Shown: piece after piece, positions 1 through 64,000 of the stretch
Layout: each line of letters starts with the position of its first letter
Position numbering within the stretch: position 1 is the stretch's first letter
Assembly: GCA_964594055.1 (NCBI GenBank)
Contig: CAZQKT010000001.1
Location: 11,577 to 75,576, forward strand
Direction of reading: 5' to 3'
DNA from: an uncultured Spirochaetales bacterium
Lineage (GTDB): Bacteria; Spirochaetota; Spirochaetia; SPDA01; CAZJBZ01
Length of the DNA: 64,000 bases
The notes under the pieces: generated by a model
Told to the model about the DNA's origin: nothing
The model's input: only the letters and a program-made list of their open reading frames with translations
The model's database searches: none
Program-made: the position numbers and the translations under genes

Positions 1-543
1 ATAAACGGAGAGAATATCGTCCGCAGTCAGATAATAAGCCTTATCGTAACCCTGGTCACGATTTTAATTGTACTTTCTATTATGTTCCGTTCTCCCCTTG
101 TCGGCGGACTTGTCGCGACCCCGGTGATAATTGCCGTGCTGTTTAATTTCGCCGTTATGTGGCTTACCGACATCAGTCTCAACCCTGCTACGGCAATCAT
201 TGCCTCCGTCGGATTGGGCGTCGGGGTTGATTACGCCATACACTACTTTCACCGGTTTCGGTCTCATTATCTGCGTTCGGGAAAATATCAGCAGTCGATC
301 GTGAGTGCGGTCGTAGAAAGTGCTAAGGGTATTCTTTCCAATGCGGTTGCCGTTGGTATCGGTTTTTTAGTGCTTCTTTTTTCCGCCTATCGGATTATCA
401 TGGACATGGGGTGGATCATCGCCCTCTCCATGATCACGACCGCCTTACTCTCTCTTACCGTGCTGCCCGTGCTGATAGGTTTCGGCGGTGTAAAAGTGCC
501 TCAGAAAATACTATTTTTTAAATCAGAGGGAGAAAAACGATAA
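1..543 (+). CDS. C-terminal fragment of an MMPL/RND-superfamily membrane transporter (5' end outside window)
   Basis: Frame 1 is open from nt 1 with no stop until 543. Translation is strongly hydrophobic multi-TM (LVATPVIIAVLFNFAVMWLTD...GVGVDYAIHYF), typical of the last TM bundle of MMPL/RND exporters. Confidence 0.45.
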   Translation: MNGENIVRSQIISLIVTLVTILIVLSIMFRSPLVGGLVATPVIIAVLFNFAVMWLTDISLNPATAIIASVGLGVGVDYAIHYFHRFRSHYLRSGKYQQSIVSAVVESAKGILSNAVAVGIGFLVLLFSAYRIIMDMGWIIALSMITTALLSLTVLPVLIGFGGVKVPQKILFFKSEGEKR

Positions 544-574
544 TTATGGTCGCCTCCACGCGGGGGCGATCACC

Positions 575-1546
575 CTACCCCTGATACCAAAACCCTTTCC
601 TCCAGAGGTGGCCGTGCAGCTTCTCGATAAGCCCTTCATCGAGTGGAGGAAGATCAGATACGGCGGTATTAGCCGTTGCCTGTTCGATGTTTCTCATGCC
701 CGCAATGACTGTAGAGACTGCCGGATGGGAGAGGGCAAACTTTAGAGCAATCTGATACATCTCTAATCCGCTGTCCTTTACCTCTTCTTTTAATTTCTCT
801 ACCCGTTTTACCGTCCGCGAAAGCCTGTCGCCCGAAAAATAGCGGGTCCTGAAGTCGGAGTCGGGAAATGTCGTATCTTTTGAGAATTTCCCGGTAAGAG
901 ACCCTTCATCGAGAGCGACCCGGACGATGATACCCACATTGTGCTTTAGGGCTGCGGGGAGCAGTTCTGCAGCCGGTTCCTGTTCGAAGATGTTGTAGAT
1001 CACCTGGACCGTATCAACATAGCCGCCCCTGATCAGACCAATAACCCCGTTTTGGTCGTGTTCAGGAGTAGAGACGCCCACATATTTGATTTTACCTTCA
1101 TTTTGCAGTTTTTTAAGAATATCAAATACTTTTGGTTTGTTGTTCCAGGCCCGCGTCCATGTGTGCAGCTGCAGTAAATCGATGCAGTCAATATCGAGAT
1201 TGCGCAGACTTGTTTCTACCTGTTCCCGAACCCACTTCTCATTGTACCGTTCGTCGATATCACAGTACGGTGTCGGCGGCCAGGGCAGGGGAGTGGGCGG
1301 GGTTTTCGTTGCGACATAGACCCGTTTATCGGTTTCCTTTAAAAACTTCCCAATAACTTGCTCGCTTCTCCCGCCCCCGTAGCGGACTGCTGTGTCGATA
1401 AAATTGACCCCGCGCTCGACCGCTTTATGGAGTGCTTCGAGGGAATCGCTGTCCCGCTGGTCTCCCCACTGTCCGCCAAGGGCCCAAGCGCCGAAACTGA
1501 TTTCGCCGAGATCCCATCCGGTTTTTCCAAGTTTTCTGTATTGCAT
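575..1546 (-). CDS. Aldo/keto reductase family oxidoreductase
   Basis: 323 aa. The N-terminus MQYRKLGKTGWDLGEISFGAWALGG..GVNFIDTAVRYGGGRSEQVIGK is the classic AKR start; C-terminal AKR motifs are present. Confidence 0.8.
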   Translation of the reverse strand: MQYRKLGKTGWDLGEISFGAWALGGQWGDQRDSDSLEALHKAVERGVNFIDTAVRYGGGRSEQVIGKFLKETDKRVYVATKTPPTPLPWPPTPYCDIDERYNEKWVREQVETSLRNLDIDCIDLLQLHTWTRAWNNKPKVFDILKKLQNEGKIKYVGVSTPEHDQNGVIGLIRGGYVDTVQVIYNIFEQEPAAELLPAALKHNVGIIVRVALDEGSLTGKFSKDTTFPDSDFRTRYFSGDRLSRTVKRVEKLKEEVKDSGLEMYQIALKFALSHPAVSTVIAGMRNIEQATANTAVSDLPPLDEGLIEKLHGHLWRKGFWYQG

Positions 1547-1592
1547 AGTACGCTCCTTTAAAAAGTCAACCGTAAGTTTACCGAAGCTCCGG

Positions 1593-2348
1593 CTACTCCT
1601 TCGGTTGTGTTCCGAATATATAATCCCAAAAGGGAGAACTCACCCCGAACCGCATGTTCGGGGTCTTTGCGTGATGCTGCATGTGGTGCTTCCGCACTAA
1701 AAGAAGATACCCGTTTTTTAACTGAAAGTGATGCATCGAATAGTGCAGCATATCGTACACTATATAGCCGGCTGTAAAACCGGCGAAGGTAGGCGCTACC
1801 CACCTGTAGCCGGCGAACAGTACTCCAATAACAAAGAGAAACAGCAGATAAAAGATTATTGCCAACGGAATACTTACTGCCGGGGGCATGACCAGCCGGG
1901 TCTTCGACATGGGTTGGGTATGATGTACACCGTGGAAGAGAAACGATATTCTCTCCTGTGCCGGATTGCGGGGGGTAAAATGAAATACAAACCGATGAAG
2001 CAGATACTCTGTCAACGTCCAGATAACGAAACCGAGGACAAACCCCGCCGGTATCTGATACACTGTTCCTCCGTTAAAAACGAAGGAGCGTGCCAGAAAA
2101 AAACTGAGTACCGGAACATAGATAATCAGGACAACAATCGGATTGATGTGCGAAAAAAACTCGAGAAAATCGGATTTAAAAAGCCGGATCGGCTCCTTGC
2201 CGTTGTTGATTTCCATAAACCTTATCTCCTTACTAAGGTAGGATGACATAAACGCCCATGATGTGCAAGAGTAGTTTCGGTTCTTCCACCGTTGTTTCTT
2301 GACTACGATTGGTAAGAACAGGCAGTATAGGGGGATGCCTGATAACAA
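1593..2348 (-). CDS. Fatty acid hydroxylase / sterol desaturase superfamily membrane protein
   Basis: 251 aa, multi-TM, with four histidine boxes (HRFVFH, HGVHH, HYSMHHF, HHMQHH) characteristic of di-iron membrane hydroxylases/desaturases. Confidence 0.7.
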   Translation of the reverse strand: MLSGIPLYCLFLPIVVKKQRWKNRNYSCTSWAFMSSYLSKEIRFMEINNGKEPIRLFKSDFLEFFSHINPIVVLIIYVPVLSFFLARSFVFNGGTVYQIPAGFVLGFVIWTLTEYLLHRFVFHFTPRNPAQERISFLFHGVHHTQPMSKTRLVMPPAVSIPLAIIFYLLFLFVIGVLFAGYRWVAPTFAGFTAGYIVYDMLHYSMHHFQLKNGYLLLVRKHHMQHHAKTPNMRFGVSSPFWDYIFGTQPKE

Positions 2349-2352
2349 GATA

Positions 2353-3294
2353 CTACCGGCCCTCGAAGCGTATCTCGGTTTTTTTCCCGGCCACGTTCCA
2401 GAAAGCTGAAACTAACGGTGAAGACAGTCTCCTTCTCTGGGTAACCAAACCGACCGAATACGGCGTTAGCGCAGGCTCTACCGAGAGGACCCTGATATCC
2501 GTTTTGATCGGACTTTTCTCGAGCACGAGACCGGGGACAATACCCACTCCGCAACCGACTCTGACCATAGCGAGGATCGCCTCATTGCCCGAGACCTGGG
2601 CGTAGATAAGCGGTTTTATTCCCTGCTCTCTAAACCACGTTTCTACCCGTCTGCGGGCGAGCCCCCGTTCCGCGAGAATCATGGGGACCTGTTCCCACGG
2701 TATACGGGGCGCCTCGGTGAGTTTCCCGACTTCACATGGAATAGCAGGAGAGATAAAGAGCAGCGGAGTATCGGTGAGAGGGAGAAAATCGAGATGCCTC
2801 GGAAGGCGGTCAGGTTTTGCCGCTATAACGATGTCGATCTCATTGTTGATTATTCTGGGTACCGCACTTGCGGCATCGCCGGTTTGCAGCTTGATATGTA
2901 TTCCGGGGTGTGCTTTTCTGAACTCCTGCATGAGGGCAGGCAAAATACTGTAACAGGCGGTTACCGAACAGTACAGACTCAGCTCTCCGGTAAGGGTCTC
3001 CCCCTCGATCCTTAAGTTCTCTTTTAGCTCGTCCCATCCGTCTAGTACTTCAATTGCGTAGTCACGAAACAACGTCCCCGCCTTGGTAAGCACCACCGAT
3101 CGGTTATCACGGAAAAACAGCGGTTCTCCTACTTCCTCTTCGAGACGTTGAATGGCACGGCTCAAGGCGGAGGGGCTGATATTGCACTTCCGGCTGGTAC
3201 GTCCGAAATGAAGCGAGTCGGCGAGTTCTAGAAAAAGATGAAGGTGGTGCTGGTCCATTGCGATTTTTGCAATATTGTATCGCAAATAAAACAC
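2353..3294 (-). CDS. ilvY: LysR-family transcriptional regulator, IlvY-like (divergent from ilvC)
   Basis: 313 aa. N-terminal wHTH (LHLFLELADSLHFGRTSRKCNISPSALSRAIQRLEEEVG) plus a LysR substrate-binding domain. It is divergently transcribed from ketol-acid reductoisomerase as in the enterobacterial ilvY-ilvC arrangement; the symbol is assigned by synteny only. Confidence 0.7.
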   Translation of the reverse strand: MFYLRYNIAKIAMDQHHLHLFLELADSLHFGRTSRKCNISPSALSRAIQRLEEEVGEPLFFRDNRSVVLTKAGTLFRDYAIEVLDGWDELKENLRIEGETLTGELSLYCSVTACYSILPALMQEFRKAHPGIHIKLQTGDAASAVPRIINNEIDIVIAAKPDRLPRHLDFLPLTDTPLLFISPAIPCEVGKLTEAPRIPWEQVPMILAERGLARRRVETWFREQGIKPLIYAQVSGNEAILAMVRVGCGVGIVPGLVLEKSPIKTDIRVLSVEPALTPYSVGLVTQRRRLSSPLVSAFWNVAGKKTEIRFEGR

Positions 3295-3341
3295 TTTATA
3301 AACTACCTGCTTTCTGGTATATATAGAGAAAGGAGTTTGTT

Positions 3342-4397
3342 ATGGCAAAAATAGATTTTGGCGGCGTAGTAGAAGAAGTTATCACACGGGACGAGTTTAC
3401 CTTAGAAAAGGCCCGGGAAGTGTTGAAGGATGAAGTGATCGTTGTAATCGGCTACGGGGTCCAGGGGCCGGCCCAGGCGCTCAATATGAAAGATAACGGG
3501 TTCAATGTAGTCATCGGACAATCGAAAGAGTTTAAACGTGATTATGAACGGGCCTTGAACGACGGCTGGGTCCCCGGAGAGACCCTGTTTCCCATCGAAG
3601 AGGCTGTGGAACGAGGGACTATCATTCAGTACCTCATCTCCGATGCGGGACAGCGTACGGTATGGCCCAAGCTGAAGCCGCACCTCAAAGAAGGTGACGC
3701 GCTCTATTTCTCGCACGGATTTTCGATCGTGTATAAAGACCGGACCGGGGTAATCCCTCCGGAAAACGTCGATGTCATTCTTGTCGCACCGAAAGGCTCC
3801 GGTGCGAGTGTAAGGAAGAATTTCTTGAGCGGAAGCGGCATCAATTCCAGCTATGCCGTGCACCAGGATTATACCGGCAACGCAAAGGAGAGGACCTTGG
3901 CCGTGGGTATCGCGATCGGTTCCGGGTACCTTTTTCCGACTACCTTCGAAAAGGAGGTGTATAGCGACCTGACCGGAGAACGGGGTGTTTTGATGGGCGC
4001 ATTAGCAGGCGTGATGGAATCGCAGTACAACGTACTGAGAAAAAAAGGCCATTCTCCGAGTGAAGCTTTCAACGAAACTGTTGAAGAGCTGACACAGAGC
4101 CTTATACGGCTCGTAGGAGAGAACGGAATGGATTGGATGTACTCCAACTGCAGTGCAACTGCACAGCGCGGCGCCCTCGATTGGCGGCATAAGTTCCGTG
4201 AAGCTGTCGATCCGGTATTTGAAAAACTGTATCAGAGTGTAAAAGAAGGCACTGAGACCCAGCGGGTCATCGACAGTTTGAGCTCTGCGGATTATCAAGA
4301 CATATTAGGAGCGGAACTCAAGGAGATGCGCGAGTCTGAAATGTGGCAGGCAGGTGCAGCAGTTCGTTCCCTGCGGCCCGAAAATTGGAAGAAATAG
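3342..4397 (+). CDS. ilvC: Ketol-acid reductoisomerase
   Basis: 351 aa. N-terminal Rossmann segment (VIGYGVQGPAQALNMKDNGFNVVIG) and a C-terminal KARI knotted domain (ENGMDWMYSNCSATAQRGALDW). RBS aaggag precedes the ATG. Confidence 0.85.
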   Translation: MAKIDFGGVVEEVITRDEFTLEKAREVLKDEVIVVIGYGVQGPAQALNMKDNGFNVVIGQSKEFKRDYERALNDGWVPGETLFPIEEAVERGTIIQYLISDAGQRTVWPKLKPHLKEGDALYFSHGFSIVYKDRTGVIPPENVDVILVAPKGSGASVRKNFLSGSGINSSYAVHQDYTGNAKERTLAVGIAIGSGYLFPTTFEKEVYSDLTGERGVLMGALAGVMESQYNVLRKKGHSPSEAFNETVEELTQSLIRLVGENGMDWMYSNCSATAQRGALDWRHKFREAVDPVFEKLYQSVKEGTETQRVIDSLSSADYQDILGAELKEMRESEMWQAGAAVRSLRPENWKK

Positions 4398-4406
4398 ACT
4401 CAGTCA

Positions 4407-5033
4407 TTAGTCTTCAAAAAACAGGGTGAACTCGGTATATGCTGAGTTCACCTTTATTTCTTTTGTATTGCACACCAGGTGATATCTGATATCGTCAAAA
4501 ACAAGATCAAACCTGATCCTGTTGTCTGTATACCGGTGGAGACGATCAATTGTAATTTTCTTAGAAGCGAGCGGCTCCATCAGGACGGAGGCGATAACAT
4601 CGATATAATCATTCTTGTCCATGGTATCGATGGGCAAAGTAAAAAGTTCATTCATTAATACTTCTTCGATTTTGTTCACTGTCTCCTTCGGTACATCCCC
4701 GAAGAGCAGTCTCCTGTGTATATCATCTCCATAGAGAAAACAGACCCGGTTATTTTTATCCCCTGTATCAACCTGCAGCTTAAACCGCCAGGAAAAAGGC
4801 CCCCAGTTGCTAATTTGATAGTTGGAATAGGTAATTTTACCGTCTATACTGCTGTTTATTCCGTCAATCAGCTTCTGCCGGTACGGTTCCTTTTGACTAT
4901 TAAGCGGTATTCGGGTGGGTATAATAAGATATGACCATGGATTGGTCCGCACTTCACTTAAGAGTGCGAGATATTCCCCGATTGTTGCTCCTACTTCAAA
5001 CCACAGTTCGTCTTGATGGATGTTATACTCCAC
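4407..5033 (-). CDS. Hypothetical cytoplasmic protein (orphan, AT-rich gene)
   Basis: 208 aa ORF with no recognisable motifs, no signal peptide and no TM. Local GC looks markedly lower (~35-38% in sampled 60-nt lines) than flanking genes. Confidence 0.35.
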   Translation of the reverse strand: MEYNIHQDELWFEVGATIGEYLALLSEVRTNPWSYLIIPTRIPLNSQKEPYRQKLIDGINSSIDGKITYSNYQISNWGPFSWRFKLQVDTGDKNNRVCFLYGDDIHRRLLFGDVPKETVNKIEEVLMNELFTLPIDTMDKNDYIDVIASVLMEPLASKKITIDRLHRYTDNRIRFDLVFDDIRYHLVCNTKEIKVNSAYTEFTLFFED

Positions 5034-5142
5034 AATGCTCCTCCTTGTGCCGGCTCCCGTTTAGTTTTATAACTCCGTAACAGTCTACTCCCAAAAGCTT
5101 CTCTGATGCAACCGAATTGCGCTTGTGCTATACTGACGGTCC

Positions 5143-6486
5143 ATGGACCGATCAACTCCATCGTTTCTCACCTCGATGCCGGTCAACCGGCTGCTCTTTC
5201 GCCTCGCCTTTCCGTCCGTACTCACTACCCTGACGACGGTTGTCTACAGTCTTACCGACACCTTTTTTATCGGAAAACTCGGGACAGTAGCGTTGGGTGC
5301 CCTTACCGTCTCTTTTCCAATATTTGCTCTTATCGGCAGTGTTGGTCTGGTGTTCGGAATCGGAGGAGCTTCCGTCATTTCGAGATTTTTAGGAGCAGGA
5401 GAAAACGATAAGGCCGATACTGCCGGATTTCTCGTCGTATCAGGAGTAGTTGTTTTAGGCATTATAGTAACCGGCTTCTCCTTTGCATTTCTTCGAAAGC
5501 TCCTTTTCGTTTTCGGCTCGACCGAGACAATTCTGCCCTACGCATACAGGTATGCACGAGTCTTGGTATTCGGTTCTTTTCTCACCATTATCAATATGTC
5601 CTTAAGTTATACCATACGGGCTGAAGGGAATGTCACCTTCACAATGGTTGCCATGGTAACGGGGACGATTGCCAATATCCTCCTCGACCCTCTCTTTATC
5701 TTTGTGTTCGGTTTGGGCATCGAAGGTGCTGGAATCGCCACAGTTGCCGCGCAGTTTATTACCGGTTGTTTCTATCTTTTCTACTACAGAAGCCGGCGGG
5801 CTGCAGTACGAATACGGTTTCACCGGGGAGCCGGAGTAACAAGGATCGCAGCAGAGATTGTAAAAATCGGCATTCCCAGCCTCATCAATCAGGGACTTCT
5901 AAGCATTGTCATTGCAGTTCTCAATACAATAGCCGGACAATACGGAGATGCAGCACTCGGTGCTGTCGGAATCGTTATGCGGGTGTTCTTTTTCGCGGTG
6001 TATCTTATCTTCGGGTTTTGCAGGGGGCTCCAGCCGATCGTTGGATTCAACTACGGGGCCGGGGACCTAAAACGGGTAACCGATGCCGTAAAAGCTGCAG
6101 CAGTCCGGTTGACTATTTTTTCACTGCTGTTCGGGACCGTTCTCATTCTGCTGCCCGCCCGTATAGTGATGCTTTTCAGCAGCAGTGCTGAAGTTGTCAC
6201 TCTCGGGACAAAATTACTTCGGGCGGTAGGGATCCTGTTTCCTTTCTTCGGGTTCGAAGCGGTGATGATCACTCTGCATCAAGCCGTCGGGGCGGCTATT
6301 CCCGCGGCGCTGCTTGCGCTGGCCCGGCAGGGTGTTTTACTCGTGCCGGTCGTATTGGTTCTCTATCCTTTTTTCGGATTCGACGGGCTTATCTACAGTT
6401 TCCCCGTGAATGATCTTTTGGTGCTGCTTATAACCGGGTTCTTTGCTCTCCGATTACAAAAACTACTGAAGGGAAGCAGAGAATGA
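5143..6486 (+). CDS. MATE family multidrug/oligosaccharide efflux transporter
   Basis: 447 aa with about 12 TM segments. The N-terminal LLFRLAFPSVLTTL..LTDTFFIGKLG matches the MATE motif (LxxLAxPxxL). The start may lie at the internal Met (~5176). Confidence 0.7.
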   Translation: MDRSTPSFLTSMPVNRLLFRLAFPSVLTTLTTVVYSLTDTFFIGKLGTVALGALTVSFPIFALIGSVGLVFGIGGASVISRFLGAGENDKADTAGFLVVSGVVVLGIIVTGFSFAFLRKLLFVFGSTETILPYAYRYARVLVFGSFLTIINMSLSYTIRAEGNVTFTMVAMVTGTIANILLDPLFIFVFGLGIEGAGIATVAAQFITGCFYLFYYRSRRAAVRIRFHRGAGVTRIAAEIVKIGIPSLINQGLLSIVIAVLNTIAGQYGDAALGAVGIVMRVFFFAVYLIFGFCRGLQPIVGFNYGAGDLKRVTDAVKAAAVRLTIFSLLFGTVLILLPARIVMLFSSSAEVVTLGTKLLRAVGILFPFFGFEAVMITLHQAVGAAIPAALLALARQGVLLVPVVLVLYPFFGFDGLIYSFPVNDLLVLLITGFFALRLQKLLKGSRE

Positions 6487-6494
6487 GCGTTTTT

Positions 6495-7130
6495 TTAAAA
6501 CAAGTGTCCCATTCTGTTTTTTTTCGTAAACAGATAGAATTTATTATGATCGTTTGGTTCTATGTGTAAAGCGATACGCTCTGCAACCTTAACACCGTTT
6601 TCTCTCAGTCCGGACACCTTGAGCGGATTATTGGTAAGGAGGGAAACGGAACGGATACCGAAAAGGTTGATGATCTGTGCAGCTGCGCTGTAGTCGCGGG
6701 TATCATCGGGGAGACCGAGGGTGCGGTTTGCATCCACGGTATCATACCCTCTGTCTTGGAGATGATATGCCCGAATTTTGTTGAGAAGTCCGATACCGCG
6801 CCCTTCCTGCTTCAGGTATATGAGCAGTCCGAACGGATGTTTCTGGATGTATTTGAGAGACGCTATCAACTGATCTCTGCAGTCGCACCGCAGGGAGCCG
6901 AGCACATCTCCGGTAAAACACTGAGAATGGACCCGAACCGGACAGTGTTCTTTGCCTTCGAGTTCGCCGTGGATGAGGGTAATATATTCTTCCTCGGTTT
7001 CTTCGTGAGCAAAAGCCCGCAGTTTGAAAAAACCGAATGCGGTTGGGAGGTCGGCTGTTGATACTTCTCTAATCAGTACCGTTGTTGCGGCTGATTCCTT
7101 TTTTTGTTCCGGAATATAGTACTTTTCCAT
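6495..7130 (-). CDS. ribA: GTP cyclohydrolase II
   Basis: 211 aa. Zinc-binding CxC motif (VHSQCFTGDVLGSLRCDCRDQL) and catalytic segment (EGRGIGLLNKIRAYHLQDRGYDTVDANRTLG). Monofunctional, with no RibB domain. Confidence 0.8.
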   Translation of the reverse strand: MEKYYIPEQKKESAATTVLIREVSTADLPTAFGFFKLRAFAHEETEEEYITLIHGELEGKEHCPVRVHSQCFTGDVLGSLRCDCRDQLIASLKYIQKHPFGLLIYLKQEGRGIGLLNKIRAYHLQDRGYDTVDANRTLGLPDDTRDYSAAAQIINLFGIRSVSLLTNNPLKVSGLRENGVKVAERIALHIEPNDHNKFYLFTKKNRMGHLF

Positions 7131-7152
7131 TTTTTATTATAAAATTTACTAT

Positions 7153-7207
7153 ATTAGTCAACTTGAATTATAATAATTTGTTAGCAGTTAGTCAATTTAA
7201 TTAGAAT
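7153..7207. repeat. Two imperfect direct repeats TTAGTCAA(C/T)TT(G/-)AATTA in the ribA/methyltransferase divergent intergenic region
   Basis: tattagtcaacttgaattat ... gttagtcaatttaattag in an AT-rich 80-nt divergent promoter region. Confidence 0.4.
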
Positions 7208-7210
7208 TAT

Positions 7211-8176
7211 ATGAGAACTTATACAGGAGAACCGGCGGACAGCCCCGAAAAAAGGGATAAAGAAAAGACCGTTATTCGCTATTACGATCGGAATACGAAA
7301 CGTTTTCTCTCCCTCGGGCAGGGCGGTTCGGTCTCTGCCATTCACCGGGCGGTATGGGCGCCCGAAGTCACAAATAGAGAAGAGGGGATGCACTATGTGC
7401 ATGATCTCATAGTAAAAAACGCTCTACAGCTTCAGCCCGAGCTGGTCGTAGATTTAGGCTGTGGTATTGGAGGAAGCATGCTCTATCTCGCTTCCCGCTG
7501 CAAAGCCCGGTTTTACGGGGTAACTATCAGCAGGATACAGGCGGCCGCAGGTGCGCTTCTCATCCGGGAAAAGGAGATGGACAGGCGCGTTGTTATTGAA
7601 CAGAGAAGCTATCTCGATTCATCATTGTACAGTTTGCTGGAAAAAAAGCGGGGTAGCGGAGCTTGTCTTTTCTACGGGATCGAGTCGTTTCTCCATACTC
7701 CCTCTAGTGAGGAGTTGCTTGATCATCTCGGTGGGTTCTGTAGAGCAGGTGATGTATTGATTGTCTGCGATGATTTTTTATCGGTAGAATGGGGAGAAGG
7801 TCCGAGAGGGAAACCGAAAACCGGAGGGGAGAGGACTGTTTCTAGAAAAGCGGTCCGGATGGTCTCCCGGTTTAGAAGAAACTGGAAGGCCCACGGCTTG
7901 ATTTCCGCGAAACAATTGATTTTACTTGCCGGCAGGTACGGTTTTCAGCTCAAGGAAAACCGAAATCTTACCGGATTCCTGGAATTGGGTAGGGTCCGCG
8001 ACAAAATTATCCGTTTTGCGGTCTTTTTTTTGGTGGTCCTCCCGTTTCGTCCGTCCTGGTTGGAAAATATGATTGGAGGAGATGCGCTGCAGTATCTGCT
8101 CAAACGAGGGACTGTCGAATACCGCTATCTTGTGTTTAATAAAGCTCCTTCTCAAACCCATAGACACTCCTGCTGA
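7211..8176 (+). CDS. Class I SAM-dependent methyltransferase
   Basis: 321 aa with glycine-rich motif I (VVDLGCGIGGSMLYLA) and a downstream acidic loop (FYGVTIS) typical of the Rossmann-fold MTase. Confidence 0.6.
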   Translation: MRTYTGEPADSPEKRDKEKTVIRYYDRNTKRFLSLGQGGSVSAIHRAVWAPEVTNREEGMHYVHDLIVKNALQLQPELVVDLGCGIGGSMLYLASRCKARFYGVTISRIQAAAGALLIREKEMDRRVVIEQRSYLDSSLYSLLEKKRGSGACLFYGIESFLHTPSSEELLDHLGGFCRAGDVLIVCDDFLSVEWGEGPRGKPKTGGERTVSRKAVRMVSRFRRNWKAHGLISAKQLILLAGRYGFQLKENRNLTGFLELGRVRDKIIRFAVFFLVVLPFRPSWLENMIGGDALQYLLKRGTVEYRYLVFNKAPSQTHRHSC

Positions 8177-9788
8177 TGTCAAGAAGCATGGGAGCAAACC
8201 GGTCTAGTTTCGGATGGGGAGGTAGTTGATCGGGTTTGAGCCCCGGTGTAAACCCGTAATCGTGGAAGGGTGCTATTAGCGTTTGGTCTCTCGAGAGTAT
8301 GTGGGCAATTACCGATTTTGTAGATTCTTTCTCCCGTACCGGAAACCGGGGCTGGTGGTCGCCGATTACAATGATAAGCGATGTATCCTCGATATAGTTT
8401 GTGAAAAATGCAGTAAGGGTTTTCAATACATAGCCGACCGATGCTGTATAGCCTTCCGGATATTCCCCCCCGCTGATCCAGTTGTTGTGGAAACGGAGAT
8501 TGTCCAACGCGTAGTATTCGCTGCCGTCGGTAATACTGTCCCAATTCGGTATATATGCCGGTACAAAATTGAAAGGGGTATGGCTGCTTACAAGCATCGC
8601 CATAAGAAACAGCGGCACGGAATCGATATCTTTCTCGGCAGGGCGGTTAAGAGGTCCTAACCGCAATTTGTTGAGTTGGTACTGGTCGGGCATCTCTCCG
8701 AAACAAAACGGAGGACCCTGATAGTTGAAATCTTCGGCAAAGTAGTACTCGTCAAACGGGTAGAACCGTTTCCAATCATTTGAAGCTGCTGTCGTCCCCG
8801 GGGCGGACATGATGGTCCGATATCCTGCATCGTTGAATACGTGAATGATATTGGTAATATCTGTGGTGATTACTTTGTCATACGTCGGCTGAGAATCTAC
8901 CCAAACTCCTGTTAAAAGTGTCGCATCTGCAAGCCACGACCTTCCCCCGGTTATTGGAGAGGAGAGAAAATGGGATGCCATGGTGTACCCTTCTCGGGTT
9001 AATGACCGCTGTGCTTCATCGAAAGCCGGTTCGATAAGTTCAAAATGTTCTTTTCTCGAAAAGAGTGTGTGTCCGTACGATTCGACGATAAAAAGGTATA
9101 CATCTCTGTCCTTCAGACGCGGGAAATGGTGCGCACGTTCTTGTTCTTCTGATAACCGGTCCGGGTTAGCCGCTTGTTTCACGAGTTCTCCTTCATCAGG
9201 AATTACTACAGGAGTAGGCGGTTCGAGTTGGGCTATCATGAGTGAAGTTAGGTTCTGCGGCGCACCAAATAAAAATAAAGCAGGAATGAGGTAGACTCCG
9301 AGCAGAAGTGAATAGGGATATGATTTTTGTAGTTGTCGGGCGAATACGTTCAAGAAAAAATAAAAAAGAGCGGTAAGCAGCAAAAATATCAGAAGCGCAG
9401 CTGCAATAAGAACAAAACGGTTCCCGCCGGTATTTACTCTGAAAACCATATCGACTAAGGGAGAAATGAAAGCGATGTCCGTCCACGGGACAAAATGGCG
9501 TTCGAATGCATATTGATTGAGTGCTTCACCAAATCCGAAAACGACATATATGACGGTCAACCCGGATAAAAGCGCAAGGATGCCGGTTTGTATGCGGTGA
9601 CCAAAGAGAAGGGAGAGGCCGAGAATAATCATAATCCCGACCGATTCAACAGAAGGAGCAAGAAGAAGGTGAAAATCATACCCGGGGAACCATCGGAACA
9701 GTGTGATAACCCCGTTTAAAATAAAATAGAGGACTGTAAAAATACAAAGGGAGCGGATGATAGAAAGAGTAAACTTTTGTTCAATCAT
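8136..9788 (-). CDS. LtaS/sulfatase-like (alkaline-phosphatase superfamily) polytopic membrane protein; putative phosphoglycerol/phosphoethanolamine transferase
   Basis: 550 aa. About 5 N-terminal TM helices followed by an extracytoplasmic domain with sulfatase-family segments (SSHTPFNF, VIGDHQP). Start overlaps the upstream gene (ATGA), and it is the last gene of a minus-strand operon. Confidence 0.5.
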   Translation of the reverse strand: MIEQKFTLSIIRSLCIFTVLYFILNGVITLFRWFPGYDFHLLLAPSVESVGIMIILGLSLLFGHRIQTGILALLSGLTVIYVVFGFGEALNQYAFERHFVPWTDIAFISPLVDMVFRVNTGGNRFVLIAAALLIFLLLTALFYFFLNVFARQLQKSYPYSLLLGVYLIPALFLFGAPQNLTSLMIAQLEPPTPVVIPDEGELVKQAANPDRLSEEQERAHHFPRLKDRDVYLFIVESYGHTLFSRKEHFELIEPAFDEAQRSLTREGYTMASHFLSSPITGGRSWLADATLLTGVWVDSQPTYDKVITTDITNIIHVFNDAGYRTIMSAPGTTAASNDWKRFYPFDEYYFAEDFNYQGPPFCFGEMPDQYQLNKLRLGPLNRPAEKDIDSVPLFLMAMLVSSHTPFNFVPAYIPNWDSITDGSEYYALDNLRFHNNWISGGEYPEGYTASVGYVLKTLTAFFTNYIEDTSLIIVIGDHQPRFPVREKESTKSVIAHILSRDQTLIAPFHDYGFTPGLKPDQLPPHPKLDRFAPMLLDISRSVYGFEKELY

Positions 9789-11221
9789 GATAGCAGCCGC
9801 GCGTAAATATCTCCTGAAGGGCCGTCCGCTTCCAAGGTTTTCAAGTGGTCAGAGAGTATTTCCTTGTTCACCCAGGTTTTCCAGTACAGTTCCATTGTTT
9901 CGACCATGGAGATATTAAACTCATACTTTCCGATTCGATCAAGTTCTTCCAGTGCTCTGAAGGCCACATCAATAGATGCGGGCAGAAATTCAAAAGAAAT
10001 GGCCTGTATTGTACAGGTAAGCCCTTGTAACACTTCTGCTTCAAACCCTTCTACATCGATTTTTATAAAAGTAGGAGTGCCGTACTGCTCGATAAGGCTG
10101 TCCAGCGTGGTCACAGGAACCGGTATCGATCGGGTCCAATCGATATGTTTAAAGGCCGGGGTCTTCTTTACCGTATCGATCCATGGTTTGGAGACAGTGG
10201 AAAGGGTTGGACTCGAATCACAGAGATACAGTTCGGTAGTCCCTTCGGTTTTACCTACTGCGGTATTGAGAACGTGAACTTCTTGTTTTTTTCCGTAAAA
10301 TCTCTGCAGAAGGTCATAACAGCGGGGAGAGGGCTCTGCCGCTACAACGGCAGCACCGAGGGAAAGCCACGGCCGTATTCTGTTTCCCAGATGCGAGCCG
10401 ATGTCGAAACAGAGACTGCCTGGTGATATAAACCGGCTGTAAAACTGTTTCATCTTCTTATAACGACCCGGTACTCCGTAGTAGATAAAAAAAGATTTTA
10501 AGAGGCCTGCTGTCCCCCTGCCTCGAATTGCTGTTTCCCATAAGAATGATCCCGTAAGGGCTGCAAGTGCAGTTCCTGCTGCTGCAGAGGCAAACCGGGT
10601 AACAGAGAACGGAGCAAAGAAAGCGATGAGCGAGCCTGCTGTAAAAACGCAGACCGTTTTCGCATAGATTGTAAAAGCTCTGCTGAAATGAAGCCGGGTA
10701 TCATCACTTTGAAATAGAGGAAGGAGAAACAGCAGGCCGAAAATGTATCGGATCAGACCTACAGCAAGTATCCATATTCCGGCATGGAGATACCTATTTA
10801 CTGTAAAAGCCAGCAAAAGAATAAAAAAAGCATCAGATTCGGCATCGAGAACTGAACCTCTATCCGTCGCACCCCGCCTGCGGGCGATCATACCGTCGAG
10901 GAGGTCGGTAAACTCCAGTGCGATAAGGCCGAAAAAGAGGAGATAACTCGAAGGAACGTAGCCAAGGAGTGATACTGCAAGAAGCACCGCGATTCCTCCG
11001 GCGGGCCTAAGCAGGGTTATCACGTCCGCTATTCTCGAAGGGGGCCCTAAAAACCAAAACAGGGATAAAAAACCGATACCGGAGATAGTGAGAAAAATAA
11101 TGGATGCATTAGGTGCAGCTTCAGGAGAAGCGAACAAAGAAACCCCGGCAGCTGCACAGGTAAGAGGGGCGTGCAGGAGGAGCCGGAGTGTCTGTTGCTT
11201 TTGCATCGAAACGGCGTTCAT
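9785..11221 (-). CDS. Fusion protein: N-terminal CDP-alcohol phosphatidyltransferase domain + C-terminal FkbM-family methyltransferase domain
   Basis: 478 aa. N-terminal multi-TM region with the CDP-OH phosphotransferase signature DLLDGMIARRRGATDRGSVLDAESDAF (D-x2-D-G-x2-A-R...G-x3-D-x3-D). C-terminal soluble domain with FkbM-type MTase motifs (CFDIGSHLGN...VVAAEPSP...FEFLPASID). Confidence 0.55.
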   Translation of the reverse strand: MNAVSMQKQQTLRLLLHAPLTCAAAGVSLFASPEAAPNASIIFLTISGIGFLSLFWFLGPPSRIADVITLLRPAGGIAVLLAVSLLGYVPSSYLLFFGLIALEFTDLLDGMIARRRGATDRGSVLDAESDAFFILLLAFTVNRYLHAGIWILAVGLIRYIFGLLFLLPLFQSDDTRLHFSRAFTIYAKTVCVFTAGSLIAFFAPFSVTRFASAAAGTALAALTGSFLWETAIRGRGTAGLLKSFFIYYGVPGRYKKMKQFYSRFISPGSLCFDIGSHLGNRIRPWLSLGAAVVAAEPSPRCYDLLQRFYGKKQEVHVLNTAVGKTEGTTELYLCDSSPTLSTVSKPWIDTVKKTPAFKHIDWTRSIPVPVTTLDSLIEQYGTPTFIKIDVEGFEAEVLQGLTCTIQAISFEFLPASIDVAFRALEELDRIGKYEFNISMVETMELYWKTWVNKEILSDHLKTLEADGPSGDIYARLLS

Positions 11222-11258
11222 TAGTATTCCCCTCTTACCGATTCCTCTTTTACCGCAG

Positions 11259-12314
11259 CTAGCCGACGAGGTACTTTTTCAAACGAGCTGCAGCTTCGTC
11301 CCACGTAGGAAACTTGCTTTCAGAAACAGCAGCTTTAGCGGCTCCTTCGGTGTGGATATCTCCTCGAAGAAGCTTTGCCACAGTCTGCCTCCATCCTTGC
11401 CGGTCAAATGGAGAAAAAAGGTGCCCGTTTTCCCCGTCCCGGATAAACTCTTCGATCGCACCGACCGTGTTAGCGACGACCGGGACCCCTGCAGCTGCCG
11501 CTTCGAGAGGCGCCATCCCGTAGCTTTCTGCAGCGGAAGGGAAAAGGAATAAATCTGCTTCAGCGAGCTGTTCTAAAATCATGCTTCTATCTACCAAATC
11601 TAAAAGGGATATTCTGTCTCTCACCGGACTGGTCCTTACTGCCTGGAGAAATTGGGAGGCGTAACGTGAATCCTCCCGGCATCCGCCTGCTATTCTCCAT
11701 TCCCACGGGGCCCCGCTCACTGAGGGTCCGCCGGCCGGCGTATCGGAAAGGGATTCCAAGATGCGAAGCAACCAGAGGAGGTTTTTACTCCTGGTAACCG
11801 AAGAGACGGTCAGCAAGATTCGGGAGTGGTCGGGTTTTGCATACCTTTTTTTTCTCAACTCGGTAAACCGCGGGGCTACTCCGGGAGGGCATACGTTTAT
11901 CTTGACCTCCGGTATCCCGAGCCCGGACAATACCTGTTTCATAGAGTTACTGGTGGTAATGTATGCATCCATTCCGGCAAGAAATCGAAGCTCACGATAC
12001 TGCATGGATTTTTTCACTCCTGCGGTGAGAAAGGGATCGAGACTGGGGAGATAATGGATAAGGCCGAGAAACCGTACTCCGGATGTTTTATTGATTACCG
12101 GGAACAAAAGTTCAGGATGCTGAATAAAAAGAGAATCAAGAACAACCAAACGGGCTTGGTGTAAAAAAGAGAGATCACTCTGTGCATCAATTGTGTAATA
12201 CCTGAGAGTACCGTCCGCAGAAAGCCGCTCGGTCATCTCTTTGTTATAAATATAGCCGCCGGTGAGAAAGTTTTCAGATGCTGGAGCTACTAGTGTAATC
12301 AATGTGATCACCAT
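11259..12314 (-). CDS. Glycosyltransferase family 1 (GT4-type)
   Basis: 351 aa. C-terminal GT1 motif ESYGMAPLEAAAAGVPVVANTVGAIEEFIRDGENGHLF (E-x7-E). Confidence 0.75.
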   Translation of the reverse strand: MVITLITLVAPASENFLTGGYIYNKEMTERLSADGTLRYYTIDAQSDLSFLHQARLVVLDSLFIQHPELLFPVINKTSGVRFLGLIHYLPSLDPFLTAGVKKSMQYRELRFLAGMDAYITTSNSMKQVLSGLGIPEVKINVCPPGVAPRFTELRKKRYAKPDHSRILLTVSSVTRSKNLLWLLRILESLSDTPAGGPSVSGAPWEWRIAGGCREDSRYASQFLQAVRTSPVRDRISLLDLVDRSMILEQLAEADLFLFPSAAESYGMAPLEAAAAGVPVVANTVGAIEEFIRDGENGHLFSPFDRQGWRQTVAKLLRGDIHTEGAAKAAVSESKFPTWDEAAARLKKYLVG

Positions 12315-12390
12315 TATATATAATAATAACTATATGATGCAATATTATTTGTCATCTTCTGTACTTTTCACTATACTAAAATGATTGATT

Positions 12391-13107
12391 ATGGGACCCG
12401 GGCCGTATGTAACAGTCAGCTATGCTCAAAGTATTGACGGAAGAATAGCGACAAAGACGGGCGATTCACAATACATTTCCGGAAAGAGAACACTTCGGTT
12501 GGCCCACAAGCTTCGAAAAATAAATGATGCAATACTGGTCGGTATCGAAACGGTATTAACCGACGATCCGCTCCTTACTTGCAGGGTCGGCGGCCGGGAG
12601 AAAAAGAAGAGAAATCCGGTCCGGGTCATCCTCGATTCAAACCTTCGAATCCCCCTCGGTTCCCGTATCGTTGAAACAGCTGCAGCGGTTCCCACGATTG
12701 TCTTTACCTGTGAACACATATCAGAGAAAAAAAGAACAGCGCTGCAAACACACGGGATTCAGATCGAAACGGGAGCGTGGAATGCTCAATCGGAGAGGAT
12801 CGATCTTGCCCGCTGCCTCCGGCGCCTCGACGAATTACAAATTAAAACGCTGTTTGTAGAGGGGGGCGGGAGAGTCATAACTGCTTTTGTAAAAGAGAAC
12901 TTAGTCGATAAAATGATCGTCATTACCGCGCCCTTTTTGCTAGGTGCGGGTATTCCCTCGATTGGGGATTTAGAAATAACTGTTCTCGGAGAGGCGATTA
13001 GGCCCTATAAAACACGGTTTCGCCGGTACGGTCACGATTCCGCCTGGGAATTGTACTTTGGAGGCGGAAATGTACGTGGAAGAGACGGGAGGGCAAATGG
13101 AAGCTGA
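12391..13107 (+). CDS. RibD C-terminal-domain (DHFR-like) reductase
   Basis: ~238 aa. VSYAQSIDGRIATKTGDSQYISGKRTLRLAHKLRKINDAILVGIETVLTDDPLLTCR matches the RibD/RibG reductase domain. An ATG at 12391 follows a possible TTG at 12385. Confidence 0.6.
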   Translation: MGPGPYVTVSYAQSIDGRIATKTGDSQYISGKRTLRLAHKLRKINDAILVGIETVLTDDPLLTCRVGGREKKKRNPVRVILDSNLRIPLGSRIVETAAAVPTIVFTCEHISEKKRTALQTHGIQIETGAWNAQSERIDLARCLRRLDELQIKTLFVEGGGRVITAFVKENLVDKMIVITAPFLLGAGIPSIGDLEITVLGEAIRPYKTRFRRYGHDSAWELYFGGGNVRGRDGRANGS

Positions 13108-14095
13108 GAAAGCGCAAGCTGTCTATTTTACCGCCCCTGGAAAAGTAGAAACGAGGAGCGAGAAGATTTCTCCTGACTCGGAGGAGAAAGGCTTTCAGGA
13201 ACTCATCCGATCCGAGGTGATGGGGATAAGCCATGGTACCGAGCTCCTGTTCTATCGGGGGGAAATCGAAGAGGGAAGTCTCCTCGATGAAAATTTGCCC
13301 GCACTCATCGGTTCCTTTCATTACCCGTTAAAATACGGCTATATCAATGTCGGTATAACCGAGAGCGGGAAACGGGTGTTCTGTTTTTATCCCCACCAAA
13401 CCGCCTTTTATCTTTCTAAGAATAACTATATCGAAATCCCAAAAGAAATAGAAAGCAGGGACGCACTGTTTTGTGCAAGCATGGAGACGGCGGCAGGGAT
13501 CGTGCAGGATTGTGCCCCGGTATTAGGAGAAAATATACTGGTTGTCGGTCAGGGCTTAATCGGGCTGCTCGTCACATCGATACTGACCCGGTCTCATTAT
13601 GGGCAGGTTATTACTGTCGAATCGTATAAAAAAAGGCGGGAAGCTTCCCGGCGGTTAGGGGCAACCGTGATCGACCCTGGTGCAGGTGATGTGCGCGAAG
13701 CGGTTTTCTCCGCTACATCCGGGAGAGGGGCTGATAAGGCGATCAATGTCACCGGGACCACCTCCGGTTTCCAAACGGGGATACATGCCCTTGTACGAGA
13801 AGGGACCTTAATTGAAGCTTCTTGGTACGGCACAAAAACCGTCGAAGCTCAATTAGGGGGGGCTTTTCACCGGAGAAGGCTGCGGGTCATAAGCAGTCAG
13901 GTTTCCACGATCTCACCCTTGCTTTTTCCGCGGTGGGACAAAACGAGGAGGATGGAACTCGTCTGGGATTTGATACGGAACATAAAACCGTCACTACTTA
14001 TAACGCATACGTACCCGATTGATGAGGCGGGAAAGGCCTTCGAGTTGATCGACAAGAGACCGGAAGAGACGATTCAGGTGGTACTCACACCGTAA
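13097..14095 (+). CDS. Medium-chain dehydrogenase/reductase (zinc-type alcohol dehydrogenase family)
   Basis: GroES-like plus Rossmann (VVGQGLIGLLVTSIL) architecture. The ORF is open from 13058; I chose the Met at 13097 (MEAEKAQAVYFTAPGKVE), preceded by a GGGAGGG SD. The start is uncertain. Confidence 0.6.
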   Translation: MEAEKAQAVYFTAPGKVETRSEKISPDSEEKGFQELIRSEVMGISHGTELLFYRGEIEEGSLLDENLPALIGSFHYPLKYGYINVGITESGKRVFCFYPHQTAFYLSKNNYIEIPKEIESRDALFCASMETAAGIVQDCAPVLGENILVVGQGLIGLLVTSILTRSHYGQVITVESYKKRREASRRLGATVIDPGAGDVREAVFSATSGRGADKAINVTGTTSGFQTGIHALVREGTLIEASWYGTKTVEAQLGGAFHRRRLRVISSQVSTISPLLFPRWDKTRRMELVWDLIRNIKPSLLITHTYPIDEAGKAFELIDKRPEETIQVVLTP

Positions 14096-14111
14096 AAAAG
14101 CTTGCTGTCTA

Positions 14112-14519
14112 ATGCAATACGAGGGGGTATACAGGATGTTTCAGGCAGGAGTAAAAAAGAAGTTTCTAGCACGTCATTTTCTGCGGGGCGATTTTGACGA
14201 AGAGACCGTCGCCCACAGTCACGACTACCTCGTCTACTGGCGTGTGGCAACTGAGGACCTCGATGAGAATGGGTTCTCCGTAGATATAGCGCTCATGGAA
14301 GAGCTTCTCGAGGGCTTTCTCGCGGAGCATAAGGAGAAGCTCCTAAACGATTTACCGTTTTTTCACAACCGCCAAGCGTCGGTTGAGAATACCGCCCTCT
14401 ATCTGCACCGAAAACTCTCTGAGGGGCTGGAACAGCACGGAGTCGACCCCAAACCGTTTATCGAAATGGAGGTGACTATTTGGGAGTCGGAAGAAGCGTG
14501 GGCTTCGTATACAGAGTAA
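14112..14519 (+). CDS. 6-pyruvoyl-tetrahydropterin synthase / QueD-like family protein
   Basis: ~127-135 aa. The pattern KKFLARHFLRGDFDEETVAHSHDYLV resembles the PTPS fold (F-x-AAH...H-G-H-x-Y). The true start is possibly the Met at 14136. Confidence 0.4.
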   Translation: MQYEGVYRMFQAGVKKKFLARHFLRGDFDEETVAHSHDYLVYWRVATEDLDENGFSVDIALMEELLEGFLAEHKEKLLNDLPFFHNRQASVENTALYLHRKLSEGLEQHGVDPKPFIEMEVTIWESEEAWASYTE

Positions 14520-14539
14520 CAGGCCGATTAACGGATAGA

Positions 14540-14968
14540 TCAGCGGCCCACTGTAAAATCATCGCCCGATTGTTGGGTCAAATCCACCACGACTTGTTTC
14601 CCTTCGAAACCGTGTTTATTGCAGCGTGCCCGCACCGTTACCTGTTCGACTCCTTCGGGGATAGAGACGCCCCCTACACTTCGAATAAAGGGCTGTTCGT
14701 TTACATGGGGATGAAGCAGCTCACGCGAGCCTAACACCTCGCCGTTTTCGGTATCGACTACTTCCCACAGATTGGCGTAATGGTCCCATCCGGTGTCCGC
14801 ATGGCGCACCTTTACAGTGAATGACCAGTTGCCGCTGCTTTCTTTTTCCGCAGCAACATGGAGCACCTGGGCATAGTCGAGGTCGCTGTTATAGTGAGCG
14901 CTCTCTTCTGCAAACATGAATCCTCCGGTAACGAGAAATAATGGTAAAAGCAAAAAAATATACCGCAT
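14540..14968 (-). CDS. Hypothetical secreted protein
   Basis: 142 aa with an N-terminal signal peptide (MRYIFLLLPLFLVTGGFMFA). No known motif. Confidence 0.4.
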   Translation of the reverse strand: MRYIFLLLPLFLVTGGFMFAEESAHYNSDLDYAQVLHVAAEKESSGNWSFTVKVRHADTGWDHYANLWEVVDTENGEVLGSRELLHPHVNEQPFIRSVGGVSIPEGVEQVTVRARCNKHGFEGKQVVVDLTQQSGDDFTVGR

Positions 14969-15068
14969 AGTATTAATAAATATACGGCCATGTGGGTTTT
15001 TTGCAAAATAAATAAATTTTTGTTACTCTGAAAAGTATGATACCATCGTTTTATCGAGGAGGAAAAAC

Positions 15069-16007
15069 ATGCACGAAAGAAGATTAGGAAAGCAGGGCCC
15101 GGAGGTTCCGGTGATCGGATTCGGAGGATGGCCGATCGGCGGCGGGATGGGTGCTGTAGACGAGGATACTGCGGTCCGTACCGTGCGGGAGGCAATTGAA
15201 CAGGGTATTACACTTATCGACACGGCGGAGGCGTACCGTTCGAGTGAGCAGAGAATCGGAAAGGCCCTGAAAGGCATTGACCGGGAACGGTATTTTTTAG
15301 CTACTAAGGTAAGTTTCGATATGAGTGCCAAAGGGGTGGAAAAAGCACTCGAGAAGAGCCTCCGTGCTTTAGGTGTCGAGTATATCGATCTCTACCAGAT
15401 CCATTTTTGGGACGATACTGTTCCGGTAGAAGAGACGTTGGAAGCGATATACAAGTTCCGGGAAGCAGGAAAACTAAAACATATCGGAGTTTCCAATTTC
15501 AAGGTGGAACATATGAAGCGTGCCCTCGAGGCGGCACCGGTAGTTTCGAATCAAATCAATTACAATATGTTTCTTCGATCTGCTGAAAAAGCGCTTGTCC
15601 CGTTCTGCAGCAAACACGGAGTGGGGATTATGGTGCACAGTACTCTTGCCAAAGGCTTTTTGGCAGGCAAGTATAACAGAAGCCACCGTTTTGCCTCTGA
15701 TGATGAGCGTTCGGAGTTTGCCCAGTATAAAGGAGAAACGTTTAATCGATATCTCGATGCTGTTGATGAGTTGAAAGCAGTTGCTGTTGATAATGGATGG
15801 ACCCTCATCGAGCTTGCGATCGCGTGGGTGCTGAGAAACAGAGAAGTGACTACCGCATTGATAGGAATAAAAAACCCCGAGCAAATCGAGGCACCTCGAA
15901 AAGCCGGTGACCGCGCCCTTACTGCCGAGGACCTTGCCAGGATCGAAGACATACTCACCCGGCATAATCTTGAGAAACTGGCCCCGTTCGAAGCCCAAAT
16001 CGTGTAA
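15069..16007 (+). CDS. Aldo/keto reductase
   Basis: 312 aa. MHERRLGKQGPEVPVIGFGGWPIGG...GITLIDTAEAYRSSEQRIGKAL, with AKR C-terminal motifs. RBS ggagga precedes the start. Confidence 0.8.
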   Translation: MHERRLGKQGPEVPVIGFGGWPIGGGMGAVDEDTAVRTVREAIEQGITLIDTAEAYRSSEQRIGKALKGIDRERYFLATKVSFDMSAKGVEKALEKSLRALGVEYIDLYQIHFWDDTVPVEETLEAIYKFREAGKLKHIGVSNFKVEHMKRALEAAPVVSNQINYNMFLRSAEKALVPFCSKHGVGIMVHSTLAKGFLAGKYNRSHRFASDDERSEFAQYKGETFNRYLDAVDELKAVAVDNGWTLIELAIAWVLRNREVTTALIGIKNPEQIEAPRKAGDRALTAEDLARIEDILTRHNLEKLAPFEAQIV

Positions 16008-16247
16008 CCGGTGCTGCAAAGCGCACCGTCATCCCCTATCTCTGTTCGTCAAGAAGCCGTTTCCCGACCTCTCCTCCGGGATGGATTACTGCAAATTGTT
16101 CACGGGTAAACCCTGTCTCCTGCATGAGAGCTATACAGAGAGCATCGAAGACGGCGAGTACGGTCATGGTACTTGTGGTCGCAAGCATATTGAACCGGTC
16201 TGCTTCTTTTTCGATAGTTATAGTGAGAATGATGTCGAACCTTCATA

Positions 16248-17879
16248 CTAAACCTCTCCGTTCTGAAGTGAGCGCATATGGAGAGTAAGTTCTCGGAAGT
16301 TTTCGATGTTTTCAGCTCCGATACTGCTCAGTTTACTTGCTTCGTTTACAACTTTTTCCGCCAGTTCGGTTAACGTTGTAATCTGTTCCTGCACAGTCTC
16401 CACGGTTGCCCCGATGTAGGTCATACTCATAGATCCTGTCTTAATATCCTCTTCCATGCCGGACAGGGAGCCGGTTACCTCTCTGTTGACATCGGTAATC
16501 TGGCCGACTGCTTCTTCGATCTGGGCCTGCCCTTCCTTCAGTTCCTGCATGCCGCTTACGATCTCTAAGAGGGCATTCCGGACATCGGTAATCTTCATAA
16601 TGATATTTCCGTATACCGACCCCATTTTCTCACTGGATTGTACCGACCGGTTTATCAGTGTGCTGCTTTCTTCGAGTGTCGAACGGATCATTTGGGAGTT
16701 GTCGTTATTCTCTTCCGCGAGTTTACGGATTTCTTCCGCTACAACCGCAAAACCATGACCATATTCTCCGGCGTGAGCGGCCTCGATGGCCGCATTCATG
16801 GCGAGCATATTTGTCCTGTCCGCGATCTGTTCGATTACAGTTATAATTTCGATGATATTTTCGGAAGATTTGGACACCGAGCGCAGAGAGGTGACCATTT
16901 CATGAAGGGTGTCAGTTCCCCTCTCAGAGACTTCGACCAGCTCGTCGATAACCGACTGTTTTTGCTCCGCAGAATTTGTAATCGAAGCCACCTGAGCTGT
17001 AATTTCCTCGGCAGCAGCAGAGGAACTGCTGATCACTTCGGTCTGCTTTTCGGTGACGGCTTTCATCGACTCTTTGGAATTACCGATTTTCTCCTGTGCC
17101 GAGGCAGCGTTATCAACGCTTTTGAGAAGGTCGGAAATACTCGTAGACATCGAGGTGAGATGTTCGGAAATATCAGCCGCAATTGATTCATTATTTTTTG
17201 CCTGCTCCTGCAGTTTTTCTCCCATATTAAATGCCTCACCCATCGACTCAATCAACTCTTTTAACGTGCTGTACTGTTCGTTTGCTTTCTGCGCCTGCCG
17301 GTTTATGGAAGCAAGACTTTGCATCTGCATTCTGAAAATTTGGAAAATAAAAACACCGGCAAAAATCATAAGAAGCAGAGAAACGAGAAACTCCGTAAGG
17401 GCCTCTCCGGTATACTGTATCTGTTCAAGGGCCGGCCGTATTCGCAGAAAAAACTGGGCCGAGTGGACTGCAACTCCAAATCCGACAACACCAATAACCT
17501 GCCACCGGGCGTAGGCTAGAAGCGGTGCTGTGACGAAAACAGGAATCATGTAGGTGGCTTGGATATAGACATCGTGCGGACTGGTTATGTCACGGACAAA
17601 GAAAAGACCGGCCCCGGCAAGACAAAAAAGGAGAATGGTCCCTGAGCTTACAATCCGAAATGCCTTTCTTAGAATGCCGAAGATAAAGAGAACGAGAATA
17701 AGGGTCACACAGATCTCGAGTACACCCATAAGAATAGAGCCGGTGGCAAGCCGTATGCCGCCGAGGGCCAGAAAGCCGATGCCGAGGATGATCGCCAAAA
17801 TAAAAAGGGAGAGAGCTTTTTCCCGGATAGTCACATTTTCGTCTGAGTAGAGTGAGCGAATATAGTCTGTCGTTTTCAT
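16248..17879 (-). CDS. Methyl-accepting chemotaxis protein with polytopic membrane N-terminus
   Basis: 543 aa. About 6 TM helices, then the MCP signalling-domain core ([34 protein letters not shown]). Confidence 0.8.
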
Positions 17880-17880
17880 A

Positions 17881-18171
17881 TTATTTATTTTTGTTCCAAT
17901 AATTATAGTTATAATTTTTTTGAAGGTGTTTGCATAGACCGAGGATAATTGAGTTAACCGGACTTTTTCCGTCGAGTACGATCCATTTTCTCTTTTGCCT
18001 ATCCACTCCTGCAGAAATGCCGAAATTCTTGAGTTTTCTTACTGCTTCTATTTCGGAAATTTGCAGTTCTCCCTTTGCATCATGTTCTTCGAAGAATTTG
18101 TTATATGCATTTTTCTTAGCCTCAGCTCTCGTCATAGCCCGTCTCTTGTCCTCCGATAGTTGGATACTCAT
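17881..18171 (-). CDS. Small hypothetical basic protein immediately upstream of the MCP
   Basis: 96 aa, lysine-rich with an NYNYNYW C-terminus and a very AT-rich 3' end. Its stop lies 1 nt from the MCP start. No homolog was recognised. Confidence 0.3.
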
Positions 18172-18208
18172 ACCCTATCCCGCATGAGAAAAAAAATCAA
18201 GAAAATGG

Positions 18209-18230
18209 CAATCTAAGAGCAATCTAAGAG
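18209..18230. repeat. Perfect tandem duplication of 11-mer CAATCTAAGAG in the promoter region of the ABC transporter operon
   Basis: caatctaagag-caatctaagag read directly, ~65 nt upstream of the 18296 start. Confidence 0.6.
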
Positions 18231-18295
18231 TATTAGCTTGCTCCGGGACCCAAGGTGTGCTACTCTTTTTTTATTATCTCGAGTAAGGTCAACTG

Positions 18296-19255
18296 ATGAT
18301 TACGAATTCAAAACAAGCTGCTAAAAGCATGGTAGCAGTTGCAAATCTCCGGAAATATTACGGAAAAAAACAGGCCCTGCAAGGTGTGAGCTTCGAGGTT
18401 TACCCGGGAGAAGTGTTTACGATTGTCGGACCGAACGGCTCGGGAAAGACGACGATTATGGAAATTATGGAAGGTATACGGAAATATTCAAGCGGCCGGT
18501 TTTCAATTCTGGGAGGGAATCCCGGAGAACAGGCGATAAAAGAGAAAATAGGCGTGCAGCTTCAGGATTCCCAGCCAATGAATAATCTCTCCTGCAGAGA
18601 AGCAGTACAGCTGTTTCGTTCTTTCTATAAAAAGGGGGCTGTTCCGGACAAAGTGCTCGGTTTGGTCGGTCTCGCGGAGAAACAAGATTCTCTTGTGAGA
18701 AAGCTCTCCGGGGGGCAAAAAAAGCGGTTGGAAATTGCTCTTGCCATCATCAATGATCCGGAAGTCGTTTTTTTGGATGAACCGACAACAGGACTGGATC
18801 CAAACGCCCGCAGACAGATCTGGAAAATAATCAAAAACCTACGGGAGATGGGTAAATCAGTTCTCTTTACCACCCACTATATGGATGAAGCCGAGACCCT
18901 TTCAGACCGTGTTGCAATTTTATATGAAGGCAGGATCGTAGCACTCGATTCCCCGAAACGGCTTATCTTTGATTCCGGACTGAAGAAACGTGTTGTTTTT
19001 TCATGCAGCAGCTGTGCTAACGGATTGTTGACCGAACTCGAGGAGGCTTTTCCATATATCCGGAATCAACTCGGCACTATTTCGATCCCGAGTTTCCATG
19101 TAAAACAGGACTTAAGCACAATTTTCTCTATTGCTGAAGCCCACACCATAGAGGTCGAAGAGTTGTCGGTTGAACTGCCGACATTAGAAGATGTATTCCT
19201 TCAAAAAACAGGATCATACTATCCGGATTACCCGAAGGAAGGGATAACGGTGTAG
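18296..19255 (+). CDS. ABC transporter ATP-binding protein
   Basis: 319 aa. Walker A (GPNGSGKTT), ABC signature (LSGGQKKRLEIA) and Walker B (VVFLDEPTTGLD). Confidence 0.85.
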   Translation: MITNSKQAAKSMVAVANLRKYYGKKQALQGVSFEVYPGEVFTIVGPNGSGKTTIMEIMEGIRKYSSGRFSILGGNPGEQAIKEKIGVQLQDSQPMNNLSCREAVQLFRSFYKKGAVPDKVLGLVGLAEKQDSLVRKLSGGQKKRLEIALAIINDPEVVFLDEPTTGLDPNARRQIWKIIKNLREMGKSVLFTTHYMDEAETLSDRVAILYEGRIVALDSPKRLIFDSGLKKRVVFSCSSCANGLLTELEEAFPYIRNQLGTISIPSFHVKQDLSTIFSIAEAHTIEVEELSVELPTLEDVFLQKTGSYYPDYPKEGITV

Positions 19256-19258
19256 GCC

Positions 19259-20359
19259 ATGAAAAAGGGTCTGAGCATCATTTTCCATCTTTCCAAATCG
19301 TTTTTTCTTCAGGAGTTTCGCTCGCGAGATTCCATTTTCTGGATACTGCTTTTTCCGGTATTTATGTTCATTCTCTTCGGTGTTCTCCTCGGAGAAACCG
19401 ATGTGCGAGACGGTTCTATCACAATCGGTGTTGACGAAGTGTTGTCTCAACAGTCCGAATCTTTCAACCGGTTTGTCATGAAATCACTCGAGGAGAGTGA
19501 AACCGTCACTACGGTTACGGCAAACAAGCAAAGAGGATTGGATGCGCTAGCGGAGAACAAAATCTACGCGTTCATCACGAGCGGAGAAGATGAAGATTCC
19601 TATACCGTCTATGTCACTGAAAAAAACAAACCTTTTCAGTCCGTTCTTTCTTCGGTTCTGGGAAAATCAACACTTGATTCAATTAAGAGGATTATAAGGG
19701 GGCGGGTCCCCGTTACCTATCGGATCGAGCTCCTCGAAAACAGAGGCCGGCCTCTCAGATACATCTACTATCTTCTTTCAGGAATAATCGGAATTGCTAT
19801 GATGATGAACTGCTTTACGGCAATTCCGCAGACGATTATCAGTTACAGAAAACAGGGATTTTTAACACGGCTTGCCTTCTCTCCGCTGCGGAAAAGCCAA
19901 TTTACAATCAGCGTGATCATTCAGCGGATTATTTTCGGAGTGACCCAGCTTTTCCTTCTTTTAGCTGTGGCCTCGCTGTTGTTCGGTGCTCGTCTTAACC
20001 CGTCCGTTTTCGCTTTTGCGATTACCTTTCTGTTAGGCACGACGACCCTCGCCGTAATTGGGTTCTTTCTCTCCGGCCTTCTCCAATCGGTCGAATCGGC
20101 TATTGCCGTGGCACAGATCCTCACTATCCTGTTTCTGTTTACCTGCGGTATTTTCGTCCCTTTAGAAGTACTTCCTCCCTATCTGACCTGGATCACCAAA
20201 ATAAATCCGGCGTGGCATCTTTCAAATGCCGTCTATTTTACCCTTGTATTAGGGTACGGTATTGAAACTATTATGCGCCCCCTTTTTTGGCTCCTCGTCA
20301 TGGGCATGATCTTTTTTGTTCTCACTGTGATTACATTTCGCTATGAGAAACGTGTTTAA
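19259..20359 (+). CDS. ABC-2 family transporter permease
   Basis: 366 aa. One N-terminal TM, a large loop and a C-terminal 5-TM bundle. It sits immediately after the ATPase gene. Confidence 0.65.
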   Translation: MKKGLSIIFHLSKSFFLQEFRSRDSIFWILLFPVFMFILFGVLLGETDVRDGSITIGVDEVLSQQSESFNRFVMKSLEESETVTTVTANKQRGLDALAENKIYAFITSGEDEDSYTVYVTEKNKPFQSVLSSVLGKSTLDSIKRIIRGRVPVTYRIELLENRGRPLRYIYYLLSGIIGIAMMMNCFTAIPQTIISYRKQGFLTRLAFSPLRKSQFTISVIIQRIIFGVTQLFLLLAVASLLFGARLNPSVFAFAITFLLGTTTLAVIGFFLSGLLQSVESAIAVAQILTILFLFTCGIFVPLEVLPPYLTWITKINPAWHLSNAVYFTLVLGYGIETIMRPLFWLLVMGMIFFVLTVITFRYEKRV

Positions 20360-20378
20360 AAAGTGTTAGGAGAACTAT

Positions 20379-21857
20379 ATGGGAAAAAAAGTTGTTATTA
20401 TCGGAGGCGGTTTGTCAGGGCTCTCTTCTGCAGCATTGCTCGGCAGGGAGGGGTATGCCGTAACCGTCGTTGAGAAACACTCAGTTCCGGGCGGAGTTGC
20501 CCGGGTGGCAAGAGAGAATGGGTTTGTCTTTGATATGGGGCCGACATGGTATCTCATGCCGGAAGTATTCGAACATTTTTTTGAACTCTTTGATAAAAAT
20601 ATTTCCGACTATTATGAGCTTGTTGAGCTTGATCCGTCGTATCAGGTTTTCTTCGAAGGAAAGGGGAACGTCACGCTCTCTCGCGATCGTGAAGCAAACA
20701 AAAAAATTTTTGATTTATTCGAGCCCGACGGCGGTGAGAAACTCGACCGCTATCTTGCAAATTCCGCGGTAAAGTACTCTATTGCCGTAAACGAGTTTCT
20801 CTATCGTGAGTTTACCGGGTTCTTTCAGTTTTTGAATATGCGTGTACTCCGGGACGGGTTGAAATTAAATATATTTCGGCGCCTCGATGCTTTTATGAAT
20901 AAGTATTTTACTAGTAGTGAGGCCCGAAAAGTTCTCGGGTTTAACACCGTTTTTTTAGGCTCCAGTCCCTACAAGACTCCGGCGCTCTATTCCCTGATGA
21001 GTCATGCCGATCTGACGCAGGGGGTGTTTTATCCCATGGGCGGAATAGGGAGTATGGTGGAAGCACTGCACAAACTCGGAGAAGAGCAGGGGGTAACATA
21101 CAGGTTCAGTGAGAACGCAACAAAGATCGAAGTCACTGATGGGAAAACCACCGGGGTTACTACCGATAAAGGATTTATTTCGGCGGATATTGTGCTCTCC
21201 TCGGTAGATTACCACTATACGGATACGACCCTCCTCGACAAACCGTATGCAAATTATTCTCATACGTATTGGAAGAAACGGGTAATGGCCCCCTCCACGT
21301 TTCTCATTTTTCTCGGGTTGACAAAAAAAGTCGAAAATCTTATGCACCACAATTTCTTTTTTGTTGAAGATTGGGAAGGTAATTTCCGGATGATCTTTGA
21401 CGAGAAATCGTGGCCTGAACATCCGTCGTACTATGTGGGGGTGCCTTCCAAAACGGACACTACTCTTTGTCCAGAAGGAGGAGAGACCCTTTTTATACTT
21501 GTTCCGGTAGCCCCCGGGCTCGATGATCCTGATGAGTTCCGCGAACGGTACGCGGAGAACGTATTGGTCCACCTCGAAGGGTTGACCGGACAGGAGATTC
21601 GTTCTCATATTGCATACAAAAGAATTATAAGCCATCGGGACTTTATCGATGGTAATAATATCTATAAAGGCTCCTCGCTCGGGCTTGCTCATACCTTGTT
21701 CCAGACAGCACTGTTGAGGCCGTCACATCGAAGTAAAAAAGTCCCCAATCTCTACTATACCGGCCATTATACCCAGCCGGGCATCGGCATGCCCATGCAG
21801 CTTATAGGCTCCGAGTTAGTGGCGAAGAGAATAAAAGACGAGATGGGCACGGAATAG
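20379..21857 (+). CDS. crtI: Phytoene desaturase family enzyme (CrtI/CrtN-type carotenoid desaturase)
   Basis: 492 aa. N-terminal FAD dinucleotide fold (KVVIIGGGLSGLSSAALLGREGYAVTVVEKHSVPGG) and the C-terminal CrtI family signature (TGHYTQPGIGMPMQLIGSELVA). RBS aggag precedes the start. Confidence 0.8.
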   Translation: MGKKVVIIGGGLSGLSSAALLGREGYAVTVVEKHSVPGGVARVARENGFVFDMGPTWYLMPEVFEHFFELFDKNISDYYELVELDPSYQVFFEGKGNVTLSRDREANKKIFDLFEPDGGEKLDRYLANSAVKYSIAVNEFLYREFTGFFQFLNMRVLRDGLKLNIFRRLDAFMNKYFTSSEARKVLGFNTVFLGSSPYKTPALYSLMSHADLTQGVFYPMGGIGSMVEALHKLGEEQGVTYRFSENATKIEVTDGKTTGVTTDKGFISADIVLSSVDYHYTDTTLLDKPYANYSHTYWKKRVMAPSTFLIFLGLTKKVENLMHHNFFFVEDWEGNFRMIFDEKSWPEHPSYYVGVPSKTDTTLCPEGGETLFILVPVAPGLDDPDEFRERYAENVLVHLEGLTGQEIRSHIAYKRIISHRDFIDGNNIYKGSSLGLAHTLFQTALLRPSHRSKKVPNLYYTGHYTQPGIGMPMQLIGSELVAKRIKDEMGTE

Positions 21858-21858
21858 T

Positions 21859-22944
21859 ATGTCCACGCTTGGGATGCTTTCGTTCTGGTCTGCCGTCGGT
21901 TATTGGATCGCCGGATGGTTTTTATTTGTCGGAGTAAAACGTCTTTCCGAGCACCCCCCGCGGAGCACTCAGTCCCCGGTCTCGGTTATCATTCCGGCGC
22001 GCAATGAAGAACAGGTGCTTCCCCGGCTGCTCGATTCCCTCAATAAGCAGACCGACCCTCCGGATGAGATCATCGTGATCAATGACAATTCTTCGGACAG
22101 GACCGCTGAGATTGCAGAGAAATACGGCTGCAGGGTGATACATGTACCGTCAAAACCGGAAGACTGGACCGGGAAAGCGTGGGCCTGCTGGACCGGTGCC
22201 GATGCGGCAATGCATGATCTGCTGCTCTTCATTGATGCAGATGTATGGTGCGGAAAAGATGCCGTTTCCGCGCTCAGGTCGGTATGGCTGGAGCACGGCG
22301 GACTGGTGTCGGTCCAGCCGAAGCATATTACGGAAAAGTTCTATGAACAGTGTTCCGCTTTTTTCAACATCGTATCAGTGGCGGCAGCAGGCAGAAAAGG
22401 GAGTTTTGGTCCGTGTATGGTATGCTCTAAGAAAGATTATAGTGAATCCGGGGGCCATAAGGCTGTCCGTGATCAAGTAGTCGATGATGTAGCGCTCGCG
22501 AAACAGTTTTTAAAAAAAGGAAACCAGGTGACCCCGTTTATGGGGATGAGCGAGATGAAGTTCCGTATGTATCCGGGAGGTGTACGGCAGCTCTTTGAGG
22601 GATGGACGAAAAACATGGCTGCAGGTGCCACTTTGACCGGGTTTTTATCGGTAATTCTTCTTTTTTTCTGGTTTACCGGAATCATAAACTCTATTACTGC
22701 GGTACTGTTTACCGCTCTTACTCCCGACTATTGGTTATTGGCTGCAGCACTTATCACCTGCGGCGCATATGTAGTCCAAATTCATCTGCTTTTAAGGCGG
22801 GTGGGGCGTTTTTTCTTTACTACAGCACTATTCTATCCATTTTATTTCCTCTTTTTTTTGCTCCTGTTCTTCATTTCTATTATATTAACTGCGGTTATAG
22901 GAAAGGTGCGATGGAAGGGCAGAATTATTTATCTGAGGCGGTAG
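21859..22944 (+). CDS. Family 2 glycosyltransferase, carotenoid glycosyltransferase-like (CrtQ/CruC-like)
   Basis: 361 aa. N-terminal TM, a GT-A fold (VSVIIPARNEEQVLPRLLDSLNKQT...IIVINDNSSDRT, DxD in FIDADV) and C-terminal TM helices. Sits between carotenoid genes. Confidence 0.6.
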   Translation: MSTLGMLSFWSAVGYWIAGWFLFVGVKRLSEHPPRSTQSPVSVIIPARNEEQVLPRLLDSLNKQTDPPDEIIVINDNSSDRTAEIAEKYGCRVIHVPSKPEDWTGKAWACWTGADAAMHDLLLFIDADVWCGKDAVSALRSVWLEHGGLVSVQPKHITEKFYEQCSAFFNIVSVAAAGRKGSFGPCMVCSKKDYSESGGHKAVRDQVVDDVALAKQFLKKGNQVTPFMGMSEMKFRMYPGGVRQLFEGWTKNMAAGATLTGFLSVILLFFWFTGIINSITAVLFTALTPDYWLLAAALITCGAYVVQIHLLLRRVGRFFFTTALFYPFYFLFFLLLFFISIILTAVIGKVRWKGRIIYLRR

Positions 22945-22954
22945 CGGACCGATT

Positions 22955-23452
22955 ATGGTAATCGATATAAAGAGTGCAGCGGCTTTGATTTTCGCCAATT
23001 CTCTCGGCTGGTTTTTAGTTATTTTCTCTGCCGGGTTTTTCATCCATCGAATTCCGCTGTATCTTTTTGATTACCATTCTGCTTTTTTCCGCCCTTTTGG
23101 TTTCGAGCGGGAGGGGAAGATCTACGAGAACGTTTTTAGGATTAAAGTGTGGAAAGACTATCTGCCCGAAGGAGGAGGAGTGTTTAGGGGCGGATTTGTA
23201 AAGAGAAAGGCGGACACACGAACTGTCGGCTATCTAGAGACGTTTGCAAAAGAGACTTGTAGAGCCGAGTTCGTCCACTGGGTTATCATTCTCTTCTTGC
23301 CGCTCTTTTTTTTGTGGAACCCTCCTCTCGGAGTGATAATTATGCTTCCCCTCGTAGTGGTATTGAATCTTCCCTTTATTATGATTCAACGGTACAACAG
23401 GCCTCGATTGGTGAAAATTCTTACTAAGAAGGTGATAGACAGTGGCAGTTGA
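22955..23452 (+). CDS. Small membrane acyltransferase, CrtO/CruD-like (glycosyl-carotenoid acyltransferase family)
   Basis: 165 aa. Two TM regions flank a conserved loop; size and topology match staphylococcal CrtO-type carotenoid glycoside acyltransferases. Assignment is from context plus pattern only. Confidence 0.45.
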   Translation: MVIDIKSAAALIFANSLGWFLVIFSAGFFIHRIPLYLFDYHSAFFRPFGFEREGKIYENVFRIKVWKDYLPEGGGVFRGGFVKRKADTRTVGYLETFAKETCRAEFVHWVIILFLPLFFLWNPPLGVIIMLPLVVVLNLPFIMIQRYNRPRLVKILTKKVIDSGS

Positions 23453-24272
23453 AAAAATTCAAAAGGAAAAATTCAAAAGAGGGAGCAAGACGTACTTCAA
23501 CAGCAGTCTCTTTTTCCCTAAATCGGTTCGCAATGATGTCTTTATTCTCTATGCATTTGTCCGCACGGCTGATGATTTCGTCGACGATATTCCGCAAGAC
23601 CCTCGCGGGTTTTATGATTTTCGAAACCGGTATAAAGCGGCGCTCGAAGGAACACCCAGCGGTGATGTTATAATCGATTCGTTCGTGGCCCTCGCAGCAA
23701 GAAAACGATTTGATCCGGCATGGACGGACGGGTTTCTCGATTCTATGGAAATGGACCTGACGAAAACAGAATACACCACGCTTAAAGAAACACTCCGTTA
23801 TATGTACGGTTCCGCGGAGGTAATCGGGCTGTATATGGCACGCATTATGGACCTGCCCTACGAGGCCCATTATGCAGCGAAAATGTTGGGAAGGGCAATG
23901 CAGTATATCAATTTTATCAGAGACATCGATGAGGACATATCATTAGGCAGGACGTATCTTCCCCTCTCCGGCTCAGGACTGACATCCCTGCGGAAAAGAG
24001 ATGTAATCTCAACGGATTCCCAAACAAAACGTTTCACCTCGTTTGTTCGCAAAAATATTGATCTGTATTATATATGGCAAAGGGAGGCTGAACAGGGGTA
24101 CCGGTATATTCCCCGCCGTTATCTCATCCCTATCAAGACCGCAGCGGATATGTACGGCTGGACAGCGTCCGTCATCAGGGAAAATCCGCTCGTTGTTTAT
24201 GAAAAAAAAGTTAAACCTTCGAAACTCCGTATTCTGGTTACTGTTTTTAAAAACAGCAGAGGAGGCTATTGA
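23442..24272 (+). CDS. crtB: Phytoene/squalene (dehydrosqualene) synthase family
   Basis: 276 aa. First aspartate-rich motif YAFVRTADDFVDD and second motif (YINFIRDIDEDISLGRTYLP) of trans-isoprenyl diphosphate synthase head-to-head enzymes. GTG start overlaps the previous gene. Confidence 0.8.
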   Translation: MAVEKIQKEKFKRGSKTYFNSSLFFPKSVRNDVFILYAFVRTADDFVDDIPQDPRGFYDFRNRYKAALEGTPSGDVIIDSFVALAARKRFDPAWTDGFLDSMEMDLTKTEYTTLKETLRYMYGSAEVIGLYMARIMDLPYEAHYAAKMLGRAMQYINFIRDIDEDISLGRTYLPLSGSGLTSLRKRDVISTDSQTKRFTSFVRKNIDLYYIWQREAEQGYRYIPRRYLIPIKTAADMYGWTASVIRENPLVVYEKKVKPSKLRILVTVFKNSRGGY

Positions 24273-24274
24273 TC

Positions 24275-24958
24275 ATGGAGAAGGGCAAGGGTAAAAACAG
24301 ATTCGTCAATCTGCTCAAAGAGGTGTATTCCCATAAAAAAATTATTATCTTTATTCTCGCCTCTTTTTATGCGATGGGTATCCTCTGGCATGCTCTCCCT
24401 CTAACCTATCCGTTGATGCTGATCGTGACCCCTTCTGTGCTTCTTGTTTTTGGATTGTTTATTTTCGGTGCAGGGCTTCTGGAAGGGGGGAAGCTGTTTC
24501 TCGGCTGGTCGGTCGTCACTTTTTTGGCAACATTTGCCGTCGAGGCTGCGGGAGTGGCAACCGGAAGTATTTTCGGTGAATACTATTATGGCGATGTTTT
24601 GGGGGCCAAGATACTCGGTGTCCCTCTGGTAATCGGATTTAATTGGACCATCGTTGTATTCGGTATTGCCTCTTTCGTAGGTAGATTTATTTCGAACCGG
24701 GTATTGGCCGCCTTCCTGACTGCGTGCGGCGGCGTTGTTTTTGATTGGCTCATGGAACCGATAGCGATGGCCCTCGGTTATTGGGAGTGGATTGGTAATT
24801 CGGTCCCGTTCCAAAACTACCTTGCGTGGTTTATTATCGGGTTTGGAGCAGGTCTCGGTTTTTTTGCTTTTAATCTTCGCATAAAGAGTAATTATCCGCC
24901 GATATACGTACTTATACAGGCGTTATTTTTCATTGGTCTGCGGTTTGTTGTCGTGTAA
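24275..24958 (+). CDS. Polytopic membrane protein, putative carotenoid-modifying enzyme (CruF-type 1,2-hydratase-like)
   Basis: ~227 aa with 6-7 TM helices. It is the last gene of the crt operon. Assignment to the 'carotenoid biosynthesis protein' membrane family is tentative, based on context and hydropathy only. Confidence 0.3.
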   Translation: MEKGKGKNRFVNLLKEVYSHKKIIIFILASFYAMGILWHALPLTYPLMLIVTPSVLLVFGLFIFGAGLLEGGKLFLGWSVVTFLATFAVEAAGVATGSIFGEYYYGDVLGAKILGVPLVIGFNWTIVVFGIASFVGRFISNRVLAAFLTACGGVVFDWLMEPIAMALGYWEWIGNSVPFQNYLAWFIIGFGAGLGFFAFNLRIKSNYPPIYVLIQALFFIGLRFVVV

Positions 24959-24966
24959 CGGACACG

Positions 24967-26028
24967 TTATCGAGTCCGTTCGAGACTGTATGTAAGAAGG
25001 TCCATCAATAAACCTCGAGCTTCTTCATTCCGGCATGCAAGCATTTTTATCCGCTCACGCACTTCTTCGGCAATGGTTTTCACTGTAGTTTCCACTTTCT
25101 CTTTTATTCCGAGCCGGTCGATTCGTTTTTGAATAAACTCGATATCCTCCGTGGTGATATCCTTGTTGCCGAACAGGGAGAGAAGATGCTGTTTTTCCTC
25201 CCCTTCACCACTGTTTATAAGATAATGATAGTAGAGTGTTTTTTTCCCTTCGCGGATATCCGAGCCTATTGGTTTTCCTACCGTTTCCTTCCCGCCGAAC
25301 ATCCCCAGTTCATCATCCTTGATTTGAAACAATATTCCCAGCTGTGTTCCAATACTCTCGAGGGATGAAATCGTTTCATCGTTTTCTCCTGCAGACATCG
25401 CCCCGGCCATAAGAGGAAGAGAAAACGTATAGCGGGCCGTTTTATACGTATACAGGTGGATAATCTCGTCGACAGACCGAACTTTGCTGTCCGACCCCCA
25501 CAGAACATCTACCATTTGGGCCACCCCTACAAGAGTCAACTCTCTGCTGCAGAGTGTAAGCAGGCGGATTATACTCTGGTTTGGAAGGTTGTTTTTTGAT
25601 AGAATTTCAAAGGCCAAGAAGTAGGCGATATCGCCGGCGCAAATCCCTAACGCTTCTCCCGTGTGGACAGGGTCGGAAAGTTTTTCTTGATCGGCAAATG
25701 AGATATACTCGGCATATATCGATGGAGAACCTCTTCTGTGCTTGTCACGGTCCATGATGTCGTCATGGATGAGAAGTGCGGATTGAAATAATTCTTGCAC
25801 CGCACCGAGCGGGGTCGTGATATCTTCATTCGGAGAAGAGTATAGTTCGTACCCGAGGCAGACGAGAGCTCCTCTGATCATTTTACCCTTCAATGTAAAC
25901 GAGAGGAGTTTACTGCTTAAGCTCTCTCCTATCGGATGGATTGACTGCAGAGTAGGACCGTAACTGCTGATAAAATCATTGAGGTATCTGCTTATGCGTT
26001 CTTTTTTTTCCGCGATATACGATTTCAT
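24967..26028 (-). CDS. Polyprenyl diphosphate synthase (GGPP/FPP synthase family)
   Basis: 353 aa. FARM (LIHDDIMDRDKHRRG) and SARM (FQIKDDELGMFG) aspartate-rich motifs. Confidence 0.8.
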   Translation of the reverse strand: MKSYIAEKKERISRYLNDFISSYGPTLQSIHPIGESLSSKLLSFTLKGKMIRGALVCLGYELYSSPNEDITTPLGAVQELFQSALLIHDDIMDRDKHRRGSPSIYAEYISFADQEKLSDPVHTGEALGICAGDIAYFLAFEILSKNNLPNQSIIRLLTLCSRELTLVGVAQMVDVLWGSDSKVRSVDEIIHLYTYKTARYTFSLPLMAGAMSAGENDETISSLESIGTQLGILFQIKDDELGMFGGKETVGKPIGSDIREGKKTLYYHYLINSGEGEEKQHLLSLFGNKDITTEDIEFIQKRIDRLGIKEKVETTVKTIAEEVRERIKMLACRNEEARGLLMDLLTYSLERTR

Positions 26029-26044
26029 ATAGCGGTGATTGCCG

Positions 26045-26587
26045 TTATAAGGTCACGGAGAAACTGATGCGTTTTGGATGTTTGGTTTTGAAATTGTCAC
26101 TTCGGTCCGGACCATAGGCGACGAGAATAACATGTTCCCGCCCTTTCTCGAGTTTTGTATCGTAAGAATCCCCGGAATCAAGCGGAATTGTAAATGTTAT
26201 CTCCGTACCGGAACTGTCTTCTTTTCCGGTATATTCGATAATATCGTTTGTCCCGCCTAACTCCGTATCAGGTCTATGCGAGAAAGCACCATCACCGAAA
26301 TGATCTTCGATAAAAAGTTCTCCCCCTTCAACATATCCGATAATGAAATTGGCATCTTTCATGGCATTAGAGGGATCGAAACCGACCCCAATCCATCCTT
26401 GTGTCGGTGCGTGTACAATAAACTCGGCATTGCCGCCCGATATCTTCCATTTGAACATGACACCTGCAGTCTCAACCGTTGTATACCCTTCACTGTCAAC
26501 AACGGGCTCTGCTTCTACTGAACCACCGGCAAAACTGAGACCGGCTACAATTGCGGCTAACATGAGAACACATAAAGCTTTCTTCAT
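26045..26587 (-). CDS. Secreted hypothetical protein (DOMON/CBM9-like beta-sandwich?)
   Basis: 180 aa with a signal peptide (MKKALCVLMLAAIVAGLSFAGG). G/D-rich beta-strand pattern; fold assignment is speculative. Confidence 0.3.
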   Translation of the reverse strand: MKKALCVLMLAAIVAGLSFAGGSVEAEPVVDSEGYTTVETAGVMFKWKISGGNAEFIVHAPTQGWIGVGFDPSNAMKDANFIIGYVEGGELFIEDHFGDGAFSHRPDTELGGTNDIIEYTGKEDSSGTEITFTIPLDSGDSYDTKLEKGREHVILVAYGPDRSDNFKTKHPKRISFSVTL

Positions 26588-26660
26588 ACCATCTCTCCTC
26601 TACTGAAACGTATTCTAAATAATAAAGAATGTAAAGAATACCGTATAAATACTAGTTCCG

Positions 26661-27650
26661 TCATGATTTCGGCAGAAGCATTCTGTAGAGTTTTTTCCTT
26701 TCAAACTCGCCGGCGTACAAAAAGTAGTCTGCAATTCCTGGAGGTACATGCGGCAGCACCGTTTCTGTGAGGTAAAAGTTGCCGGGTTTGGCAAACCGCT
26801 TTCCTAAATGATAGAGAGAGTTTACGGTATCGGAAATGACTGTTCCAGTATCACCCCGCTTTCTATATACCGTGTTCCCGATATCGAGAACGATGCGGTA
26901 GGACAGCAGGATATCATGTGGAAACTCCTCTGTGCTTATAATGGTCCTGTTGAGGATTATTTTAAAACATTCCAGAATTGGATCGCACGTGTGTCCATCG
27001 AACGGGAAAAGTACCAGGCCGCCGAATTGGTCCCAAATCCAGATGTTTCCATTCATCGGCGAAACCCGTCGTTCGATGAAATTGTGAAAATCTGTACCAA
27101 CTTTATCGAGGTGATATTTACCGGATTTCTTTTCCCAATCAGCGTGCAGATCCAGTTCGGTAAACATAAAGCAGAACGTATATTCTTTGCCCGGTTTTAT
27201 AGTTTTCCAATCTTTTCCCGAATAGATAGTAGGAGTATCTTTTTCCGCAACCTCTGTACCAACAATTTTGTGTGTATCTGCATATTTGAGAATCTGTTTT
27301 ATCCGTTTTGAAGGGATTCCTTTTTTGAGAATCGTTTGGCCGATATAATCTATTGCTCCTGCATGAAAAAGTGCGGCCGGGTCATTGATGATTCCGTTTT
27401 TATCAATAATCCCAATGCGTGAACTGTCTTGCTTCGCTAGAAAACGGACGAGCTTTGTTTGGTCGCGCCATCCGGGAGCTGAAATGTCGAGATAGTAAAT
27501 GGTGTCACTATTTTGTTTTTTTACGGCATCTTTCAGTTCGGAAACCGGTTTTACGGAAAAATCAAAATTGCGGGCCCTGCCGAGCGAATCAAACTTTTTT
27601 ATGACCGTATCGTTATCGGAATAAAGAATTATTGTCATACCGGCTCCCAT
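26661..27650 (-). CDS. Class III nucleotidyl-cyclase homologue, C2-like (degenerate metal site, conserved DTVN transition-state motif)
   Basis: 329 aa. C-terminal half: FCFMFTELDLHAD...GNIWIWDQFGGLVLFPF...YRIVLDIGNTVY...SDTVNSLYHLGKRF. The first-half Asp motif is degenerate but the 'GDTVN' motif is intact. The N-terminal ~150 aa is an unknown (REC-like?) domain. Overlaps the upstream gene by 16 nt. Confidence 0.45.
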   Translation of the reverse strand: MGAGMTIILYSDNDTVIKKFDSLGRARNFDFSVKPVSELKDAVKKQNSDTIYYLDISAPGWRDQTKLVRFLAKQDSSRIGIIDKNGIINDPAALFHAGAIDYIGQTILKKGIPSKRIKQILKYADTHKIVGTEVAEKDTPTIYSGKDWKTIKPGKEYTFCFMFTELDLHADWEKKSGKYHLDKVGTDFHNFIERRVSPMNGNIWIWDQFGGLVLFPFDGHTCDPILECFKIILNRTIISTEEFPHDILLSYRIVLDIGNTVYRKRGDTGTVISDTVNSLYHLGKRFAKPGNFYLTETVLPHVPPGIADYFLYAGEFERKKLYRMLLPKS

Positions 27651-28561
27651 TCCAATTCATACGCGTAAAGTTTTCTGTCCCCTTTACTGTTGATCGGCAA
27701 AAACTTGTTCGATACGATTTCATCGAGCATAACTTTTATTACCGGGCTGATGGTAATCGAATTCATTTTTGTCTGGGTAGATTCTATTTCCAATATACGT
27801 TTGATTGTATCACTTTTTGACAGTTCCTCTTCCTTTTCCGTGTATTCGAAGGAGCCGGAATGGACCGCAATACGGACTTTGAGAGGAGACTTGAGTTTAT
27901 TGTCAATACAATTGTATAAAAAGATGGAATGGATAATCTCCATTGCCGCCAATGTGGCGAGCAGATGCCTGTTGGAGAAGAAAAAAGCTGCCAAGCCCCC
28001 ATCACCTTCCCACGACCATATTCTTCCGTTACGCTTCACTGTAGAATTCTGAACGATGGTGCGCAAATCATCATACGCTTTTTTGACTTCTGTGGGAGAG
28101 TGCTGCCGGACCAAAGAGGTATTGCCTGCAATATCAACACGCAGAAACGCTATTGTGTACTCATCCCCCTTCTGAAGAGCGCCCCAATTTCTGGTCTGCC
28201 GATACCGTGAGTTTTCGACAAACATCTCATTCTCTTTGTCGTAAACAAATCCGAGTTCATAGACGCCGCGGATAATGTTGTTCAGATACGATATCGGATA
28301 TTTCCTCCCCATATGTCCGCTTTCCTGAATTTCGATCAGATAACTTACCAAATTGGGAAAAAGTCCACTTACTGATGCATCGGTGACGATCTGGTTTGCG
28401 ACCTCGAGGTTCGGAATTGCAATACTTGTCGGATAACCGGTCCTCTCGTATATATCATAATCGGGGATCAGCTTTTTTGCGATCATGCACATGGTGTGTG
28501 GGTCCATCGATTCCGCTAATGCTTTTGCACATTGGTTTAGTAAACTATTGGCAATCCGCAT
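27635..28561 (-). CDS. Class III nucleotidyl-cyclase homologue, C1-like (conserved metal-binding Asp motifs)
   Basis: 308 aa. AFLRVDIAGNTSLVRQHSPTEVKKAYDDL...KRNGRIWSWEGDGGLAAFFF...LKVRIAVHSGSF fits the F-x-D-I-x-G-F-T...K-x-x-GD-x-x-A-x-F...R-I-G-I-H-x-G pattern of adenylyl/guanylyl cyclase catalytic domains. The downstream 'DTVN..R' is degenerate (SDTIKRILEIE). Start ATG overlaps the stop of the upstream gene (TAATG). Confidence 0.5.
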   Translation of the reverse strand: MRIANSLLNQCAKALAESMDPHTMCMIAKKLIPDYDIYERTGYPTSIAIPNLEVANQIVTDASVSGLFPNLVSYLIEIQESGHMGRKYPISYLNNIIRGVYELGFVYDKENEMFVENSRYRQTRNWGALQKGDEYTIAFLRVDIAGNTSLVRQHSPTEVKKAYDDLRTIVQNSTVKRNGRIWSWEGDGGLAAFFFSNRHLLATLAAMEIIHSIFLYNCIDNKLKSPLKVRIAVHSGSFEYTEKEEELSKSDTIKRILEIESTQTKMNSITISPVIKVMLDEIVSNKFLPINSKGDRKLYAYELEWEPV

Positions 28562-30459
28562 TAAAAATCCTTTAAAAGCCCGTATTTCATTCTCAAAAGT
28601 TCGAAGAGGGAGGATTGTGTGAATATACCTGCTTCATTTTCTGTAGTAGTACAAGTACGCAGAATATCCGGTAGTAATGCTGCAGTCTTTTCTCTGTCGT
28701 GCAGGAGCACCACCCCACCTGTCGACTTCTCTATCGATTTTTCAATTTTATTGAGGATTGTCAACTCGTCAAGTCTTTTCGCACTCTGCATGCGGTAATC
28801 AAAACTGTCTATTTGGAAAATTATCATTTCCATTCCCAGCTCTCGGACTGCTTGATCTACCTTTTCATTGCGGCCCGCTTCCGCATAGGGAGGACGGAAA
28901 TAGCGCATCGGATAATGATACCCGAGCAATGCATCCAACGCCGTTTGGGTACGGATTATTTCTTCTTTTATCTCTTCTATATCATGTTCCCCGTCGTTAT
29001 AGTCCCCTCCGGAAAGATTATGGTGACTGTAGGAATGGTTGGCTATACTGTGGTCCTCTCTAATCATCCTGTCCATTACTCTCTCGGCAAGAAGTAAAGG
29101 ACGACCATGCTCATCCAGTAGGTTTTTCCCATTTATAAAAAAAGTTGCCGTAATATGCAGCGGTTTGAGAATATCGAGTATTCTTTCGGTAACTGTTATG
29201 TTCTCTTCTTCATCGATGACCGCGAGGTTCGGCCCGTCATCAAAAGTAAGATGAATTTTATTGCCGAAGTTCACAGTACTGTCTTCGAAATAGTAGATGC
29301 CCATCCCCTCTAGTACGGCGCTCTTTCCCTGATAAGAAGCTACTAAGTTCAGGCCGTTCTCGACCGAGACTGGTCCACCGTGCGTTGAAGCAATCGGTTG
29401 AGCACGTGCTTTCTCGAGTTCGACAGTTGCATCAAAAGAAAGGGCTGATCGGTTTTTCGTTTTGTCCTCTTTAGGATAAAAGACCGGTGATGTTTCCCCG
29501 ACGATTACCAGGAGGAGGACAGGTATGAGCACGAGTTGGAATGCTGTTTTCCATCCGACGGATGACACAATAGTGGCGAGACTGGTAATCTTTTCTGTAA
29601 AGCGGCTTAGAATGTCTGCAAGTGTTCGAATGGACCTGCTCACGGCAGCGGCAGTGCGGCGGGTGGTCTGCAGGAAGGTTTTATACCACTTGTACACATC
29701 TACTGCCGGCAACGAGAACACGCGATAAGAGAGACGGAAGTCCAGTGCCTGGAACTGCCCGTACCACATGCCTTGTTGCTCTTCGCCCCGCGCTAAAAGT
29801 TTTGTGGTTACGGCCTTCAGTAGTTTATTTGTTGTAAATAGAGTCGAGCCGGAAACTTTCGTGCCGTTTTTCCTGTTCGACTGCACTCTTTTATAGAGGA
29901 GGGTCTCTCTTAAAACGCGCAGATCACCCGCCCCGGACTCGAGAAGCTCCGCTGCTCTCTCACCTATGAGCAGCTGCCAAACCGTACAATCAATACAGTC
30001 GAACAAGTATCTCTTTACCGAGTTCTCGAGTTCTCTGCTGTCTTCTTCTCCGCGGAGTGATATATACAGTTTGTTGAATACCACGTCCGCTACGATCCGC
30101 GGAGGAAAAAAAATTTCGTTTCTCAAGGAGGCAGGTAATACAATTTCTATCGGATCGGTCTCTCTGTTTTGATGCCTGCCGGAAGAAGGAAAGGGGAGGT
30201 GTGAAGTAGAGGCGGCCTGCAGTGCTGCCTCGAGTGCCGAAAAAAACGGTGAAAAATCATCGTTTTTCCCTGCAATACTTTTTTGTGTATTGTAGGCGAG
30301 CGTTTGCAAAAGGGTCTCGATGCTCAGTTTACAGGCTTTGAGAGTTTTAAAACGGCTATGTTTTTCACGCGTAAAAAAATAGAGAATATTCCTCTCGTAG
30401 TGACCCACAGTATAATTATGCGAAAATTGCACGTTCCATGCAACACTGTTTTTATACAT
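28561..30459 (-). CDS. Membrane protein: unknown ~290-aa cytoplasmic domain + 1 TM + extracytoplasmic polysaccharide deacetylase (NodB/CE4) domain
   Basis: 632 aa. TM at FQLVLIPVLLLVIVG; NodB motifs LTFDDGPN (motif 1) and ANHSYSHHNL (motif 2), plus a downstream RPPYAEAG. First gene of a three-gene minus-strand operon. Confidence 0.55.
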   Translation of the reverse strand: MYKNSVAWNVQFSHNYTVGHYERNILYFFTREKHSRFKTLKACKLSIETLLQTLAYNTQKSIAGKNDDFSPFFSALEAALQAASTSHLPFPSSGRHQNRETDPIEIVLPASLRNEIFFPPRIVADVVFNKLYISLRGEEDSRELENSVKRYLFDCIDCTVWQLLIGERAAELLESGAGDLRVLRETLLYKRVQSNRKNGTKVSGSTLFTTNKLLKAVTTKLLARGEEQQGMWYGQFQALDFRLSYRVFSLPAVDVYKWYKTFLQTTRRTAAAVSRSIRTLADILSRFTEKITSLATIVSSVGWKTAFQLVLIPVLLLVIVGETSPVFYPKEDKTKNRSALSFDATVELEKARAQPIASTHGGPVSVENGLNLVASYQGKSAVLEGMGIYYFEDSTVNFGNKIHLTFDDGPNLAVIDEEENITVTERILDILKPLHITATFFINGKNLLDEHGRPLLLAERVMDRMIREDHSIANHSYSHHNLSGGDYNDGEHDIEEIKEEIIRTQTALDALLGYHYPMRYFRPPYAEAGRNEKVDQAVRELGMEMIIFQIDSFDYRMQSAKRLDELTILNKIEKSIEKSTGGVVLLHDREKTAALLPDILRTCTTTENEAGIFTQSSLFELLRMKYGLLKDF

Positions 30460-30513
30460 TTTTTATTCGAAACTATTTGATTTTTTGCACGTATATATAT
30501 TATCTTTTAAGTA

Positions 30514-32583
30514 ATGAATAAAGGTAATTTATTACAGTATGAAAAGAGTCCGTATCTGCTCCAGCATGCCGAAAATCCGGTCCACTGGAAACCGTGGGGT
30601 GATGCGGCATTTGAGCAGGCGAAACATGAGGATAAGCCGATATTTCTCTCTATCGGGTATTCTACATGCCACTGGTGTCATGTAATGGAGAAAGAATCTT
30701 TTGAGGATGAACACGCGGCGTCCCTGCTGAATGGGACATTTGTGTGTATAAAAGTCGATCGGGAAGAGAGGCCCGATATTGACAGTGTATATATGGATGT
30801 TGTTCAGGCCTTGACCGGGACAGGAGGTTGGCCTCTCACTGTCGTTATGACTCCTGAAAAAAAGCCGTTTTTTGCCGCTACATATATTCCGAGAGAAGAT
30901 ACGTATGGAAGAGTCGGGTTGCTCAATCTCATTCCCCGGATCAGCCAGGTGTGGAACAATGAAAGGGAAAGAGTAGATGAATCGGCCGAATCAATTGTGA
31001 ACCAGCTCGTTGCTAATGAGACCAGAGATTTCTCGGATAGGTTCCCGGGCAATGATGTGCCGGATAAGGCTTTTGTTGCTTTAAAGAGTAATTACGATGA
31101 AAAACATGGGGGATTCAATGAAGCTCCAAAGTTCCCTTCTCCCCACAACCTTCTGTTTCTGCTCCGTTACTGGAAGCGTACCGGAAATGAAGAGAGTCTG
31201 AACATGGTGCTTCACACTCTCACTGCAATGCGGCGGGGCGGTATGTTCGATCAGATAGGATTCGGATTTCACCGGTATTCAACCGATCGATTCTGGCTTG
31301 TTCCTCATTTCGAAAAAATGCTCTACGATCAAGCTCTTTTGGCAATGACCTACTTCGAAGCGTATGAAGCAACCGGAAACGGTCTGTTTGCACAAACCGG
31401 AAGGGAAATATGTGCCTATGTGGCTGAAAAACTTACCGACAAACAGGGAGGCTTCTATTCCGCCGAAGATGCGGATAGTGAGGGGGTAGAAGGGAAGTAC
31501 TACGTATGGAGCTGGAAAGAGTTGGAAAATGCACTCGAACCGGAAGAGATGGATTTTTTAAAGGAATATGTGACCGTTTCCCGGGAAGGAAATTTTCATG
31601 AGCCGGCAATCAAAGAAGAAGGGGCCAACGTTTTCTCACGTAAAAGACCGATTGATACAAATACAGAAAAAAACCAGTGGGAGAAGGTCCGGAAAAAATT
31701 GGAGCGCCTACGGTCAACCCGTTCTGCTCCTTTCAAGGACGATAAAATACTTACAGACTGGAACGGATTGATGATTATGGCATTTGCTGCAGGCTATAGA
31801 CTGCTTGGCGATCCGCGTTTCCGGGAGCGGGCCGAACAGGCGGCACAGTTCGTGCTCTCCAATATGAGAGAGGGCGAAGATGATCTTCTGCACATGTATC
31901 GGGACGGGACCGCTATGGTGGAGGCGAAACTGGACGATTACGCCTTTTTCGGTTTGGGTTGTGTTCGGTTGTTCGAAGCAACGTTTAATCCGTTCTACCT
32001 CGAGTGGGCGGTAACACTTGCCGAGAAAGCGCTCCGGCTTTTTTGGGACACTGCCCGGGGAGGATTCTATCTTACTGACCGCACAAATGATGAACTGTTT
32101 CTAAAAGAAAAACCGCACTTGGATATGGCTATTCCTTCCGGTAACTCGGTAATGTACGATCTGTTCACCCGGTTAGGACGTCTAACCGGTAATCAGGAGT
32201 ATGAGCAGACCGGAGAAGAGATCGGGAAAAGCTTATCAAAACAGATAACGAGTGTACCGTACGCGCATACTTATTTTCTCGCAGGAATAGAGGCGAACAG
32301 AGGCCGGCGGAGAGAAGTCGTTGTAGTAGGGAAGCCTCAGGACGAGCAGACGAAGAAAATACTCGACTTTCTCAACCACACCTATCTGCCGGGACAGATC
32401 GTGCTGGTAAAAAGTCCGGATGGAGCTTCGAACGGCGAACAGAACATTTCATCTCTTGTTCCACATATAGCGCAGTATGGGATGATCGATAATAAAACAA
32501 CGGTGTACGTCTGTGAGAACTTCGCCTGCAAGAAACCGGTAACTGAGCTTGAAAGTGTGAAAGAGCTCATAATTCGGCGGTAA
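30514..32583 (+). CDS. Thioredoxin-domain protein YyaL family (DUF255 + (alpha/alpha)6 barrel)
   Basis: 689 aa. N-terminal [52 protein letters not shown] (CxxC thioredoxin-like), then a glycoside-hydrolase-like six-hairpin domain. Confidence 0.8.
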
Positions 32584-32899
32584 GAATGAGAGGAAGGCTT
32601 GTCGCTTCGAGCGGGGATGCATCGAAACCGCCGAAATAGGTTATCGAAGGAAAACCGGCTTCTACCACATAACGGTGCATTTTCATTTTTGCCGCGGAAA
32701 TCATCTCGGCATCAGAATCAATGCCTGTAACCGCGTGTCCTTTTTCGGATAGGGCAAGGGCGAGATTGCCGGTTGCACATCCGATATCGAGAAGGTTCCG
32801 GGGTGGAGGAGGGAGCCGTTTTGTTATAAAATTTATTTGTTTTGCACTAAAAGGGAAGATCCGGTCGTAATAGTCAGATATGCTTGCATAAAAACCCAT
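32567..32899 (-). pseudogene. Truncated SAM-dependent methyltransferase (N-terminal ~110 aa only)
   Basis: Motif I (LLDIGCATGNLALALSEKGHAVTGIDSDAEM) and motif II region are present, then the ORF terminates. The remainder is absent in any frame, and its 3' end overlaps the convergent yyaL gene. Confidence 0.35.
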
Positions 32900-32902
32900 T
32901 GG

Positions 32903-33403
32903 TTACACCTGTGGACGGATAATTTCCGGGTAGCTCGAATAGAGTGCCTCTTTCAATTCAGCAGTAAGTTCGGCAAGAGTGTCCAGGTTGTGGGGGAAGG
33001 CGTACAAAACGAATTTTCTTAGAATTTTCTGGTGTTCATCCAGAATACTTTTTTTGTTCGGGAACCCCGAGATGCCCATTTTGTCCCGTATTACCGGAAG
33101 GAGAAACTGGCGGACACAGGAGATAAAGGTTTCGAGTTCCCGAATACCTTCCCGAATTGACAGTTCGTCACCACTATGAAAAAATCTCAGATAGATAAGA
33201 TTTCTAATCTCTCTTATTGTCCGCGAGTCGATAGGAAGGTCGTCGATGAGCACTGCAAACCAGGTCCTATCAAAATAATTTTCAAAAACATGGCGAATAT
33301 CTTCGATTATTTCAATCAGTCCGCGGATATTTGGCGGGGGGGTAACTGCTGTCGACGATTGCTGCACGGTGCTTACACGTTCCATAGTATTTTTTCGGAG
33401 CAA
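32903..33403 (-). CDS. Hypothetical protein
   Basis: 166 aa ORF co-directional with, and 36 nt downstream of, the REC-PAS gene. No recognised motif. Confidence 0.35.
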   Translation of the reverse strand: MLRKNTMERVSTVQQSSTAVTPPPNIRGLIEIIEDIRHVFENYFDRTWFAVLIDDLPIDSRTIREIRNLIYLRFFHSGDELSIREGIRELETFISCVRQFLLPVIRDKMGISGFPNKKSILDEHQKILRKFVLYAFPHNLDTLAELTAELKEALYSSYPEIIRPQV

Positions 33404-33441
33404 TAGGGCAGCATCTTTAATGGGTCTTTACTAGGCATTCG

Positions 33442-34584
33442 TTATTGTCGGCTTCTTAATACAAGAAGGGAAAAAAGAGCACCGTTTTTTTCGATACTAT
33501 ATTTTGCAGCATGGAATTTTTTCAGTTCGTCATCTTTGATTCTGAGCTTAACAGGGCGGTCGTCCACATCTTCCCCGTTGTTCAACAAAGCAAGAAACAG
33601 GTTCATATCTTCGATTTTTTTCCAATTGACGAACCGGATTGCGGATTGATCGATGAGTTCTTCCCGTGTAAATCCGCTCGCTTCGACAAACGCATCATTT
33701 ACTTCCACAATGTTCCAATCGTGAAACTGGATGAGTAAAGCACTATACACATTGTTTTCGATGTCTTGCCGGAGCGATTCGGGAATGACGTCGATGTGAT
33801 TGGAAGGTCCGGAGGGTTTTTCATGTAATTCGGTAACCGTGAAAATGCAGCCTTGAAAATCCCCATTGCTCCCCCGGTATAATTTAGGAGAAACCAATAC
33901 TCGCGCGGCGGTAAGCTCTTTTCTGCTGAGATCAAGTTCAAAAGAACGCTCTCCAACGATAGTTTGGTCCTGCCACAGTTTGGACACGGTTTCCACATTG
34001 GATTGGTCGAGAAGTACTCTTACATCTTGATTGTATATCTCCTCTTGTGTGTACCCGGTTATCTCCAAAAAGTGTTCATTTGCAAAACTGATCTTCCAGT
34101 TGTTATCAACAACGAGTAATCCATTTCTCATTTCCTGAACGATTTTTCTCAGCCGTTTTTCGCTCTCTTTGAGTTCTTTTTCCATTTGGTATTTATAGAA
34201 CGCTATTTCGATGTTGCTTCGCAGCTCTCGGTCGGTAAAAGGTTTTAATACATAGCCGTACGGTTCGGTCAATTTTGCCCTCTGTAACGTCGGCTCATCA
34301 GCGTAAGCAGTGAGGTAGACGATGGGCAGATCGTATTTGTCCCCTATTGAATGAGCGGTTTCTATGCCGTCTACATTTCCCTCCAGTTTTATATCCATAA
34401 GAATGAGGCCCGGATGCAAGCTTTCGATGCTCTCCAAAGCTTCTCCGCCGCTTGCGCAGACATCTGTTACCGTATACCCCATTTTTTCCAGTTTCCGCTG
34501 CAGACTTTCTGCAACAATTGCTTCGTCTTCTACGATAAGAATTGTATCTTTTAGGTTTTGTTTAACGCTATTGTGTACGAGCAT
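33442..34584 (-). CDS. Response regulator with REC domain followed by two PAS-like domains (no obvious output domain)
   Basis: 380 aa. REC: ILIVEDEAIVAESL...LILMDIKLEGNVDGIETA...KPF; PAS-like segments follow (ITGYTQEEIYNQD..., ASGFTREELIDQS...). Confidence 0.7.
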   Translation of the reverse strand: MLVHNSVKQNLKDTILIVEDEAIVAESLQRKLEKMGYTVTDVCASGGEALESIESLHPGLILMDIKLEGNVDGIETAHSIGDKYDLPIVYLTAYADEPTLQRAKLTEPYGYVLKPFTDRELRSNIEIAFYKYQMEKELKESEKRLRKIVQEMRNGLLVVDNNWKISFANEHFLEITGYTQEEIYNQDVRVLLDQSNVETVSKLWQDQTIVGERSFELDLSRKELTAARVLVSPKLYRGSNGDFQGCIFTVTELHEKPSGPSNHIDVIPESLRQDIENNVYSALLIQFHDWNIVEVNDAFVEASGFTREELIDQSAIRFVNWKKIEDMNLFLALLNNGEDVDDRPVKLRIKDDELKKFHAAKYSIEKNGALFSLLVLRSRQ

Positions 34585-34586
34585 TG

Positions 34587-36017
34587 TTATACTCTCCCTC
34601 TGAAGGTCTTCACCAATTCAACCCTGTTTCTTACATTCAATTTTCTGTAGATGCTGCTTAAGTGTTTTTTAACGGTGATTTCCGCTACATTGATTTTGTC
34701 GGCAATTTCTTTGTTCTGCAGTCCTTCCATCAAGTGCTGAATAATCTCAAACTCTCGATTTGTGATCACACCTTCATCATTACCCTTGTTTTTCGGTAAG
34801 TTCTTATGGGGTTTTTCGAGTATTTGGAAAAAGCCGGACCTCTGCAGCTGTTGCTGAGATAAGTTCACCCCGCTGAGCACTTTCGGGGTAGTGAGACCGC
34901 CCGCCGTATCTTCTCCTTTTTTGGAAGAAGTAGGGTTTCCCCTATCCGGTTTACTTTCAGTTTTACTTTGTCTGACAGATATGCAGGAGCGTGAAAGGTC
35001 CCGCGAAGCTGCTATGTAGCCTGCAACCGAACCTTCTATAACGACGGGAGTAAAAAGCGTATCCACCTCTTTTGAGTAGGCAGTACTGACAGGTACAAGG
35101 TGATTGATGCGAAACGGCATACCCACCGGCCCGTTTGTTTCAGCAAGAGAAGAAAACACATTTGCCGTATCCGCGTCAAAAACCGCATGGATTGTTTTAT
35201 CGATCACAGCCGAGGGGGCAAACCCTAGATTCTGTTCTGCCGTCGGACTTACATATTTAATTACATTTTTATTGTTGAGAATCCAGATAACATCGTTGTT
35301 TACCTCGAGAAACCGGGGAGCAGGGGACAGTGATGGATACCATGTGGTGTATTCGCTGTAGGTGGCTATTCGTTCTTGATGCGCTTTTTTATTTCGTCTG
35401 TAGAAGTGTGAGAACAGGACTGTTTTAAGCACTTCATCCAATTCGCGCGCTTTAAAAGTACCGTGATTTTGACCGTTATCGTTCTGTTCGAACACGAGTG
35501 AGTCCGAAATAATGGTTTTTGTATGGAGTTCACTGATCTCCTGTACCCAGTCCGGAGAAAAGGTTTCATAAAAATAAACACATATGCCTGAGGCGGGCAT
35601 GCCGGCATATATGTGGTCTAATGTTTTTTCAAATTGAAGCAACTGCTCTTTTTCCAGGACATGCCCGGCTAAAACAGTCATATCTATGATAACATTCAAT
35701 TGTTTAAACCCGGTTTCTTCCGTTTTTTTAATTTCCCGTTCAATTAATCGAAACAGATCGTCCATATCCGGTGATTTTTCCCAAAGGTATTCCTCTATCG
35801 GGACATTGGTAAGATAATCGGGGAGTACTGCAGGATCGAGGTAGTCTAGTAGATAGTCGAGCATAGTAGAGGAGCGGCTGTCGATAAAGGTCAACAGCCG
35901 ATTTTTATTCTCTAAACTCCTCGTAATGTAATCCGAAAGGATCAGGGCCCGCTCGAATCGGGAAGCATAGATAAGAAGAATATGCTCCCTTTGTTCGTGC
36001 GTTTCAGAAACGTGCAT
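34587..36017 (-). CDS. LuxR-family transcriptional regulator with N-terminal MEDS-like and PAS domains
   Basis: 476 aa. C-terminal LuxR HTH (REFEIIQHLMEGLQNKEIADKINVAEITVKKHLSSIYRKLNVRNRVELV). The N-terminal ~190 aa resembles the MEDS (DcmR-type) sensory domain; the middle region is PAS-like. Confidence 0.6.
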   Translation of the reverse strand: MHVSETHEQREHILLIYASRFERALILSDYITRSLENKNRLLTFIDSRSSTMLDYLLDYLDPAVLPDYLTNVPIEEYLWEKSPDMDDLFRLIEREIKKTEETGFKQLNVIIDMTVLAGHVLEKEQLLQFEKTLDHIYAGMPASGICVYFYETFSPDWVQEISELHTKTIISDSLVFEQNDNGQNHGTFKARELDEVLKTVLFSHFYRRNKKAHQERIATYSEYTTWYPSLSPAPRFLEVNNDVIWILNNKNVIKYVSPTAEQNLGFAPSAVIDKTIHAVFDADTANVFSSLAETNGPVGMPFRINHLVPVSTAYSKEVDTLFTPVVIEGSVAGYIAASRDLSRSCISVRQSKTESKPDRGNPTSSKKGEDTAGGLTTPKVLSGVNLSQQQLQRSGFFQILEKPHKNLPKNKGNDEGVITNREFEIIQHLMEGLQNKEIADKINVAEITVKKHLSSIYRKLNVRNRVELVKTFRGRV

Positions 36018-36101
36018 AACGATCTAATCCTCTACAAGTATACTACTCGATAACGATCATTCGCGCTATTATACGAAAGTATACTTTTTAAAAAAAGGTG
36101 T

Positions 36102-36129
36102 TTGCAAAATCGAAATAAATATTTATACT
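36102..36129 (+). promoter_or_regulatory. Sigma70-type promoter (TTGCAA-N16-TATACT) for the MCP-cheY-cheA operon
   Basis: The -35 TTGCAA lies at 36102-36107 and the -10 TATACT at 36124-36129, ~30 nt upstream of a GGAGG RBS and ATG 36160. Confidence 0.45.
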
Positions 36130-36159
36130 GTATTAGAAAGATTGGAGGCATTACAACCT

Positions 36160-37467
36160 ATGCTGGTATCGATTTTCTATAGTATTGCGCTGGTGTTATC
36201 TCTTTTATTGCTTTTTTTCCAAAATATTACTCTGTCGATCGCTATTACGGCTGTACTTGCGGTAGGTCTTGTCCTTTCCGTTGTTGTATTTAAACGGAGG
36301 AATCGTGAATTACAACGAGAATCGGAAACGGAACGTACGTTTTCGGACTTAAAAGAAGATTTAGAACAGCTGCAGCAGAAGTACGGAGAGCTCCAAAACC
36401 GGTATGAGCAGTTAGTGCAGGCCCATGAAACGAAAGAACAGGACTTAGCGCAATTATATAAAAGGCACAAACTGTTTTTACGGTCCCTGCCTCTGGTAGA
36501 GAAAATGACGAATATTGTTGTTGAGAAAAGTGAAACCTCGACGATGGAGGTAACAAATTCGATTTTCTCTCTTGCCGAGACCAGTCAAACCGTGGGTGAA
36601 AAAATCAGAGAACTTTTAACGGAACTGTTTACCGGTCAAAAAAGCCTCGACACCGTACTCGAGACGCTCAGCAGTGAAATCGAGGGGGTTAATACCCTGA
36701 TAAATGATTTTCACTCACTCAGTAAGAGCTACCATGAGGATATGCAGGTAATAGAAAAGACCGTCCGCGGGATAAACGAATTCACAGGGAATATCACCGA
36801 TTTAGCGGACCAAACCAACATTCTCGCAATCAACGCTTCTATCGAAGCGGCCCGGGTCGGTGAGCACGGTAAAGGGTTCTCGGTCATTGCCGAAGAGGTG
36901 CAGAACCTCTCGCGGAACTCAAAAAAAGTTGCCGAACAGATAAATGAGATGATTCATGAAACCTCGGTTGCAGTGGATGAATCGTTTGCTAAACAATCCC
37001 GGCATATAGAACATGCTGTCTCGTCCATGGAGCGGGCCCAAGAGACGCTCCGTTCTATTTCGGCGGTCCTGTTTCAGCAGCTCCGTACAGTCGAAACCTC
37101 GGTCGAAGAATCCGAGAAACTCTCAGGTTCTGTTACCGAAGGGCTCAACGATGTGATCCATTCTCAGCAATTCCAAGATATCACGAGACAGGTATTGGAA
37201 CATTTGGTTTCCTATCTCAATGATATCGAAAATGACTGGGGAGAATTGTTGAACAAGCAGGAGCTTGACGTTACAATTGATGAAGAAGAATTAGAAAATC
37301 ACATAAAAGAGAGTGCCTCAAAATATTTCACCGTTAGAGAAGAGTGGGAAGCAGCCGGCCTCGAAATAGACGAACAATTGTCCTCCTCGGATGTGGAAAG
37401 CAGTTCTCGTGAGGATGATTCAGACCAAAGACAAGGTGATTTTGAAGGGGACGTGACATTATTCTAA
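36160..37467 (+). CDS. Methyl-accepting chemotaxis protein (no periplasmic sensor domain; acidic C-terminal tail)
   Basis: ~436 aa. Two closely spaced N-terminal TMs, then the MCP core (NILAINASIEAARVGEHGKGFSVIAEEVQNLSRNSKK). The ORF opens at TTG 36142, but the ATG at 36160 has GGAGG about 10 nt upstream. Confidence 0.75.
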   Translation: MLVSIFYSIALVLSLLLLFFQNITLSIAITAVLAVGLVLSVVVFKRRNRELQRESETERTFSDLKEDLEQLQQKYGELQNRYEQLVQAHETKEQDLAQLYKRHKLFLRSLPLVEKMTNIVVEKSETSTMEVTNSIFSLAETSQTVGEKIRELLTELFTGQKSLDTVLETLSSEIEGVNTLINDFHSLSKSYHEDMQVIEKTVRGINEFTGNITDLADQTNILAINASIEAARVGEHGKGFSVIAEEVQNLSRNSKKVAEQINEMIHETSVAVDESFAKQSRHIEHAVSSMERAQETLRSISAVLFQQLRTVETSVEESEKLSGSVTEGLNDVIHSQQFQDITRQVLEHLVSYLNDIENDWGELLNKQELDVTIDEEELENHIKESASKYFTVREEWEAAGLEIDEQLSSSDVESSSREDDSDQRQGDFEGDVTLF

Positions 37468-37495
37468 TGTGACATTATTCTAAGGAGTTTATGGT

Positions 37496-37858
37496 ATGGC
37501 AAAAAAGGTAATGTGTGTCGATGATAGTTCCACCATCCGAATGCTGGTAAAAAAGGCATTGGACCCGGAAGGATACGAGATTGTTGAGGCGGAAAATGGT
37601 CAGGACGGTCTCGATAAACTCGGGGCAGATGTTTCCCTCTTTATTGTGGATGTCAATATGCCGGTCATGGATGGGTTCACATTTGTCAAAAGCATTAAAG
37701 ATATGGATGAACACAAAGCAAAACCGGTTGTTTTTCTAACGACGGAAAGTTCCGCTCAGAAAAAAGAACTAGGCAAGGAACTCGGGGTAAACGGATGGAT
37801 TGTCAAACCGTTTGATCCGCCCTCACTAGTTAAAGTAGTTAAAATGCTCTCAGGTTAA
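37496..37858 (+). CDS. cheY: CheY-like single-domain response regulator
   Basis: 120 aa. VMCVDDSSTIRMLV...LFIVDVNMPVMDGFTFVKSIK...KPVVFLTTE...GWIVKPF (D-D-D...K signature). Confidence 0.8.
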   Translation: MAKKVMCVDDSSTIRMLVKKALDPEGYEIVEAENGQDGLDKLGADVSLFIVDVNMPVMDGFTFVKSIKDMDEHKAKPVVFLTTESSAQKKELGKELGVNGWIVKPFDPPSLVKVVKMLSG

Positions 37859-37864
37859 GGATAT

Positions 37865-40342
37865 ATGGCAGATACGATTAAAACGCTTGTTGAACAGCTC
37901 TCTACATACTCGCCGGGCGATTTGGTTACCGGAATCGAAATAAAGGAAATGTGCGACCGGCTGGCGGAAGAAGCTTCATGTACCGACGATCAGAAAACAA
38001 TTTTAAAAGAGGTTTCGCAGTTTTTTGAAGCATCCCTTATGGCGGGAAGTGAAACGGACGCAGCGGAGAAAGTAGAAGCATTCCGAAAAAAAATCGAATC
38101 CAACTTCGAAATAAGCGAAATAAAAGATACAGAAGAGAAAAAGAAAAAGACCGCTGATGAAGGTGATTATGAGGTCCTCTTTTCTTTTATTCAGGAAGCA
38201 CAGGACCATTTAGAAAATATCGAAGAGGAGATTCTGAAATTAGAGGACAGTGATGAGCCTGATTTGGTCGATTCGATCTTCCGCTCTATGCACACGATTA
38301 AAGGAGTGTCCTCGTTTCTCGGACTCAATAAGATAAAAACGTTGAGTCACTCTCTCGAGTCGGTCCTCGATGAGCTGCGGAAGGAGACAATTACCATCAA
38401 TACGGATTTAGTCGATATTCTGCTCGAAGGTACGGACCTTGTAAAAGCCATGGTAGCAGAGCTTAGCAGCCGCTCTGAAGATTTGGCAAAGACTAAACAA
38501 CCTGTTACGGAACTCGATTCCGAGATGGAAATCGATCACATCGTCACCAGTCTCGGGAAAATAATTACGGACAAGCAGGCCCCGCAGGTAAGTGCCCAGG
38601 CTGACCAGGTCATCACCCCTGAAATGATAGAAAAATTTGTAGAAGAATCGGGGGACCTCTTAGACCGGTTTGAAGAGTACATCAAACAACTCCAGTCGGA
38701 CCCGGGAGGGGAAAAGGCGATAAACGATGCGTTTCGGACTATGCACACTATAAAGGGAAATGCGGGGTTTTTTGGTTACAGTAGAATTGAATCGATCAGT
38801 GTCGACATAGAAACCGTAATCGACAGCATCAGAAGAGGCAATCGAGAAGCGGAGAGCGGTATATTAGAAATAATTCTCGACAGTGTTGATGCGATCCGTA
38901 AGCAGCTTGTCCTTATCCGGCAAGGAGAGACGGACTTCGAAGAACCTGAAAAACCGGAAACAGAACAGGAATACCTGCCGTTGGGAGAAGCCCTTGTTGC
39001 TATGGGCGGGGTAACACAGCAGGCAGTTGAAGAAGCTCTGGAGTTGCAGCAGAGAAAGCTTGGAGAGATTTTAGTCGAGGAAGGGGCTGTTTCGCAGGAC
39101 GTTTTGGAAGAAGCACTGCAGAAACAGAATAAAGCCAAAAAAGAACCTCAAGATCAGGGTGCTTCCTATAAAACACAGCGAAGCGATATTCGAGTGGATA
39201 TGGAGAAGCTGGACAGTTTGTTTGATTTGATGGGAGAGCTGATCACCGCGGAGGCGATGGTAATCGATAATCCGGACCTGGAACAATACGAACTGGATGC
39301 ATTTGACACAGCCACGAGCTACCTCTCCAAAATAACACGCGAGATGCAGGAAATTACCATGACCATCCGCATGATCCCCTTAGAGGGATTGTTCAATAAG
39401 ATGCGCCGTCTGGTCAGAGACCTCTCCCGCAAATTCGAAAAAAAGATCAACCTTACTATCAGCGGACAAGATACCGAGATGGACCGGAATGTAATGGAGG
39501 AGATATCCGACCCTCTCGTCCATATCATTCGCAATGCGATCGACCACGGAATCGAAGCTAAAGCGGCCCGTGAACAGGCCGGTAAAGAAGAAACCGGTGC
39601 TGTCCATCTCAGTGCACGCTATGAAGGAAACGAGATATGGATCTCCGTCAAAGATGACGGCGGAGGCCTGCATAGAGACAAGATCATCGACAAAGCGAAT
39701 GAGAACAATCTGCTTCGCAGTGACCCTTCCTCAATGACGGACAAAGAAGTATGGAACCTCATCTTCGAGCCCGGCTTTTCAACCGCAGATAAAGTCTCCG
39801 AGATATCCGGACGAGGGGTCGGCATGGATGTGGTAAAACGAAATATCGAAAAACTGCGCGGTAAAATAGATATTTCGAGCACACCGGGAAAAGGGACGGA
39901 AATAATTCTTCGTATTCCTCTTACGTTGGCCATTATTGACGGAGTGTCCCTGCTCGTCGGCAGCCGGCTCTTTTCGCTGCCTATAAACGATGTTGTCTCA
40001 TTTCACAAGATAGAGGAGGGACAGCTTACGACAACGAAGCAGGGAGAGGAAGTGTTGAGACTCCGTGACGACATCATCCCTGTAATAAAACTGCACGACT
40101 TTTACAGCATCGACACCGAAAAAAAGGCTGCAACCGACGGTATCGTTTTGGTCATTTTAGCCGATGGAAAGTATGCAGCAGTTGTCGTGGATAAGGTTGT
40201 CGGATATAAGCAGATCGTCGTGAAAGCGCTTCCCGATTATATCGGCGATATGAAGGCGATATCAGGATGCAGCATTATGGGCAACGGGGATGTCAGCCTC
40301 ATTATCGATACCAATTCTCTCGTAAACGCCGTTATCGAATAA
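37865..40342 (+). CDS. cheA: Chemotaxis histidine kinase CheA with two HPt domains, an inserted MshEN-like motif pair, HATPase and C-terminal CheW-like domain
   Basis: 825 aa. Two HPt motifs (FRSMHTIKGVSSFLG and FRTMHTIKGNAGFFG), dimerisation segment (LMGELITAEAMV) and HATPase_c (HIIRNAIDHG...DDGGGL...GRGVGMDVVK...GKGTEI). CheW-like C-terminus (DGKYAAVVVDKVVGYKQIVVK...GCSIMGNGDVSLIID). Confidence 0.85.
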   Translation: MADTIKTLVEQLSTYSPGDLVTGIEIKEMCDRLAEEASCTDDQKTILKEVSQFFEASLMAGSETDAAEKVEAFRKKIESNFEISEIKDTEEKKKKTADEGDYEVLFSFIQEAQDHLENIEEEILKLEDSDEPDLVDSIFRSMHTIKGVSSFLGLNKIKTLSHSLESVLDELRKETITINTDLVDILLEGTDLVKAMVAELSSRSEDLAKTKQPVTELDSEMEIDHIVTSLGKIITDKQAPQVSAQADQVITPEMIEKFVEESGDLLDRFEEYIKQLQSDPGGEKAINDAFRTMHTIKGNAGFFGYSRIESISVDIETVIDSIRRGNREAESGILEIILDSVDAIRKQLVLIRQGETDFEEPEKPETEQEYLPLGEALVAMGGVTQQAVEEALELQQRKLGEILVEEGAVSQDVLEEALQKQNKAKKEPQDQGASYKTQRSDIRVDMEKLDSLFDLMGELITAEAMVIDNPDLEQYELDAFDTATSYLSKITREMQEITMTIRMIPLEGLFNKMRRLVRDLSRKFEKKINLTISGQDTEMDRNVMEEISDPLVHIIRNAIDHGIEAKAAREQAGKEETGAVHLSARYEGNEIWISVKDDGGGLHRDKIIDKANENNLLRSDPSSMTDKEVWNLIFEPGFSTADKVSEISGRGVGMDVVKRNIEKLRGKIDISSTPGKGTEIILRIPLTLAIIDGVSLLVGSRLFSLPINDVVSFHKIEEGQLTTTKQGEEVLRLRDDIIPVIKLHDFYSIDTEKKAATDGIVLVILADGKYAAVVVDKVVGYKQIVVKALPDYIGDMKAISGCSIMGNGDVSLIIDTNSLVNAVIE
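38978..39126 (+). other. Tandem 24-residue MshEN/T2SSE_N-type (c-di-GMP-binding-like) motifs within CheA
   Basis: PLGEALVAMGGVTQQAVEEALELQ-QR-KLGEILVEEGAVSQDVLEEALQKQ lies between HPt2 and the dimerisation domain. Both copies fit R/K-L-G-x2-L-V-x2-G-x-V-x4-L-x2-A-L-x2-Q. Confidence 0.5.
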
Positions 40343-41418
40343 TGGCTTTCCTGAGGAAATCGCGTGAACGTTTTATTGCCGACAATCTCAAGAGACTGTA
40401 CGAGGATGCTCCCTGCCTGGAAATAGGCCGGAACAAACGGTTTGTCATTTTCAGTGATCTTCATTTGGGTAACGGAGGCAAAAATGATGATTTTCGCGGT
40501 AACGCGGCGCTGTTTTCCTCTGTTTTAGAGCAGTACTATCTCGAAAACGACTATACCCTAATCTTAAACGGAGATATCGAAGAGCTGCAAAAATTCAGAT
40601 TACCTGCCGTCAAAAAGCAGTGGAGATCAATTTTTTCTCTTTTTGACGCATTTGTCAAAAAGGACCGGTTCTTAAAGATCGTCGGGAACCACGATGTGGG
40701 GCTTCTCCACCAAAGCGGTTCGTATACGTATCCTCTTTATCAATCGATTCGATTTCACTATGGGGAAAACACGTTATACGTATTACACGGTCATCAGGCC
40801 TCGGTGTTTTTTACCAAGCATAATGATATTTCCGGATTTCTTATCAAGTACCTGGCCCAACCGTTAGGGATCAAAAATATTACAGCAGCACACGACAGCA
40901 GCAGACGGTATGCTACCGAGCAGAGGATTTATGAGTTTTCTGCAGAAAACAAAATCGTCTCCATAATCGGACATACCCACAGGCCGCTGTTCGAATCCCT
41001 CTCTAAGATTGATTCGATAAAGTTCAGGATAGAGATGCTGTGCCGTGCTTACCCGGATATGGACGATGAAGAGAAGCGAAGAGCGGAAATTACGATAAAA
41101 CGGAGCAAGGAGGAACTGCAGCATATCTACGAAAAGGACGATGTAAACGGAAATCGCAGCAGCCTCTACAATACAAGGTTTCTCGTCCCCTGCCTGTTCA
41201 ATTCGGGATGTGTCATCGGAAAACGGGGCATCACGGCCCTGGAGATCGGAGGGGACGAGATTGCCCTCGTTCATTGGTTCGATAAAACGGTAAGCAGTAA
41301 ATACTTCAGTCCGAATGGTGACAGGCCGGTACAATTGGGAAACACGACCTTTTACCGCACGGTATTAAAGCAGGATGTGCTTTCCTACATTTTTACGCGA
41401 ATTCAGCTACTGACCTGA
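40342..41418 (+). CDS. Calcineurin-like metallophosphoesterase, translationally coupled to cheA
   Basis: ~358 aa. Metallophosphoesterase motifs FVIFSDLHLGNGG (D-x-H), GDIEE, GNHD and GHTH. Start ATG overlaps the cheA stop (TAATG). The ORF is open upstream from 40267, but that region is the CheA coding frame. Confidence 0.6.
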   Translation: MAFLRKSRERFIADNLKRLYEDAPCLEIGRNKRFVIFSDLHLGNGGKNDDFRGNAALFSSVLEQYYLENDYTLILNGDIEELQKFRLPAVKKQWRSIFSLFDAFVKKDRFLKIVGNHDVGLLHQSGSYTYPLYQSIRFHYGENTLYVLHGHQASVFFTKHNDISGFLIKYLAQPLGIKNITAAHDSSRRYATEQRIYEFSAENKIVSIIGHTHRPLFESLSKIDSIKFRIEMLCRAYPDMDDEEKRRAEITIKRSKEELQHIYEKDDVNGNRSSLYNTRFLVPCLFNSGCVIGKRGITALEIGGDEIALVHWFDKTVSSKYFSPNGDRPVQLGNTTFYRTVLKQDVLSYIFTRIQLLT

Positions 41419-42351
41419 AGGGCCCCTGCCTTTCTGTTTGTCGGTTACCTGCAGATACAGTTCTTCGAGCCGGTTGTCTTCCTGCAGAGAACGAAGGGTA
41501 ATGCCCGCCTCGAGAAGTTCTTTTTGGAACCGGGTAACCGTTGCATCTACTTCTTCCGGTCCTGCTTTTATAGTAAAATGGAGCCGATAGGTGTTCTCTC
41601 CGATTTGACTGAACGATTGGAGATGTTCCAATTGGGCGCATTTCCGCTCTTCGATTTCGTTGAGATTTCTATTGAGCGTGACCGTTATAGAATGGGACAT
41701 GCCGGTCACTTCTTCAACCGGGCCTACTGCAGCGACCGTTCCGTTCTCGAGTACCGCCACATGATCACACAGTTCCTGCATTTCTTTCATGTTATGAGAG
41801 CTTACCAGTATTGTTTTTTCTTTTTTAAGTGCCTTGATGGTGTCTCTGATTTTGACGGCCGAGCGCCAATCGAGCCCGGCCGTCGGTTCATCGAGGATGA
41901 TGATGGGAGGAGAACCGAGAAAAGCCTGAGCTAAGGCAAGCCGTTTATACATGCCGTGGGAGAGAGTGGCCGCTTCCCGGTAGAGGGCGGAATCGAGCTC
42001 GACCATACGCAAGACCCGCAGCACTTCCCGCTCAGCCTCCAAAGCGGCGTATCCTTCGAGTTTGAGGAAAAAGGTGAGCTGATCGACAATGGGGATGTTC
42101 GACTGAAACAGCGCATCCTGAGGCAGGATCCCGATTTTTCCCTTCATGTTCGCAACCGATTCTTCTCCCGGAATAGAAACAGAGCCGCTGTCCGGTATGA
42201 TAAAACCGGTAATAACGGAGAACAGCGTGGTCTTACCCGCACCATTTGGACCTAACACGCCGAAGATTTTATGCTGAGGGACGGAAAGTGAGACATCTTT
42301 TAATGCGGTCACCGCACCGAAGGTTTTGGTTATGTTTTTCACTTCTATCAT
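41407..42351 (-). CDS. ABC transporter ATP-binding protein
   Basis: 314 aa. Walker A (GPNGAGKTT), signature (LSHGMYKRLALAQA) and Walker B (IIILDEPTAGLD). Confidence 0.8.
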   Translation of the reverse strand: MIEVKNITKTFGAVTALKDVSLSVPQHKIFGVLGPNGAGKTTLFSVITGFIIPDSGSVSIPGEESVANMKGKIGILPQDALFQSNIPIVDQLTFFLKLEGYAALEAEREVLRVLRMVELDSALYREAATLSHGMYKRLALAQAFLGSPPIIILDEPTAGLDWRSAVKIRDTIKALKKEKTILVSSHNMKEMQELCDHVAVLENGTVAAVGPVEEVTGMSHSITVTLNRNLNEIEERKCAQLEHLQSFSQIGENTYRLHFTIKAGPEEVDATVTRFQKELLEAGITLRSLQEDNRLEELYLQVTDKQKGRGPSGQ

Positions 42352-43817
42352 TACAGGTCCCTCTTTTGGAAGTATAGATTACCGAGTGCGAGATATAGTG
42401 CCGTATACCCTGCCATAGCTAATCCTGCCAAAAGAGTTGCCCACCAGGTGGGATGGAACAGGTAAAAACTGAGTTTATAGGGCAAAATGTATTGGAACGC
42501 CAAGAGAGGGGCCCACATATTCTTGAGTGCCAGGAACAAGAACGGAACGAGAATCAAGGTCCCCAGTGTGGCCCCGAGAGAGCCGATCCCGGAATCGATC
42601 ATCCCGGAAAAAACAATAGCAATAGCGATAAAGGGAAGAGAAATAAGGACAAAAGAGAGAAATCCGCGCAATCCCCAAGAGATCAATAAACCGGGATTGT
42701 AGAGATTCAGCTTGAACTGAATATACAGCAGGATACAGATAAACAGAAGCAGCAGCAGGATTATCGTTGTCATCATACTCCCAAGGTATTTGCCTAGAAA
42801 AATATCCCGCCTTCGGGTGCGCATCAACAGATACCGCAGCCCTCGATTACGCGCGTCTTCCGATATTTGGTTGAACCCGCTGAATATAATGACGGAGGGG
42901 AGGACCAAGCAGAAGAGCAGATAAAGAAGGGAGAGGAACCCCGGCCGTTGCCGCATTAAAAAATAGGCCCACTGCCGGGGCGAATACCTGCCCTCTACAG
43001 TATCTTCCTGTAGATCAGGCGAGAAGGGCTGCAGCATACCGGAGCCGGTCCCCGGTGAGAACAGTCCGCCCCCTTCAGCGGGCCGGGGTTCGTTTGTTAC
43101 ATTACCGAGAATCCGTTCAATGAGGGGGACCGCCATGCTTTCGAGCCGGGTGATTACCTGTTCCTGGTCCGGATTATTCCCTGTTAGAAAGGGCTGGTTC
43201 TTAAATAATTCCAACGGAAGGAGCAGCAGCTGGGCGGTGAACAACCCTATGAACATGATAGCAAGGGCAAGTACGATGCCTGCTGAGCTTCGAAGTGTTT
43301 GTCGCACACTATTAAAACCGATAAGGACCGCGTGGGGAAGGGGACGTTTCTGCTCTCTGCTGAGCTTATGGGGCTGATCGGAGAACGGTTCCACCGGGGT
43401 CCGCTCTATCCACAGGTCCCGAAATACGATGTTGACAAAGAGAAAGAGGAGAAGGGGATAAAGCAACCCTATTATAGTAAACATGGTAAATGAACCGGCT
43501 TCAGGCGCTGCAAATCTGATAATTTGGCGGACAACGACAAGAAGAAAATAGATGTTTACCATCACTCTTCCTGCAAGCCGGTGGACTTTTATGCATCCTA
43601 CTCCGGCGATTATCAGGGTAGCTGCTGTACCCGCGTTGAGGAGCATGGTAAGAAGGTGGACCGTTATATTCGGATGCTGTTCGACCCCGGCTATTGTGAC
43701 CGTACACCCGAGAGAGGCAACTGAGAAGAGTACCCCTAAGGCCTGAATTCCGCCGAAGATAAAGTTGAGGACGGCCAAGACGGTAAGCCCGCTTGGTCTG
43801 ATTGTTTGCTGTTCCAT
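42351..43817 (-). CDS. ABC transporter permease (polytopic)
   Basis: 488 aa with ~10 TM helices. Its stop overlaps the start of the downstream ATPase gene (ATGA). Confidence 0.55.
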   Translation of the reverse strand: MEQQTIRPSGLTVLAVLNFIFGGIQALGVLFSVASLGCTVTIAGVEQHPNITVHLLTMLLNAGTAATLIIAGVGCIKVHRLAGRVMVNIYFLLVVVRQIIRFAAPEAGSFTMFTIIGLLYPLLLFLFVNIVFRDLWIERTPVEPFSDQPHKLSREQKRPLPHAVLIGFNSVRQTLRSSAGIVLALAIMFIGLFTAQLLLLPLELFKNQPFLTGNNPDQEQVITRLESMAVPLIERILGNVTNEPRPAEGGGLFSPGTGSGMLQPFSPDLQEDTVEGRYSPRQWAYFLMRQRPGFLSLLYLLFCLVLPSVIIFSGFNQISEDARNRGLRYLLMRTRRRDIFLGKYLGSMMTTIILLLLLFICILLYIQFKLNLYNPGLLISWGLRGFLSFVLISLPFIAIAIVFSGMIDSGIGSLGATLGTLILVPFLFLALKNMWAPLLAFQYILPYKLSFYLFHPTWWATLLAGLAMAGYTALYLALGNLYFQKRDL

Positions 43818-43829
43818 GTATTGTGTTGT

Positions 43830-44411
43830 TTACTCCTTCTTTCCTTGCGAAGCATAAAACTTTCTCACGCTCGGGAGATTAATGAGGGCAAGTACTACGA
43901 CGGGATAAATCGAACCGATTATGATGGAAAAAGCACCGCTGAACCCGGTAATAATGCGCTTTACGAATTGAATAGGTACATCTTCATTCTGCAGTTCGGC
44001 CATTATTGCCGGATTTTCAAATATGCGGTTTACGACTTCTTTCATAATGAAAAAATTGACAATGAGAAGAATAATCATACCGGCTGCATAAATATCACTT
44101 ACCACAATTGACCACCGCTTATTGCCGAGTAAACCGATACCTCCGGCAAGCCCTACTCCCCGCAGTACGAGCTGCACAATTGCTATGATAAGACCGAAAG
44201 TAAGTGCGGAATTGACGGCGCTCAAGATTACTTCCGCCTCTTTTACCATATCAACCGGAATGCTCCCGAAAAGAGAATTGGCCGCGATCATACCGATCAT
44301 TCCAATTATCCCGAACAGCAATCCGAGAGAACAGATAATGATACTCAAAATTCCAATGACAGTTCCAATACCGGGTCGCTTTACGTCGTTTTGTGTTGTG
44401 TTTTCTTCCAT
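43830..44411 (-). CDS. Hypothetical integral membrane protein
   Basis: 193 aa with ~5 glycine/isoleucine-rich TM helices. First gene of the ABC operon. Confidence 0.35.
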   Translation of the reverse strand: MEENTTQNDVKRPGIGTVIGILSIIICSLGLLFGIIGMIGMIAANSLFGSIPVDMVKEAEVILSAVNSALTFGLIIAIVQLVLRGVGLAGGIGLLGNKRWSIVVSDIYAAGMIILLIVNFFIMKEVVNRIFENPAIMAELQNEDVPIQFVKRIITGFSGAFSIIIGSIYPVVVLALINLPSVRKFYASQGKKE

Positions 44412-44460
44412 TCTTTTTACTCCTCCATTTCCTTATGGTAATAGTATAATGGTACTAGTA

Positions 44461-45342
44461 CTATTCCTTCGGGTCAAATGCATCTTTCTCCCGCGGCGGT
44501 TTTCCGTTGATCGGGAAAAATGGGGGCCCGGCGAGCCCTTTGCCGTAACGGTTTACATAGATACCGAATAGTACGACGGCCACCACAACCGCCCAGATGC
44601 CGAACCATTGTCCGGTCGAGAAAGGACCCCAGATCCCTTTGCTTTCGAGGTCCCCTCGCAGGTAATCGTGGAAAAAGCGGAAGGACCCGTAGAGGAGAAA
44701 GTAGAGAGGAGCGACCTGTCCCCGTGTTCTTGTACGTTTGAAAACGGTAAAGAGGACCAATCCGATTGCGAGTAAACCGATAGCGGCAATGAGAGGAGTT
44801 GCAATTCTCGGTCCATGAGGAATTGATTCGTGAGAAAAGGCGTCGATTATCCACTCATCGGGATACGTGATGGTAAATAGACACTCTTCGCACACCTTGC
44901 CGTAGCAGCAGCCGGCGGAGAGACAGCCGAACCGTCCCATCATGTGCCCGAACGGGAAAGAAAGGGCTGTAACATCCACAGTATGCCAGGTCATGATCCG
45001 GTGCGGGTCGATTCTTGAGTATATCCACATCACTAAAGCGCCGAGTACGATCCCTCCGGTTACGTTACTGCCGCTCGTCGATATAATCTGCCAGGTTGTC
45101 AGACCCTGTCCCTGTTTTACGTAGAGATCGATTAAAACCTGGGTTATTCTCGATCCGAGAAAGGACACCATCATAAGAATGCCTAAGAAAATGATGTGGG
45201 CGACCGGTTTTTTCCGACCCTCTTCGGTCAAGAACATGAAAAGAAAACCTGAAAGGAGGATGCCTAAAAGAGCAAAAAGTGAGTAGGTAGCAAGTGCTAT
45301 GCGCAGATTTCCGATTGTAAAGTCAAACAAGTAGGGATGCAT
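44461..45342 (-). CDS. lgt: Prolipoprotein diacylglyceryl transferase
   Basis: 293 aa. The N-terminal FDFTIGNLRIALATYSLFALLGILLSGFLF resembles the Lgt start (..iGp..ihWYGlmyl.G). A GRFGCLSAGCCYG segment aligns to the Lgt G-R-x-G-N-F-x-N-x-E-x-x-G signature. 7 TM topology. Confidence 0.55.
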   Translation of the reverse strand: MHPYLFDFTIGNLRIALATYSLFALLGILLSGFLFMFLTEEGRKKPVAHIIFLGILMMVSFLGSRITQVLIDLYVKQGQGLTTWQIISTSGSNVTGGIVLGALVMWIYSRIDPHRIMTWHTVDVTALSFPFGHMMGRFGCLSAGCCYGKVCEECLFTITYPDEWIIDAFSHESIPHGPRIATPLIAAIGLLAIGLVLFTVFKRTRTRGQVAPLYFLLYGSFRFFHDYLRGDLESKGIWGPFSTGQWFGIWAVVVAVVLFGIYVNRYGKGLAGPPFFPINGKPPREKDAFDPKE

Positions 45343-45399
45343 CTATCTCTCCTGTGCTTCTTGCAAAAATCGGTTATTTTTGCAAGAGCCTCTCCTGTA

Positions 45400-45436
45400 A
45401 AAAAAAAGAGAAAGGGTTCTCCCTTTCTCTTTTTTT
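45400..45436 (-). terminator. Rho-independent terminator (14-bp perfect stem AAAAAGAGAAAGGG/CCCTTTCTCTTTTT, 4-nt loop, U-run) downstream of the DUF4190 gene
   Basis: aaaaagagaaaggg-ttct-ccctttctcttttt read directly. On the minus strand the stem is followed by a T9 run. It lies 25-60 nt 3' of the 45461..45787 stop, and it is flanked by A and T runs so could act bidirectionally. Confidence 0.6.
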
Positions 45437-45460
45437 ACATTGTACAGCATTAGCCGACGT

Positions 45461-45787
45461 TTATTGTGTAGCCTCTTTTGCAGCCTCTTCTGCGGCTTTC
45501 AAAAGATCTTTACCCATAGCTCCGGCTGCCGCCCCGGCGGCCGCGCATGCTATAAGAGCAATAACTGCCCATGCCGTACCGACAATACCGAGAATAAGAC
45601 CGGCTACTGCCATACCCTTTTTATCCGGAAACTTTTTCATACCCAGTACACCGAGAATGATGGCGAGTACACCGAGTATAATGCAGATAATTTGACCCAC
45701 AATTGGAATACAACCGATAATCAAATTAAGTGCAACAGAAAGAATTCCCAGTACCAATGAAGCAACTACCATACAATTCCTCCTCAT
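45461..45787 (-). CDS. Small membrane protein, DUF4190-like (two TM hairpins, Gly/Ile-rich)
   Basis: 108 aa. Repeated LGILSV..IIG / ILGIVG TM hairpins with an Ala/Lys-rich tail. Confidence 0.4.
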   Translation of the reverse strand: MRRNCMVVASLVLGILSVALNLIIGCIPIVGQIICIILGVLAIILGVLGMKKFPDKKGMAVAGLILGIVGTAWAVIALIACAAAGAAAGAMGKDLLKAAEEAAKEATQ

Positions 45788-45822
45788 TCTATAGAAAGTG
45801 TTACTCTTTACATAATACCGAT

Positions 45823-47031
45823 TTATTCTTTCTTGTCAAATATATTTTTATTTTTTATCTGCTCCAGTACTCGTCCTTCCAGCGGAACAGCTTCGCTTAG
45901 GCCGCAGACATTTTTCAGAATATGGTCAATACCTCGAGGATAGTCCTCTTCGGCAAAAGCAGCGTCTGCCGGGAAAAGCCGGCCGTTTTCATCCGCGGCC
46001 CGAAAATCGAAGGCCGCGGTCACTGCCTCCGCTATCCTATCATAAGGCAGCCCGTGCTTCTCACAGAGAAGCATCGCCCCGACGAGACGGTCGTTTTTGT
46101 GCAGTTTCCGGTGCAGGTCCCGCCCGACCCTGAAAATCGTATCTCCGAGTGCTTTGTTTTGAAACCGGATGAGAAGATCGTCGATATGCTCCTGCAGTTC
46201 GTTCATAGGGAGGTCTTCCGGGTATTCCCGGTTTAATGCTACCGCGGCCTGCTCCATACAGGCCCGGGACTTCTCGTAGAGCCGATGCTCTTGAAGGGGT
46301 TCCCAGATATAGCGGTATGTATCGTCGTGAGCATACCCGAGATACGCCGTTGCGGCATGTCCTAAATTGTGTACAAACAGTTTACGGTCCACATAGGCTA
46401 CGATATTGTTTACCGGATGGATCCCTTTTACATCCGGTATTCCGGTCTTAAACCCGTGTTTATCGAGAATGAGCGAATTGTACTCCTCTGCAAACACCCA
46501 GAGCGGGTCTTCGCGCATGTCCTCTTCCCGCATAATCGGGACCATTTTCCCGATACTGGTTTCCACGAGCCCCAGCCGGTCGTCGAGCGGATAATCGGCC
46601 GGGAGTAGTTTCTGCAGTCCGTTTCGGATAAAAGCCGCACCGTCCCGGATATTTTCTGCAATTATCAAATCCAGTCTGTCGTCAGGTGTTTTTTCGCGGC
46701 GCAGTTTGAGCACTTCTGCAAAAAGCGGAAGGATATGGGGGAGAGCGGATTTACCCACCGAGGTCGAGACGAGGTCGGCCGAAGCAATTTCCTCGGCTAC
46801 CTGTTCTTTATCTTTTCCGTGGACGGCCCGTACCCGCTCTACGCGGAGTTCCTCATCCGGTACATCGTTGCGTTTAATGATGACCCTGTACCGTCTCTTT
46901 TGGTTGAGTGCTTCCACCAACGTGTCGTTGATGTCGATAAATACAACTTCCCAGCCGCTTCGTGAAAAAAGCTGTCCGATAAAAGACCGCCCGATGTTTC
47001 CCGCGCCGAAGTGCACCAGTTTTTTTGCCAT
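45823..47031 (-). CDS. Mannitol dehydrogenase family protein (mannitol-1-phosphate 5-dehydrogenase-like)
   Basis: 402 aa. The N-terminal KLVHFGAGNIGRSFIGQLF matches the MtlD start (ALHFGAGNIGRGFIG). Confidence 0.7.
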   Translation of the reverse strand: MAKKLVHFGAGNIGRSFIGQLFSRSGWEVVFIDINDTLVEALNQKRRYRVIIKRNDVPDEELRVERVRAVHGKDKEQVAEEIASADLVSTSVGKSALPHILPLFAEVLKLRREKTPDDRLDLIIAENIRDGAAFIRNGLQKLLPADYPLDDRLGLVETSIGKMVPIMREEDMREDPLWVFAEEYNSLILDKHGFKTGIPDVKGIHPVNNIVAYVDRKLFVHNLGHAATAYLGYAHDDTYRYIWEPLQEHRLYEKSRACMEQAAVALNREYPEDLPMNELQEHIDDLLIRFQNKALGDTIFRVGRDLHRKLHKNDRLVGAMLLCEKHGLPYDRIAEAVTAAFDFRAADENGRLFPADAAFAEEDYPRGIDHILKNVCGLSEAVPLEGRVLEQIKNKNIFDKKE

Positions 47032-47049
47032 AGTTTTCCCTGCGTTTTC

Positions 47050-47724
47050 TTATATGTACTGTTTATAATCGGAGACCAGGAGGTGAAGTGGGGACTCATC
47101 CTCTTCTATCCGTGGAAACCGACCCATCTCCTCGTAGAACCGGTTGTCCGCATTGTCGTCGTTGGTCATACTGACCTCTCCGACAAGAACCGTCCCTTTT
47201 CCCTTCTCGCCGTAGAACCGGTGATAGACCCGCTGTTCGAGACAGATGCTTTCTCCGGGGGTGAGTACGACCTTCTCCCCCGGCGCCACCTCTCTTTTTA
47301 TACCGTCAATCGATACAACTGTGGTCTTCCCGGAAAACTTGTCATGTTCATCGGCGCTGTAGAGTTCCAATACCAGATTGCCGCCGCCGCGGTTTATGAT
47401 ATCTTCCATCTTATACCAGTGAAAATGAAAGGGCGTCTCCTGTTCTTCTTCCGAGATCAGAACTTTTTCCGCATACGGTTTCTTGTCCTTTTTTATATTA
47501 CCGTTGCGAAGGGTAAACAGAAACAATCCCCGATGCAGATAATTTCCATGACCGAAATCGGTTATGTCCCAGCCTAACATGTTGTCGATTATTTCACTGC
47601 ACCGATCGTACTGTCCTTTCCATTTTTCAGAAGGCCAAAAAGCCCAGGGGGGGAGTTTGAAGTTCATCGTATCGAGGAACTGCTTGGCTTCAGTAATGAT
47701 TGCGTTGATCTCACTTCGTTTCAT
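47050..47724 (-). CDS. Cupin-fold D-lyxose/D-mannose ketol-isomerase-like protein
   Basis: 224 aa. The segment ETPFHFHWYKMEDIINRGGGNLVLELY matches the metal-binding core of D-lyxose isomerases (H-x-H...K-x-E-D-I-I-N-R-G-G-G). Confidence 0.5.
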   Translation of the reverse strand: MKRSEINAIITEAKQFLDTMNFKLPPWAFWPSEKWKGQYDRCSEIIDNMLGWDITDFGHGNYLHRGLFLFTLRNGNIKKDKKPYAEKVLISEEEQETPFHFHWYKMEDIINRGGGNLVLELYSADEHDKFSGKTTVVSIDGIKREVAPGEKVVLTPGESICLEQRVYHRFYGEKGKGTVLVGEVSMTNDDNADNRFYEEMGRFPRIEEDESPLHLLVSDYKQYI

Positions 47725-47784
47725 GTGCTAACCTCACGTTCCATCCTATACGATAAAACAACGGAAATGCAAGCTTCCATGGGG

Positions 47785-47809
47785 TGACGCACCCGTGGAT
47801 GACGCACCC
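47785..47809. promoter_or_regulatory. Direct repeat TGACGCACCC x2 (15-bp periodicity) between divergent lyxose-isomerase-like and PfkB-kinase genes
   Basis: ggTGACGCACCCgtggaTGACGCACCCcggg read directly. Candidate operator for the sugar operon regulators. Confidence 0.35.
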
Positions 47810-47873
47810 CGGGTTGACTGCTGTGTAAGAAAAAGAGAGTATTAAAACAGTTTTACAGGAGAAGGAGCGTTTT

Positions 47874-48800
47874 ATGGACCATACAATCGTTGCTTATGGA
47901 GAGGCCCTATGGGATATACTCCCTTCGGGGTCCGTACTGGGCGGCGCACCGCTTAATTTCGCCTATCGGGCCGATGCACTGGGAAACACTGTATTTATGG
48001 TCAGTAAATTGGGCGAAGATGAACTCGGGGAGAAGGCCCTCTCCCTGATTCAGGAACTCGGTATGGATACGACTTATATCCAGCGGGACAATGCCTACCC
48101 AACCGGTACGGTGAATGTCTTTTTCGATGAGAACAGGAATCCTGATTACACCATCAATGAAGGTGTCGCCTATGATCACATTACACGTACCGATGCCCTC
48201 ACTGAGCTGGCCGGGAAAGCGGATTGCCTCTGTTTCGGGTCACTGATTCAACGCGAAGAGGAGTCTCGTAGAACGCTCTATTCTCTGCTCGAAACGTTTG
48301 GGGGAACCTATAAACTCTTTGATATAAACGTACGGAAAAATTGCTATTCGAGGGAGACGATCGAAACCTCGCTCGAGTATGCCGATATCCTTAAATTAAA
48401 CGAAGAGGAGATAGCGTATCTCGACGAACTGTTCAATTTTGGAGAATCGACGATTGCAGGACGCAGCAGCCGAATCCTCACTGAGTTCGGACTCACATAC
48501 TGTCTGGTCACCATGGGTGATAAGGGCTCATTTGCAGTCTCGGATAAGGGTGAGAAGATCTATGGTCCCGGATATAAAGTAGAACTAATCGATCCGGTAG
48601 GTTCCGGTGATGCGTGTACTGCAGGATTTATTCATAAACTCCTCGTGGGAACGAGCTTAGAAGAAGCCGTAAGGTTCGGTAACGGGTATGGGGCCCTCGT
48701 TGCAGGACAAGAGGGAGCAACGAAACCGATTTCCAAACAGCAGATTGAAGAGTTTATCCGAACGAACCCCTACAGCGGATATTACGATGAGTTCAAATAG
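47874..48800 (+). CDS. PfkB-family carbohydrate kinase (fructokinase/ribokinase-like)
   Basis: 308 aa. N-terminal GEALWDILPSGSVLGGAPLNFAY and the C-terminal PfkB signature DPVGSGDACTAGFI. Confidence 0.8.
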   Translation: MDHTIVAYGEALWDILPSGSVLGGAPLNFAYRADALGNTVFMVSKLGEDELGEKALSLIQELGMDTTYIQRDNAYPTGTVNVFFDENRNPDYTINEGVAYDHITRTDALTELAGKADCLCFGSLIQREEESRRTLYSLLETFGGTYKLFDINVRKNCYSRETIETSLEYADILKLNEEEIAYLDELFNFGESTIAGRSSRILTEFGLTYCLVTMGDKGSFAVSDKGEKIYGPGYKVELIDPVGSGDACTAGFIHKLLVGTSLEEAVRFGNGYGALVAGQEGATKPISKQQIEEFIRTNPYSGYYDEFK

Positions 48801-48906
48801 ATTTTTCTCGAAATAGCGACTGAATCCGGCACATTCTACTTGTAAGAAAAAGAAATTAATAATAGATTAATAACAGTTTAGAAAGGAAAAAGTAAAAGAA
48901 AAGATA

Positions 48907-49662
48907 GTGTCAATCAGTCTTTCCGAAAGAGAAAAAGCATTGCTCGAGCTTCTCTCCGAAGACAGCAATCTCTCCGTATCGGAGGTAAGCAAGCTGCTGA
49001 AGGTCTCGGCGGTGACCGCGAGAAACGACCTCGACAGTCTCGCCGAGAAAGGGTTTATTATCAGGACCCGAGGTGGGGCTTTTCCGGCCTTTCATCCGAG
49101 TATCATGGAACGACAAAAAAACATGATCGAGGCGAAGAACAGGATTTCAAAACGGGCCGCCTCGATCATCGAAGACGGGGACAAAATAATGATCGAGGCA
49201 GGAACGACCACTGCGTTTGTGGCGAAATTTCTGCTCGGGAAGCGTGACATCGATATTGTGACCAATTCGGCGCTCATTCTCCCTTACGCCCGGTCAAATC
49301 CTTCGATTCATCTGACCATGGTGGGGGGAGAGTTCCGTGCTTCTACAGAATCGTTTGTCGGTTCAATTACCCTGCGGGAACTCGAACAGTTCCATGTCCG
49401 GTATGCGTTCGTCGGAACGGACGGGTTTTCGATCGAAACGGGGTTGACGACCCATCTTGCGGAAGGGGCGGAAATTGTTCGGAAGATGTCGATGCAGGCT
49501 GAAAAAACCGTCGTTGTTGCTGATTCCTCGAAATACGGTAAATCCGGATTCGCCAGGGTCTTGCCGCTTGGTGATGCGGATGTGTTTATCAGCGATTCGG
49601 GAATGCAGCCGGAGGTGCGAAGCAGGCTCGAAGAAGAGGGAATTCATTTGATTCTTGTATGA
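48907..49662 (+). CDS. DeoR-family transcriptional regulator
   Basis: 251 aa. N-terminal HTH (LSVSEVSKLLKVSAVTARNDLDSLAEKGFIIRTRGG) and a DeoR C-terminal sugar-phosphate-binding domain. GTG start. Confidence 0.8.
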   Translation: MSISLSEREKALLELLSEDSNLSVSEVSKLLKVSAVTARNDLDSLAEKGFIIRTRGGAFPAFHPSIMERQKNMIEAKNRISKRAASIIEDGDKIMIEAGTTTAFVAKFLLGKRDIDIVTNSALILPYARSNPSIHLTMVGGEFRASTESFVGSITLRELEQFHVRYAFVGTDGFSIETGLTTHLAEGAEIVRKMSMQAEKTVVVADSSKYGKSGFARVLPLGDADVFISDSGMQPEVRSRLEEEGIHLILV

Positions 49663-49701
49663 AAGAACTTCGATTGACGTAAATAGAGAGGAGATTACGA
49701 T

Positions 49702-51012
49702 ATGGCAAATCAAGTTTTAATGCCGAGACAGGGAAATACAGTAGAATCCTGTATTATTCTGGAATGGAAGAAAAACGAAGGAGATTCGATAAAAGAGGGA
49801 GAAGTCCTCTGCGAAGTGGAAACCGATAAAGCGACCTTTGAAGTCGAATCGGAAAACGGCGGAACGGTACTGAAGCGTTTCTTTGAAGAAGGTGACGATG
49901 TACCGGTACTCACACCTATTGCTGTAATCGGAGAGCCGGGGGAAGACATTTCCGGACTCGGTCCCGAGGGAGGCGAAGAGGAGAGCGAAAAAGAGACCGG
50001 AACTGCCGCAGGGAAACAGCCTGCGGCCGGTTCGGGTAAAGAGCCTGCAAGGACCCCGAGCGGAAAAATCGCTATATCTCCGCGGGCAAAACACCTTGCA
50101 GAGAGTAAAGGAATCGACTACAGGACCGTTGCCGGGACCGGCCCCGGAGGCCGGATTATCGAACGGGACATAAAATATGTATTAAGCGGTCAAGAGTCAC
50201 TTACTTCGGCTGCAGTCGAATCCATTATCGCCTCTGCTATGGAATCTGAAGGCAGAGAAAGTATACCGGCAGGCGGAGCGGAAACCGAAGCAGCAGTTTC
50301 GCGCGCACCGTTTCCCGGCAGATATGATGAGATTCCGGTCAAAGGTGTGCGGAAGGTAATTGCGGCAAAGATGGTGGAATCGCTTACTACTACTGCCCAG
50401 CTTACGCTCAACGGTTCAGCGGACGCTACCGGGCTTCTCGCCTACCGAAAAAAGTTGAAGAACAGCCCCAGGGAGTTCGGGGTGCAGGATGTTACGATCA
50501 ATGATATCGTTATGTTTGTGGTCTCGAGGATTCTTCCCCGGTTCCCGGACATGAATGCCCATTTCTTAGGGGACACAATACGGGAGTTCGACAATGTGCA
50601 CCTCGGATTTGCCGTAGATACGTTCAAAGGACTGATGGTCCCGGTTGTCCGCAACGCAAATCTGCTGAGCCTCAAAGAGATTGCAAAAGAAGCAAAACGG
50701 CTTTCGGCCCGGTGCTCGGAAAGCAAGATCGAAGCAGATGAGCTTACCGGCGGGACGTTTACCGTAACGAACTTAGGGGTGTTAGGGGTCGAGAGTTTTA
50801 CACCGGTCCTTAATCCCCCGGAAGTGGGGATATTAGGGGTCTGTTCCATTCAGTTGAAGCCGGTGATGCGGGATGAGGAAGTGCAGCATATTCCGCATAT
50901 CGGTCTCTCTCTTACCTTTAATCACCAGGGAACGGACGGAGCTCCGGCAGCAAGGTTTTTAAAACAGATCTGTTATGCACTAGAAAATATTGAACTTATT
51001 TTGGCGCAGTAG
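49702..51012 (+). CDS. 2-oxo acid dehydrogenase complex E2 (dihydrolipoamide acyltransferase)
   Basis: 436 aa. Lipoyl domain (EGEVLCEVETDKATFEVES), E3-binding-like segment (AISPRAKHLAESKGIDYRTV), and catalytic domain with the DHR-equivalent region (TFNHQGTDGAPAARFL). Confidence 0.8.
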   Translation: MANQVLMPRQGNTVESCIILEWKKNEGDSIKEGEVLCEVETDKATFEVESENGGTVLKRFFEEGDDVPVLTPIAVIGEPGEDISGLGPEGGEEESEKETGTAAGKQPAAGSGKEPARTPSGKIAISPRAKHLAESKGIDYRTVAGTGPGGRIIERDIKYVLSGQESLTSAAVESIIASAMESEGRESIPAGGAETEAAVSRAPFPGRYDEIPVKGVRKVIAAKMVESLTTTAQLTLNGSADATGLLAYRKKLKNSPREFGVQDVTINDIVMFVVSRILPRFPDMNAHFLGDTIREFDNVHLGFAVDTFKGLMVPVVRNANLLSLKEIAKEAKRLSARCSESKIEADELTGGTFTVTNLGVLGVESFTPVLNPPEVGILGVCSIQLKPVMRDEEVQHIPHIGLSLTFNHQGTDGAPAARFLKQICYALENIELILAQ

Positions 51013-51045
51013 CACGTTAGCACGTGCCGTAAAGAGGAGTAAATT

Positions 51046-53502
51046 ATGCCTAAATCATTAGTTGTGAATCCAAAAGATGTCAGAAAATCAACCAAGATAA
51101 AAATTAAAGATATCCCGGTCAATCAGTACAAACCTGATTTCGAGAAGGAGAAGAAAAAGTACGGAGCAGGGGGGCTGAAGACCATCTACTATCACATGCT
51201 TCTCATCCGGGAGTTCGAGACAATGCTCGATTCGATCAAGAAGCAGGGTAATTATCAGGGAATCGAATACAATCACCGCGGTCCGGCACATCTTTCTATG
51301 GGACAGGAATCAGCCGCTGTCGGCCAGTGTACCGTTTTAGACACGGATGATATGATTTTCGGTTCCCACAGAAGCCACGGAGAGATTCTCGCCAAGTGTT
51401 TCTCCGCGGTAGAGAAACTCGATGACGATACTCTGACCGAGATTATGAAAGAGTATATGGGCGGCGAAGCGCTCAAAATCGTAGAAAAAGAGCATAAAGG
51501 TGATGTAAAGGAGCTTGCCTATAATTTCGTCCTCTACGGGACCCTCGCTGAGATTTTTGCCCGGGCCCCCGGGTTTAACAGGGGATTAGGCGGTTCGATG
51601 CACGCTTTCTTTGCACCGTTCGGCAGCATGCCGAACAATGCCATTGTCGGCGGCTCCGGCGATATCTGTGTGGGAGCAGCACTTTTCAAACGGATCAATC
51701 GGAAACCCGGTATTGTTATCGGAAATATCGGTGATGCCTCCATGGGATGCGGCCCGGTATGGGAAGGGATGATGGTCGCGGCTATGGAACAGTATCGGAC
51801 CCTCTGGGACAAGGAGATCGGTGGTGCTCCGCCGATTATGTTCAACTTTTTCAACAATTTTTACGGCATGGGTGGGCAGACCGCAGGAGAAACCATGGGG
51901 TTCGGCGTACTTGCCCGGGTCGGGGCCGGGGTGAATCCGGACAACATGCATTCAGAGCGGGTAGACGGATACAATCCTTTGGCTGTTGCTGATGCAGTGG
52001 AGAGAAAGAAAAAAATCCTCCTTAAAGGAGAAGGACCCGTTCTCCTCGATACCGTCACCTACCGGCTCTCCGGACATTCACCTTCGGATGCTATGTCCTA
52101 CCGGACGAAAGACGAGCTTGCCCTGTGGGAACAGGGGGACGCTATCATCGAATATGGGAACTATCTGGAGAAAAACGGTGTGCTCTCGGGCAGTGAAAAG
52201 GACGAGTTGAAAGAGAAGGTAGTATCGAAGATTACCGAAACGATGAAACTTGCTATCGATCTCGATATATCTCCCCGAGTAGACGGCCCCTTTGTCGAAT
52301 CGGTCATGTTTTCCAACGAAAAGGTGGACAGGTTCGAGGACAGAGAACCGGAGGTCCTTCTCAAAAAAGAGGAAAACCCCCGGGTAAAATCACTCAAGAA
52401 CAAGGCCCGGTACGGACTCGATGAGAACGGTAAGCCTTTGGCGAAAAACAAAGTGTTTGCCCTCCGCGATGCATTGTTCGAAGCGATGCTCTACAGGTTT
52501 TACGAAGACCCGACCATGGTCGCCTACGGTGAAGAGAACCGGGACTGGGGAGGTGCATTTGCAGTCTACCGGGGGCTTACGGAATCGCTTCCCTATCACC
52601 GGCTTTTTAATTCATCCATCTCGGAAGGGGCCATTGCAGGCTCCGGGGCCGGATACGCAATGAGCGGTGGAAGGGCGGTAGTGGAGCTCATGTACTGCGA
52701 CTTTTTAGGACGTGCAGGGGATGAGATATTCAACCAGGTTTCCAAGTGGCAGAGTATGTCCGCCGGAGTGCTTACAATGCCTCTTACAGTCAGGGTAAGT
52801 GTGGGGAACAAATACGGGGCCCAACACTCTCAGGACTGGACAGCACTTGTCGCCCACATCCCCGGATTGAAGGCGATGTTTCCGGCCACCCCGTACGATG
52901 CTAAGGGAATGCTCAATCTGGCCCTGCGGGGAACAGACCCGGTGATCTTTTTCGAAAGCCAAAAAATCTACGATATGGGAGAACGGTTTGTACTCGACGG
53001 TGTGCCGGAAGGCTACTACGAAGTAGAGGAAGGGATGCCGGTGGTACGTCGCACCGGAGATCATATCACCATCGCCACCATCGGTGCTACACTCTATACC
53101 GCAGTAGAAGTAGTGGATGAATTAAAAGAGAAGTACGGACTGGATGCGGAACTGATCGACCTCCGGTTCATCAATCCGCTCAACTATGATGTGCTTGTCG
53201 AATCGGTCAAGAAGACCGGGAAATTGGTCCTCGCCTCCGATGCCTGCGAGAGAAACTCATTTCTTCACACCGTGGCTTCAAATGTGAACCAGATCGCTTT
53301 TGACTTTCTCGACGGACCGCCGGTTGTAGTAGGGTCCCGTAACTGGATAACCCCCGCAGCAGAGATGGAAACGCTTTTCTTTCCGCAGAAGGAATGGATC
53401 ATCGATACCATTCATGAGCGGGTCCTGCCGCTTCCGGGACATACTCCTACGACGGTGCAGACCGCGGATGAACTCTTGAGAAGAAACAGACTCGGGGTGT
53501 AA
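51046..53502 (+). CDS. Fused E1 alpha-beta subunit of a TPP-dependent 2-oxo acid (pyruvate/acetoin-type) dehydrogenase
   Basis: 818 aa. N-terminal alpha-like TPP-binding region ([10 protein letters not shown]...[11 protein letters not shown]...GDASMG), then a beta-like transketolase-Pyr / C-terminal domain ([27 protein letters not shown]...). Confidence 0.75.
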
Positions 53503-53506
53503 GAGC

Positions 53507-54835
53507 ATGGATGGTGATCAGAAGGCCCTGATAGGGCGGCTAAACGATCCTTCCAGGGAAAAACGGCTTGCCGCGGCGTACGAGGCCGGAAACGTTATCG
53601 CGGAAGGGGGTCTCACGGTAAAACAGACCGACGAGGTAAACAACCATGTGCACACCATCTATTCCTTCAGCCCCTACTCCCCGACCATGGCCGCTTTTAA
53701 GGCGTGGGAGGCCGGGCTGAAGGCGGTGGGGATTATGGACCACGATTCGGTTGCAGGCTGTGAAGAGTTGATCGAAGCCGGTAAACGTATAGGGATCGCC
53801 ACGACGGCTGGGTTCGAGCTTCGTGTCAATTTTTCCGGAACAAAACTGGAAGGAAGGCGCATTAACAGTCCCGATTCAAAAAATATTGCGTACATCGCCG
53901 TCCACGGTATACCGCACACCCGGTTTCGCGATGCAGAAGCGTTTCTCGAACCGCTCAATGAATACCGCAATGAGCGGAACCGGGTCCAGGTCCGAAAACT
54001 CAATGAAATTATTTCCTCATACGGAATGGAACCGATCGATTTTTACACCGAGGTGTATCCGCTCTCCCGGGCAAAAGAGGGGGGGAGTATTACCGAACGG
54101 CACATTCTTTTTGCCCTGGTAAAAAAGATCATTGCCCGCACCGGAAAAGGAAAAGCTGTAGTCAACTTCGTAGAGACGACTCTCAATGTTCCCATTCCGC
54201 AGACGATAAAAGGATATTTGAACGACAGTAAAAATCCCCACTATGAGTATGACCTGTTAGGAGTGCTTAAAAGCTCGTTTCTGCCTCTCATCTTCGTGCA
54301 GCCGGATTACGATGAATGTCCTTCGGTCTTATCGATCGTCGAATTTGTCAAACAGATCGGTGCCATCCCTGCTTACGCCTATCTAGGTGATGTCTGTGAA
54401 AGTCCTACCGGAGATAAAAAGGCCCAGAAGTTCGAAGATGACTTTCTCGACGAGCTTATCGATGAGATTACCCGAATCGGTTTTAAAGCGGTCACCTATA
54501 TGCCTCCCCGAAACAGTGCCCGACAGCTCGAACGGATCCAGCGGCTCTGCAAGGAACACGATCTTATGGAGATTAGCGGGGTGGACATCAACAGTTCGAG
54601 GCAGTCGTTTAACTGTCCTATCATCTTAGAACCCCGGTTTATCCATCTCGCCGATGCGACCTGGGCACTTATCGCCCATGAGAAAACTGCAACGGAATGG
54701 GGGGATAAATATGCCTTGTTCAGTGACGACAACCCCTTGAAAACTCTTCCGCTTAAGGAGAAAATTACGAAGTACAGCACTATCGGAAGAGAGCTTGATC
54801 CGAAAAATCCGGAAAAAATACCGGATTGGGAGTGA
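53507..54835 (+). CDS. PHP-domain metal-dependent phosphoesterase family protein
   Basis: 442 aa. The N-terminal NNHVHTIYSFSPYSP...GIMDHDSVAG matches PHP motif I/II (H-x-H...D-H). Confidence 0.5.
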   Translation: MDGDQKALIGRLNDPSREKRLAAAYEAGNVIAEGGLTVKQTDEVNNHVHTIYSFSPYSPTMAAFKAWEAGLKAVGIMDHDSVAGCEELIEAGKRIGIATTAGFELRVNFSGTKLEGRRINSPDSKNIAYIAVHGIPHTRFRDAEAFLEPLNEYRNERNRVQVRKLNEIISSYGMEPIDFYTEVYPLSRAKEGGSITERHILFALVKKIIARTGKGKAVVNFVETTLNVPIPQTIKGYLNDSKNPHYEYDLLGVLKSSFLPLIFVQPDYDECPSVLSIVEFVKQIGAIPAYAYLGDVCESPTGDKKAQKFEDDFLDELIDEITRIGFKAVTYMPPRNSARQLERIQRLCKEHDLMEISGVDINSSRQSFNCPIILEPRFIHLADATWALIAHEKTATEWGDKYALFSDDNPLKTLPLKEKITKYSTIGRELDPKNPEKIPDWE

Positions 54836-54837
54836 AC

Positions 54838-56118
54838 ATGTATCGGACACTAGCACCGCTTCTGCGGGGTCTCACGTATAACGGGCAATCCGGGAAAATC
54901 GTAACTTTCGAAGACGATGTCTCTAAGATAGGGTTTGTTAAAAAGCCGGAAAATAGTAATAAAGTGATAGCAGGGCTTTCTTTTTCCGGTAAGACTGAAA
55001 TCTGCGGCTGTACGCCGCTCTATATCGCGACCGGCGGCGGAGAAGAGAAAGGAGAGGGGAGCAGGGAACAGATCACTGCCGAGCTCATCGATAAAGTGGA
55101 ATCGTATAAGAAAGATTACCGGTGCGAACCGAAAATCGTTATTCTCGAAGACCGGGGTGTGTTTACACTGGGGGCAACCTACGATGATGCCCGGGCGGTC
55201 ATGGAGGGAATAACAAAACCGGTTTCTACATCTTTTCAGTCGGCTGACCCCGAGGGGCCGGCCACAGAGAAGGCGGAAAAGCGGAGCAGGGACGATGTGG
55301 TAAGAGGAAAGATATCTGTGGTGACCGGAGGCGCGCAAGGATTTGGTGAGGCCCTGGTGCGCAACCTTACTGCTGCGGGAAGTCTCGTGTTTATCGCTGA
55401 CATAAACCTCGAAGGGGCGGCATCTTTGGCCGACGAACTAAATGAAGCTGCGGGAGAAACTGTGGCCCTTCCTCTAGAAGTAAATGTTACCGACGAAGAA
55501 TCGGTACAAGCTATGATCGACGAGGTTGTCCGGAAAGCGGGGGGAATCGACCTCTACATAAGCAACGCCGGTGTTCTCAAGGCGGGCAGTGTAAAGGGGC
55601 TTTCCCTCAAAGATTTCCGGTTCGTAACCGATGTCAACTACATCGGCTATTTTTTAGGCGTAAAACATGCATCTCCGGTCATGGCACTTCAGAACAGGCC
55701 GAGCGGAGTTTACTTTACCGACATTATCCAGATCAATTCCAAGTCGGGACTCAAAGGGTCGAACAAAAACAGCGCCTACGCGGGGGCCAAGTTCGGAGGT
55801 ATCGGGCTTACCGAGAGTTTCGCCCTCGAGCTCATCGAAGACAACGTCAAAGTAAACTCGATCTGTCCGGGTAATTTTTTCGACGGTCCTCTCTGGTCGG
55901 ACCCGAAACGGGGTCTGTTCGTCCAGTATCTGAACACCGGGAAAGTCCCGGGTGCAAAATCGATCGAAGACGTAAAGAAATTTTACGAATCCCAAGTGCC
56001 CATGAGAAGGGGATGCAACGGAGACGACATTATCAAGACCGTCTACTACCTCGTCGAACAGAACTACGAGACAGGCCAGGCAGTTCCGGTAACCGGCGGA
56101 CAGATTATGATCAAATAG
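54838..56118 (+). CDS. Short-chain dehydrogenase/reductase (sorbitol-6-phosphate dehydrogenase-like) with ~150-aa N-terminal extension
   Basis: SDR core ISVVTGGAQGFGEALVRNL...NAGV...NSAYAGAKFGGIGLTESFALELIEDNVKVNSICPG resembles SrlD-type enzymes. The ORF opens at TTG 54826; the ATG at 54838 follows the PHP gene stop. Confidence 0.65.
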   Translation: MYRTLAPLLRGLTYNGQSGKIVTFEDDVSKIGFVKKPENSNKVIAGLSFSGKTEICGCTPLYIATGGGEEKGEGSREQITAELIDKVESYKKDYRCEPKIVILEDRGVFTLGATYDDARAVMEGITKPVSTSFQSADPEGPATEKAEKRSRDDVVRGKISVVTGGAQGFGEALVRNLTAAGSLVFIADINLEGAASLADELNEAAGETVALPLEVNVTDEESVQAMIDEVVRKAGGIDLYISNAGVLKAGSVKGLSLKDFRFVTDVNYIGYFLGVKHASPVMALQNRPSGVYFTDIIQINSKSGLKGSNKNSAYAGAKFGGIGLTESFALELIEDNVKVNSICPGNFFDGPLWSDPKRGLFVQYLNTGKVPGAKSIEDVKKFYESQVPMRRGCNGDDIIKTVYYLVEQNYETGQAVPVTGGQIMIK

Positions 56119-56127
56119 GAGCAGAGA

Positions 56128-57390
56128 ATGAAAACGAAAGCAGTACGAATATACGGAAAGGAAGACCTCCGGCTCGAAGAGTTCGATCTTCCCGAACTAA
56201 AGGACGATGAGATACTCGCCCACATCATCTCGGACAGCATCTGCATGTCCTCTTACAAGGCGGCCAAGCAGGGAGGAGACCACAAGCGGGTTCCCGATGA
56301 TGTCGACCAAAATCCCACGATCATCGGCCATGAGTTCTGCGGAGAGCTCGTCGAGGTCGGAAAAAAATGGAAGCACAAGTTCAAACCGGGCCGGCGGTTT
56401 TCCATCCAGCCGGCCCTCAACTATAAAGGCTCTCTCGAGGCCCCCGGTTATTCGTTTCGGTATATCGGGGGGGATGCCACCTATGTGATCATACCCTCCC
56501 CGGTCATGGAAATGGACTGCCTCTTAGAGTACAGAGGCGATGCGTTCTATGCAGGCTCGCTTGCCGAGCCGATGTCCTGCATTGTGGGCACGTTCCACGC
56601 CATGTACCACACCAAACCGGGCCGCTACGAGCACGAGATGGGAATTGTCGAGGGGGGAGATATGGCAATCCTTGCCGGAGTTGGGCCGATGGGCTTAGGG
56701 GCGATCGACTACGCCCTGCACAATCCCCGCAAACCGGGCAGACTGATCGTCACCGACATCGACCAAAACAGGCTCGACCGTGCCAAGCGGATCTACACTG
56801 AAAAAGAGGCTGCGGATGTGGGAATTGAGCTTACCTATGTCAACACGAAAGATCTCGACGACCCGGTAGGTCATCTCCGCGGATACACCGATGAAAAGGG
56901 ATTTGATGATGTCTTTGTCTTTGCTCCGGTAAAGCCGGTGGTAGAACAGGGAGATGCCATTTTAGGGAGGAACGGGTGTCTCAACTTTTTTGCAGGTCCT
57001 ACCGATCAGAGTTTTTCGGCACTGCTCAACTTCTACAACGTGCACTACCTCTCCACCCATATCGTAGGGACGAGCGGAGGCAATACTGAGGACATGCGGG
57101 AAGCACTCCAAATGATGGGGGACGGGCTTATCAATCCTGCTACGATGATAACCCATGTAGGAGGGATGGACGCGGTGGTCGAGACGACCCTGCATCTGCC
57201 CGATATTCCCGGGGGGAAAAAGCTCATCTACACCAATATCGATATGGCGCTGACCGCAATTGCCGACTTCGAAAAGAAGGGGAAAGACGATCCTCTTTTT
57301 GCTGAACTTGCAAAACTGGTAGAAAAGAGTAACGGATTGTGGAATGTCGAAGCGGAGAAATATCTGCTCGAACATGCAAAAGGGATCTAG
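56128..57390 (+). CDS. Zinc-dependent medium-chain dehydrogenase (polyol dehydrogenase-like)
   Basis: 420 aa. Catalytic zinc ligands in ISDSICMSSYK...IIGHEFCGELVEVG, and a Rossmann motif AILAGVGPMGLGAIDYAL. Confidence 0.7.
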   Translation: MKTKAVRIYGKEDLRLEEFDLPELKDDEILAHIISDSICMSSYKAAKQGGDHKRVPDDVDQNPTIIGHEFCGELVEVGKKWKHKFKPGRRFSIQPALNYKGSLEAPGYSFRYIGGDATYVIIPSPVMEMDCLLEYRGDAFYAGSLAEPMSCIVGTFHAMYHTKPGRYEHEMGIVEGGDMAILAGVGPMGLGAIDYALHNPRKPGRLIVTDIDQNRLDRAKRIYTEKEAADVGIELTYVNTKDLDDPVGHLRGYTDEKGFDDVFVFAPVKPVVEQGDAILGRNGCLNFFAGPTDQSFSALLNFYNVHYLSTHIVGTSGGNTEDMREALQMMGDGLINPATMITHVGGMDAVVETTLHLPDIPGGKKLIYTNIDMALTAIADFEKKGKDDPLFAELAKLVEKSNGLWNVEAEKYLLEHAKGI

Positions 57391-57423
57391 TTTCTATATA
57401 AAAAATGGAGAGAGGAGAAGAAC

Positions 57424-58515
57424 ATGGCACAACTTTATGGAAAAACATGGACGAAAAAAGAACTGCTTTCTTACTGCGGTGATGTATCTCAGGCTGGAGG
57501 ATTAACACCGTTTTCCTACACAGACGGAAGAGCAAAGGGTGTCGACGGTGTGCGCTTCGATACCGGCAGCGGTTTTGCGTTTACTGTTTTACCGGGCAGA
57601 GGTATGGACATCCCCGAGGCGACCTACTGCGGTATTCCCTTAACTGTAAAATCAGCTAACGGAGTTACTGCTCCGGAGTTTTTCGAGCCGGAAGGATTGG
57701 GGTGGCTCCGCAGTTTTTTCGTAGGTCTTTTAACCACCTGCGGCCTGCGCAATGCAGGGCCTCCCCATGAGGACGAAGGGGAAGCTCTCGGCATCCACGG
57801 AAGGATATCCAATACTCCCGCTGAAAACATCTCTGTTGACCAGAAGTGGGAGGGAGACGAGTATGTGATGCAGGTAAAAGGGAGTCTTAAAGAGACGAAG
57901 TTTTTCGGAGAAAATCTCCTGCTTACCCGTACGATCGAATCTCAATTAGGGTGGAAAAGATTTGCTCTCCACGATGTAATCGAGAACCGCGGGTTCGAGT
58001 CCGAACCGCTTATGCTTCTCTATCATTTCAATATCGGATATCCGCTGTTGAGTCCACAGTCCCGGATCGTCGCACCTATCGAAAAGACTGAGCCGAGGGA
58101 CGCGGATGCAGAAAAAGACGACGGTATTAAAAACTGTCTCCGGTTTGATACCCCCTACGAACAGTACAACGAGAAGGTGTTTTTCCACACCCTGCACAAC
58201 GGGAAGGAGGGAAAGAGCTTTGTTGCGATCGTAAATGATGATATCGGAGAAGGGCAGCCGTTAGGACTTGTCATCAGATTTAACCGGAACCAGCTGCCCG
58301 ATCTTGTGGAGTGGAAGATGATGAAACGGGGGACCTACGTACTCGGTCTCGAACCGTGCAATACTGTACCACTCGGACGGGCGACAAACCGTGAAAAGGG
58401 TATATTACCGGAGATAGCAGGACAGGATTCGGTTTCGGTGGATATAGAAGTGGAAGTCCTCGATACGAAGGCAGATTTTGATAGAATCGAAAAAGAAGCC
58501 GCTTCGTTACAATAG
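57424..58515 (+). CDS. Aldose-1-epimerase-like (DUF4432-type) protein
   Basis: 363 aa, beta-rich and cytoplasmic. The N-terminal pattern GVDGVRFDTGSGFAFTVLPGRGMDI is typical of galactose-mutarotase-like superfamily members in sugar operons. Tentative. Confidence 0.35.
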   Translation: MAQLYGKTWTKKELLSYCGDVSQAGGLTPFSYTDGRAKGVDGVRFDTGSGFAFTVLPGRGMDIPEATYCGIPLTVKSANGVTAPEFFEPEGLGWLRSFFVGLLTTCGLRNAGPPHEDEGEALGIHGRISNTPAENISVDQKWEGDEYVMQVKGSLKETKFFGENLLLTRTIESQLGWKRFALHDVIENRGFESEPLMLLYHFNIGYPLLSPQSRIVAPIEKTEPRDADAEKDDGIKNCLRFDTPYEQYNEKVFFHTLHNGKEGKSFVAIVNDDIGEGQPLGLVIRFNRNQLPDLVEWKMMKRGTYVLGLEPCNTVPLGRATNREKGILPEIAGQDSVSVDIEVEVLDTKADFDRIEKEAASLQ

Positions 58516-58521
58516 AGAATT

Positions 58522-59121
58522 ATGGAATATAGAGAAATCGGGAGTACCGGGCTTAAAGCATCCCGGATCGGATTAGGTGGATTTGCCTTTGCGATATGCA
58601 GGCAGAAGGAAGTAGAACGTTCGGTAGACCGGGCCTTCGAGCTGGGGATCAACTATTTTGATTCGGCCCGGCTCTACGGCACGGAGGGTAAAATTGGAAA
58701 AGCGCTTAAAACCGGACGGTTCGACCTCGCTTACGGCCGTTATAATCCCACGACACGGCAAAATGAGGATTCGGTCATCCCCCTTGCTGCAAAACTGAAG
58801 AAAGGGTTTATAACCATAAGTGCGCTTGCATGGGGGATCTACAGCGTCCCTGTCGAACATCACCCCTTTTTTGTCGGAGGCCGCCGTATGCCGGCTGCCG
58901 TAGCGTCGTTTCGGTATGTTCTCTCTAATCCGGATGTACATGTGGTCCTCGCCGGGGTAAGAAGCCCCGAAGAGCTCGACGAGCTCGTCGAGACGGAAGC
59001 ACTCCCTCCGCTCACTGAAGAGGAGAAGGCGCAAATCATCTACCACAGTGAACGGTTGGGAAGGGGTGCACCGAGTGCGGAATATGTGAAAAACGGTGTC
59101 CGTTCGATCTGCCCATCATAG
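58522..59121 (+). pseudogene. Aldo/keto-reductase-like ORF lacking the central catalytic barrel (internally deleted AKR)
   Basis: 199 aa. AKR N-terminus (MEYREIGSTGLKASRIGLGGFAF...GINYFDSARLYGTEGKIGKAL) joins directly to AKR C-terminal helices (AAVASFRYVLSNPDVHVVLAGVRSPEELDELV). About 110-130 residues, including the Lys/His of the catalytic tetrad, are missing relative to the two full-length AKRs in this window. Confidence 0.4.
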
Positions 59122-59188
59122 AGACCCTGAAAGAGGTCGATACAAAGGCGGAGGCGATACGGCATCCGACCTATCAGGACGAATACGA

Positions 59189-60913
59189 TTGAGCCGGATT
59201 GAGAAGCACACCGGAACATGGTGGAAGGCCACAACAGTATACCAAGTGTATCCCCGATCGTTTCAAGACAGCAACAGCGACGGAATCGGAGATATAAAAG
59301 GGATTATTTCCAGGCTCGATTACATCAAAGCTCTCGGGTTCGAGACCATCTGGTTCTCTCCGTTTTTCGCCGGTCCTCAGGGGGATTTCGGATACGATAT
59401 AAGTGATTACACCTCCATTGCTCCCGAATATGGAGATATAGAGAGTGCGCAGCGGCTCATCGATGAAATCCACTCCCGAGAGATGAAAATTATCCTCGAT
59501 ATGGTGATGAACCACACCAGTGAGAGGCACCCCTGGTTCCTCGAGTCGTGCGGTTCCCGGGAAAACCCCAAACGGGACTGGTACATCTGGCGGGACGGGA
59601 GGAAACCGGGCGGACAGGCCCCCCCGAACAACTGGAAGTCGGTTGTTGCCGGCAGGGGCTGGCACTATCACCGGGAAACGGACCAGTGGTACTGGGCGTC
59701 ATTCTTGCCGTTTCAGCCCGACCTCAACTATCGAAACCCCGCGGTCAAGCAGACGATGCTCGATATCGTACGGTTTTGGCTCCAAAAAGGGGCCGACGGG
59801 TTCCGTCTGGACATATTCGATGCTCTTTTCAAAGATGCTGAGTTTAGAAATAATCCTGTGGGATTGCCGATAAACAGGAATCCTGAAAACGAATCGCTTT
59901 TTTCCCAGAAACGGACCATGACTTGCCACCACCCCGACACTTTTGTCTTTGCCCGAGAGCTTAGGGAAGTCGTCGACGAATATAACGATCCTCCCCGGTT
60001 TCTAATAGGTGAGGTCTCCGGTACCTACGAGGTACTGCGGGAGTACTGCGGCGGGGAAGAACCGGAGGGGCTCCATGCTGTGTTCCTCTTTAAAGCACTT
60101 TCTGCTCAGATGAAAGCCGATGTATTTAGGACCCTGATAAAAGAGTTCGAAGAGCATTTTCCCGACCCTTTTGTGCCGACCTGGGTGTTTTCCAACCACG
60201 ATCGGGTAAGGCGGTTTTCCTTTTTAGGAGAGGACGCGGACGCGGCAAAACTCAATGCCGCTCTGCAGTTTACCGCCAGGGGTATCCCTTTTACCTATTA
60301 CGGAGAGGAGATCGGGATGGCTCAGTTGGAGATCCCCTTCGAAGAGGCCCTCGACCCGGTGGCCCGCCGTTTCTCCCGCCTGCCCCGGTTCCTCACCGCC
60401 CTGCTAAACAAGGTGACCCACGGAGCAGCCAACCGGGACGGGTGCAGGACCCCCATGCAGTGGAACGACAGTCCCCATGGAGGGTTCTGTACCGAAGCTG
60501 CCGACCCCTGGCTACCGGTCCATCCCAATTATCTATCCAAAAATGTCAACGCGGGGAAGTTAGGGCCCGATTCCCTCTACAACTGTTACCGCCGTTTTTT
60601 AAAGGCGCGGAAAGAAAACCCCGCACTGCAGACCGGAGAGCTCGAACTGATACCGGAAGAAAAGCTCCCTAAATCGGTACTCGGCTACAAGAGGTTTCTA
60701 CGAAATGATCCGGAACAGTTTTTTGTATTTCTCAATTTTTCCCGAGATTCACAAAACATTTCGTTTGCGCTTCAAAACCCGGAGCTAATTGTTTCAACTA
60801 GTGCGAACAAGAAAAGTTCGATTGTGAAAAAAGGGCAGGGTAGTGTCGCGTTTTCTCTCGGACCGTACGAAGGGGCTGTCATCCGGGAAGGCAACCGAGA
60901 AACGATATCCTAA
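59189..60913 (+). CDS. GH13 alpha-glucosidase (oligo-1,6-glucosidase / trehalose-6-P hydrolase-like)
   Basis: WWKATTVYQVYPRSFQDSNSDGIGDIKGI...GFETIWFSPFF...DMVMNHTS...GFRLD...YGEEIGM are canonical GH13 subfamily motifs. The ORF opens at GTG 59096; I chose TTG 59189 (AGGA 8 nt upstream) because homologues start just before WWK. Start uncertain. Confidence 0.75.
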   Translation: MSRIEKHTGTWWKATTVYQVYPRSFQDSNSDGIGDIKGIISRLDYIKALGFETIWFSPFFAGPQGDFGYDISDYTSIAPEYGDIESAQRLIDEIHSREMKIILDMVMNHTSERHPWFLESCGSRENPKRDWYIWRDGRKPGGQAPPNNWKSVVAGRGWHYHRETDQWYWASFLPFQPDLNYRNPAVKQTMLDIVRFWLQKGADGFRLDIFDALFKDAEFRNNPVGLPINRNPENESLFSQKRTMTCHHPDTFVFARELREVVDEYNDPPRFLIGEVSGTYEVLREYCGGEEPEGLHAVFLFKALSAQMKADVFRTLIKEFEEHFPDPFVPTWVFSNHDRVRRFSFLGEDADAAKLNAALQFTARGIPFTYYGEEIGMAQLEIPFEEALDPVARRFSRLPRFLTALLNKVTHGAANRDGCRTPMQWNDSPHGGFCTEAADPWLPVHPNYLSKNVNAGKLGPDSLYNCYRRFLKARKENPALQTGELELIPEEKLPKSVLGYKRFLRNDPEQFFVFLNFSRDSQNISFALQNPELIVSTSANKKSSIVKKGQGSVAFSLGPYEGAVIREGNRETIS

Positions 60914-60975
60914 CCGGTTCAATACCGATACGCATCGATAGTGTCGAACATGGCAAGAACATTCTCGAGATGTCA

Positions 60976-62022
60976 TTATCCTGCGCGCTCCTTATCACCG
61001 GTAAACCGCCTGCATGTCCCGCGCTCCACGAGCTGCTGCTTGATTTTGAGAACATGGATGTCCTCCGACTGCTGTTTGAGCCGGTTCATAAGCAGTTCAC
61101 CGGTTATCCGCCCCATAAGGGACGTGTTGATTTTAAGGGTCGTGATCTGCGGTGTGTGGCGCATATTGTAATCGAGCACATCCCCGGGGGCGATGACGGA
61201 GACATCTTCAGGAACTCTGATACCTAACTCTTTGAACACTTCGAGTACGTGTGCTGCCAACTCATCATCTAAGAAAAAGGCCGCGGTTGGACGGTCCTTT
61301 AGTGAAAAGAGGTGGCGTATATGTTTTAATGAGCTTCCTTCGTTGTCAAGGTCGATTTTAATAATATAATCGGACGGCAGAGGGAGTTTGTATTCGTCGA
61401 TTGCTTTTTTAAAGCCGATAAACCGGTCTGTTACTAAAGCGGGGAGGTCGGGCCGCTCGCAGTAGATATAGGCAATGTTCCTATGGCCTAAGTTGATAAG
61501 ATGGAGCGCTCCTTCATAGGAGCCTTGATAATCATCAACACACACACTGTAGTAGCGGTCTTGAAAGTTGTTGTTCATTACGAGTACGACAGGTATGCCG
61601 ATCGCTTCGAGGTTGTCGAACAGTTCGGGATTTCCGTAGTGAAGCGATATAATGGCCCCCGCTTTCGAATCGGAGATCTTTTTCAGGAACATCTCTGTTT
61701 CGAACTGTCTCGAGATAGGGACGAGAATTAGGTTGTACCCGTTTGCCTTGGAGATGATGTCAATTTCTTCGATAAACGGGCGGACAAATCCCCAGATAAA
61801 GGCCCATTCATAGTCGATATTCATCAAAATTGCGATGTTTATAAATTTGGTTTCCCGGCTCTTCGGCTGACGTATTTTCCTTTTATACCCGAGTTCTTCC
61901 ACCGCGCGGAACACGTTCTCTCTTGTACTCTCGGAGATTCTTCCTTTTCCGGAAAGTACTAAAGATGCTGTGGTAATAGACACACCTGCTGCTGCTGCTA
62001 CATCTTCAAGTTTTTTAGACAT
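60976..62022 (-). CDS. LacI-family transcriptional regulator
   Basis: 348 aa. N-terminal HTH (KLEDVAAAAGVSITTASLVLSGKGRISESTRENVFRAVEELGY) plus a periplasmic-binding-protein-like sugar domain. Confidence 0.85.
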   Translation of the reverse strand: MSKKLEDVAAAAGVSITTASLVLSGKGRISESTRENVFRAVEELGYKRKIRQPKSRETKFINIAILMNIDYEWAFIWGFVRPFIEEIDIISKANGYNLILVPISRQFETEMFLKKISDSKAGAIISLHYGNPELFDNLEAIGIPVVLVMNNNFQDRYYSVCVDDYQGSYEGALHLINLGHRNIAYIYCERPDLPALVTDRFIGFKKAIDEYKLPLPSDYIIKIDLDNEGSSLKHIRHLFSLKDRPTAAFFLDDELAAHVLEVFKELGIRVPEDVSVIAPGDVLDYNMRHTPQITTLKINTSLMGRITGELLMNRLKQQSEDIHVLKIKQQLVERGTCRRFTGDKERAG

Positions 62023-62053
62023 TTCACTTTTTACCTGATAAAATAATATAAAT

Positions 62054-62081
62054 ATTTTACCACGGACACACCAGGTGTCAA
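62054..62081 (-). promoter_or_regulatory. Sigma70-type promoter for lacI-family gene (TTGACA-N16-TAAAAT on minus strand)
   Basis: Minus-strand -35 is the complement of 62076-62081 and the -10 the complement of 62054-62059, ~30 nt upstream of the ATG at 62022. Confidence 0.4.
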
Positions 62082-62218
62082 GCTAATTATTGATAATACC
62101 TGGTAATTTTTTACTGTTTTTCCCGATGAATATCCCAATTTATCGTTATAATATACAATTGTAGGGTTTTAATTGCTAAAATAATGCAAAAATAGTAGGT
62201 AAAATTAAATAAAAAAAC

Positions 62219-62246
62219 TTGACACCGCATCAGACCATGGTACAAT
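62219..62246 (+). promoter_or_regulatory. Consensus sigma70 promoter TTGACA-N16-TACAAT driving rhaM/URO-D-like genes
   Basis: TTGACA at 62219-62224 and TACAAT at 62241-62246 read directly, ~38 nt upstream of the rhaM ATG, which has a GGGGGA RBS. Confidence 0.5.
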
Positions 62247-62284
62247 TGATTATTATTAATTTTTGGAATCAAGGGGGATGGAAC

Positions 62285-62608
62285 ATGGTTCGTCACGGAC
62301 AGCTTATTGGTCTGAAACCGGAGAAACTCGACGAGTACAAAAAATATCATGCAAACATTTGGCCGGAAGTGTCGGCACAGATCAAAGCGTGCAATATCCA
62401 AAACTATTCTATCTTTCACAAAGACGGACAACTTTTTGCTTATTTCGAATATGTAGGTGATGATTTCGAAGCGGATATGGCCAAGATGGCGGCACATCCG
62501 AAGACACAGGAGTGGTGGGATGTAATGATGCCCATGCAGGTCCCCGTAGAAAACAGAAACGAAGGCGAATGGTGGGCGGAACTCGAAGAAGTGTTCCACC
62601 TCGACTAA
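62285..62608 (+). CDS. rhaM: L-rhamnose mutarotase
   Basis: 107 aa from the ATG at 62285. KPEKLDEYKKYHANIWPEVSAQIKACNIQNYSIFHKDGQLFAYFEY...WWDVMMPMQ...EVFHLD parallels E. coli RhaM (..EEYQRRHNPIWPEL...HNYAIYLD...WWKYMTDVMP...EVFYLP). The ORF opens further upstream (62219), but that segment overlaps the promoter. Confidence 0.7.
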   Translation: MVRHGQLIGLKPEKLDEYKKYHANIWPEVSAQIKACNIQNYSIFHKDGQLFAYFEYVGDDFEADMAKMAAHPKTQEWWDVMMPMQVPVENRNEGEWWAELEEVFHLD

Positions 62609-62638
62609 GCGAACTCGGCCAAGTTACACGGAGAAGAT

Positions 62639-63808
62639 ATGGAAAGAACGGAAAATTGTCTGAAAAAACGGGATAGAATGAACAAGACACTCCGCCACGA
62701 AGAACCGGACAGGGTGCCTGTCAGTGATTTCTTTTGGGGTGGGTTTCTCAGCAGGTGGAAGGAAGAGTTAGGCCTGCCGGCAGATACCGATATTTATAGG
62801 TATTACGACCTCGACTATATCGTTACCGTTCCTAATATGGACCCGCATATCAAACAGTTTGAGATTGTAAGTGAAAATGAAGAGGAAGTGACGGTAAGAA
62901 CAGGCTACGAGGCAATTATCCGGAAAGTATATGCAGACCCCATGCCCCGATTTCTCGAGTTCGAAACCAACACGATCGAGAAAATGAAAAACTTCCGCTT
63001 CGATGATCCCTGGGATGACCGCAGGTTTTTTAAAGGCGGCGACAATCAGATCGGCGGGGTGGGAGACGGATTTGCTCGGGACCTGCCTGCCTGGATCGAT
63101 ACAATCAAGGCGCTTTATCCCGCCCTTCCTGTGTACGGAAGTATTTGCGAAGGGCACGAGCAGCTGTGGCGGATTATCGGTTCGGAGAATGTTATGCTGT
63201 GGATCGGCCTCTACCCCGAAGAGCTCGGAGAGTTTGTCCGCAGAGTGGGAGATTTCGTAATCGAGCTTACAAAGGCGCAGATAAAAGCGGCGGACGGCCT
63301 GCTCGACGGGATGTACATCTGGGGAGATGTTGCCTACGTAAATGGAATGCTGTTTTCCCCGGACTACTGGCGTACCTATTTTAAACCGATTGTCAAAGCC
63401 CAGACCGAAGTGTGCCGCGCTGCCGGAATTCCGGTCGTGTATCATGGGTGCGGAAATGCAACTGAGATTTTCGACGATTATATCGATATCGGAATAAACG
63501 CGTATAATCCGCTGGAGGCGAAATCCGGACTTGATGTCGTGGACCTGCGGCGGAAGTTCGGACACAGACTGGGATTGTGCGGGAATATGGACGCGTTGGC
63601 CTGGGCAAATGATCCGATGGAAGACTTAAAGAAACAAGTACTCACCAAACTGAATGCGGCAAAAGGGGGAGGGTATATCTTTCAGTCCGACCATTCCGTC
63701 CCGAGCAATATCTCAGCCGAACGGTATGAGTATGTCATTAATCTCGTCCGCGAGAATGGCACCTATCCGCTGCAGCTCGGGGAGTACGATATTCCGGAGA
63801 TTAGCTGA
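62639..63808 (+). CDS. Uroporphyrinogen-decarboxylase (URO-D) family protein (non-haem, MtaA/methyltransferase-like clade)
   Basis: 389 aa. The N-terminal LRHEEPDRVPVSDFFWGGF and TIM-barrel pattern are typical of URO-D-like proteins encoded in sugar/methyl-transfer operons. Confidence 0.65.
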   Translation: MERTENCLKKRDRMNKTLRHEEPDRVPVSDFFWGGFLSRWKEELGLPADTDIYRYYDLDYIVTVPNMDPHIKQFEIVSENEEEVTVRTGYEAIIRKVYADPMPRFLEFETNTIEKMKNFRFDDPWDDRRFFKGGDNQIGGVGDGFARDLPAWIDTIKALYPALPVYGSICEGHEQLWRIIGSENVMLWIGLYPEELGEFVRRVGDFVIELTKAQIKAADGLLDGMYIWGDVAYVNGMLFSPDYWRTYFKPIVKAQTEVCRAAGIPVVYHGCGNATEIFDDYIDIGINAYNPLEAKSGLDVVDLRRKFGHRLGLCGNMDALAWANDPMEDLKKQVLTKLNAAKGGGYIFQSDHSVPSNISAERYEYVINLVRENGTYPLQLGEYDIPEIS

Positions 63809-63831
63809 GCGTGGAATGAAAATGATTGACA

Positions 63832-64000
63832 ATGGAGGAGCGATTGACACCGCGTGAGAGGGTAATAGCGGCTATCGAGCATCGGGAACCGGACAAAGTC
63901 CCGGTCGATTTAGGTGCCACCCCGAGTTCGGGAATTTCTGCAATTGGATATAATAATCTTAAAAAGTATCTGGGCATCGAAAACGGAAATACCCGTATCT
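63832..64000 (+). CDS. Second URO-D family protein (3' end outside window)
   Basis: ATG at 63832: MEERLTPRERVIAAIEHREPDKVPVDLGATPSSGISAIGYNNLKKYLG... carries the same N-terminal EPDxVPV motif. Truncated by the window edge. Confidence 0.5.
   Translation, partial: MEERLTPRERVIAAIEHREPDKVPVDLGATPSSGISAIGYNNLKKYLGIENGNTRI

Follow-up and report, generated by a model that had tools for sequence, protein, structure and literature searches.

Genes of the PTPS-IV group, represented by SCO6650 of Streptomyces coelicolor (PDB 3D7J), neighbour genes of the families PF00925 (GTP cyclohydrolase II, GCH-II) and PF01872 (RibD_C); membrane enzymes are not mentioned in that description (PMC5445326). A connection between PTPS-IV and archaeal F420, based on unpublished work, has also been mentioned (PMC5041015). 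In Chlamydia, a bypass comprising RibA and the Amadori isomerase TrpF converts the GCH-II product to dihydroneopterin monophosphate, pterins being entered through the GCH-II and not the GCH-I product (PMC4161248).

Other described systems act at the membrane. PgsA, a CDP-diacylglycerol:polyol-phosphate enzyme, leads to phosphatidylglycerol for use by LtaS, GacH and OpgB. Phosphatidylglycerol is the donor of these three transferases, and phosphatidylethanolamine that of EptA and MCR-1. In the PIM pathway and the MshA/BshA thiol pathways a CDP-OH enzyme has a polyol phosphate as its substrate, and the polyol (phosphate) or the lipid head group is glycosylated by a retaining GT4 glycosyltransferase.

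Here we compare with these systems a gene cluster found in a 64,000-nucleotide stretch of DNA (the window) from an uncultured Spirochaetales bacterium. Its features are as follows.

5143..6486, plus strand: MATE-family transporter (TIGR00797 matE, 198 bits)
6495..7130, minus strand: GTP cyclohydrolase II, RibA type (PF00925, 201.7 bits; TIGR00505, 226.9 bits)
7131..7210: divergent intergenic region between the GCH-II and methyltransferase genes, with promoter-like hexamer pairs on both strands
7211..8176, plus strand: class-I SAM methyltransferase, CMAS-like (PF02353 CMAS, 27.0 bits, at threshold)
8136..9788, minus strand: membrane-anchored transferase of the alkaline-phosphatase superfamily, LtaS/EptA/GacH-like (Sulfatase, AF2, Foldseek)
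9785..10516, minus strand: FkbM-type SAM methyltransferase domain, residues 236-478 of the fusion protein plus stop codon (PF05050, TIGR01444)
10517..11221, minus strand: CDP-alcohol phosphatidyltransferase domain, residues 1-235 of the fusion protein (signature D106...D130 at 10832-10906)
11259..12314, minus strand: GT-B glycosyltransferase, GT4-like (PF13692, 77.3 bits; PF00534, 72.1 bits)
12315..12384: divergent intergenic region between the GT4 and RibD_C operons, with promoter-like sites on both strands
12385..13107, plus strand: RibD_C-type pyrimidine (ribosylamino) reductase without deaminase domain (PF01872, 166.9 bits)
13058..14095, plus strand: MDR-superfamily NAD(P) dehydrogenase/reductase, BchC/Tdh-like (PF00107, 39.8 bits)
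14112..14519, plus strand: PTPS-like T-fold protein, a variant of the PTPS-IV (SCO6650) group (PF01242, 67.1 bits)

The first-pass annotation had described an operon at 8136-12314, made of three minus-strand genes with overlapping stop and start codons. All three open reading frames are present, at 12314..11259 (351 aa), 11221..9785 (478 aa) and 9788..8136 (550 aa). The overlap exists at the second junction, between the fusion and transferase genes (ATGA, 9785-9788); at the first, 37 nt containing a GAGGGG ribosome-binding site separate the glycosyltransferase stop from the fusion start. This operon is not self-contained: in relatives with only 30-50% identity, the flanking families co-occur with the trio. 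The functional unit exceeds these limits and covers about 6495-14519, and the trio is the membrane-proximal half of a conserved eight-gene cluster present in many bacterial phyla. Its five companions are GCH-II, the RibD_C pyrimidine reductase, a zinc-less MDR dehydrogenase, the PTPS-like protein and the second methyltransferase. The MATE gene is a possible exporter or flippase companion of uncertain membership; a MATE gene also lies near the related cluster L041.

Relatives of the cluster (loci L001, L003-5, L007 and L088) contain all its families at 30-62% identity per protein and in shuffled order. In a sample of 49 genome loci, each of at least 15 kb and found only via the FkbM domain, at least four of the seven other families were present in 19 and at least six in 11. 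The loci derive from Halomonas, Hydrogenophaga, Dactylosporangium, Pedococcus, Pseudonocardiaceae, Vicinamibacteraceae, Thiotrichaceae, Inquilinus and Hyphomicrobiales. The commonest companion is the MDR dehydrogenase (39 of 80 loci), and GCH-II accompanies the cluster in 22 of 80, as well as in L001, L003, L007 and L088. Alternative fusions also tie the parts of the cluster together: reading-frame checks revealed a CDP-OH::sulfatase-like fusion in L088, P0093, P0095, P0096, P0099 and P0106, and L001 and L007 encode RibD_C and the dehydrogenase as one in-frame fusion. Not every cluster has the membrane module: in alphaproteobacterial versions, L065 among them, a membrane GT2 takes the place expected for the CDP-OH and sulfatase genes. 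We found no paper characterising this cluster in the searchable literature.

The middle gene had been read as an unusual fusion of a CDP-alcohol phosphatidyltransferase with an FkbM methyltransferase, and both the fusion and its rarity were borne out. The N-terminal half matches CDP-OH_P_transf (37.1 bits, cut-off 22, residues 64-210) and the C-terminal half Methyltransf_21/FkbM (PF05050, 56.9 bits, cut-off 22.7, residues 289-411), with 84.1 bits (cut-off 37.7) on TIGR01444 fkbM_fam. The D-G-x2-A-R...G-x3-D-x3-D motif pointed out earlier is part of a signature, D106-x2-D109-G-x2-A-R114-x7-G122-x3-D126-x3-D130, that is invariant across 11 homologues; the FkbM motifs DIGSHLGN and KIDVEGFE are likewise invariant in the homologue alignment, and the domain is modelled as a Rossmann methyltransferase fold. 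The structure nearest to the transmembrane domain is PgsA, with which it shares almost no sequence similarity (16.9 bits, cut-off 109). Reading-frame checks placed the fused architecture in the window, P0002-9, P0011, ten further representatives, L019, L022, L025, L027 and L047; FkbM is a separate gene in most other clusters. We found nothing to favour a sequencing or assembly frameshift that joined two genes as the 478-aa frame, the check that the first-pass annotation had proposed. At least 13 distinct 50%-identity clusters, and genomes of three phyla, show the architecture; its homologues are 35-83% identical with a conserved domain junction, residues 225-265 align with hardly a gap and include invariant positions, and the junction is modelled as continuous helices. 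An artefact is thus refuted by conservation and has a negligible probability.

The third protein of the trio has about five N-terminal transmembrane helices, judged by hydropathy, followed by a catalytic domain. It had been called an LtaS/sulfatase-family membrane protein, and this description is upheld: the Sulfatase threshold is barely passed (25.9 against 25.0 bits), and the best Foldseek matches of its AlphaFold model (pLDDT 87.6) are LtaP/LtaS, MCR-1/EptA, EptC, PbgA and GacH (E 3e-10 to 1e-6, with TM-scores of only 0.33-0.45), that is, enzymes taking phospho-alcohols from phospholipids. None of 42 homologues deviates at the metal-ligand and nucleophile residues E236, S284, H403, D477 and H478, and the nucleophile is probably Ser284 and not Thr. 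No NCBIfam model of LtaS, EptA or OpgB was matched. The five-helix membrane domain and presumably periplasmic catalytic domain resemble EptA, MCR-1 and EptC, with full-length matches to 5FGN and 9NWW, but identity is only 12-15% and nothing indicates phosphatidylethanolamine as donor. The earlier reading holds in its general logic, which pairs a phospho-alcohol head-group synthase with a transferase of LtaS type that works on the envelope. For its lipoteichoic-acid-like polymer there is no specific support: the LtaS, EptA and OpgB models are unmatched, the nucleophile is probably Ser, and among named relatives the closest are spirochaetes, diderm organisms. In Halomonas the transferase gene adjoins mdoG and an mdoH-like gene.

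The glycosyltransferase matches Glycos_transf_1 and Glyco_trans_1_4 (72-77 bits) and displays an E-x7-E motif. Its earlier label GT1 is right for the family in the sense of Pfam 'group 1'; by CAZy class it looks like a retaining GT4. In NCBIfam and the PDB it comes closest to MshA, BshA, GlcNAc-PG synthase and PimA, whose substrates are polyol phosphates or phospholipid head groups. Of 80 genome loci, 34 carry the glycosyltransferase gene, and no spirochaete-type locus lacks it. Unlike in the PIM and MshA/BshA pathways, inositol-phosphate synthase is absent here, scores lie far under equivalog thresholds, and the polyol is expected from GTP.

The presence of GCH-II, RibD_C, MDR dehydrogenase and PTPS-like genes with the trio makes it most likely that the 'alcohol' of the head group is GTP-derived, and not glycerol or inositol. 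The GCH-II of the window keeps the residue equivalent to E. coli Tyr105, as do all cluster GCH-II proteins compared. In S. coelicolor SCO6655, Met replaces this catalytic Tyr and the product is formylated. The RibD_C protein scores over the cut-off of TIGR00227 (174.9 bits), reaches 145.8 bits on the archaeal-type reductase model TIGR01508, and matches B. subtilis RibD (E 6e-31) and the M. jannaschii reductase (E 7e-27) in the PDB. The MDR dehydrogenase has weak NCBIfam matches to tdh and bchC, and its PDB matches are secondary-alcohol dehydrogenases. It carries a GxGxxG motif (VVGQGLIG) and lacks the catalytic zinc ligands, with GISHGTE and GYI in place of the Cys and His-Glu of zinc ADHs. 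Its start codon is uncertain (13058, 13070 or 13097). In L003-type clusters it has shrunk to a 104-aa remnant, so this step is dispensable or replaced there.

As with SCO6650, the PTPS-like gene accompanies GCH-II and a RibD_C reductase, and SCO6650 is the best PDB match of its product (3D7J, E 4.8e-6). Clusters found through FkbM in Proteobacteria, Actinobacteria and Acidobacteria have PTPS genes 50-84% identical to it, with the FGPAQ signature of the orphan PTPS-IV type, and most clusters other than that of the window read FGPAQ...HGAT. The window, its spirochaete-type relatives, L018 and L020 lack FGPAQ and have E-x3-H-x-H (E-x3-H-S-H in the window) with the three zinc-binding histidines. 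A C-terminal (W/H)ES..AWASY segment common to the window protein and SCO6650 would, in our own reading of the sequence, hold a putative ring-anchoring Glu. The CMAS-like methyltransferase (VVDLGCGIGG motif) has orthologues of 30-39% identity in L001, L003, L007, L088 and L052; in other phyla a Methyltransf_25 gene follows GT4 in its place.

Our tentative preferred reading, with a probability of roughly 0.45, is that a GTP-derived polyol phosphate (ribitylaminopyrimidine or pterin) receives a sugar and methyl groups and is then joined to lipid supplied by CDP-diacylglycerol, after which its phospho-head group is transferred outside the membrane. GTP would be opened by GCH-II to 2,5-diamino-6-ribosylamino-4(3H)-pyrimidinone 5'-phosphate, because this is the established function of the family and the catalytic Tyr is retained; RibD_C would then reduce the ribosyl to a ribityl group, given its strong homology to authentic reductases. 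With the deaminase absent, the order of steps would be archaeal/fungal. After this reduction the scheme follows family membership, and its topology analogy. The dehydrogenase and PTPS-like protein may remodel the polyol phosphate, possibly by re-oxidation at C2' and ring closure to a neopterin-phosphate-like pterin. Given the Chlamydia precedent, it is chemically plausible that the PTPS-like protein has a pterin as substrate, although a reductase and a dehydrogenase would here have to bring about the isomerisation for which Chlamydia uses TrpF. GT4 would add a sugar and the two methyltransferases methyl groups. At the cytoplasmic face, the CDP-OH domain could join the head-group alcohol to phosphatidyl from CDP-diacylglycerol, giving a lipid-bound substrate for the fused FkbM domain. 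Such a donor fits the PgsA-like transmembrane domain and the lack of a conserved cytidylyltransferase in any locus examined; since CDP-OH family members can use soluble substrates, the lipid product is not proven. A MATE, MFS or LPG_synthase_TM-type partner might translocate the lipid, membrane translocators being recurrent neighbours of the cluster, and the LtaS/EptA-like enzyme would, by analogy, use it as donor to transfer the phospho-head group to an extracytoplasmic acceptor. Unlike in the PgsA/LtaS route, both membrane enzymes lie in one cluster, are sometimes fused to each other, and have GTP-processing enzymes beside them, which implies a dedicated head group and not glycerol phosphate.

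It is less probable that the product is a soluble or exported glycosylated, methylated pterin-, lumazine- or ribitylaminopyrimidine-type molecule, such as a cofactor, pigment, signal or compatible solute. The CDP-OH domain would then put a phospho-alcohol onto a soluble acceptor, as DIPP synthases do, the sulfatase-like protein would trim or hydrolyse a phosphate or sulfate ester, and MATE or MFS proteins would export the product. Efflux-type transporters beside spirochaete-type clusters (MATE; MFS_3 near L001, L006 and L007), pterin glycosides made by GT-B enzymes in cyanobacteria and Chlorobium, the many loci from saline habitats or halophiles (e.g. Halomonas, Salinispira) and the alphaproteobacterial clusters devoid of the membrane pair are in line with such a metabolite. 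However, the sulfatase-like protein has about five transmembrane helices and is more similar to lipid-using transferases than to soluble sulfatases, its domain is repeatedly fused to CDP-OH, a cytidylyltransferase for a CDP-alcohol donor is missing, and LPG_synthase_TM (MprF-flippase-type) proteins occur in proteobacterial and actinobacterial clusters (near L014, L037 and L054). Equally unlikely, in our estimate, is a phosphatidyl-X made by CDP-OH that is itself the end product and remains a membrane lipid. The LtaS/EptA-like enzyme would then add a common group, for example phosphoglycerol or phosphoethanolamine, to it or to another envelope molecule, with X untransferred. This differs from the preferred reading in the last step only. 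A PIM-type logic, in which a GT4 acts on the head group after the CDP-OH synthase, suits the PimA and GlcNAc-PG synthase relatives, and the FkbM fusion suggests chemistry on a lipid-bound head group; yet the coupling of CDP-OH to the sulfatase-like domain, including covalent fusion, is easier to understand if one makes the donor of the other.

The reading of the first-pass annotation in its most literal form, in which the trio alone makes a methylated phospho-alcohol glycolipid or LTA-like polymer from common alcohols beside unrelated neighbours, is disfavoured and much less probable than either. The three genes share one orientation, with translational coupling at one of their junctions, and LtaS and LtaP are among the fold matches, but the LtaS equivalog model is unmatched and the flanking genes stay with the trio in different phyla and in rearranged gene orders. 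Nor are these genes a riboflavin operon: no Rfam match was found in 12315..12384, hence no FMN riboswitch, and the scanned open reading frames of 4400-16000 include no deaminase, RibB, RibH or RibE.

Both divergent intergenic regions contain promoter-like sites. As consensus matches only, 7131..7210 has a minus-strand pair (hexamer 1 starting at 7195, hexamer 2 ending at 7167; 11/12) and a plus-strand pair at 7145-7174 (10/12). Within 12315..12384 there is a plus-strand site at 12349-12377 (10/12) and a minus-strand one with hexamer 1 starting at 12371 and hexamer 2 ending at 12344 (9/12).

The three minus-strand genes that the first-pass annotation took for an operon at 8136-12314 are real, but the unit is larger and the genes flanking them belong to it. 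The cluster in the window consists of the following genes.

6495-7130, minus strand: GTP cyclohydrolase II (GCH-II; PF00925)
7211-8176, plus strand: CMAS-like class-I methyltransferase (Pfam/NCBIfam scan)
9788..8136, minus strand: LtaS/EptA-like, sulfatase-like protein, 550 aa
11221..9785, minus strand: CDP-alcohol phosphatidyltransferase (CDP-OH) domain fused to an FkbM domain, 478 aa
12314..11259, minus strand: glycosyltransferase, 351 aa
12385-13107, plus strand: RibD_C reductase without deaminase (PF01872)
13058-14095, plus strand: MDR dehydrogenase without zinc ligands (Pfam/NCBIfam scan)
14112-14519, plus strand: PTPS-like protein (Pfam/NCBIfam scan)

The window proteins were mapped by tblastn onto 80 genome loci, all of them obtained through motifs of the FkbM domain alone. 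Companion genes were found in many of them, namely in loci of Halomonas, Vreelandella, Hydrogenophaga, Dactylosporangium, Pedococcus and Pseudonocardiaceae, as well as of Vicinamibacteraceae, Thiotrichaceae, Wenzhouxiangellaceae, Inquilinus and Hyphomicrobiales. Of these loci, 49 measure 15 kb or more; at least four of the seven other families were present in 19 of the 49, and at least six in 11. The same gene set occurs in other orders and orientations in the related loci L001, L003-5 and L007, the fusion homologues of which are only 40-47% identical. L088 carries it too, with FkbM as a gene of its own and the sulfatase-like protein, instead, as fusion partner of the CDP-OH domain. This latter fusion was frame-verified in five protein clusters, and RibD_C is fused in frame to the dehydrogenase in L001 (6672-8444) and L007 (7105-8742). 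We consider it highly probable that all eight genes make up one pathway. Those relatives of the cluster proteins that have a name are spirochaetes, whereas IlvC, a highly conserved protein, did not separate the phyla: its named hits, at about 79% identity, fall in Spirochaetota, Bacteroidota and Chloroflexi. No publication characterizing the cluster was found in the searchable literature.

Two further candidate fusions were rejected. The 835-aa ORF of the Pedococcus locus L037, a candidate CDP-OH/sulfatase-like fusion, was resolved by the frame check into two genes (CDP-OH at 7527-8297), the long ORF being a high-GC artefact. In a 633-aa Halomonas ORF, taken for a fusion of LPG_synthase_TM and RibD_C, the RibD_C match lies on the opposite strand. 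In the window itself the genes for RibD_C and the dehydrogenase share 13058-13107 in different frames, with candidate dehydrogenase starts at TTG 13058, ATG 13070 and ATG 13097. The plus-strand methyltransferase gene and the minus-strand sulfatase-like gene are convergent, and their 3' ends overlap by 41 nucleotides (8136-8176).

The overlapping stop and start codons attributed to the three minus-strand genes exist at the second junction only (ATGA, 9785-9788); at the first, the stop of the glycosyltransferase and the start of the fusion are separated by 37 nucleotides, which contain a GAGGGG Shine-Dalgarno sequence. The glycosyltransferase matches Glycos_transf_1 and Glyco_trans_1_4 in Pfam with 72-77 bits; its designation as 'GT1' holds as a Pfam group 1 name but not as a CAZy class. 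The C-terminal Rossmann domain contains an E-x7-E motif, read as ESYGMAPLE, and the nearest relatives in NCBIfam and PDB comparisons are BshA, MshA, GlcNAc-PG synthase and PimA, as for a GT4-like retaining enzyme.

The finding as a whole deserves more interest than the first-pass annotation, which had correctly noticed both the gene trio and the fusion, had accorded it. In the middle gene both Pfam models pass their curated thresholds, CDP-OH_P_transf (PF01066) over residues 64-210 with 37.1 bits (threshold 22), and FkbM/Methyltransf_21 (PF05050) with 56.9 bits against 22.7; TIGR01444 scores 84.1 bits against 37.7. The announced CDP-OH signature is present, on transmembrane helices 2-3, as D106-x2-D109-G-x2-A-R114-x7-G122-x3-D126-x3-D130, with 7 residues separating AR from G. 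Across 11 homologues D106, D109, G110, A113, R114, G122, D126 and D130 are invariant, and the FkbM motifs DIGSHLGN and KIDVEGFE are likewise invariant in the homologue alignment. The CDP-OH domain shows the polytopic helical fold of solved members of the family, with a PgsA-like membrane domain, and the FkbM domain the class-I Rossmann fold of SAM-dependent methyltransferases. None of the characterized CDP-OH subfamilies (PgsA, PIP synthase, PssA, Cls and others) could be assigned, the best NCBIfam equivalogs giving 16-20 bits against cut-offs of 109-200.

A sequencing frameshift joining two neighbouring genes could have produced such an ORF. This artefact is excluded by the recurrence of the fusion, by its conserved junction and by an unbroken structural model. 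In a search of 5.8 billion proteins the two Pfam domains occurred together in 10 clusters, which are 35-83% identical, and the domain junction is nearly gap-free in the alignment of the homologues. In the AlphaFold model (pLDDT 82.8) the helical membrane domain continues into the Rossmann domain. An exhaustive HMMER search with the N-terminal 240 residues alone, against 1.84 billion representatives at 50% identity, gave 52 proteins at E<=1e-10. Standalone proteins of 210-290 aa make up the majority of the 150 best matches listed, while about 15 have 458-554 aa and two have 763-774 aa; FkbM was fused in all ten long CDP-OH matches tested. A genome scan found the CDP-OH/FkbM fusion also in Salinispira, Inquilinus/Inquilinaceae and Caldilinea/Caldilineaceae. 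It represents the form that a widespread, uncharacterized pathway takes in one lineage.

The 550-aa protein barely passes the Pfam Sulfatase model (25.9 against 25.0 bits), and hydropathy analysis gave five N-terminal membrane segments, all before residue 177. Its AF2 model (pLDDT 87.6) has LtaP, LtaS, MCR-1, EptA, EptC, PbgA and GacH as best Foldseek matches (E 3e-10 to 1e-6), at full length for EptA 5FGN and MCR-1 9NWW and at the domain level for LtaP, LtaS and GacH. With the exception of PbgA, which binds LPS and cardiolipin, these proteins move a phospho-alcohol from a membrane phospholipid to an acceptor outside the cytoplasmic membrane. Neither an NCBIfam family at E<=0.01, the LtaS, EptA and OpgB equivalogs included, nor a PDB sequence match at E<=0.1 was found. 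The modelled fold and architecture, together with these two null results, thus place the predicted protein among LtaS/EptA-like enzymes and outside every characterized subfamily. E236, S284, H403, D477 and H478 are invariant in 42 homologues. S284 opens helix 284-293 in the model, and the start of a helix is where the alkaline-phosphatase superfamily has its nucleophile; in LtaS and EptA that residue is Thr. In the model, S284 may be the nucleophile, and E236, D477 and H478 putative metal ligands. One homologue, P0157 (746 aa, JGI 3300042731), forms a single protein with a PEMT/Ste14-type membrane methyltransferase, at a locus without the remaining cluster genes.

The presence of GCH-II and RibD_C could suggest riboflavin synthesis. 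However, riboflavin operons comprise a deaminase domain, RibB, RibH and RibE and usually an FMN riboswitch, and the cluster region lacks them: the ORFs scanned from 4400 to 16000 gave GCH-II and the RibD_C domain but no deaminase, RibB, RibH or RibE, and neither an FMN riboswitch nor any other Rfam family matched window positions 4300-15300. As the RibD_C protein scores above the TIGR00227 cut-off and its match to Bacillus subtilis RibD has E 6e-31, a reduction forming a ribityl product is expected. A cluster GCH-II forming FAPy, like SCO6655 through replacement of Tyr by Met, was also considered. SCO6655 is reported, in work of Spoonamore et al. from 2006, to have Met in place of this Tyr and not to make the normal deformylated product. 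The Tyr equivalent to Escherichia coli Y105 is kept in all cluster GCH-II proteins, which argues against this possibility; judged from this residue, the cluster enzymes should make the normal deformylated product. Entry of the GCH-II product into pterin synthesis is known from Chlamydia (PMC4161248).

Among PDB entries, 3D7J, Streptomyces coelicolor SCO6650 of the T-fold group PTPS-IV, matches the window PTPS-like protein best. In the proteobacterial, actinobacterial and acidobacterial clusters, the PTPS genes show 50-84% identity to SCO6650 and have FGPAQ...HGAT. Alignment separated two sharply distinct PTPS subtypes within otherwise homologous clusters. In one (the window, L001, L003, L007, L018 and L020) an E-x3-H-x-H motif is present and all three zinc His are kept; its Glu stands at what we take to be the position of the catalytic Cys of QueD. 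In the other, marked by FGPAQ...HGAT, one zinc His and the base are lost. The published PTPS-IV signature FGPAQ occurs in 37 of the cluster PTPS sequences of other phyla and is absent from the window protein, which reads F-D-E-E-T-V-A-H-S-H. In the window and related loci the PTPS gene is clustered with PF00925 and PF01872, and a PTPS-IV similarity-network cluster of 561 sequences has these same two families as neighbours (PMC5445326). No function is recorded for PTPS-IV other than an unpublished connection with archaeal F420 (PMC5041015).

Our most far-reaching reading, a tentative one to which we give a probability of about 0.3, is that the cluster makes an undescribed class of envelope molecule. 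This would be a phospholipid with a GTP-derived heterocycle-polyol head group, either a ribitylaminopyrimidine or a neopterin-like pterin, bearing a sugar and methyl groups, and the phospho-head group would be passed by the dedicated LtaS/EptA-like enzyme to periplasmic or surface acceptors. Such a product would be the missing function of the PTPS-IV (SCO6650) and extra-GCH-II loci of Proteobacteria, Actinobacteria, Acidobacteria, Chloroflexi, Bacteroidota and spirochaetes.

The general scheme, a GTP-derived head group built on a lipid and then transferred, has in our estimation slightly less than an even chance of being correct. Its first two steps follow from strong family membership, and we infer all the later ones. 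GCH-II should form 2,5-diamino-6-ribosylamino-pyrimidinone 5'-phosphate, which RibD_C should reduce to the ribityl form. Re-oxidation at C2' could then lead to ring closure into a neopterin-phosphate-like pterin, a natural T-fold ligand; the RibD_C/dehydrogenase fusion suggests consecutive redox steps. A sugar might be added by the GT4 enzyme, as GT4 relatives act on polyol phosphates or lipid head groups. CDP-OH enzymes are able to act on soluble substrates. No conserved cytidylyltransferase was found in the cluster loci and the membrane domain is PgsA-like, which makes CDP-diacylglycerol the economical donor, and the CDP-OH domain would use it to form a phosphatidyl-X lipid. Methylation, at the membrane surface, would fall to the fused FkbM domain. 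Finally, the sulfatase-like enzyme, sometimes fused to the synthase, would by analogy use the phosphatidyl-X lipid as donor outside the membrane, in the way that LtaS, GacH and OpgB draw on phosphatidylglycerol and EptA on phosphatidylethanolamine. The membrane topology of the cluster enzymes is likewise a presumed one, taken from such analogies. The cluster would thus be a variant of those systems that make a head group on CDP-diacylglycerol and then transfer it outside.

All the families are known. The joining of purine ring-opening (GCH-II, RibD_C and the PTPS-like protein) to lipid head-group synthesis and LtaS/EptA-type transfer, for which conserved synteny and gene fusions speak, is not described in the searchable literature. 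If the model is correct, a guanine-derived head group would adorn the membranes or envelopes of bacteria in at least six phyla. It would constitute a new class of lipids, possibly redox-active, UV-screening or subject to immune recognition. PTPS-IV and the extra GCH-II paralogues, orphans in the searchable literature, would gain a function. As the cluster is present in cultivable genera (Halomonas, Dactylosporangium and Actinomadura-like actinomycetes), the model is directly testable by knock-out and lipidomics.

The cluster varies between lineages. Outside the spirochaete-type loci, an LPG_synthase_TM protein of the MprF-flippase family and a Methyltransf_25 gene are added. The transporter is MFS_3 in the spirochaete-type loci and MATE in the window, where it directly adjoins the GCH-II gene (5143-6486, plus strand); equivalent neighbourhoods in related clusters contain MFS_3, LPG_synthase_TM or MATE. 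Judged from these equivalent positions, the cluster seems regularly accompanied by a translocator, of variable family. Not every cluster has the membrane module: the alphaproteobacterial locus L065 has a membrane GT2 (Glyco_trans_2_3, 8547-9989) between the dehydrogenase and FkbM, and neither a CDP-OH nor a sulfatase-like gene could be detected within 10 kb. In L003, L004 and L005 the dehydrogenase is a remnant, a 104-aa ORF (~7810-8124) of which only residues 260-298 align, and several URO-D (PF01208) paralogues surround the cluster in this lineage.

In L054 of Halomonas mongoliensis (4726-10771), mdoG (PF04349, 629 bits) and then an mdoH-like ORF lie between the sulfatase-like gene and FkbM, and they are similarly placed in the other Halomonas/Vreelandella loci. 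This placement gives a hint of the acceptor in that genus, which could be osmoregulated periplasmic glucans. At the end of the window cluster, there is a 142-aa ORF (14540-14968, minus strand), the N-terminus of which resembles a signal peptide; it matched nothing in Pfam or NCBIfam, and none of the related loci has a counterpart. Further on, the ORF at 16248-17879 (minus strand) looks, by its sequence, like a methyl-accepting chemotaxis protein, and genes for such proteins adjoin the cluster in L001, L007 and L088 too.

What the first reader, a model, noticed from the sequence alone, without database searches (positions are those of the whole stretch)
20379..26028. Compact carotenoid glycoside-ester biosynthesis cluster (desaturase, GT2, CrtO/CruD-like acyltransferase, CrtB/M synthase, membrane hydratase-like protein, polyprenyl synthase)
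Five co-directional, tightly packed or overlapping genes lie beside a convergent polyprenyl synthase. The combination of a GT2 glycosyltransferase and a small CrtO/CruD-like membrane acyltransferase points to an acylated carotenoid glycoside (the staphyloxanthin/salinixanthin-type logic), not a simple carotene. The last gene, a 7-TM protein, could supply the 1',2'-hydration (CruF-like) that creates the hydroxyl to be glycosylated. Only one CrtI-family desaturase is present, and there is no CrtP/aldehyde dehydrogenase and no cyclase. The product is therefore probably a hydroxylated acyclic (or elsewhere-cyclised) carotenoid glycoside ester. Whether the backbone is C30 or C40 cannot be decided from sequence.
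Basis: partly seen in the sequence, partly recalled or inferred. Interest (0 to 1): 0.55.

Follow-up and report, generated by a model that had tools for sequence, protein, structure and literature searches.

The report
Carotenoid sugar-ester pigment operon with exporter
This is a real but fairly ordinary pigment gene cluster from an uncultured mat bacterium (probably a spirochaete) that should make a red-orange carotenoid carrying a sugar and a fatty acid; the one less expected feature is a membrane export pump that always travels with it.

Summary

I add three things.
1. The backbone is more likely C40 than C30. The synthase has Ser where C30 synthases have the size-limiting Phe26. The desaturase scores 632 bits against the haloarchaeal bifunctional CrtI+CrtD model 'CrtID' (cut-off 640). 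The adjacent prenyl synthase is GGPP-synthase-like.
2. That bifunctional type explains why a single desaturase is enough.
3. The two ABC-2 transporter genes just upstream (18296-20359) belong to the operon. They stay fused to it in relatives at 89, 78 and 65% identity whose outer flanks differ. They also recur, rearranged, next to GT2 and CrtO genes in two more distant genomes.

The 64 kb hold no cyclase, UbiA elongase, CrtP, aldehyde dehydrogenase or second desaturase.

The predicted product is an acyclic 1-hydroxy-(3,4-didehydro)lycopene glycoside fatty-acid ester. The closest precedents are the clusters of Thermomicrobium roseum, Rhodothermus/Salinibacter and Planococcus.

Verdict: a new member of a known kind, of modest interest. 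No chemistry was tested.

The parts
18296..19255 (+). ABC transporter ATPase (DrrA/NodI-like), first gene of the operon
   Evidence: PF00005 at 99.4 bits; the best NCBIfam model is TIGR01188 drrA at 223.8 bits, below its cut-off of 312. It lies 3 nt before the permease gene. It is kept directly upstream of the pigment genes in L084/L085 (72% identity) and L086 (58%), and sits rearranged next to GT2 and CrtO genes in L092 (53%) and L095.
19259..20359 (+). ABC-2 type permease, 6 hydrophobic segments; proposed exporter or flippase for the acylated carotenoid glycoside
   Evidence: PF12698 at 132.7 bits and PF01061 at 75.6 bits. It ends 19 nt before the desaturase gene. Its identity to relatives is 90/77/65% in L083/L084/L086, tracking the desaturase at 89/78/64%, while the genes further upstream differ. 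It is 43% identical in L092. The export function is inferred, not shown.
20379..21857 (+). CrtI-family carotenoid desaturase of the haloarchaeal CrtID type (phytoene desaturase, probably also 3,4-desaturase)
   Evidence: NF058655 CrtID at 631.9 bits (cut-off 640) and TIGR02734 crtI_fam at 450.3 bits (cut-off 238). The best solved structures are 4rep gamma-carotene desaturase (207.6 bits) and 4dgk CrtI (185.1 bits). It is the only CrtI-family gene in the window. Bifunctionality is inferred from Haloarcula japonica C0507/D1086 (PMC11946383).
21859..22944 (+). Membrane-anchored GT2 glycosyltransferase (CrtQ/CruC/CruG-like architecture) that should glycosylate the 1-hydroxyl
   Evidence: PF00535 at 94.9 bits. 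It has C-terminal hydrophobic segments. IMG names it 4,4'-diaponeurosporenoate glycosyltransferase. The NCBIfam equivalogs CruG (75 bits, cut-off 600) and HpnB (86 bits, cut-off 379) are not reached. It always lies directly upstream of the CrtO-family gene in L083, L084, L086, L091, L093 and L094.
22955..23452 (+). CrtO-family small membrane acyltransferase that should esterify the sugar with a fatty acid
   Evidence: PF18927 at 117.4 bits, full length. It is 40-52% identical to proteins named glycosyl-4,4'-diaponeurosporenoate acyltransferase in Bacillaceae. Invariant residues are E51, W66, P71, E105, H108 and Q145-R-Y-N-R149 in a 34-sequence alignment.
23442..24272 (+). Head-to-head prenyl diphosphate synthase, most likely phytoene (C40) synthase CrtB
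   Evidence: PF00494 at 163 bits. Ser22 aligns with the chain-length-limiting Phe26 of two solved CrtM enzymes. That position is S or T in 78 of 80 family members. IMG names it 15-cis-phytoene synthase. No NCBIfam equivalog cut-off is reached.
24275..24958 (+). CruF-like 7-segment membrane protein, proposed carotenoid 1,2-hydratase
   Evidence: PF04240 at 73.7 bits (cut-off 25). TIGR03460 CruF scores 70.4 bits, below its cut-off of 154.7. It has seven hydrophobic segments. IMG names it bisanhydrobacterioruberin hydratase. An alternative TTG start lies at 24269.
24967..26028 (-). Short-chain trans-prenyl diphosphate synthase, probably GGPP synthase supplying the C20 precursor
   Evidence: PF00348 at 176.2 bits. 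The best solved relative is the Corynebacterium GGPP synthase 3lk5 (122 bits). The first Asp-rich motif is DDIMD with no insertion, and A/L rather than aromatic residues lie 5 and 4 positions before it. IMG names it GGPP synthase type I. It is also adjacent to the cluster in L001, L083 and L093.
26045..26587 (-). Secreted DOMON-domain protein, 16 nt upstream of the prenyl synthase on the same strand; whether it belongs to the system is uncertain
   Evidence: PF03351 at 66 bits, with an N-terminal signal-like hydrophobic segment. It is conserved only in the closest relative, L083 (79%), and is absent from the other loci.

Best explanation
This is a seven-gene operon (18296-24958, + strand) with a convergent prenyl synthase gene. 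It most likely makes, and probably exports, an acyclic C40 carotenoid glycoside fatty-acid ester.

Proposed order of steps:
1. The prenyl synthase makes GGPP.
2. The CrtB-type synthase condenses two GGPP to phytoene.
3. The single CrtID-type desaturase takes phytoene to lycopene.
4. The CruF-like membrane protein adds water across the 1,2 double bond, giving a tertiary 1-hydroxyl.
5. The same desaturase may then introduce the 3,4 double bond.
6. The GT2 enzyme transfers a hexose from a nucleotide sugar to that hydroxyl.
7. The CrtO-family enzyme esterifies the sugar with a fatty acid.
8. The ABC-2 pump moves the amphipathic product out of the cytoplasmic membrane, plausibly towards the outer membrane of this probably diderm spirochaete.

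One or both ends of the molecule may be modified.

What is shown here: the family memberships, the tight operon packing, the conserved gene order, the small residue at the size-determining position of the synthase, and the absence of cyclase, elongase and oxidase genes from the 64 kb window.

What is inferred from characterised homologues: every chemical step, the backbone length, the identity of the sugar and acyl groups, and the transport role.
For: Family assignments all pass the curated Pfam thresholds.

Desaturase: 631.9 bits against the CrtID model, whose cut-off is 640. That model stands for enzymes shown genetically to have both CrtI and CrtD activity (PMC11946383). No second desaturase is present.

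Lines favouring C40:
- Ser22 sits at the CrtM-Phe26 position. F26A/S/L substitutions are what let CrtM make C40 (PMC13304436). The whole family has S or T at this position.
- A dedicated GGPP-synthase-like gene is adjacent.
- The desaturase-synthase pair is shared with many archaea.

Hydrate, glycosylate, acylate logic: shown or supported in Planococcus, Rhodothermus and Thermomicrobium roseum.

Operon and exporter: the gaps run from -11 to 19 nt. The order ABC ATPase, ABC-2 permease, desaturase, GT2, CrtO, synthase, CruF is kept in L083, L084/85 and L086 while the outer flanks differ. ABC, ABC-2, GT2 and CrtO genes are co-located again in a different arrangement in L092 and L095.

No cyclase, UbiA, CrtP or aldehyde dehydrogenase lies in the window.
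Against: - No NCBIfam equivalog cut-off is reached by any of the proteins. CrtID misses by 8 bits, CruF scores 70 against 155, the CrtB models score about 95 against 500, CruG 75 against 600, and GGPPS 127 against 500. The functions are therefore family-level inferences.
- The only characterised CrtO-family and CrtQ-type enzymes act in C30 pathways.
- The small residue at the Phe26 position permits C40 synthesis but does not exclude C30.
- Only 64 kb of the genome were seen, so a cyclase or elongase may lie elsewhere.
- More distant clusters of the same biosynthetic type (L091, L093) lack the ABC genes. Export is therefore not obligatory, and ABC-2 pumps are common neighbours of many operons.
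- The promoter and terminator scans were no better than shuffled sequence.
- No expression or pigment data exist.
Confidence: 0.68

Rival explanations
1. The backbone is C30. The synthase would work as a CrtM-like dehydrosqualene synthase on FPP, and the product would be a hydroxylated diapocarotenoid glycoside ester, as in Planococcus and Halobacillus.
For: The GT2 and acyltransferase are named crtQ and crtO by IMG. The named relatives of the acyltransferase at 40-52% identity are from C30-producing Bacillaceae. The Planococcus C30 cluster has the same GT, acyltransferase and CruF set. The best solved-structure hits of the synthase are CrtM enzymes, but no CrtB structure is available for comparison.
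Against: Ser stands in place of the C30-restricting Phe26. The desaturase is nearest to haloarchaeal C40-C50 enzymes. A GGPP-synthase-like gene is adjacent, which a C30 pathway would not need. IMG names the synthase 15-cis-phytoene synthase.
Confidence: 0.15
2. The cluster supplies only the psi-end chemistry. A lycopene cyclase encoded elsewhere in the genome would make the final pigment monocyclic: a 1'-hydroxytorulene or gamma-carotene glycoside ester, as in salinixanthin and the pigments reported for cultured Spirochaeta.
For: Monocyclic 1'-hydroxytorulene-type pigments are what I recall for Spirochaeta aurantia (own knowledge, not checked here). The Rhodothermus and Salinibacter systems combine the same psi-end enzymes with CrtY. 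Only 64 kb of a 143.8 kb contig, and of the genome, were seen.
Against: No cyclase family appears in any ORF of the window or in the called genes of the syntenic loci L083-L086, L091 and L093. Thermomicrobium roseum shows that fully acyclic acylated glycosides exist.
Confidence: 0.2
3. The ABC-2 transporter is an unrelated neighbour, for example a drug or lipid efflux pump, that merely shares a promoter with the pigment genes or lies next to them.
For: ABC-2 pumps are very common. L091 and L093 carry the same biosynthetic set without them. None of the 80 species-representative loci with a related desaturase shows a homologous permease.
Against: The pump genes are retained in the same position at 90, 77 and 65% identity while the genes upstream of them are completely different. 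An orthologous pair (53% and 43% identity) again lies next to GT2 and CrtO genes in the differently arranged L092 and L095. The gap to the desaturase gene is 19 nt.
Confidence: 0.3
4. The pathway continues to a C45 or C50 bacterioruberin-like carotenoid through a UbiA-type lycopene elongase encoded elsewhere, because CruF and CrtD homologues are the partners of LyeJ in haloarchaea.
For: IMG names the two proteins after the bacterioruberin enzymes. UbiA-family genes lie next to related clusters in L001, L003 and L004.
Against: No UbiA-family gene occurs anywhere in the window (tblastn and Pfam) or in L083-L086.
Confidence: 0.05

Closest known systems
Thermomicrobium roseum carotenoid cluster trd_1158-1167 (crtB, crtI, cruF-acyltransferase fusion, GT2 cruC), which makes acylated oscillol diglycosides (PMC2615216)
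   Same: It has the same functional set: phytoene synthase, one CrtI-family desaturase, a CruF-type hydroxylating enzyme, a GT2 and an acyltransferase. There is no cyclase, and the product is an acyclic C40 glycoside ester.
   Different: Here the acyltransferase is a separate CrtO-family gene, not a domain fused to CruF. The desaturase is of the CrtID type. A prenyl synthase and an ABC-2 pump are attached. No candidate for 2-hydroxylation is present. I could not test whether the T. roseum acyltransferase domain is homologous to PF18927.
Rhodothermus marinus / Salinibacter ruber salinixanthin-type cluster (cruF-crtB fusion, cruD, crtI, crtY, ketolase, cruC) (PMC5822342, PMC7414004)
   Same: It follows the same CruF, then glycosyltransferase, then acyltransferase logic on the psi-end. 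CruF and CrtB are tightly coupled: fused there, and 2 nt apart (or overlapping by 4 nt from the alternative TTG start) here. CrtI is suspected of also doing the 3',4' desaturation.
   Different: Those pigments are monocyclic and keto-substituted (CrtY and a ketolase are present). The GT lies outside the cluster in R. marinus. No transporter is described.
Planococcus maritimus C30 cluster (crtNa, crtNc, crtM, crtNb, GT, acyltransferase, cruF) (PMC8502411)
   Same: GT, acyltransferase and CruF sit together with a synthase and a desaturase. The sequence hydration, then desaturation, then glucosylation of the tertiary hydroxyl was demonstrated in E. coli.
   Different: That backbone is C30 and uses three CrtN paralogues. 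Here there is one CrtID-type desaturase, a synthase with Ser at the Phe26 position, and a GGPP-synthase-like gene.
Staphylococcus aureus staphyloxanthin operon crtOPQMN plus aldH
   Same: It has the CrtQ-type GT2 and the CrtO-family acyltransferase pair. The end product is a carotenoid glycoside fatty-acid ester.
   Different: In staphyloxanthin the glucose is ester-linked to a carotenoid carboxylate made by CrtP and AldH. Both are absent here, and a CruF-type protein is present instead, so the sugar must go onto a hydroxyl.
Haloarcula japonica bacterioruberin enzymes C0507/D1086 (CrtID) and CruF (PMC11946383)
   Same: They are the nearest characterised relatives of the desaturase, where one enzyme does both the CrtI and CrtD reactions. 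A CruF-family partner is present.
   Different: There is no LyeJ elongase here, so no C50 backbone is expected. The haloarchaeal pathway has no glycosylation or acylation.

Membership tests
CrtI/CrtD phytoene desaturase family (TIGR02734, PF01593) | Full-length match above the curated cut-off | tested here: met
   TIGR02734 at 450.3 bits against a cut-off of 238.1; PF01593 at 98.6 bits against 19.8.
CrtID bifunctional phytoene/3,4-desaturase (NF058655 equivalog) | Score at or above the equivalog cut-off of 640 bits | tested here: inconclusive
   631.9 bits over positions 1-478 of 478, which is 8 bits below the cut-off. Dual activity itself cannot be tested with these tools.
CrtO glycosyl-carotenoid acyltransferase family (PF18927) | Full-length match above the gathering score, in a small polytopic membrane protein | tested here: met
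   117.4 bits against a cut-off of 27.3, covering profile positions 3-122 of 123. It has 3-4 hydrophobic segments. The E-x2-H and QRYNR motifs are conserved.
CruD carotenoid-glycoside acyltransferase (Chlorobaculum/Salinibacter) | Sequence similarity to a characterised CruD | not tested
IMG assigned the crtO name, not the cruD name.
Staphyloxanthin pathway (CrtM, CrtN, CrtP, AldH, CrtQ, CrtO) | Presence of the CrtP oxidase and aldehyde dehydrogenase that create the carboxylate to be glycosylated | tested here: not met
   There is no second CrtI/CrtN-family gene and no aldehyde dehydrogenase family hit in any ORF of the window.
Squalene/phytoene synthase family (PF00494) | Full-length match above the gathering score | tested here: met
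   163 bits against a cut-off of 26, covering profile positions 2-262 of 263.
C40 phytoene synthase CrtB (as opposed to C30 CrtM) | Equivalog-level match to CrtB models; a small residue at the CrtM-Phe26 position | tested here: inconclusive
   The CrtB equivalogs score 95.7, 90.3 and 73.1 bits, far below their cut-offs of 480-550. However, Ser22 aligns with Phe26 of two solved CrtM enzymes, and the position is S or T throughout the family.
CruF carotenoid 1,2-hydratase (PF04240; TIGR03460) | Family match; equivalog match; polytopic membrane protein | tested here: inconclusive
   PF04240 is met (73.7 bits against 25), but only profile positions 22-152 of 209 are aligned. TIGR03460 scores 70.4 bits against 154.7, and NF041333 scores 27 against 300, so neither is met. 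There are seven hydrophobic segments.
Carotenoid GT2 glycosyltransferases (CrtQ/CruC/CruG) | A GT2 domain with C-terminal membrane segments; an equivalog match | tested here: inconclusive
   PF00535 at 94.9 bits is met. CruG NF045692 scores 75.3 bits against 600 and is not met. The C-terminal hydrophobic segments are present. IMG names it crtQ.
Short-chain trans-prenyl diphosphate (GGPP) synthase | The polyprenyl_synt family; a chain-length region typical of products of C20 or shorter | tested here: inconclusive
   PF00348 at 176.2 bits is met. The GGPPS equivalogs are not met (127 bits against 500). The best solved relative is GGPPS 3lk5. The motif DDIMD has no insertion, and no aromatic residue lies at -4 or -5, which is compatible with C20 or longer.
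ABC-2 type exporter (DrrAB/NodIJ-like) | An ATPase plus a six-helix ABC-2 permease encoded as a pair | tested here: met
   PF00005 at 99.4 bits and PF12698 at 132.7 bits. There are six hydrophobic segments. The drrA subfamily cut-off is not reached (223.8 bits against 312). The substrate cannot be tested with these tools.
Conserved carotenoid glycoside-ester operon | The same genes in the same order in independent genomes with different flanks | tested here: met
   L083, L084/85 and L086 carry the full order including the ABC genes. L091 and L093 carry the biosynthetic part.

The most novel reading that the evidence does not exclude
The ABC-2 pump, the GT2 and the CrtO-family acyltransferase form a conserved 'make and export a pigment glycolipid' module. 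It would deliver an acylated carotenoid glycoside from the cytoplasmic membrane to the cell envelope (the outer membrane) of uncultured spirochaetes. This would be a dedicated carotenoid export step. I found none described in the papers read here, and I recall none, though I made no targeted literature search for carotenoid transporters.
Probability: 0.35. Interest if true: 0.5.

Novelty: new member of a known kind. Interest (0 to 1): 0.3.

Why it matters
If the prediction holds, it gives a genetic basis for pigmentation in an uncultured, light-exposed mat bacterium, probably a spirochaete. My full-text searches found no paper describing carotenoid genes in spirochaetes.

It also offers a compact six-gene set (one desaturase instead of two or three) for making acyclic carotenoid glycoside esters heterologously.

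The co-inherited ABC-2 pump is a testable candidate for how such amphipathic pigments leave the inner membrane.

Beyond that, the cluster uses only known enzyme families in a known logic, so it does not change the current understanding of carotenoid biosynthesis.

Tried and rejected
- Promoter and terminator consensus scans over 17700-30600 gave no more sites than shuffled sequence, so they say nothing about operon limits.
- An exact-sequence look-up of the desaturase by DNA reference failed. The identical protein was then found through the homologue search.
- Taxonomy from ketol-acid reductoisomerase was uninformative. Hits at about 79% identity come from Spirochaetota, Bacteroidota and Chloroflexi alike. 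The spirochaete assignment rests on the named relatives of the pigment genes and is only probable.
- Comparison of the synthase with solved structures cannot separate CrtB from CrtM, because only CrtM-type and HpnC structures matched, and weakly.
- A literature search for CruD/CruC with word-start matching returned 'crude' and 'crucial' noise. The Maresca & Bryant 2006 paper is not held, so the relation between CruD and PF18927 stays open.
- I looked for a second desaturase, UbiA elongase, tocopherol-cyclase-like protein or cyclase in the window and found none.
- I tested whether the FA_hydroxylase gene at 1593-2348 matches the FA_hydroxylase gene next to the operon in L084. There was no similarity.
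- I considered a hopanoid or squalene role, because HpnB and HpnD are the top NCBIfam names for the GT2 and the synthase. I rejected it: the scores are far below the cut-offs, the desaturase matches HpnE at only 38 bits against 632 for CrtID, and no cyclase is present.

Full report
**Observation.**
- 20379-21857, 492 aa
- 21859-22944, 361 aa
- 22955-23452, 165 aa
- 23442-24272, 276 aa
- 24275-24958, 227 aa
- the convergent 24967-26028, 353 aa

The gaps between them are 1, 10, -11 and 2 nt, with 8 nt to the convergent gene.

IMG's automatic annotation of the identical proteins already calls them crtD-like desaturase, crtQ, crtO, crtB, cruF and GGPP synthase type I. The cluster is real, and pipelines can already recognise its parts.

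**Source.** Identical proteins occur on a 143.8 kb NCBI contig, on a 37 kb JGI contig (3300012009) and on short contigs from microbial-mat metagenomes.

The nearest named relatives of the desaturase (53-59% identity) and of the acyltransferase are Spirochaetales or Spirochaetia MAGs. The window also carries several chemotaxis genes.

A housekeeping protein did not resolve the phylum. 'Spirochaete' is therefore probable, not proven.

**The desaturase.** It scores 631.9 bits over the full length of NCBIfam NF058655, 'CrtID, bifunctional phytoene desaturase/3,4-desaturase'. The cut-off is 640.

That name goes back to Haloarcula japonica C0507 and D1086. Gene disruption and complementation showed that each has both CrtI and CrtD activity (PMC11946383).

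Among solved structures it is slightly closer to a gamma-carotene (1'-hydroxycarotenoid-type) desaturase, 4rep, than to Pantoea CrtI, 4dgk.

It is the only CrtI-family gene in the 64 kb. The bifunctionality itself is an inference.

**C30 or C40.** Three indirect lines favour C40.
1. In HMMER alignments to two solved C30 synthases (8is6 and 5iys), the residue opposite their Phe26 is Ser22. F26A/S/L substitutions are what allow CrtM to accept GGPP and make phytoene (summarised in PMC13304436). Of the 80 family members retrieved, including duplicate copies of the window's own gene, 78 have S or T at this position.
2. The desaturase's closest characterised relatives act on C40-C50 substrates.
3. 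A dedicated prenyl synthase lies next to the operon. Its best solved relative is a GGPP synthase (3lk5, 122 bits). Its first Asp-rich motif has neither the insertion nor the aromatic residues that restrict bacterial FPP synthases to C15.

None of this excludes C30, and no CrtB equivalog model is reached. I put C40 at roughly 0.7-0.75.

**Tailoring logic.** There is no CrtP-type oxidase and no aldehyde dehydrogenase, so the staphyloxanthin route (sugar esterified to a carotenoid carboxylate) is not available.

A CruF-family protein is present instead. CruF-type hydration followed by desaturation and glucosylation of the new tertiary hydroxyl was shown step by step for the Planococcus genes in E. 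coli (PMC8502411).

In Rhodothermus, deleting cruF abolished glycosylation and acylation (PMC7414004).

Thermomicrobium roseum uses crtB, crtI, a CruF-acyltransferase fusion and a GT2 to make acylated, acyclic oscillol diglycosides (PMC2615216).

The window's gene set is the same toolbox. The predicted product is an acyclic 1-hydroxy-(3,4-didehydro)lycopene glycoside fatty-acid ester, possibly modified at both ends.

The acyltransferase family keeps an invariant E-x2-H pair and a QRYNR motif. These are candidate catalytic residues, and the acyl donor is unknown.

The two genes immediately upstream are an ABC ATPase (18296-19255) and an ABC-2 permease (19259-20359). They are separated from each other by 3 nt and from the desaturase gene by 19 nt.

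Three independent relatives keep the order ATPase, permease, desaturase, GT2, CrtO, synthase, CruF (on L083 the contig starts just before the permease, so only the end of a gene is seen at the ATPase position). Their desaturase identities are 89% (L083), 78% (L084/L085) and 65% (L086). The genes further upstream are entirely different in each. The permease diverges in step with the pigment genes, at 90, 77 and 65%.

In two more distant genomes (L092, a Spirochaetia MAG, and L095) an orthologous ATPase-permease pair lies in one operon with a GT2. That operon is divergent from a 624-aa amine-oxidase-family gene followed by a CrtO-family gene.

I therefore treat the pump as part of the system. 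I propose that it exports or flips the amphipathic pigment, much as other ABC-2 systems handle glycolipids and lipo-oligosaccharides (own knowledge).

Against this, L091 and L093 have the same biosynthetic genes without a pump. None of the 80 species-representative loci with a related desaturase has a homologous permease.

**How common the parts are.** A scan of one genome per species found the desaturase family in many Spirochaetota MAGs. It also found it in methanogens, Thermoplasmatales, Bathyarchaeia, Thorarchaeota, Saccharibacteria, Omnitrophota and others.
- In about 70 of the 80 loci the synthase gene lies beside the desaturase gene, nearly always directly downstream of it.
- A CruF-like gene accompanies it in 17 loci.
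- A related GT2 accompanies it in 4.
- A CrtO-family gene accompanies it in none.

The glycosylation-acylation extension is therefore a minority elaboration of a widespread two-gene core.

**Absences.** Pfam scans of all ORFs of 200 aa or more, inspection of the small intergenic ORFs, and tblastn with UbiA and tocopherol-cyclase-like proteins from related loci found none of the following in the window: lycopene cyclase, elongase, ketolase, CrtP or aldehyde dehydrogenase. A cyclase elsewhere in the genome cannot be excluded.

**Verdict.** The cluster is a new member of a known kind of system, the carotenoid glycoside-ester clusters. It combines parts in a mosaic: a haloarchaeal-type CrtID and CruF, a Firmicute-type CrtQ/CrtO pair, and a GGPP-synthase-like gene.

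The only feature that goes beyond the precedents I read is the co-inherited ABC-2 pump. All chemistry is inferred. Interest is modest (0.3).

Noticed in passing
L010, L021, L022, L033, L037, L052, L064, L066, L068 and others (desaturase at about 10001-11460 in each): The same desaturase-synthase gene pair (45-53% and 50-58% identity) occurs in strictly anaerobic archaea. These include Methanobacterium sp. ACI-7 and MBAC-LM, Methanosalsum natronophilum, Methanocalculus, Thermoplasmatales, Bathyarchaeia and Thorarchaeota, and it also occurs in Saccharibacteria MAGs. Its product there is unknown. One methanogen CrtI homologue is reported to make hydroxyarchaeol rather than carotenoids (cited in PMC10821996).
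   Followed up: partly
L001 11451-12347 (-); L003 about 9101; L004 about 9136: A UbiA-family prenyltransferase gene lies directly beside the desaturase gene in some loci, of which L003 and L004 are Spirochaetales MAGs and L001 is an unnamed 3.79 Mb contig. L001 also carries CruF and GT2 genes; L003 and L004 carry a GT2 gene but showed no CruF hit. The L001 set recalls the haloarchaeal lyeJ-cruF-crtD triad and hints at elongated (C45/C50) glycosylated carotenoids in bacteria. The window has no such gene.
   Followed up: no
L001 5273-6223; L092 12152-13219; L095 9453-10484; L051 about 4807-5769: A Tocopherol_cycl (PF14249) gene recurs within a few kb of related carotenoid or CrtO loci in four genomes. 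Its role is unknown; it could be a cyclase acting on an isoprenoid. It is absent from the window.
   Followed up: no
L092 3772-9486 and L095 2721-8489: There is a second conserved architecture. ABC ATPase, ABC-2 permease and a 412-429 aa GT2 sit on one strand, divergent from a 624-aa amine-oxidase-family protein (only 22% identical to the window's desaturase, with an extra Fer4_20-like region) followed by a CrtO-family gene. No synthase lies nearby.
   Followed up: partly
L094 6873-8513: A GT2-CrtO gene pair occurs with no carotenoid gene within 8 kb, beside other GT2 genes. The CrtO family may therefore also acylate glycolipids that are not carotenoids.
   Followed up: no
window 26661-28561 (-): Two adjacent, overlapping paralogous genes (329 and 308 aa, about 20% identical to each other) have no Pfam family above threshold. 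The 308-aa protein has a sub-threshold match to the class III adenylate/guanylate cyclase domain (17.2 bits, cut-off 21.9). Both are conserved with the DOMON gene in L083.
   Followed up: partly
window 26045-26587 (-): A secreted DOMON-domain protein is encoded 16 nt upstream of the prenyl synthase on the same strand. It might bind a sugar or lipid ligand in the periplasm. It is conserved only in the closest relative, L083.
   Followed up: partly
L084 569-7723 and L085 42-5092: In the 78% relative, the genes upstream of the ABC genes encode a type III polyketide synthase, methyltransferases, FAD oxidoreductases and an FA_hydroxylase. This looks like a separate alkylresorcinol-like lipid cluster. 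The window's own FA_hydroxylase (1593-2348) shows no similarity to it.
   Followed up: partly
window 8136-12314 (-): This is a run of envelope or lipid genes: a sulfatase-family membrane protein, a fusion of a CDP-alcohol phosphatidyltransferase with an FkbM methyltransferase domain, and a GT4 glycosyltransferase. It may be a polar-lipid head-group pathway.
   Followed up: no
window 41407-43817 (-): A second, unrelated ABC ATPase plus ABC-2-type permease pair lies here. The ATPase is 35% identical to the operon's ATPase.
   Followed up: no

Follow-up and report, generated by a model that had tools for sequence, protein, structure and literature searches.

A membrane-anchored CE4 deacetylase gene lies, probably by accident of gene order, beside a conserved spirochaetal gene pair predicted to encode a split class III cyclase

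Introduction

In a 64,000-nucleotide stretch of DNA from an uncultured Spirochaetales bacterium (CAZQKT010000001.1:11577-75576; hereafter the window), a gene for a membrane-bound polysaccharide deacetylase (A) is packed head-to-tail against two genes for cyclase-type proteins (B and C). Does this arrangement reflect a transmembrane link from glycan deacetylation to cyclase activity, as a preliminary description of the locus had proposed? In exopolysaccharide operons such as pgaABCD, pel and ica, a CE4 deacetylase is combined with cyclic-dinucleotide control; they include a synthase glycosyltransferase and rely on c-di-GMP receptors. The A-B-C unit resembles these operons in that it groups a polysaccharide deacetylase gene with genes for nucleotide second-messenger proteins. 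In contrast to these examples, it contains no synthase and encodes homologues of class III cyclases, in a linkage that is not conserved.

Results and discussion

The three open reading frames are all located on the minus strand: A at 28561..30459 (632 aa), B at 27635..28561 (308 aa) and C at 26661..27650 (329 aa as listed). For C, a family-consistent methionine at 27638 is the probable start, which gives a protein of 325 residues. The stop codon of A and the start codon of B share one nucleotide (TAATG) and, given this start of C, the stop of B overlaps the start of C as ATGA. The tight packing reported earlier is therefore real, and the overlapping codons suggest that A, B and C are probably co-transcribed and translationally coupled, both in the window genome and in a sister genome. 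A gene for a secreted DOMON-domain protein (26045..26587, minus strand; Pfam PF03351, E = 5e-18) follows C after 73 nt in the same orientation and is a possible further member of the operon. Another 16 nt downstream, again on the same strand, a polyprenyl synthetase gene (24967..26028, minus strand; PF00348, E = 9e-52) could be the last gene of the transcription unit; the order in the sister genome is identical. On the other side, a yyaL-type gene (DUF255, thioredoxin-like; 30514..32583, plus strand; PF03190, E = 4e-75) diverges from A across a spacer of 54 nt. A consensus scan also marked a candidate internal promoter, the sigma-70-like hexamer pair TTGACG-16-TAAAAT (28745..28772, minus strand), which falls within the 3'-terminal part of A, some 185 nt ahead of B. 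The same scan found fewer sites than in shuffled sequences, so that this pair is no evidence of function.

Protein A has the anatomy that had been claimed for it: a predicted cytoplasmic domain without a family, one transmembrane helix and, given the orientation inferred below, an outward-facing CE4 domain. The catalytic domain (residues 386–632; 28564..29304, minus strand) contains all five CE4 motifs intact, namely TFDDGP (D407/D408), HSYSH (H475/H479), RPPY (R522, P523, P524), DxxDY (D551/D554/Y555) and LxH (L585/H587). All these residues are invariant in an alignment of five family sequences. Residues 400–545 match the Pfam family PF01522 (Polysacc_deac_1) with an E-value of 4e-26 and a score of 91.7 bits, where the cutoff is 23.1. 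The closest solved proteins are the peptidoglycan GlcNAc deacetylases 5o6y, 4l1g and 2c1g (E = 1e-13 to 6e-12), and the alignment to 5o6y spans the CE4 motifs. The NCBIfam models for NodB, PdaA and PgdA match well below their equivalog cutoffs, and we therefore assign A to no orthologue group. Most likely, A is a de-N-acetylase of the peptidoglycan or chitin type; this activity is predicted from sequence, and identity to the solved CE4 enzymes is low.

A Kyte–Doolittle scan places the single transmembrane helix at about residues 303–325 (29485..29553, minus strand), within the sole hydrophobic segment of the protein (about residues 297–329). Net charge is higher on the N-terminal side of this segment in all seven proteins of the A family. 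Lysine and arginine are more numerous on that side in four of the seven, the counts are within one of each other in the remaining three, and the N-terminal count is never clearly lower. By the positive-inside rule, we infer an N-in/C-out topology. A would then be an enzyme anchored in the inner membrane, with its CE4 metallo-deacetylase domain directed towards the periplasm. In its NodB domain with five motifs, A resembles the CE4 peptidoglycan GlcNAc deacetylases SpPgdA (2c1g), Bacillus cereus Bc1960 and Bc1974 (4l1g and 5o6y) and PdaC (6h8l). As in PgdA and the membrane-anchored PdaC, an N-terminal anchor would put this domain outside the cytoplasmic membrane. Unlike PgdA, Bc1960, Bc1974 and PdaC, A carries a cytoplasmic domain of about 300 residues ahead of the anchor.

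This predicted cytoplasmic domain (residues 1–300; 29560..30459, minus strand) has no match in Pfam, NCBIfam, PADLOC or the PDB. The earlier statement that it belongs to no recognisable family thus holds. It has a conserved core at about residues 100–200 and shows no similarity to B or C; the AlphaFold2 model is unreliable (pLDDT 39.9). A phmmer search of 1.84 billion representative sequences with this domain returned only P0205, P0206 and P0003 as relatives. The entire A family amounts to about seven proteins among billions, all of them composed of N-domain, transmembrane helix and CE4 domain. The cytoplasmic domain would accordingly define a very small family that always travels with the CE4 subfamily of A. 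This architecture is new among CE4 enzymes: a small deacetylase family with a conserved cytoplasmic domain that has no relatives. It is a hint that a periplasmic wall-modifying enzyme may be regulated or scaffolded from the interior of the cell.

If deacetylation were coupled to the cyclases, relatives of A should be found next to relatives of B and C. We examined the genomic contexts of the relatives P0002 (the A protein of the sister genome), P0003, P0205 and P0206, and of the marginal relative P0005. B-C lies downstream only in the sister genome; the pair is absent near the other relatives (contexts L002, L084/L085, L086 and L003). In L002 the methyltransferase-A neighbourhood of the window is retained, by which P0003 looks like a positional orthologue of A. 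In the sister genome A and B likewise overlap in their stop and start codons, even though the two A proteins are only about 64–68% identical. This observation is consistent with selection that may maintain the A-B linkage.

The contexts of the cyclase-type pair are far more numerous. Relatives of B were detected in 388 species genomes and on at least 464 metagenome stretches; inspection covered the 80 top-ranking loci of either set. B is followed directly by C in about 150 fetched Spirochaetota loci, that is, in essentially all that extend far enough; in the metagenome set the count is 67 of 71 at the identity cutoff used. Across the phylum, the pair is conserved at about 45–67% identity. The genes upstream of it differ between loci; in 38 of 74 they are encoded on the opposite strand. 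None of the roughly 150 other B-C loci contains an A-type gene. The closest relatives of B (61–67% identity) also have no A upstream: B is preceded by SIS/PfkB genes in L089, by a non-coding stretch in L088 and by a divergent gene in L087. The A homologues P0003 and P0206 were recovered, on other contigs, from the samples that also yielded L089 and L088; contigs of one sample may derive from one organism, with similar GC contents and tetranucleotide correlations of 0.70 and 0.72.

A search of 2.0 Mb of B-C flanking sequence with a CE4 profile pointed to the sister genome and to one further locus only. In this distant genome (L048), a transmembrane-anchored CE4 gene precedes B by 58 nt on the same strand. 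It is short, unrelated to A and the only other CE4 gene in 1.19 Mb of flanks from the genome loci, and we regard it as a weak hint only. The 80 metagenome loci contain no adjacent CE4 gene.

These contexts bear on the idea that A is the membrane input of B-C, with the periplasmic CE4 domain acting on or sensing glycan and the cytoplasmic domain signalling to the cyclases. The overlaps between A, B and C that persist in the sister genome despite the divergence of A would fit this idea, as would the independent CE4 gene directly upstream of B-C in L048 and the fact that the N-terminal domains of A and B both have no known role. However, every A-family member beyond the sister genome does without B-C nearby, and about 150 other B-C loci do without A. 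In the L048 protein, the membrane anchor is preceded by no more than a short N-terminal tail, and signalling through a cytoplasmic domain is therefore not possible in this case. At other loci unrelated genes stand tightly ahead of B-C, such as the PyrK-like gene of cluster c12, and C already possesses a receiver-like input domain of its own. On balance, we judge a role of A as input to the pair distinctly unlikely. The narrower version, in which a spirochaete-wide heterodimeric cyclase recruited A in one lineage as an envelope input that converts glycan deacetylation state into a cyclic-nucleotide signal, appears very unlikely.

With a probability of roughly 0.7, we favour the reading that two unrelated units, A and B-C, came to lie head-to-tail in the lineage of the window. 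Their adjacency would be recent, and there is no sign of a conserved coupling of deacetylation to nucleotide signalling; that A stands beside B-C is probably a chance outcome of local gene order. The proposed transmembrane link is therefore not supported, since the gene-neighbourhood comparison finds all three genes together in the sister genome only, and the idea should not be propagated. B-C itself would be a self-contained signalling module of two genes, inherited vertically and found across Spirochaetota. This conservation does not agree with the suggestion that the locus is an accessory module, and neither do its neighbours: in L125 and L138 the gene that comes next after B-C is of the yyaL type, and DOMON genes are found near B-C in nine loci (L035, L040, L055, L060, L062, L104, L122, L129 and L131). 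Base composition points in the same direction. The operon had been described as AT-richer than its surroundings, and the GC contents of A, B and C (0.460, 0.439 and 0.429) are indeed numerically lower than that of the window genes (0.481 ± 0.032), but with z-scores of −0.7 to −1.6 they are no outliers and remain within the local range; genes at 33–38 kb are alike.

We turned to the question as to what the conserved pair may do. B (27635..28561, minus strand) consists of a helical N-terminal domain (about residues 1–125) and a class III cyclase-homology domain that was recognised by profile comparison. Pfam PF00211 scores below its cutoff (E = 0.004; 17.2 versus 21.9 bits), and the family profile of B matches the solved class III cyclases 3mr7 (1.2e-5) and Ma1120 (9e-4). 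The metal-binding aspartates D143 and D187, which align with those of 3mr7 and Ma1120, are both present in 143 of 143 sequences. The position of the transition-state asparagine is occupied by lysine (K254; Asn in 2/143) and that of the arginine by glutamate (E258; Arg in 7/143). Hence, across these 143 sequences, B differs from homodimeric bacterial enzymes, which carry both residues in the same chain.

C (26661..27650, minus strand) has no Pfam match and was assigned by hhalign, AlphaFold2 and Foldseek to a receiver-like N-terminal domain followed by a cyclase-homology domain. It is a paralogue of B (hhalign probability 99%, E = 4.8e-18). The model (pLDDT 80.9) combines a (beta-alpha)5 domain with a cyclase fold, and the latter retrieves the cyclase domains of RhoGC, Ma1120 and Cya2; the matches to 6aob, 4wp9, 2w01 and 1ybt have target TM-scores of about 0.6–0.78. 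In 120 sequences of C both metal-binding aspartates are missing: the first position is glutamate (E165, 113/120; Asp in 1/120) and the second is aromatic (F209 in the window; Asp in 3/120). The transition-state asparagine is kept in all (N277, 120/120), and the arginine position is always histidine (H281, 120/120).

B would thus supply the two metal-binding aspartates as a C1-like subunit, and C the transition-state asparagine and the invariant histidine as a C2-like subunit. This complementarity, together with the strict adjacency of the two genes, predicts that B and C function as an obligate heterodimer that shares one composite active site. Two paralogous class III domains divide the same roles in mammalian adenylyl cyclase and in soluble guanylyl cyclase, where B corresponds to C1/alpha, with its two aspartates, and C to C2/beta, with its asparagine; the split of these residues implies a single functional site per dimer. 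Unlike the mammalian proteins, B and C are two separate bacterial genes with an invariant histidine at the arginine position, non-canonical specificity residues, and N-terminal domains that are receiver-like (C) or helical and of no known family (B). Neither protein has a lysine at the fourth residue ahead of the second metal position, and the residue seven positions before N277 of C is threonine, asparagine or glutamate. Neither of the canonical pairs that specify the purine, Lys/Asp for ATP or Glu/Cys for GTP, is thus present to point to a product of B-C.

The same deviations could indicate that B and C are not nucleotide cyclases at all, but cyclase-fold pseudoenzymes or catalysts of other nucleotidyl-transfer chemistry that form a regulatory heterodimer without cNMP synthesis. 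Such an assignment would agree with the PF00211 score below the gathering threshold for B and absent for C, with the histidine and the glutamate at the arginine and first metal positions of C, and with the lack of a Lys/Asp or Glu/Cys pair. Nevertheless, the aspartate pair of B and the asparagine and histidine of C are invariant in 143 and 120 distinct sequences, which argues for a selected active site, and the profile and fold matches lead to active class III cyclases. We consider this alternative unlikely. An anti-phage function as a Pycsar-type cyclase system seems more remote by far: B matches PADLOC models for PycC (best E = 3.6e-7), but this match is limited to the shared class III cyclase core. 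The neighbours of B-C are housekeeping genes with no conserved effector among them, and about 150 fetched loci, phylum-wide and at about 45–67% identity, describe a vertically inherited core pair rather than a patchy defence island.

A composite cyclase remains the preferred assignment for B-C. According to PMC9552081, bacterial class III cyclases homodimerise; the split active site has been described for animal adenylyl and guanylyl cyclases. Spirochaetota, including Leptospira-type genomes, contain a conserved gene pair that apparently divides a class III cyclase active site over two polypeptides. We found no description of a bacterial pair of this kind. If confirmed, B-C would be a simple bacterial system in which to study asymmetric catalysis and regulation of cyclases, as well as an unstudied second-messenger enzyme in a phylum with pathogens.

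Finally, the N-terminal domain of C suggests how this enzyme may be controlled. In the model, its five strands (residues 5–10, 29–34, 50–55, 78–82 and 99–103) alternate with helices, and over its whole length, both domains included, C matches WspR and PleD. This order of domains, with a (beta-alpha)5 receiver-like fold in front of a palm-type nucleotide cyclase, is that of the REC-GGDEF enzymes WspR, PleD and DgcR. A receiver domain is also found in a class III cyclase, cyanobacterial CyaC. D55 of C, at the end of strand 3, aligns with the acceptor aspartate of NtrC1 and is present in 115 of 120 sequences, in a sequence-only match that is weak (E = 0.14); it would be the putative site of phosphorylation. 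In contrast to the REC-GGDEF enzymes, the acidic Mg pocket formed by an aspartate pair after strand 1 is missing (Ser/Thr at position 11, Asp at position 12 in only 64/120), the conserved Thr/Ser position after strand 4 is aspartate (D83, 119/120), and the conserved lysine after strand 5 (position 105) is present in only 71/120 and replaced by glutamine in the window. No histidine kinase gene is conserved beside B-C. This receiver-like domain is predicted to serve, likely, as the regulatory input of the pair.

Gene Layout

The three genes form a series of co-directional minus-strand ORFs in the window. A (28561..30459, 632 aa) encodes a protein with an N-terminal domain, a transmembrane segment and a CE4 deacetylase domain. 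It is followed by B (27635..28561, 308 aa) and C (26661..27650, 329 aa as listed), both of which encode proteins with homology to class III cyclases. The stop codon of A and the start codon of B overlap by one base (TAATG). The listed sequence of C begins with MGAGM, and most of its relatives start at the methionine that corresponds to residue 5. By this comparison, the true start of C is probably four codons later, at 27638 rather than 27650, where it would overlap the stop codon of B as ATGA. The abutting, co-directional arrangement noted in the preliminary description is real, and A, B and C are likely co-transcribed in the lineage of the window.

A gene for a secreted DOMON protein (26045..26587, minus strand) lies 73 nt past C, and a polyprenyl synthetase gene (24967..26028, minus strand) follows after another 16 nt; both are co-directional with C. 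On the other side, a 54-nt spacer separates A from a divergent yyaL-type gene (30514-32583). A consensus scan found no terminator-like sites at the gene junctions. The single promoter-like find at these genes is a hexamer pair, TTGACG-16-TAAAAT (28745-28772, minus strand), inside the 3' end of A and approximately 185 nt before B. This is a consensus match only, and since the scan returned fewer promoter and terminator matches than shuffled sequence, we give it no weight as evidence. Likewise by consensus match only, a TTGACG...TATTTTAAT-like stretch occurs just upstream of B in a related locus (L088, positions ~95-130), where no gene abuts B.

Protein A Defines a Small CE4 Family

Residues 400-545 of A match the Pfam model PF01522 (E = 4e-26), and none of the residues of the five CE4 motifs varies among A and its relatives in the family alignment. 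Among solved structures, peptidoglycan GlcNAc deacetylases come closest, ahead of chitin deacetylases and PdaC. Because A scores far under the cutoffs of the NCBIfam equivalog models, no specific orthology can be claimed. The protein contains one hydrophobic segment (residues ~297-329). Net charge is higher on the N-terminal flank of this segment in 7 of 7 proteins of the family, and the count of Lys and Arg either agrees or is neutral. By the positive-inside rule, this bias would put the N-terminal ~300 residues on the cytoplasmic side of the membrane and the CE4 domain on the outer side.

Searched on its own, the N-terminal region has no match among Pfam, NCBIfam, PADLOC and PDB entries, and a profile of six N-terminal domains retrieved nothing credible from PDB or Pfam. 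Profile-profile comparison with the B and C families revealed no relation (probabilities below 1%). An AF2 model of residues 1-320, computed from a four-sequence alignment, is unreliable (pLDDT 39.9) and too poor for a fold search. Beyond A, an exhaustive phmmer search of 1.84 billion representatives identified this domain, whose conserved core spans residues ~100-200, in no more than three proteins. These (P0205, P0206 and P0003) all combine it with a transmembrane segment and a CE4 domain as in A. These observations bear out the domain description given for A, including an N-terminal domain without an assignable family. This small CE4 family with its unique, predicted cytoplasmic domain counts among the more valuable outcomes of the analysis.

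The A gene of the sister metagenome-assembled genome (MAG) is masked by a run of N across its 5' end (contig L001, ~7640-7690). Its database protein (P0002, 548 aa) begins at an internal methionine, and homology to A from the window reaches upstream to at least residue 21.

B and C as a Predicted Heterodimeric Cyclase

B has confirmed relatives in the genomes of 388 GTDB species, virtually all of which carry the label Spirochaetota (Leptospira, Sediminispirochaeta and Marispirochaeta are among them), and in at least 464 metagenome stretches. From these two sets we fetched 160 loci, the best 80 of each. In these loci C directly follows B wherever the contig allows.

The profile of the B family matches solved class III cyclases, first 3mr7 (E = 1.2e-5), then Ma1120, Rv1900c and a cytidylate cyclase. 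The N-terminal ~125 residues of B have no assigned family. C has no Pfam match, and hhalign shows its family to be homologous to the B family across ~196 C-terminal columns (probability 99%, E = 4.8e-18). Structural matches of the AF2 model of C (pLDDT 80.9) comprise class III cyclase domains, at target TM-scores of 0.6-0.78, and, over the full length, REC-GGDEF proteins, WspR and PleD among them. The N-terminal domain of C adopts a receiver fold with an Asp at the acceptor position (D55, 115/120 sequences) and lacks the acidic pocket. Position 83 holds Asp in place of the receiver Thr/Ser, and the receiver Lys is present in 71 of 120 sequences and replaced by Gln in the window. This domain may be a pseudo-receiver.

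We located the canonical catalytic positions by aligning B to 3mr7 and Ma1120 with HMMER and from the B-C profile alignment, and compared them across the distinct sequences of the fetched loci, 143 for B and 120 for C. The first metal Asp is D143 in B (143/143) and E165 in C (113/120; Asp in 1). The second is D187 in B (143/143), and C carries F209 or another aromatic residue at this position (Asp in 3/120). The transition-state Asn is present in C as N277 (120/120) and replaced by K254 in B (Asn in 2/143); the position of the transition-state Arg is occupied by E258 in B (Arg in 7/143) and by H281 in C (120/120). From this complementarity we predict that B and C form an obligate heterodimer sharing one composite site. 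The pattern resembles that of mammalian C1/C2 or sGC alpha/beta, in which the catalytic residues are complementary between the paired domains. Across the phylum, B and C would thereby make up a split class III cyclase-like enzyme, a heterodimer in which one subunit is receiver-like. This prediction is the other of the two more valuable outcomes, beside the small CE4 family. Since the residues that usually specify purines are absent, the product of B-C is not predictable. We reject a Pycsar or other defence function for B-C on the lack of an effector in the fetched loci and on the core distribution of the pair.

A recent review describes bacterial class III cyclases as homodimers and states that no fused dimer is known among bacteria (PMC9552081). 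We found no description in the literature of the B-C pair, of heterodimeric or receiver-linked bacterial class III cyclases in spirochaetes, or of a deacetylase-cyclase operon.

A and B-C Are Rarely Adjacent

Among the fetched loci the neighbors of B-C vary, and in 38 of 74 cases the gene before B is read from the other strand. Those neighbors that recur are lineage-specific housekeeping genes, among them nuclease/helicase-like, PyrK-like, MCP, kinase, sugar kinase and CarB genes. Of these loci, the sister MAG (L001/L004) alone has an A-type gene ahead of B; its proteins are 94% (B), 83% (C) and ~64-68% (A) identical to those of the window.

We searched these flanks in six-frame translation (1.19 Mb from genomes, 0.84 Mb from metagenomes) with a CE4 HMM, which recovered only the A gene of the sister and one gene from a distant high-GC Spirochaetota MAG with a B protein of 47% identity (L048). 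This gene (9043-9942, plus strand) encodes a 299-aa, membrane-anchored generic CE4 protein and ends 58 nt upstream of B (at 10001) on the same strand. It is a single, weak independent hint of a link between CE4 proteins and B-C; for a CE4 gene within ±10 kb, the chance of occupying the co-oriented -1 slot would be ~0.04-0.07, a rough estimate from ~14 genes per locus and not a computed statistic.

The relatives of A lie in different surroundings. Directly before P0003 (locus L002) lies a methyltransferase gene with a relative near A in the window, a sign of positional orthology between P0003 and A; convergent genes follow P0003. P0205 (L084/L085) has a RecQ-type helicase gene on one side and a convergent NeuB gene on the other, and P0206 (L086) is flanked by an ABC-2 permease gene and a convergent gene. 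The CE4-only match P0005, with marginal similarity in the N-terminal domain, sits between citrate synthase and EF-G genes (L003). None of these loci contains B-C.

The closest B relatives also lack an A-type gene before B: SIS and PfkB genes lie upstream in L089 (67% identity), stop codons in all forward frames occur just upstream of B in L088 (65%), and the upstream gene is divergent in L087 (61%). L089 and P0003 come from one sample, L088 and P0206 from another, the two samples being JGI 3300038954 and SRR28370467. The similar GC contents and tetranucleotide correlations of these pairs (0.70 and 0.72) are compatible with, and not proof of, organisms in which A and B-C are unlinked.

The transmembrane coupling of deacetylation to cyclase activity that had been proposed is not supported by these data: judged by co-occurrence in other genomes, the criterion set in the preliminary description, it fails beyond the sister MAG, apart from the weak hint from L048. 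A functional recruitment of A to B-C specific to this lineage seems rather improbable.

Possible Origin of the A-B Junction

Two metagenome lineages carry a yyaL-type gene right after B-C and in the same orientation (L125, 12044-13366; L138, 12094-14235). A DOMON gene adjoins B-C in at least nine other loci (L035, L040, L055, L060, L062, L104, L122, L129 and L131). It is downstream of B-C in the window and the sister, and upstream in Sediminispirochaeta-type loci, where it is often accompanied by a gene for a ~230-aa membrane protein. These recurrences suggest that the surroundings in the window are old B-C synteny, into which A would have been juxtaposed; for the DOMON gene, the recurrence may instead be functional. 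Since yyaL follows B-C in L125 and L138 but diverges from A in the window, a local rearrangement is suggested as the origin of the A-B junction.

The GC contents of A (0.460), B (0.439) and C (0.429) are below the mean of the 57 window genes (0.481, sd 0.032), as the preliminary description had noted, but with z-scores of -0.7 to -1.6, like those of regulators at 33-38 kb, none is an outlier. This comparison provides no evidence for a foreign origin of A-B-C. On this comparison and on the conserved synteny of yyaL and DOMON with B-C in other loci, we reject horizontal transfer or an accessory island, and with it the accessory module of the preliminary description.

Two genes approximately 3 kb from the operon, one encoding a MEDS+GerE (LuxR-type) protein and one a REC+PAS response regulator (33442-36017, minus strand), are syntenic in the sister genome and are candidate neighborhood regulators. 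The SAM-methyltransferase-like ORF near A (32567-32899, minus strand) encodes just 110 aa, compared with 243 aa for the sister gene (L001, 4765-5496). Each of its ends matches the corresponding end of the sister gene, which points to an in-frame internal deletion of ~125 codons, and the ORF in the window may be a remnant.
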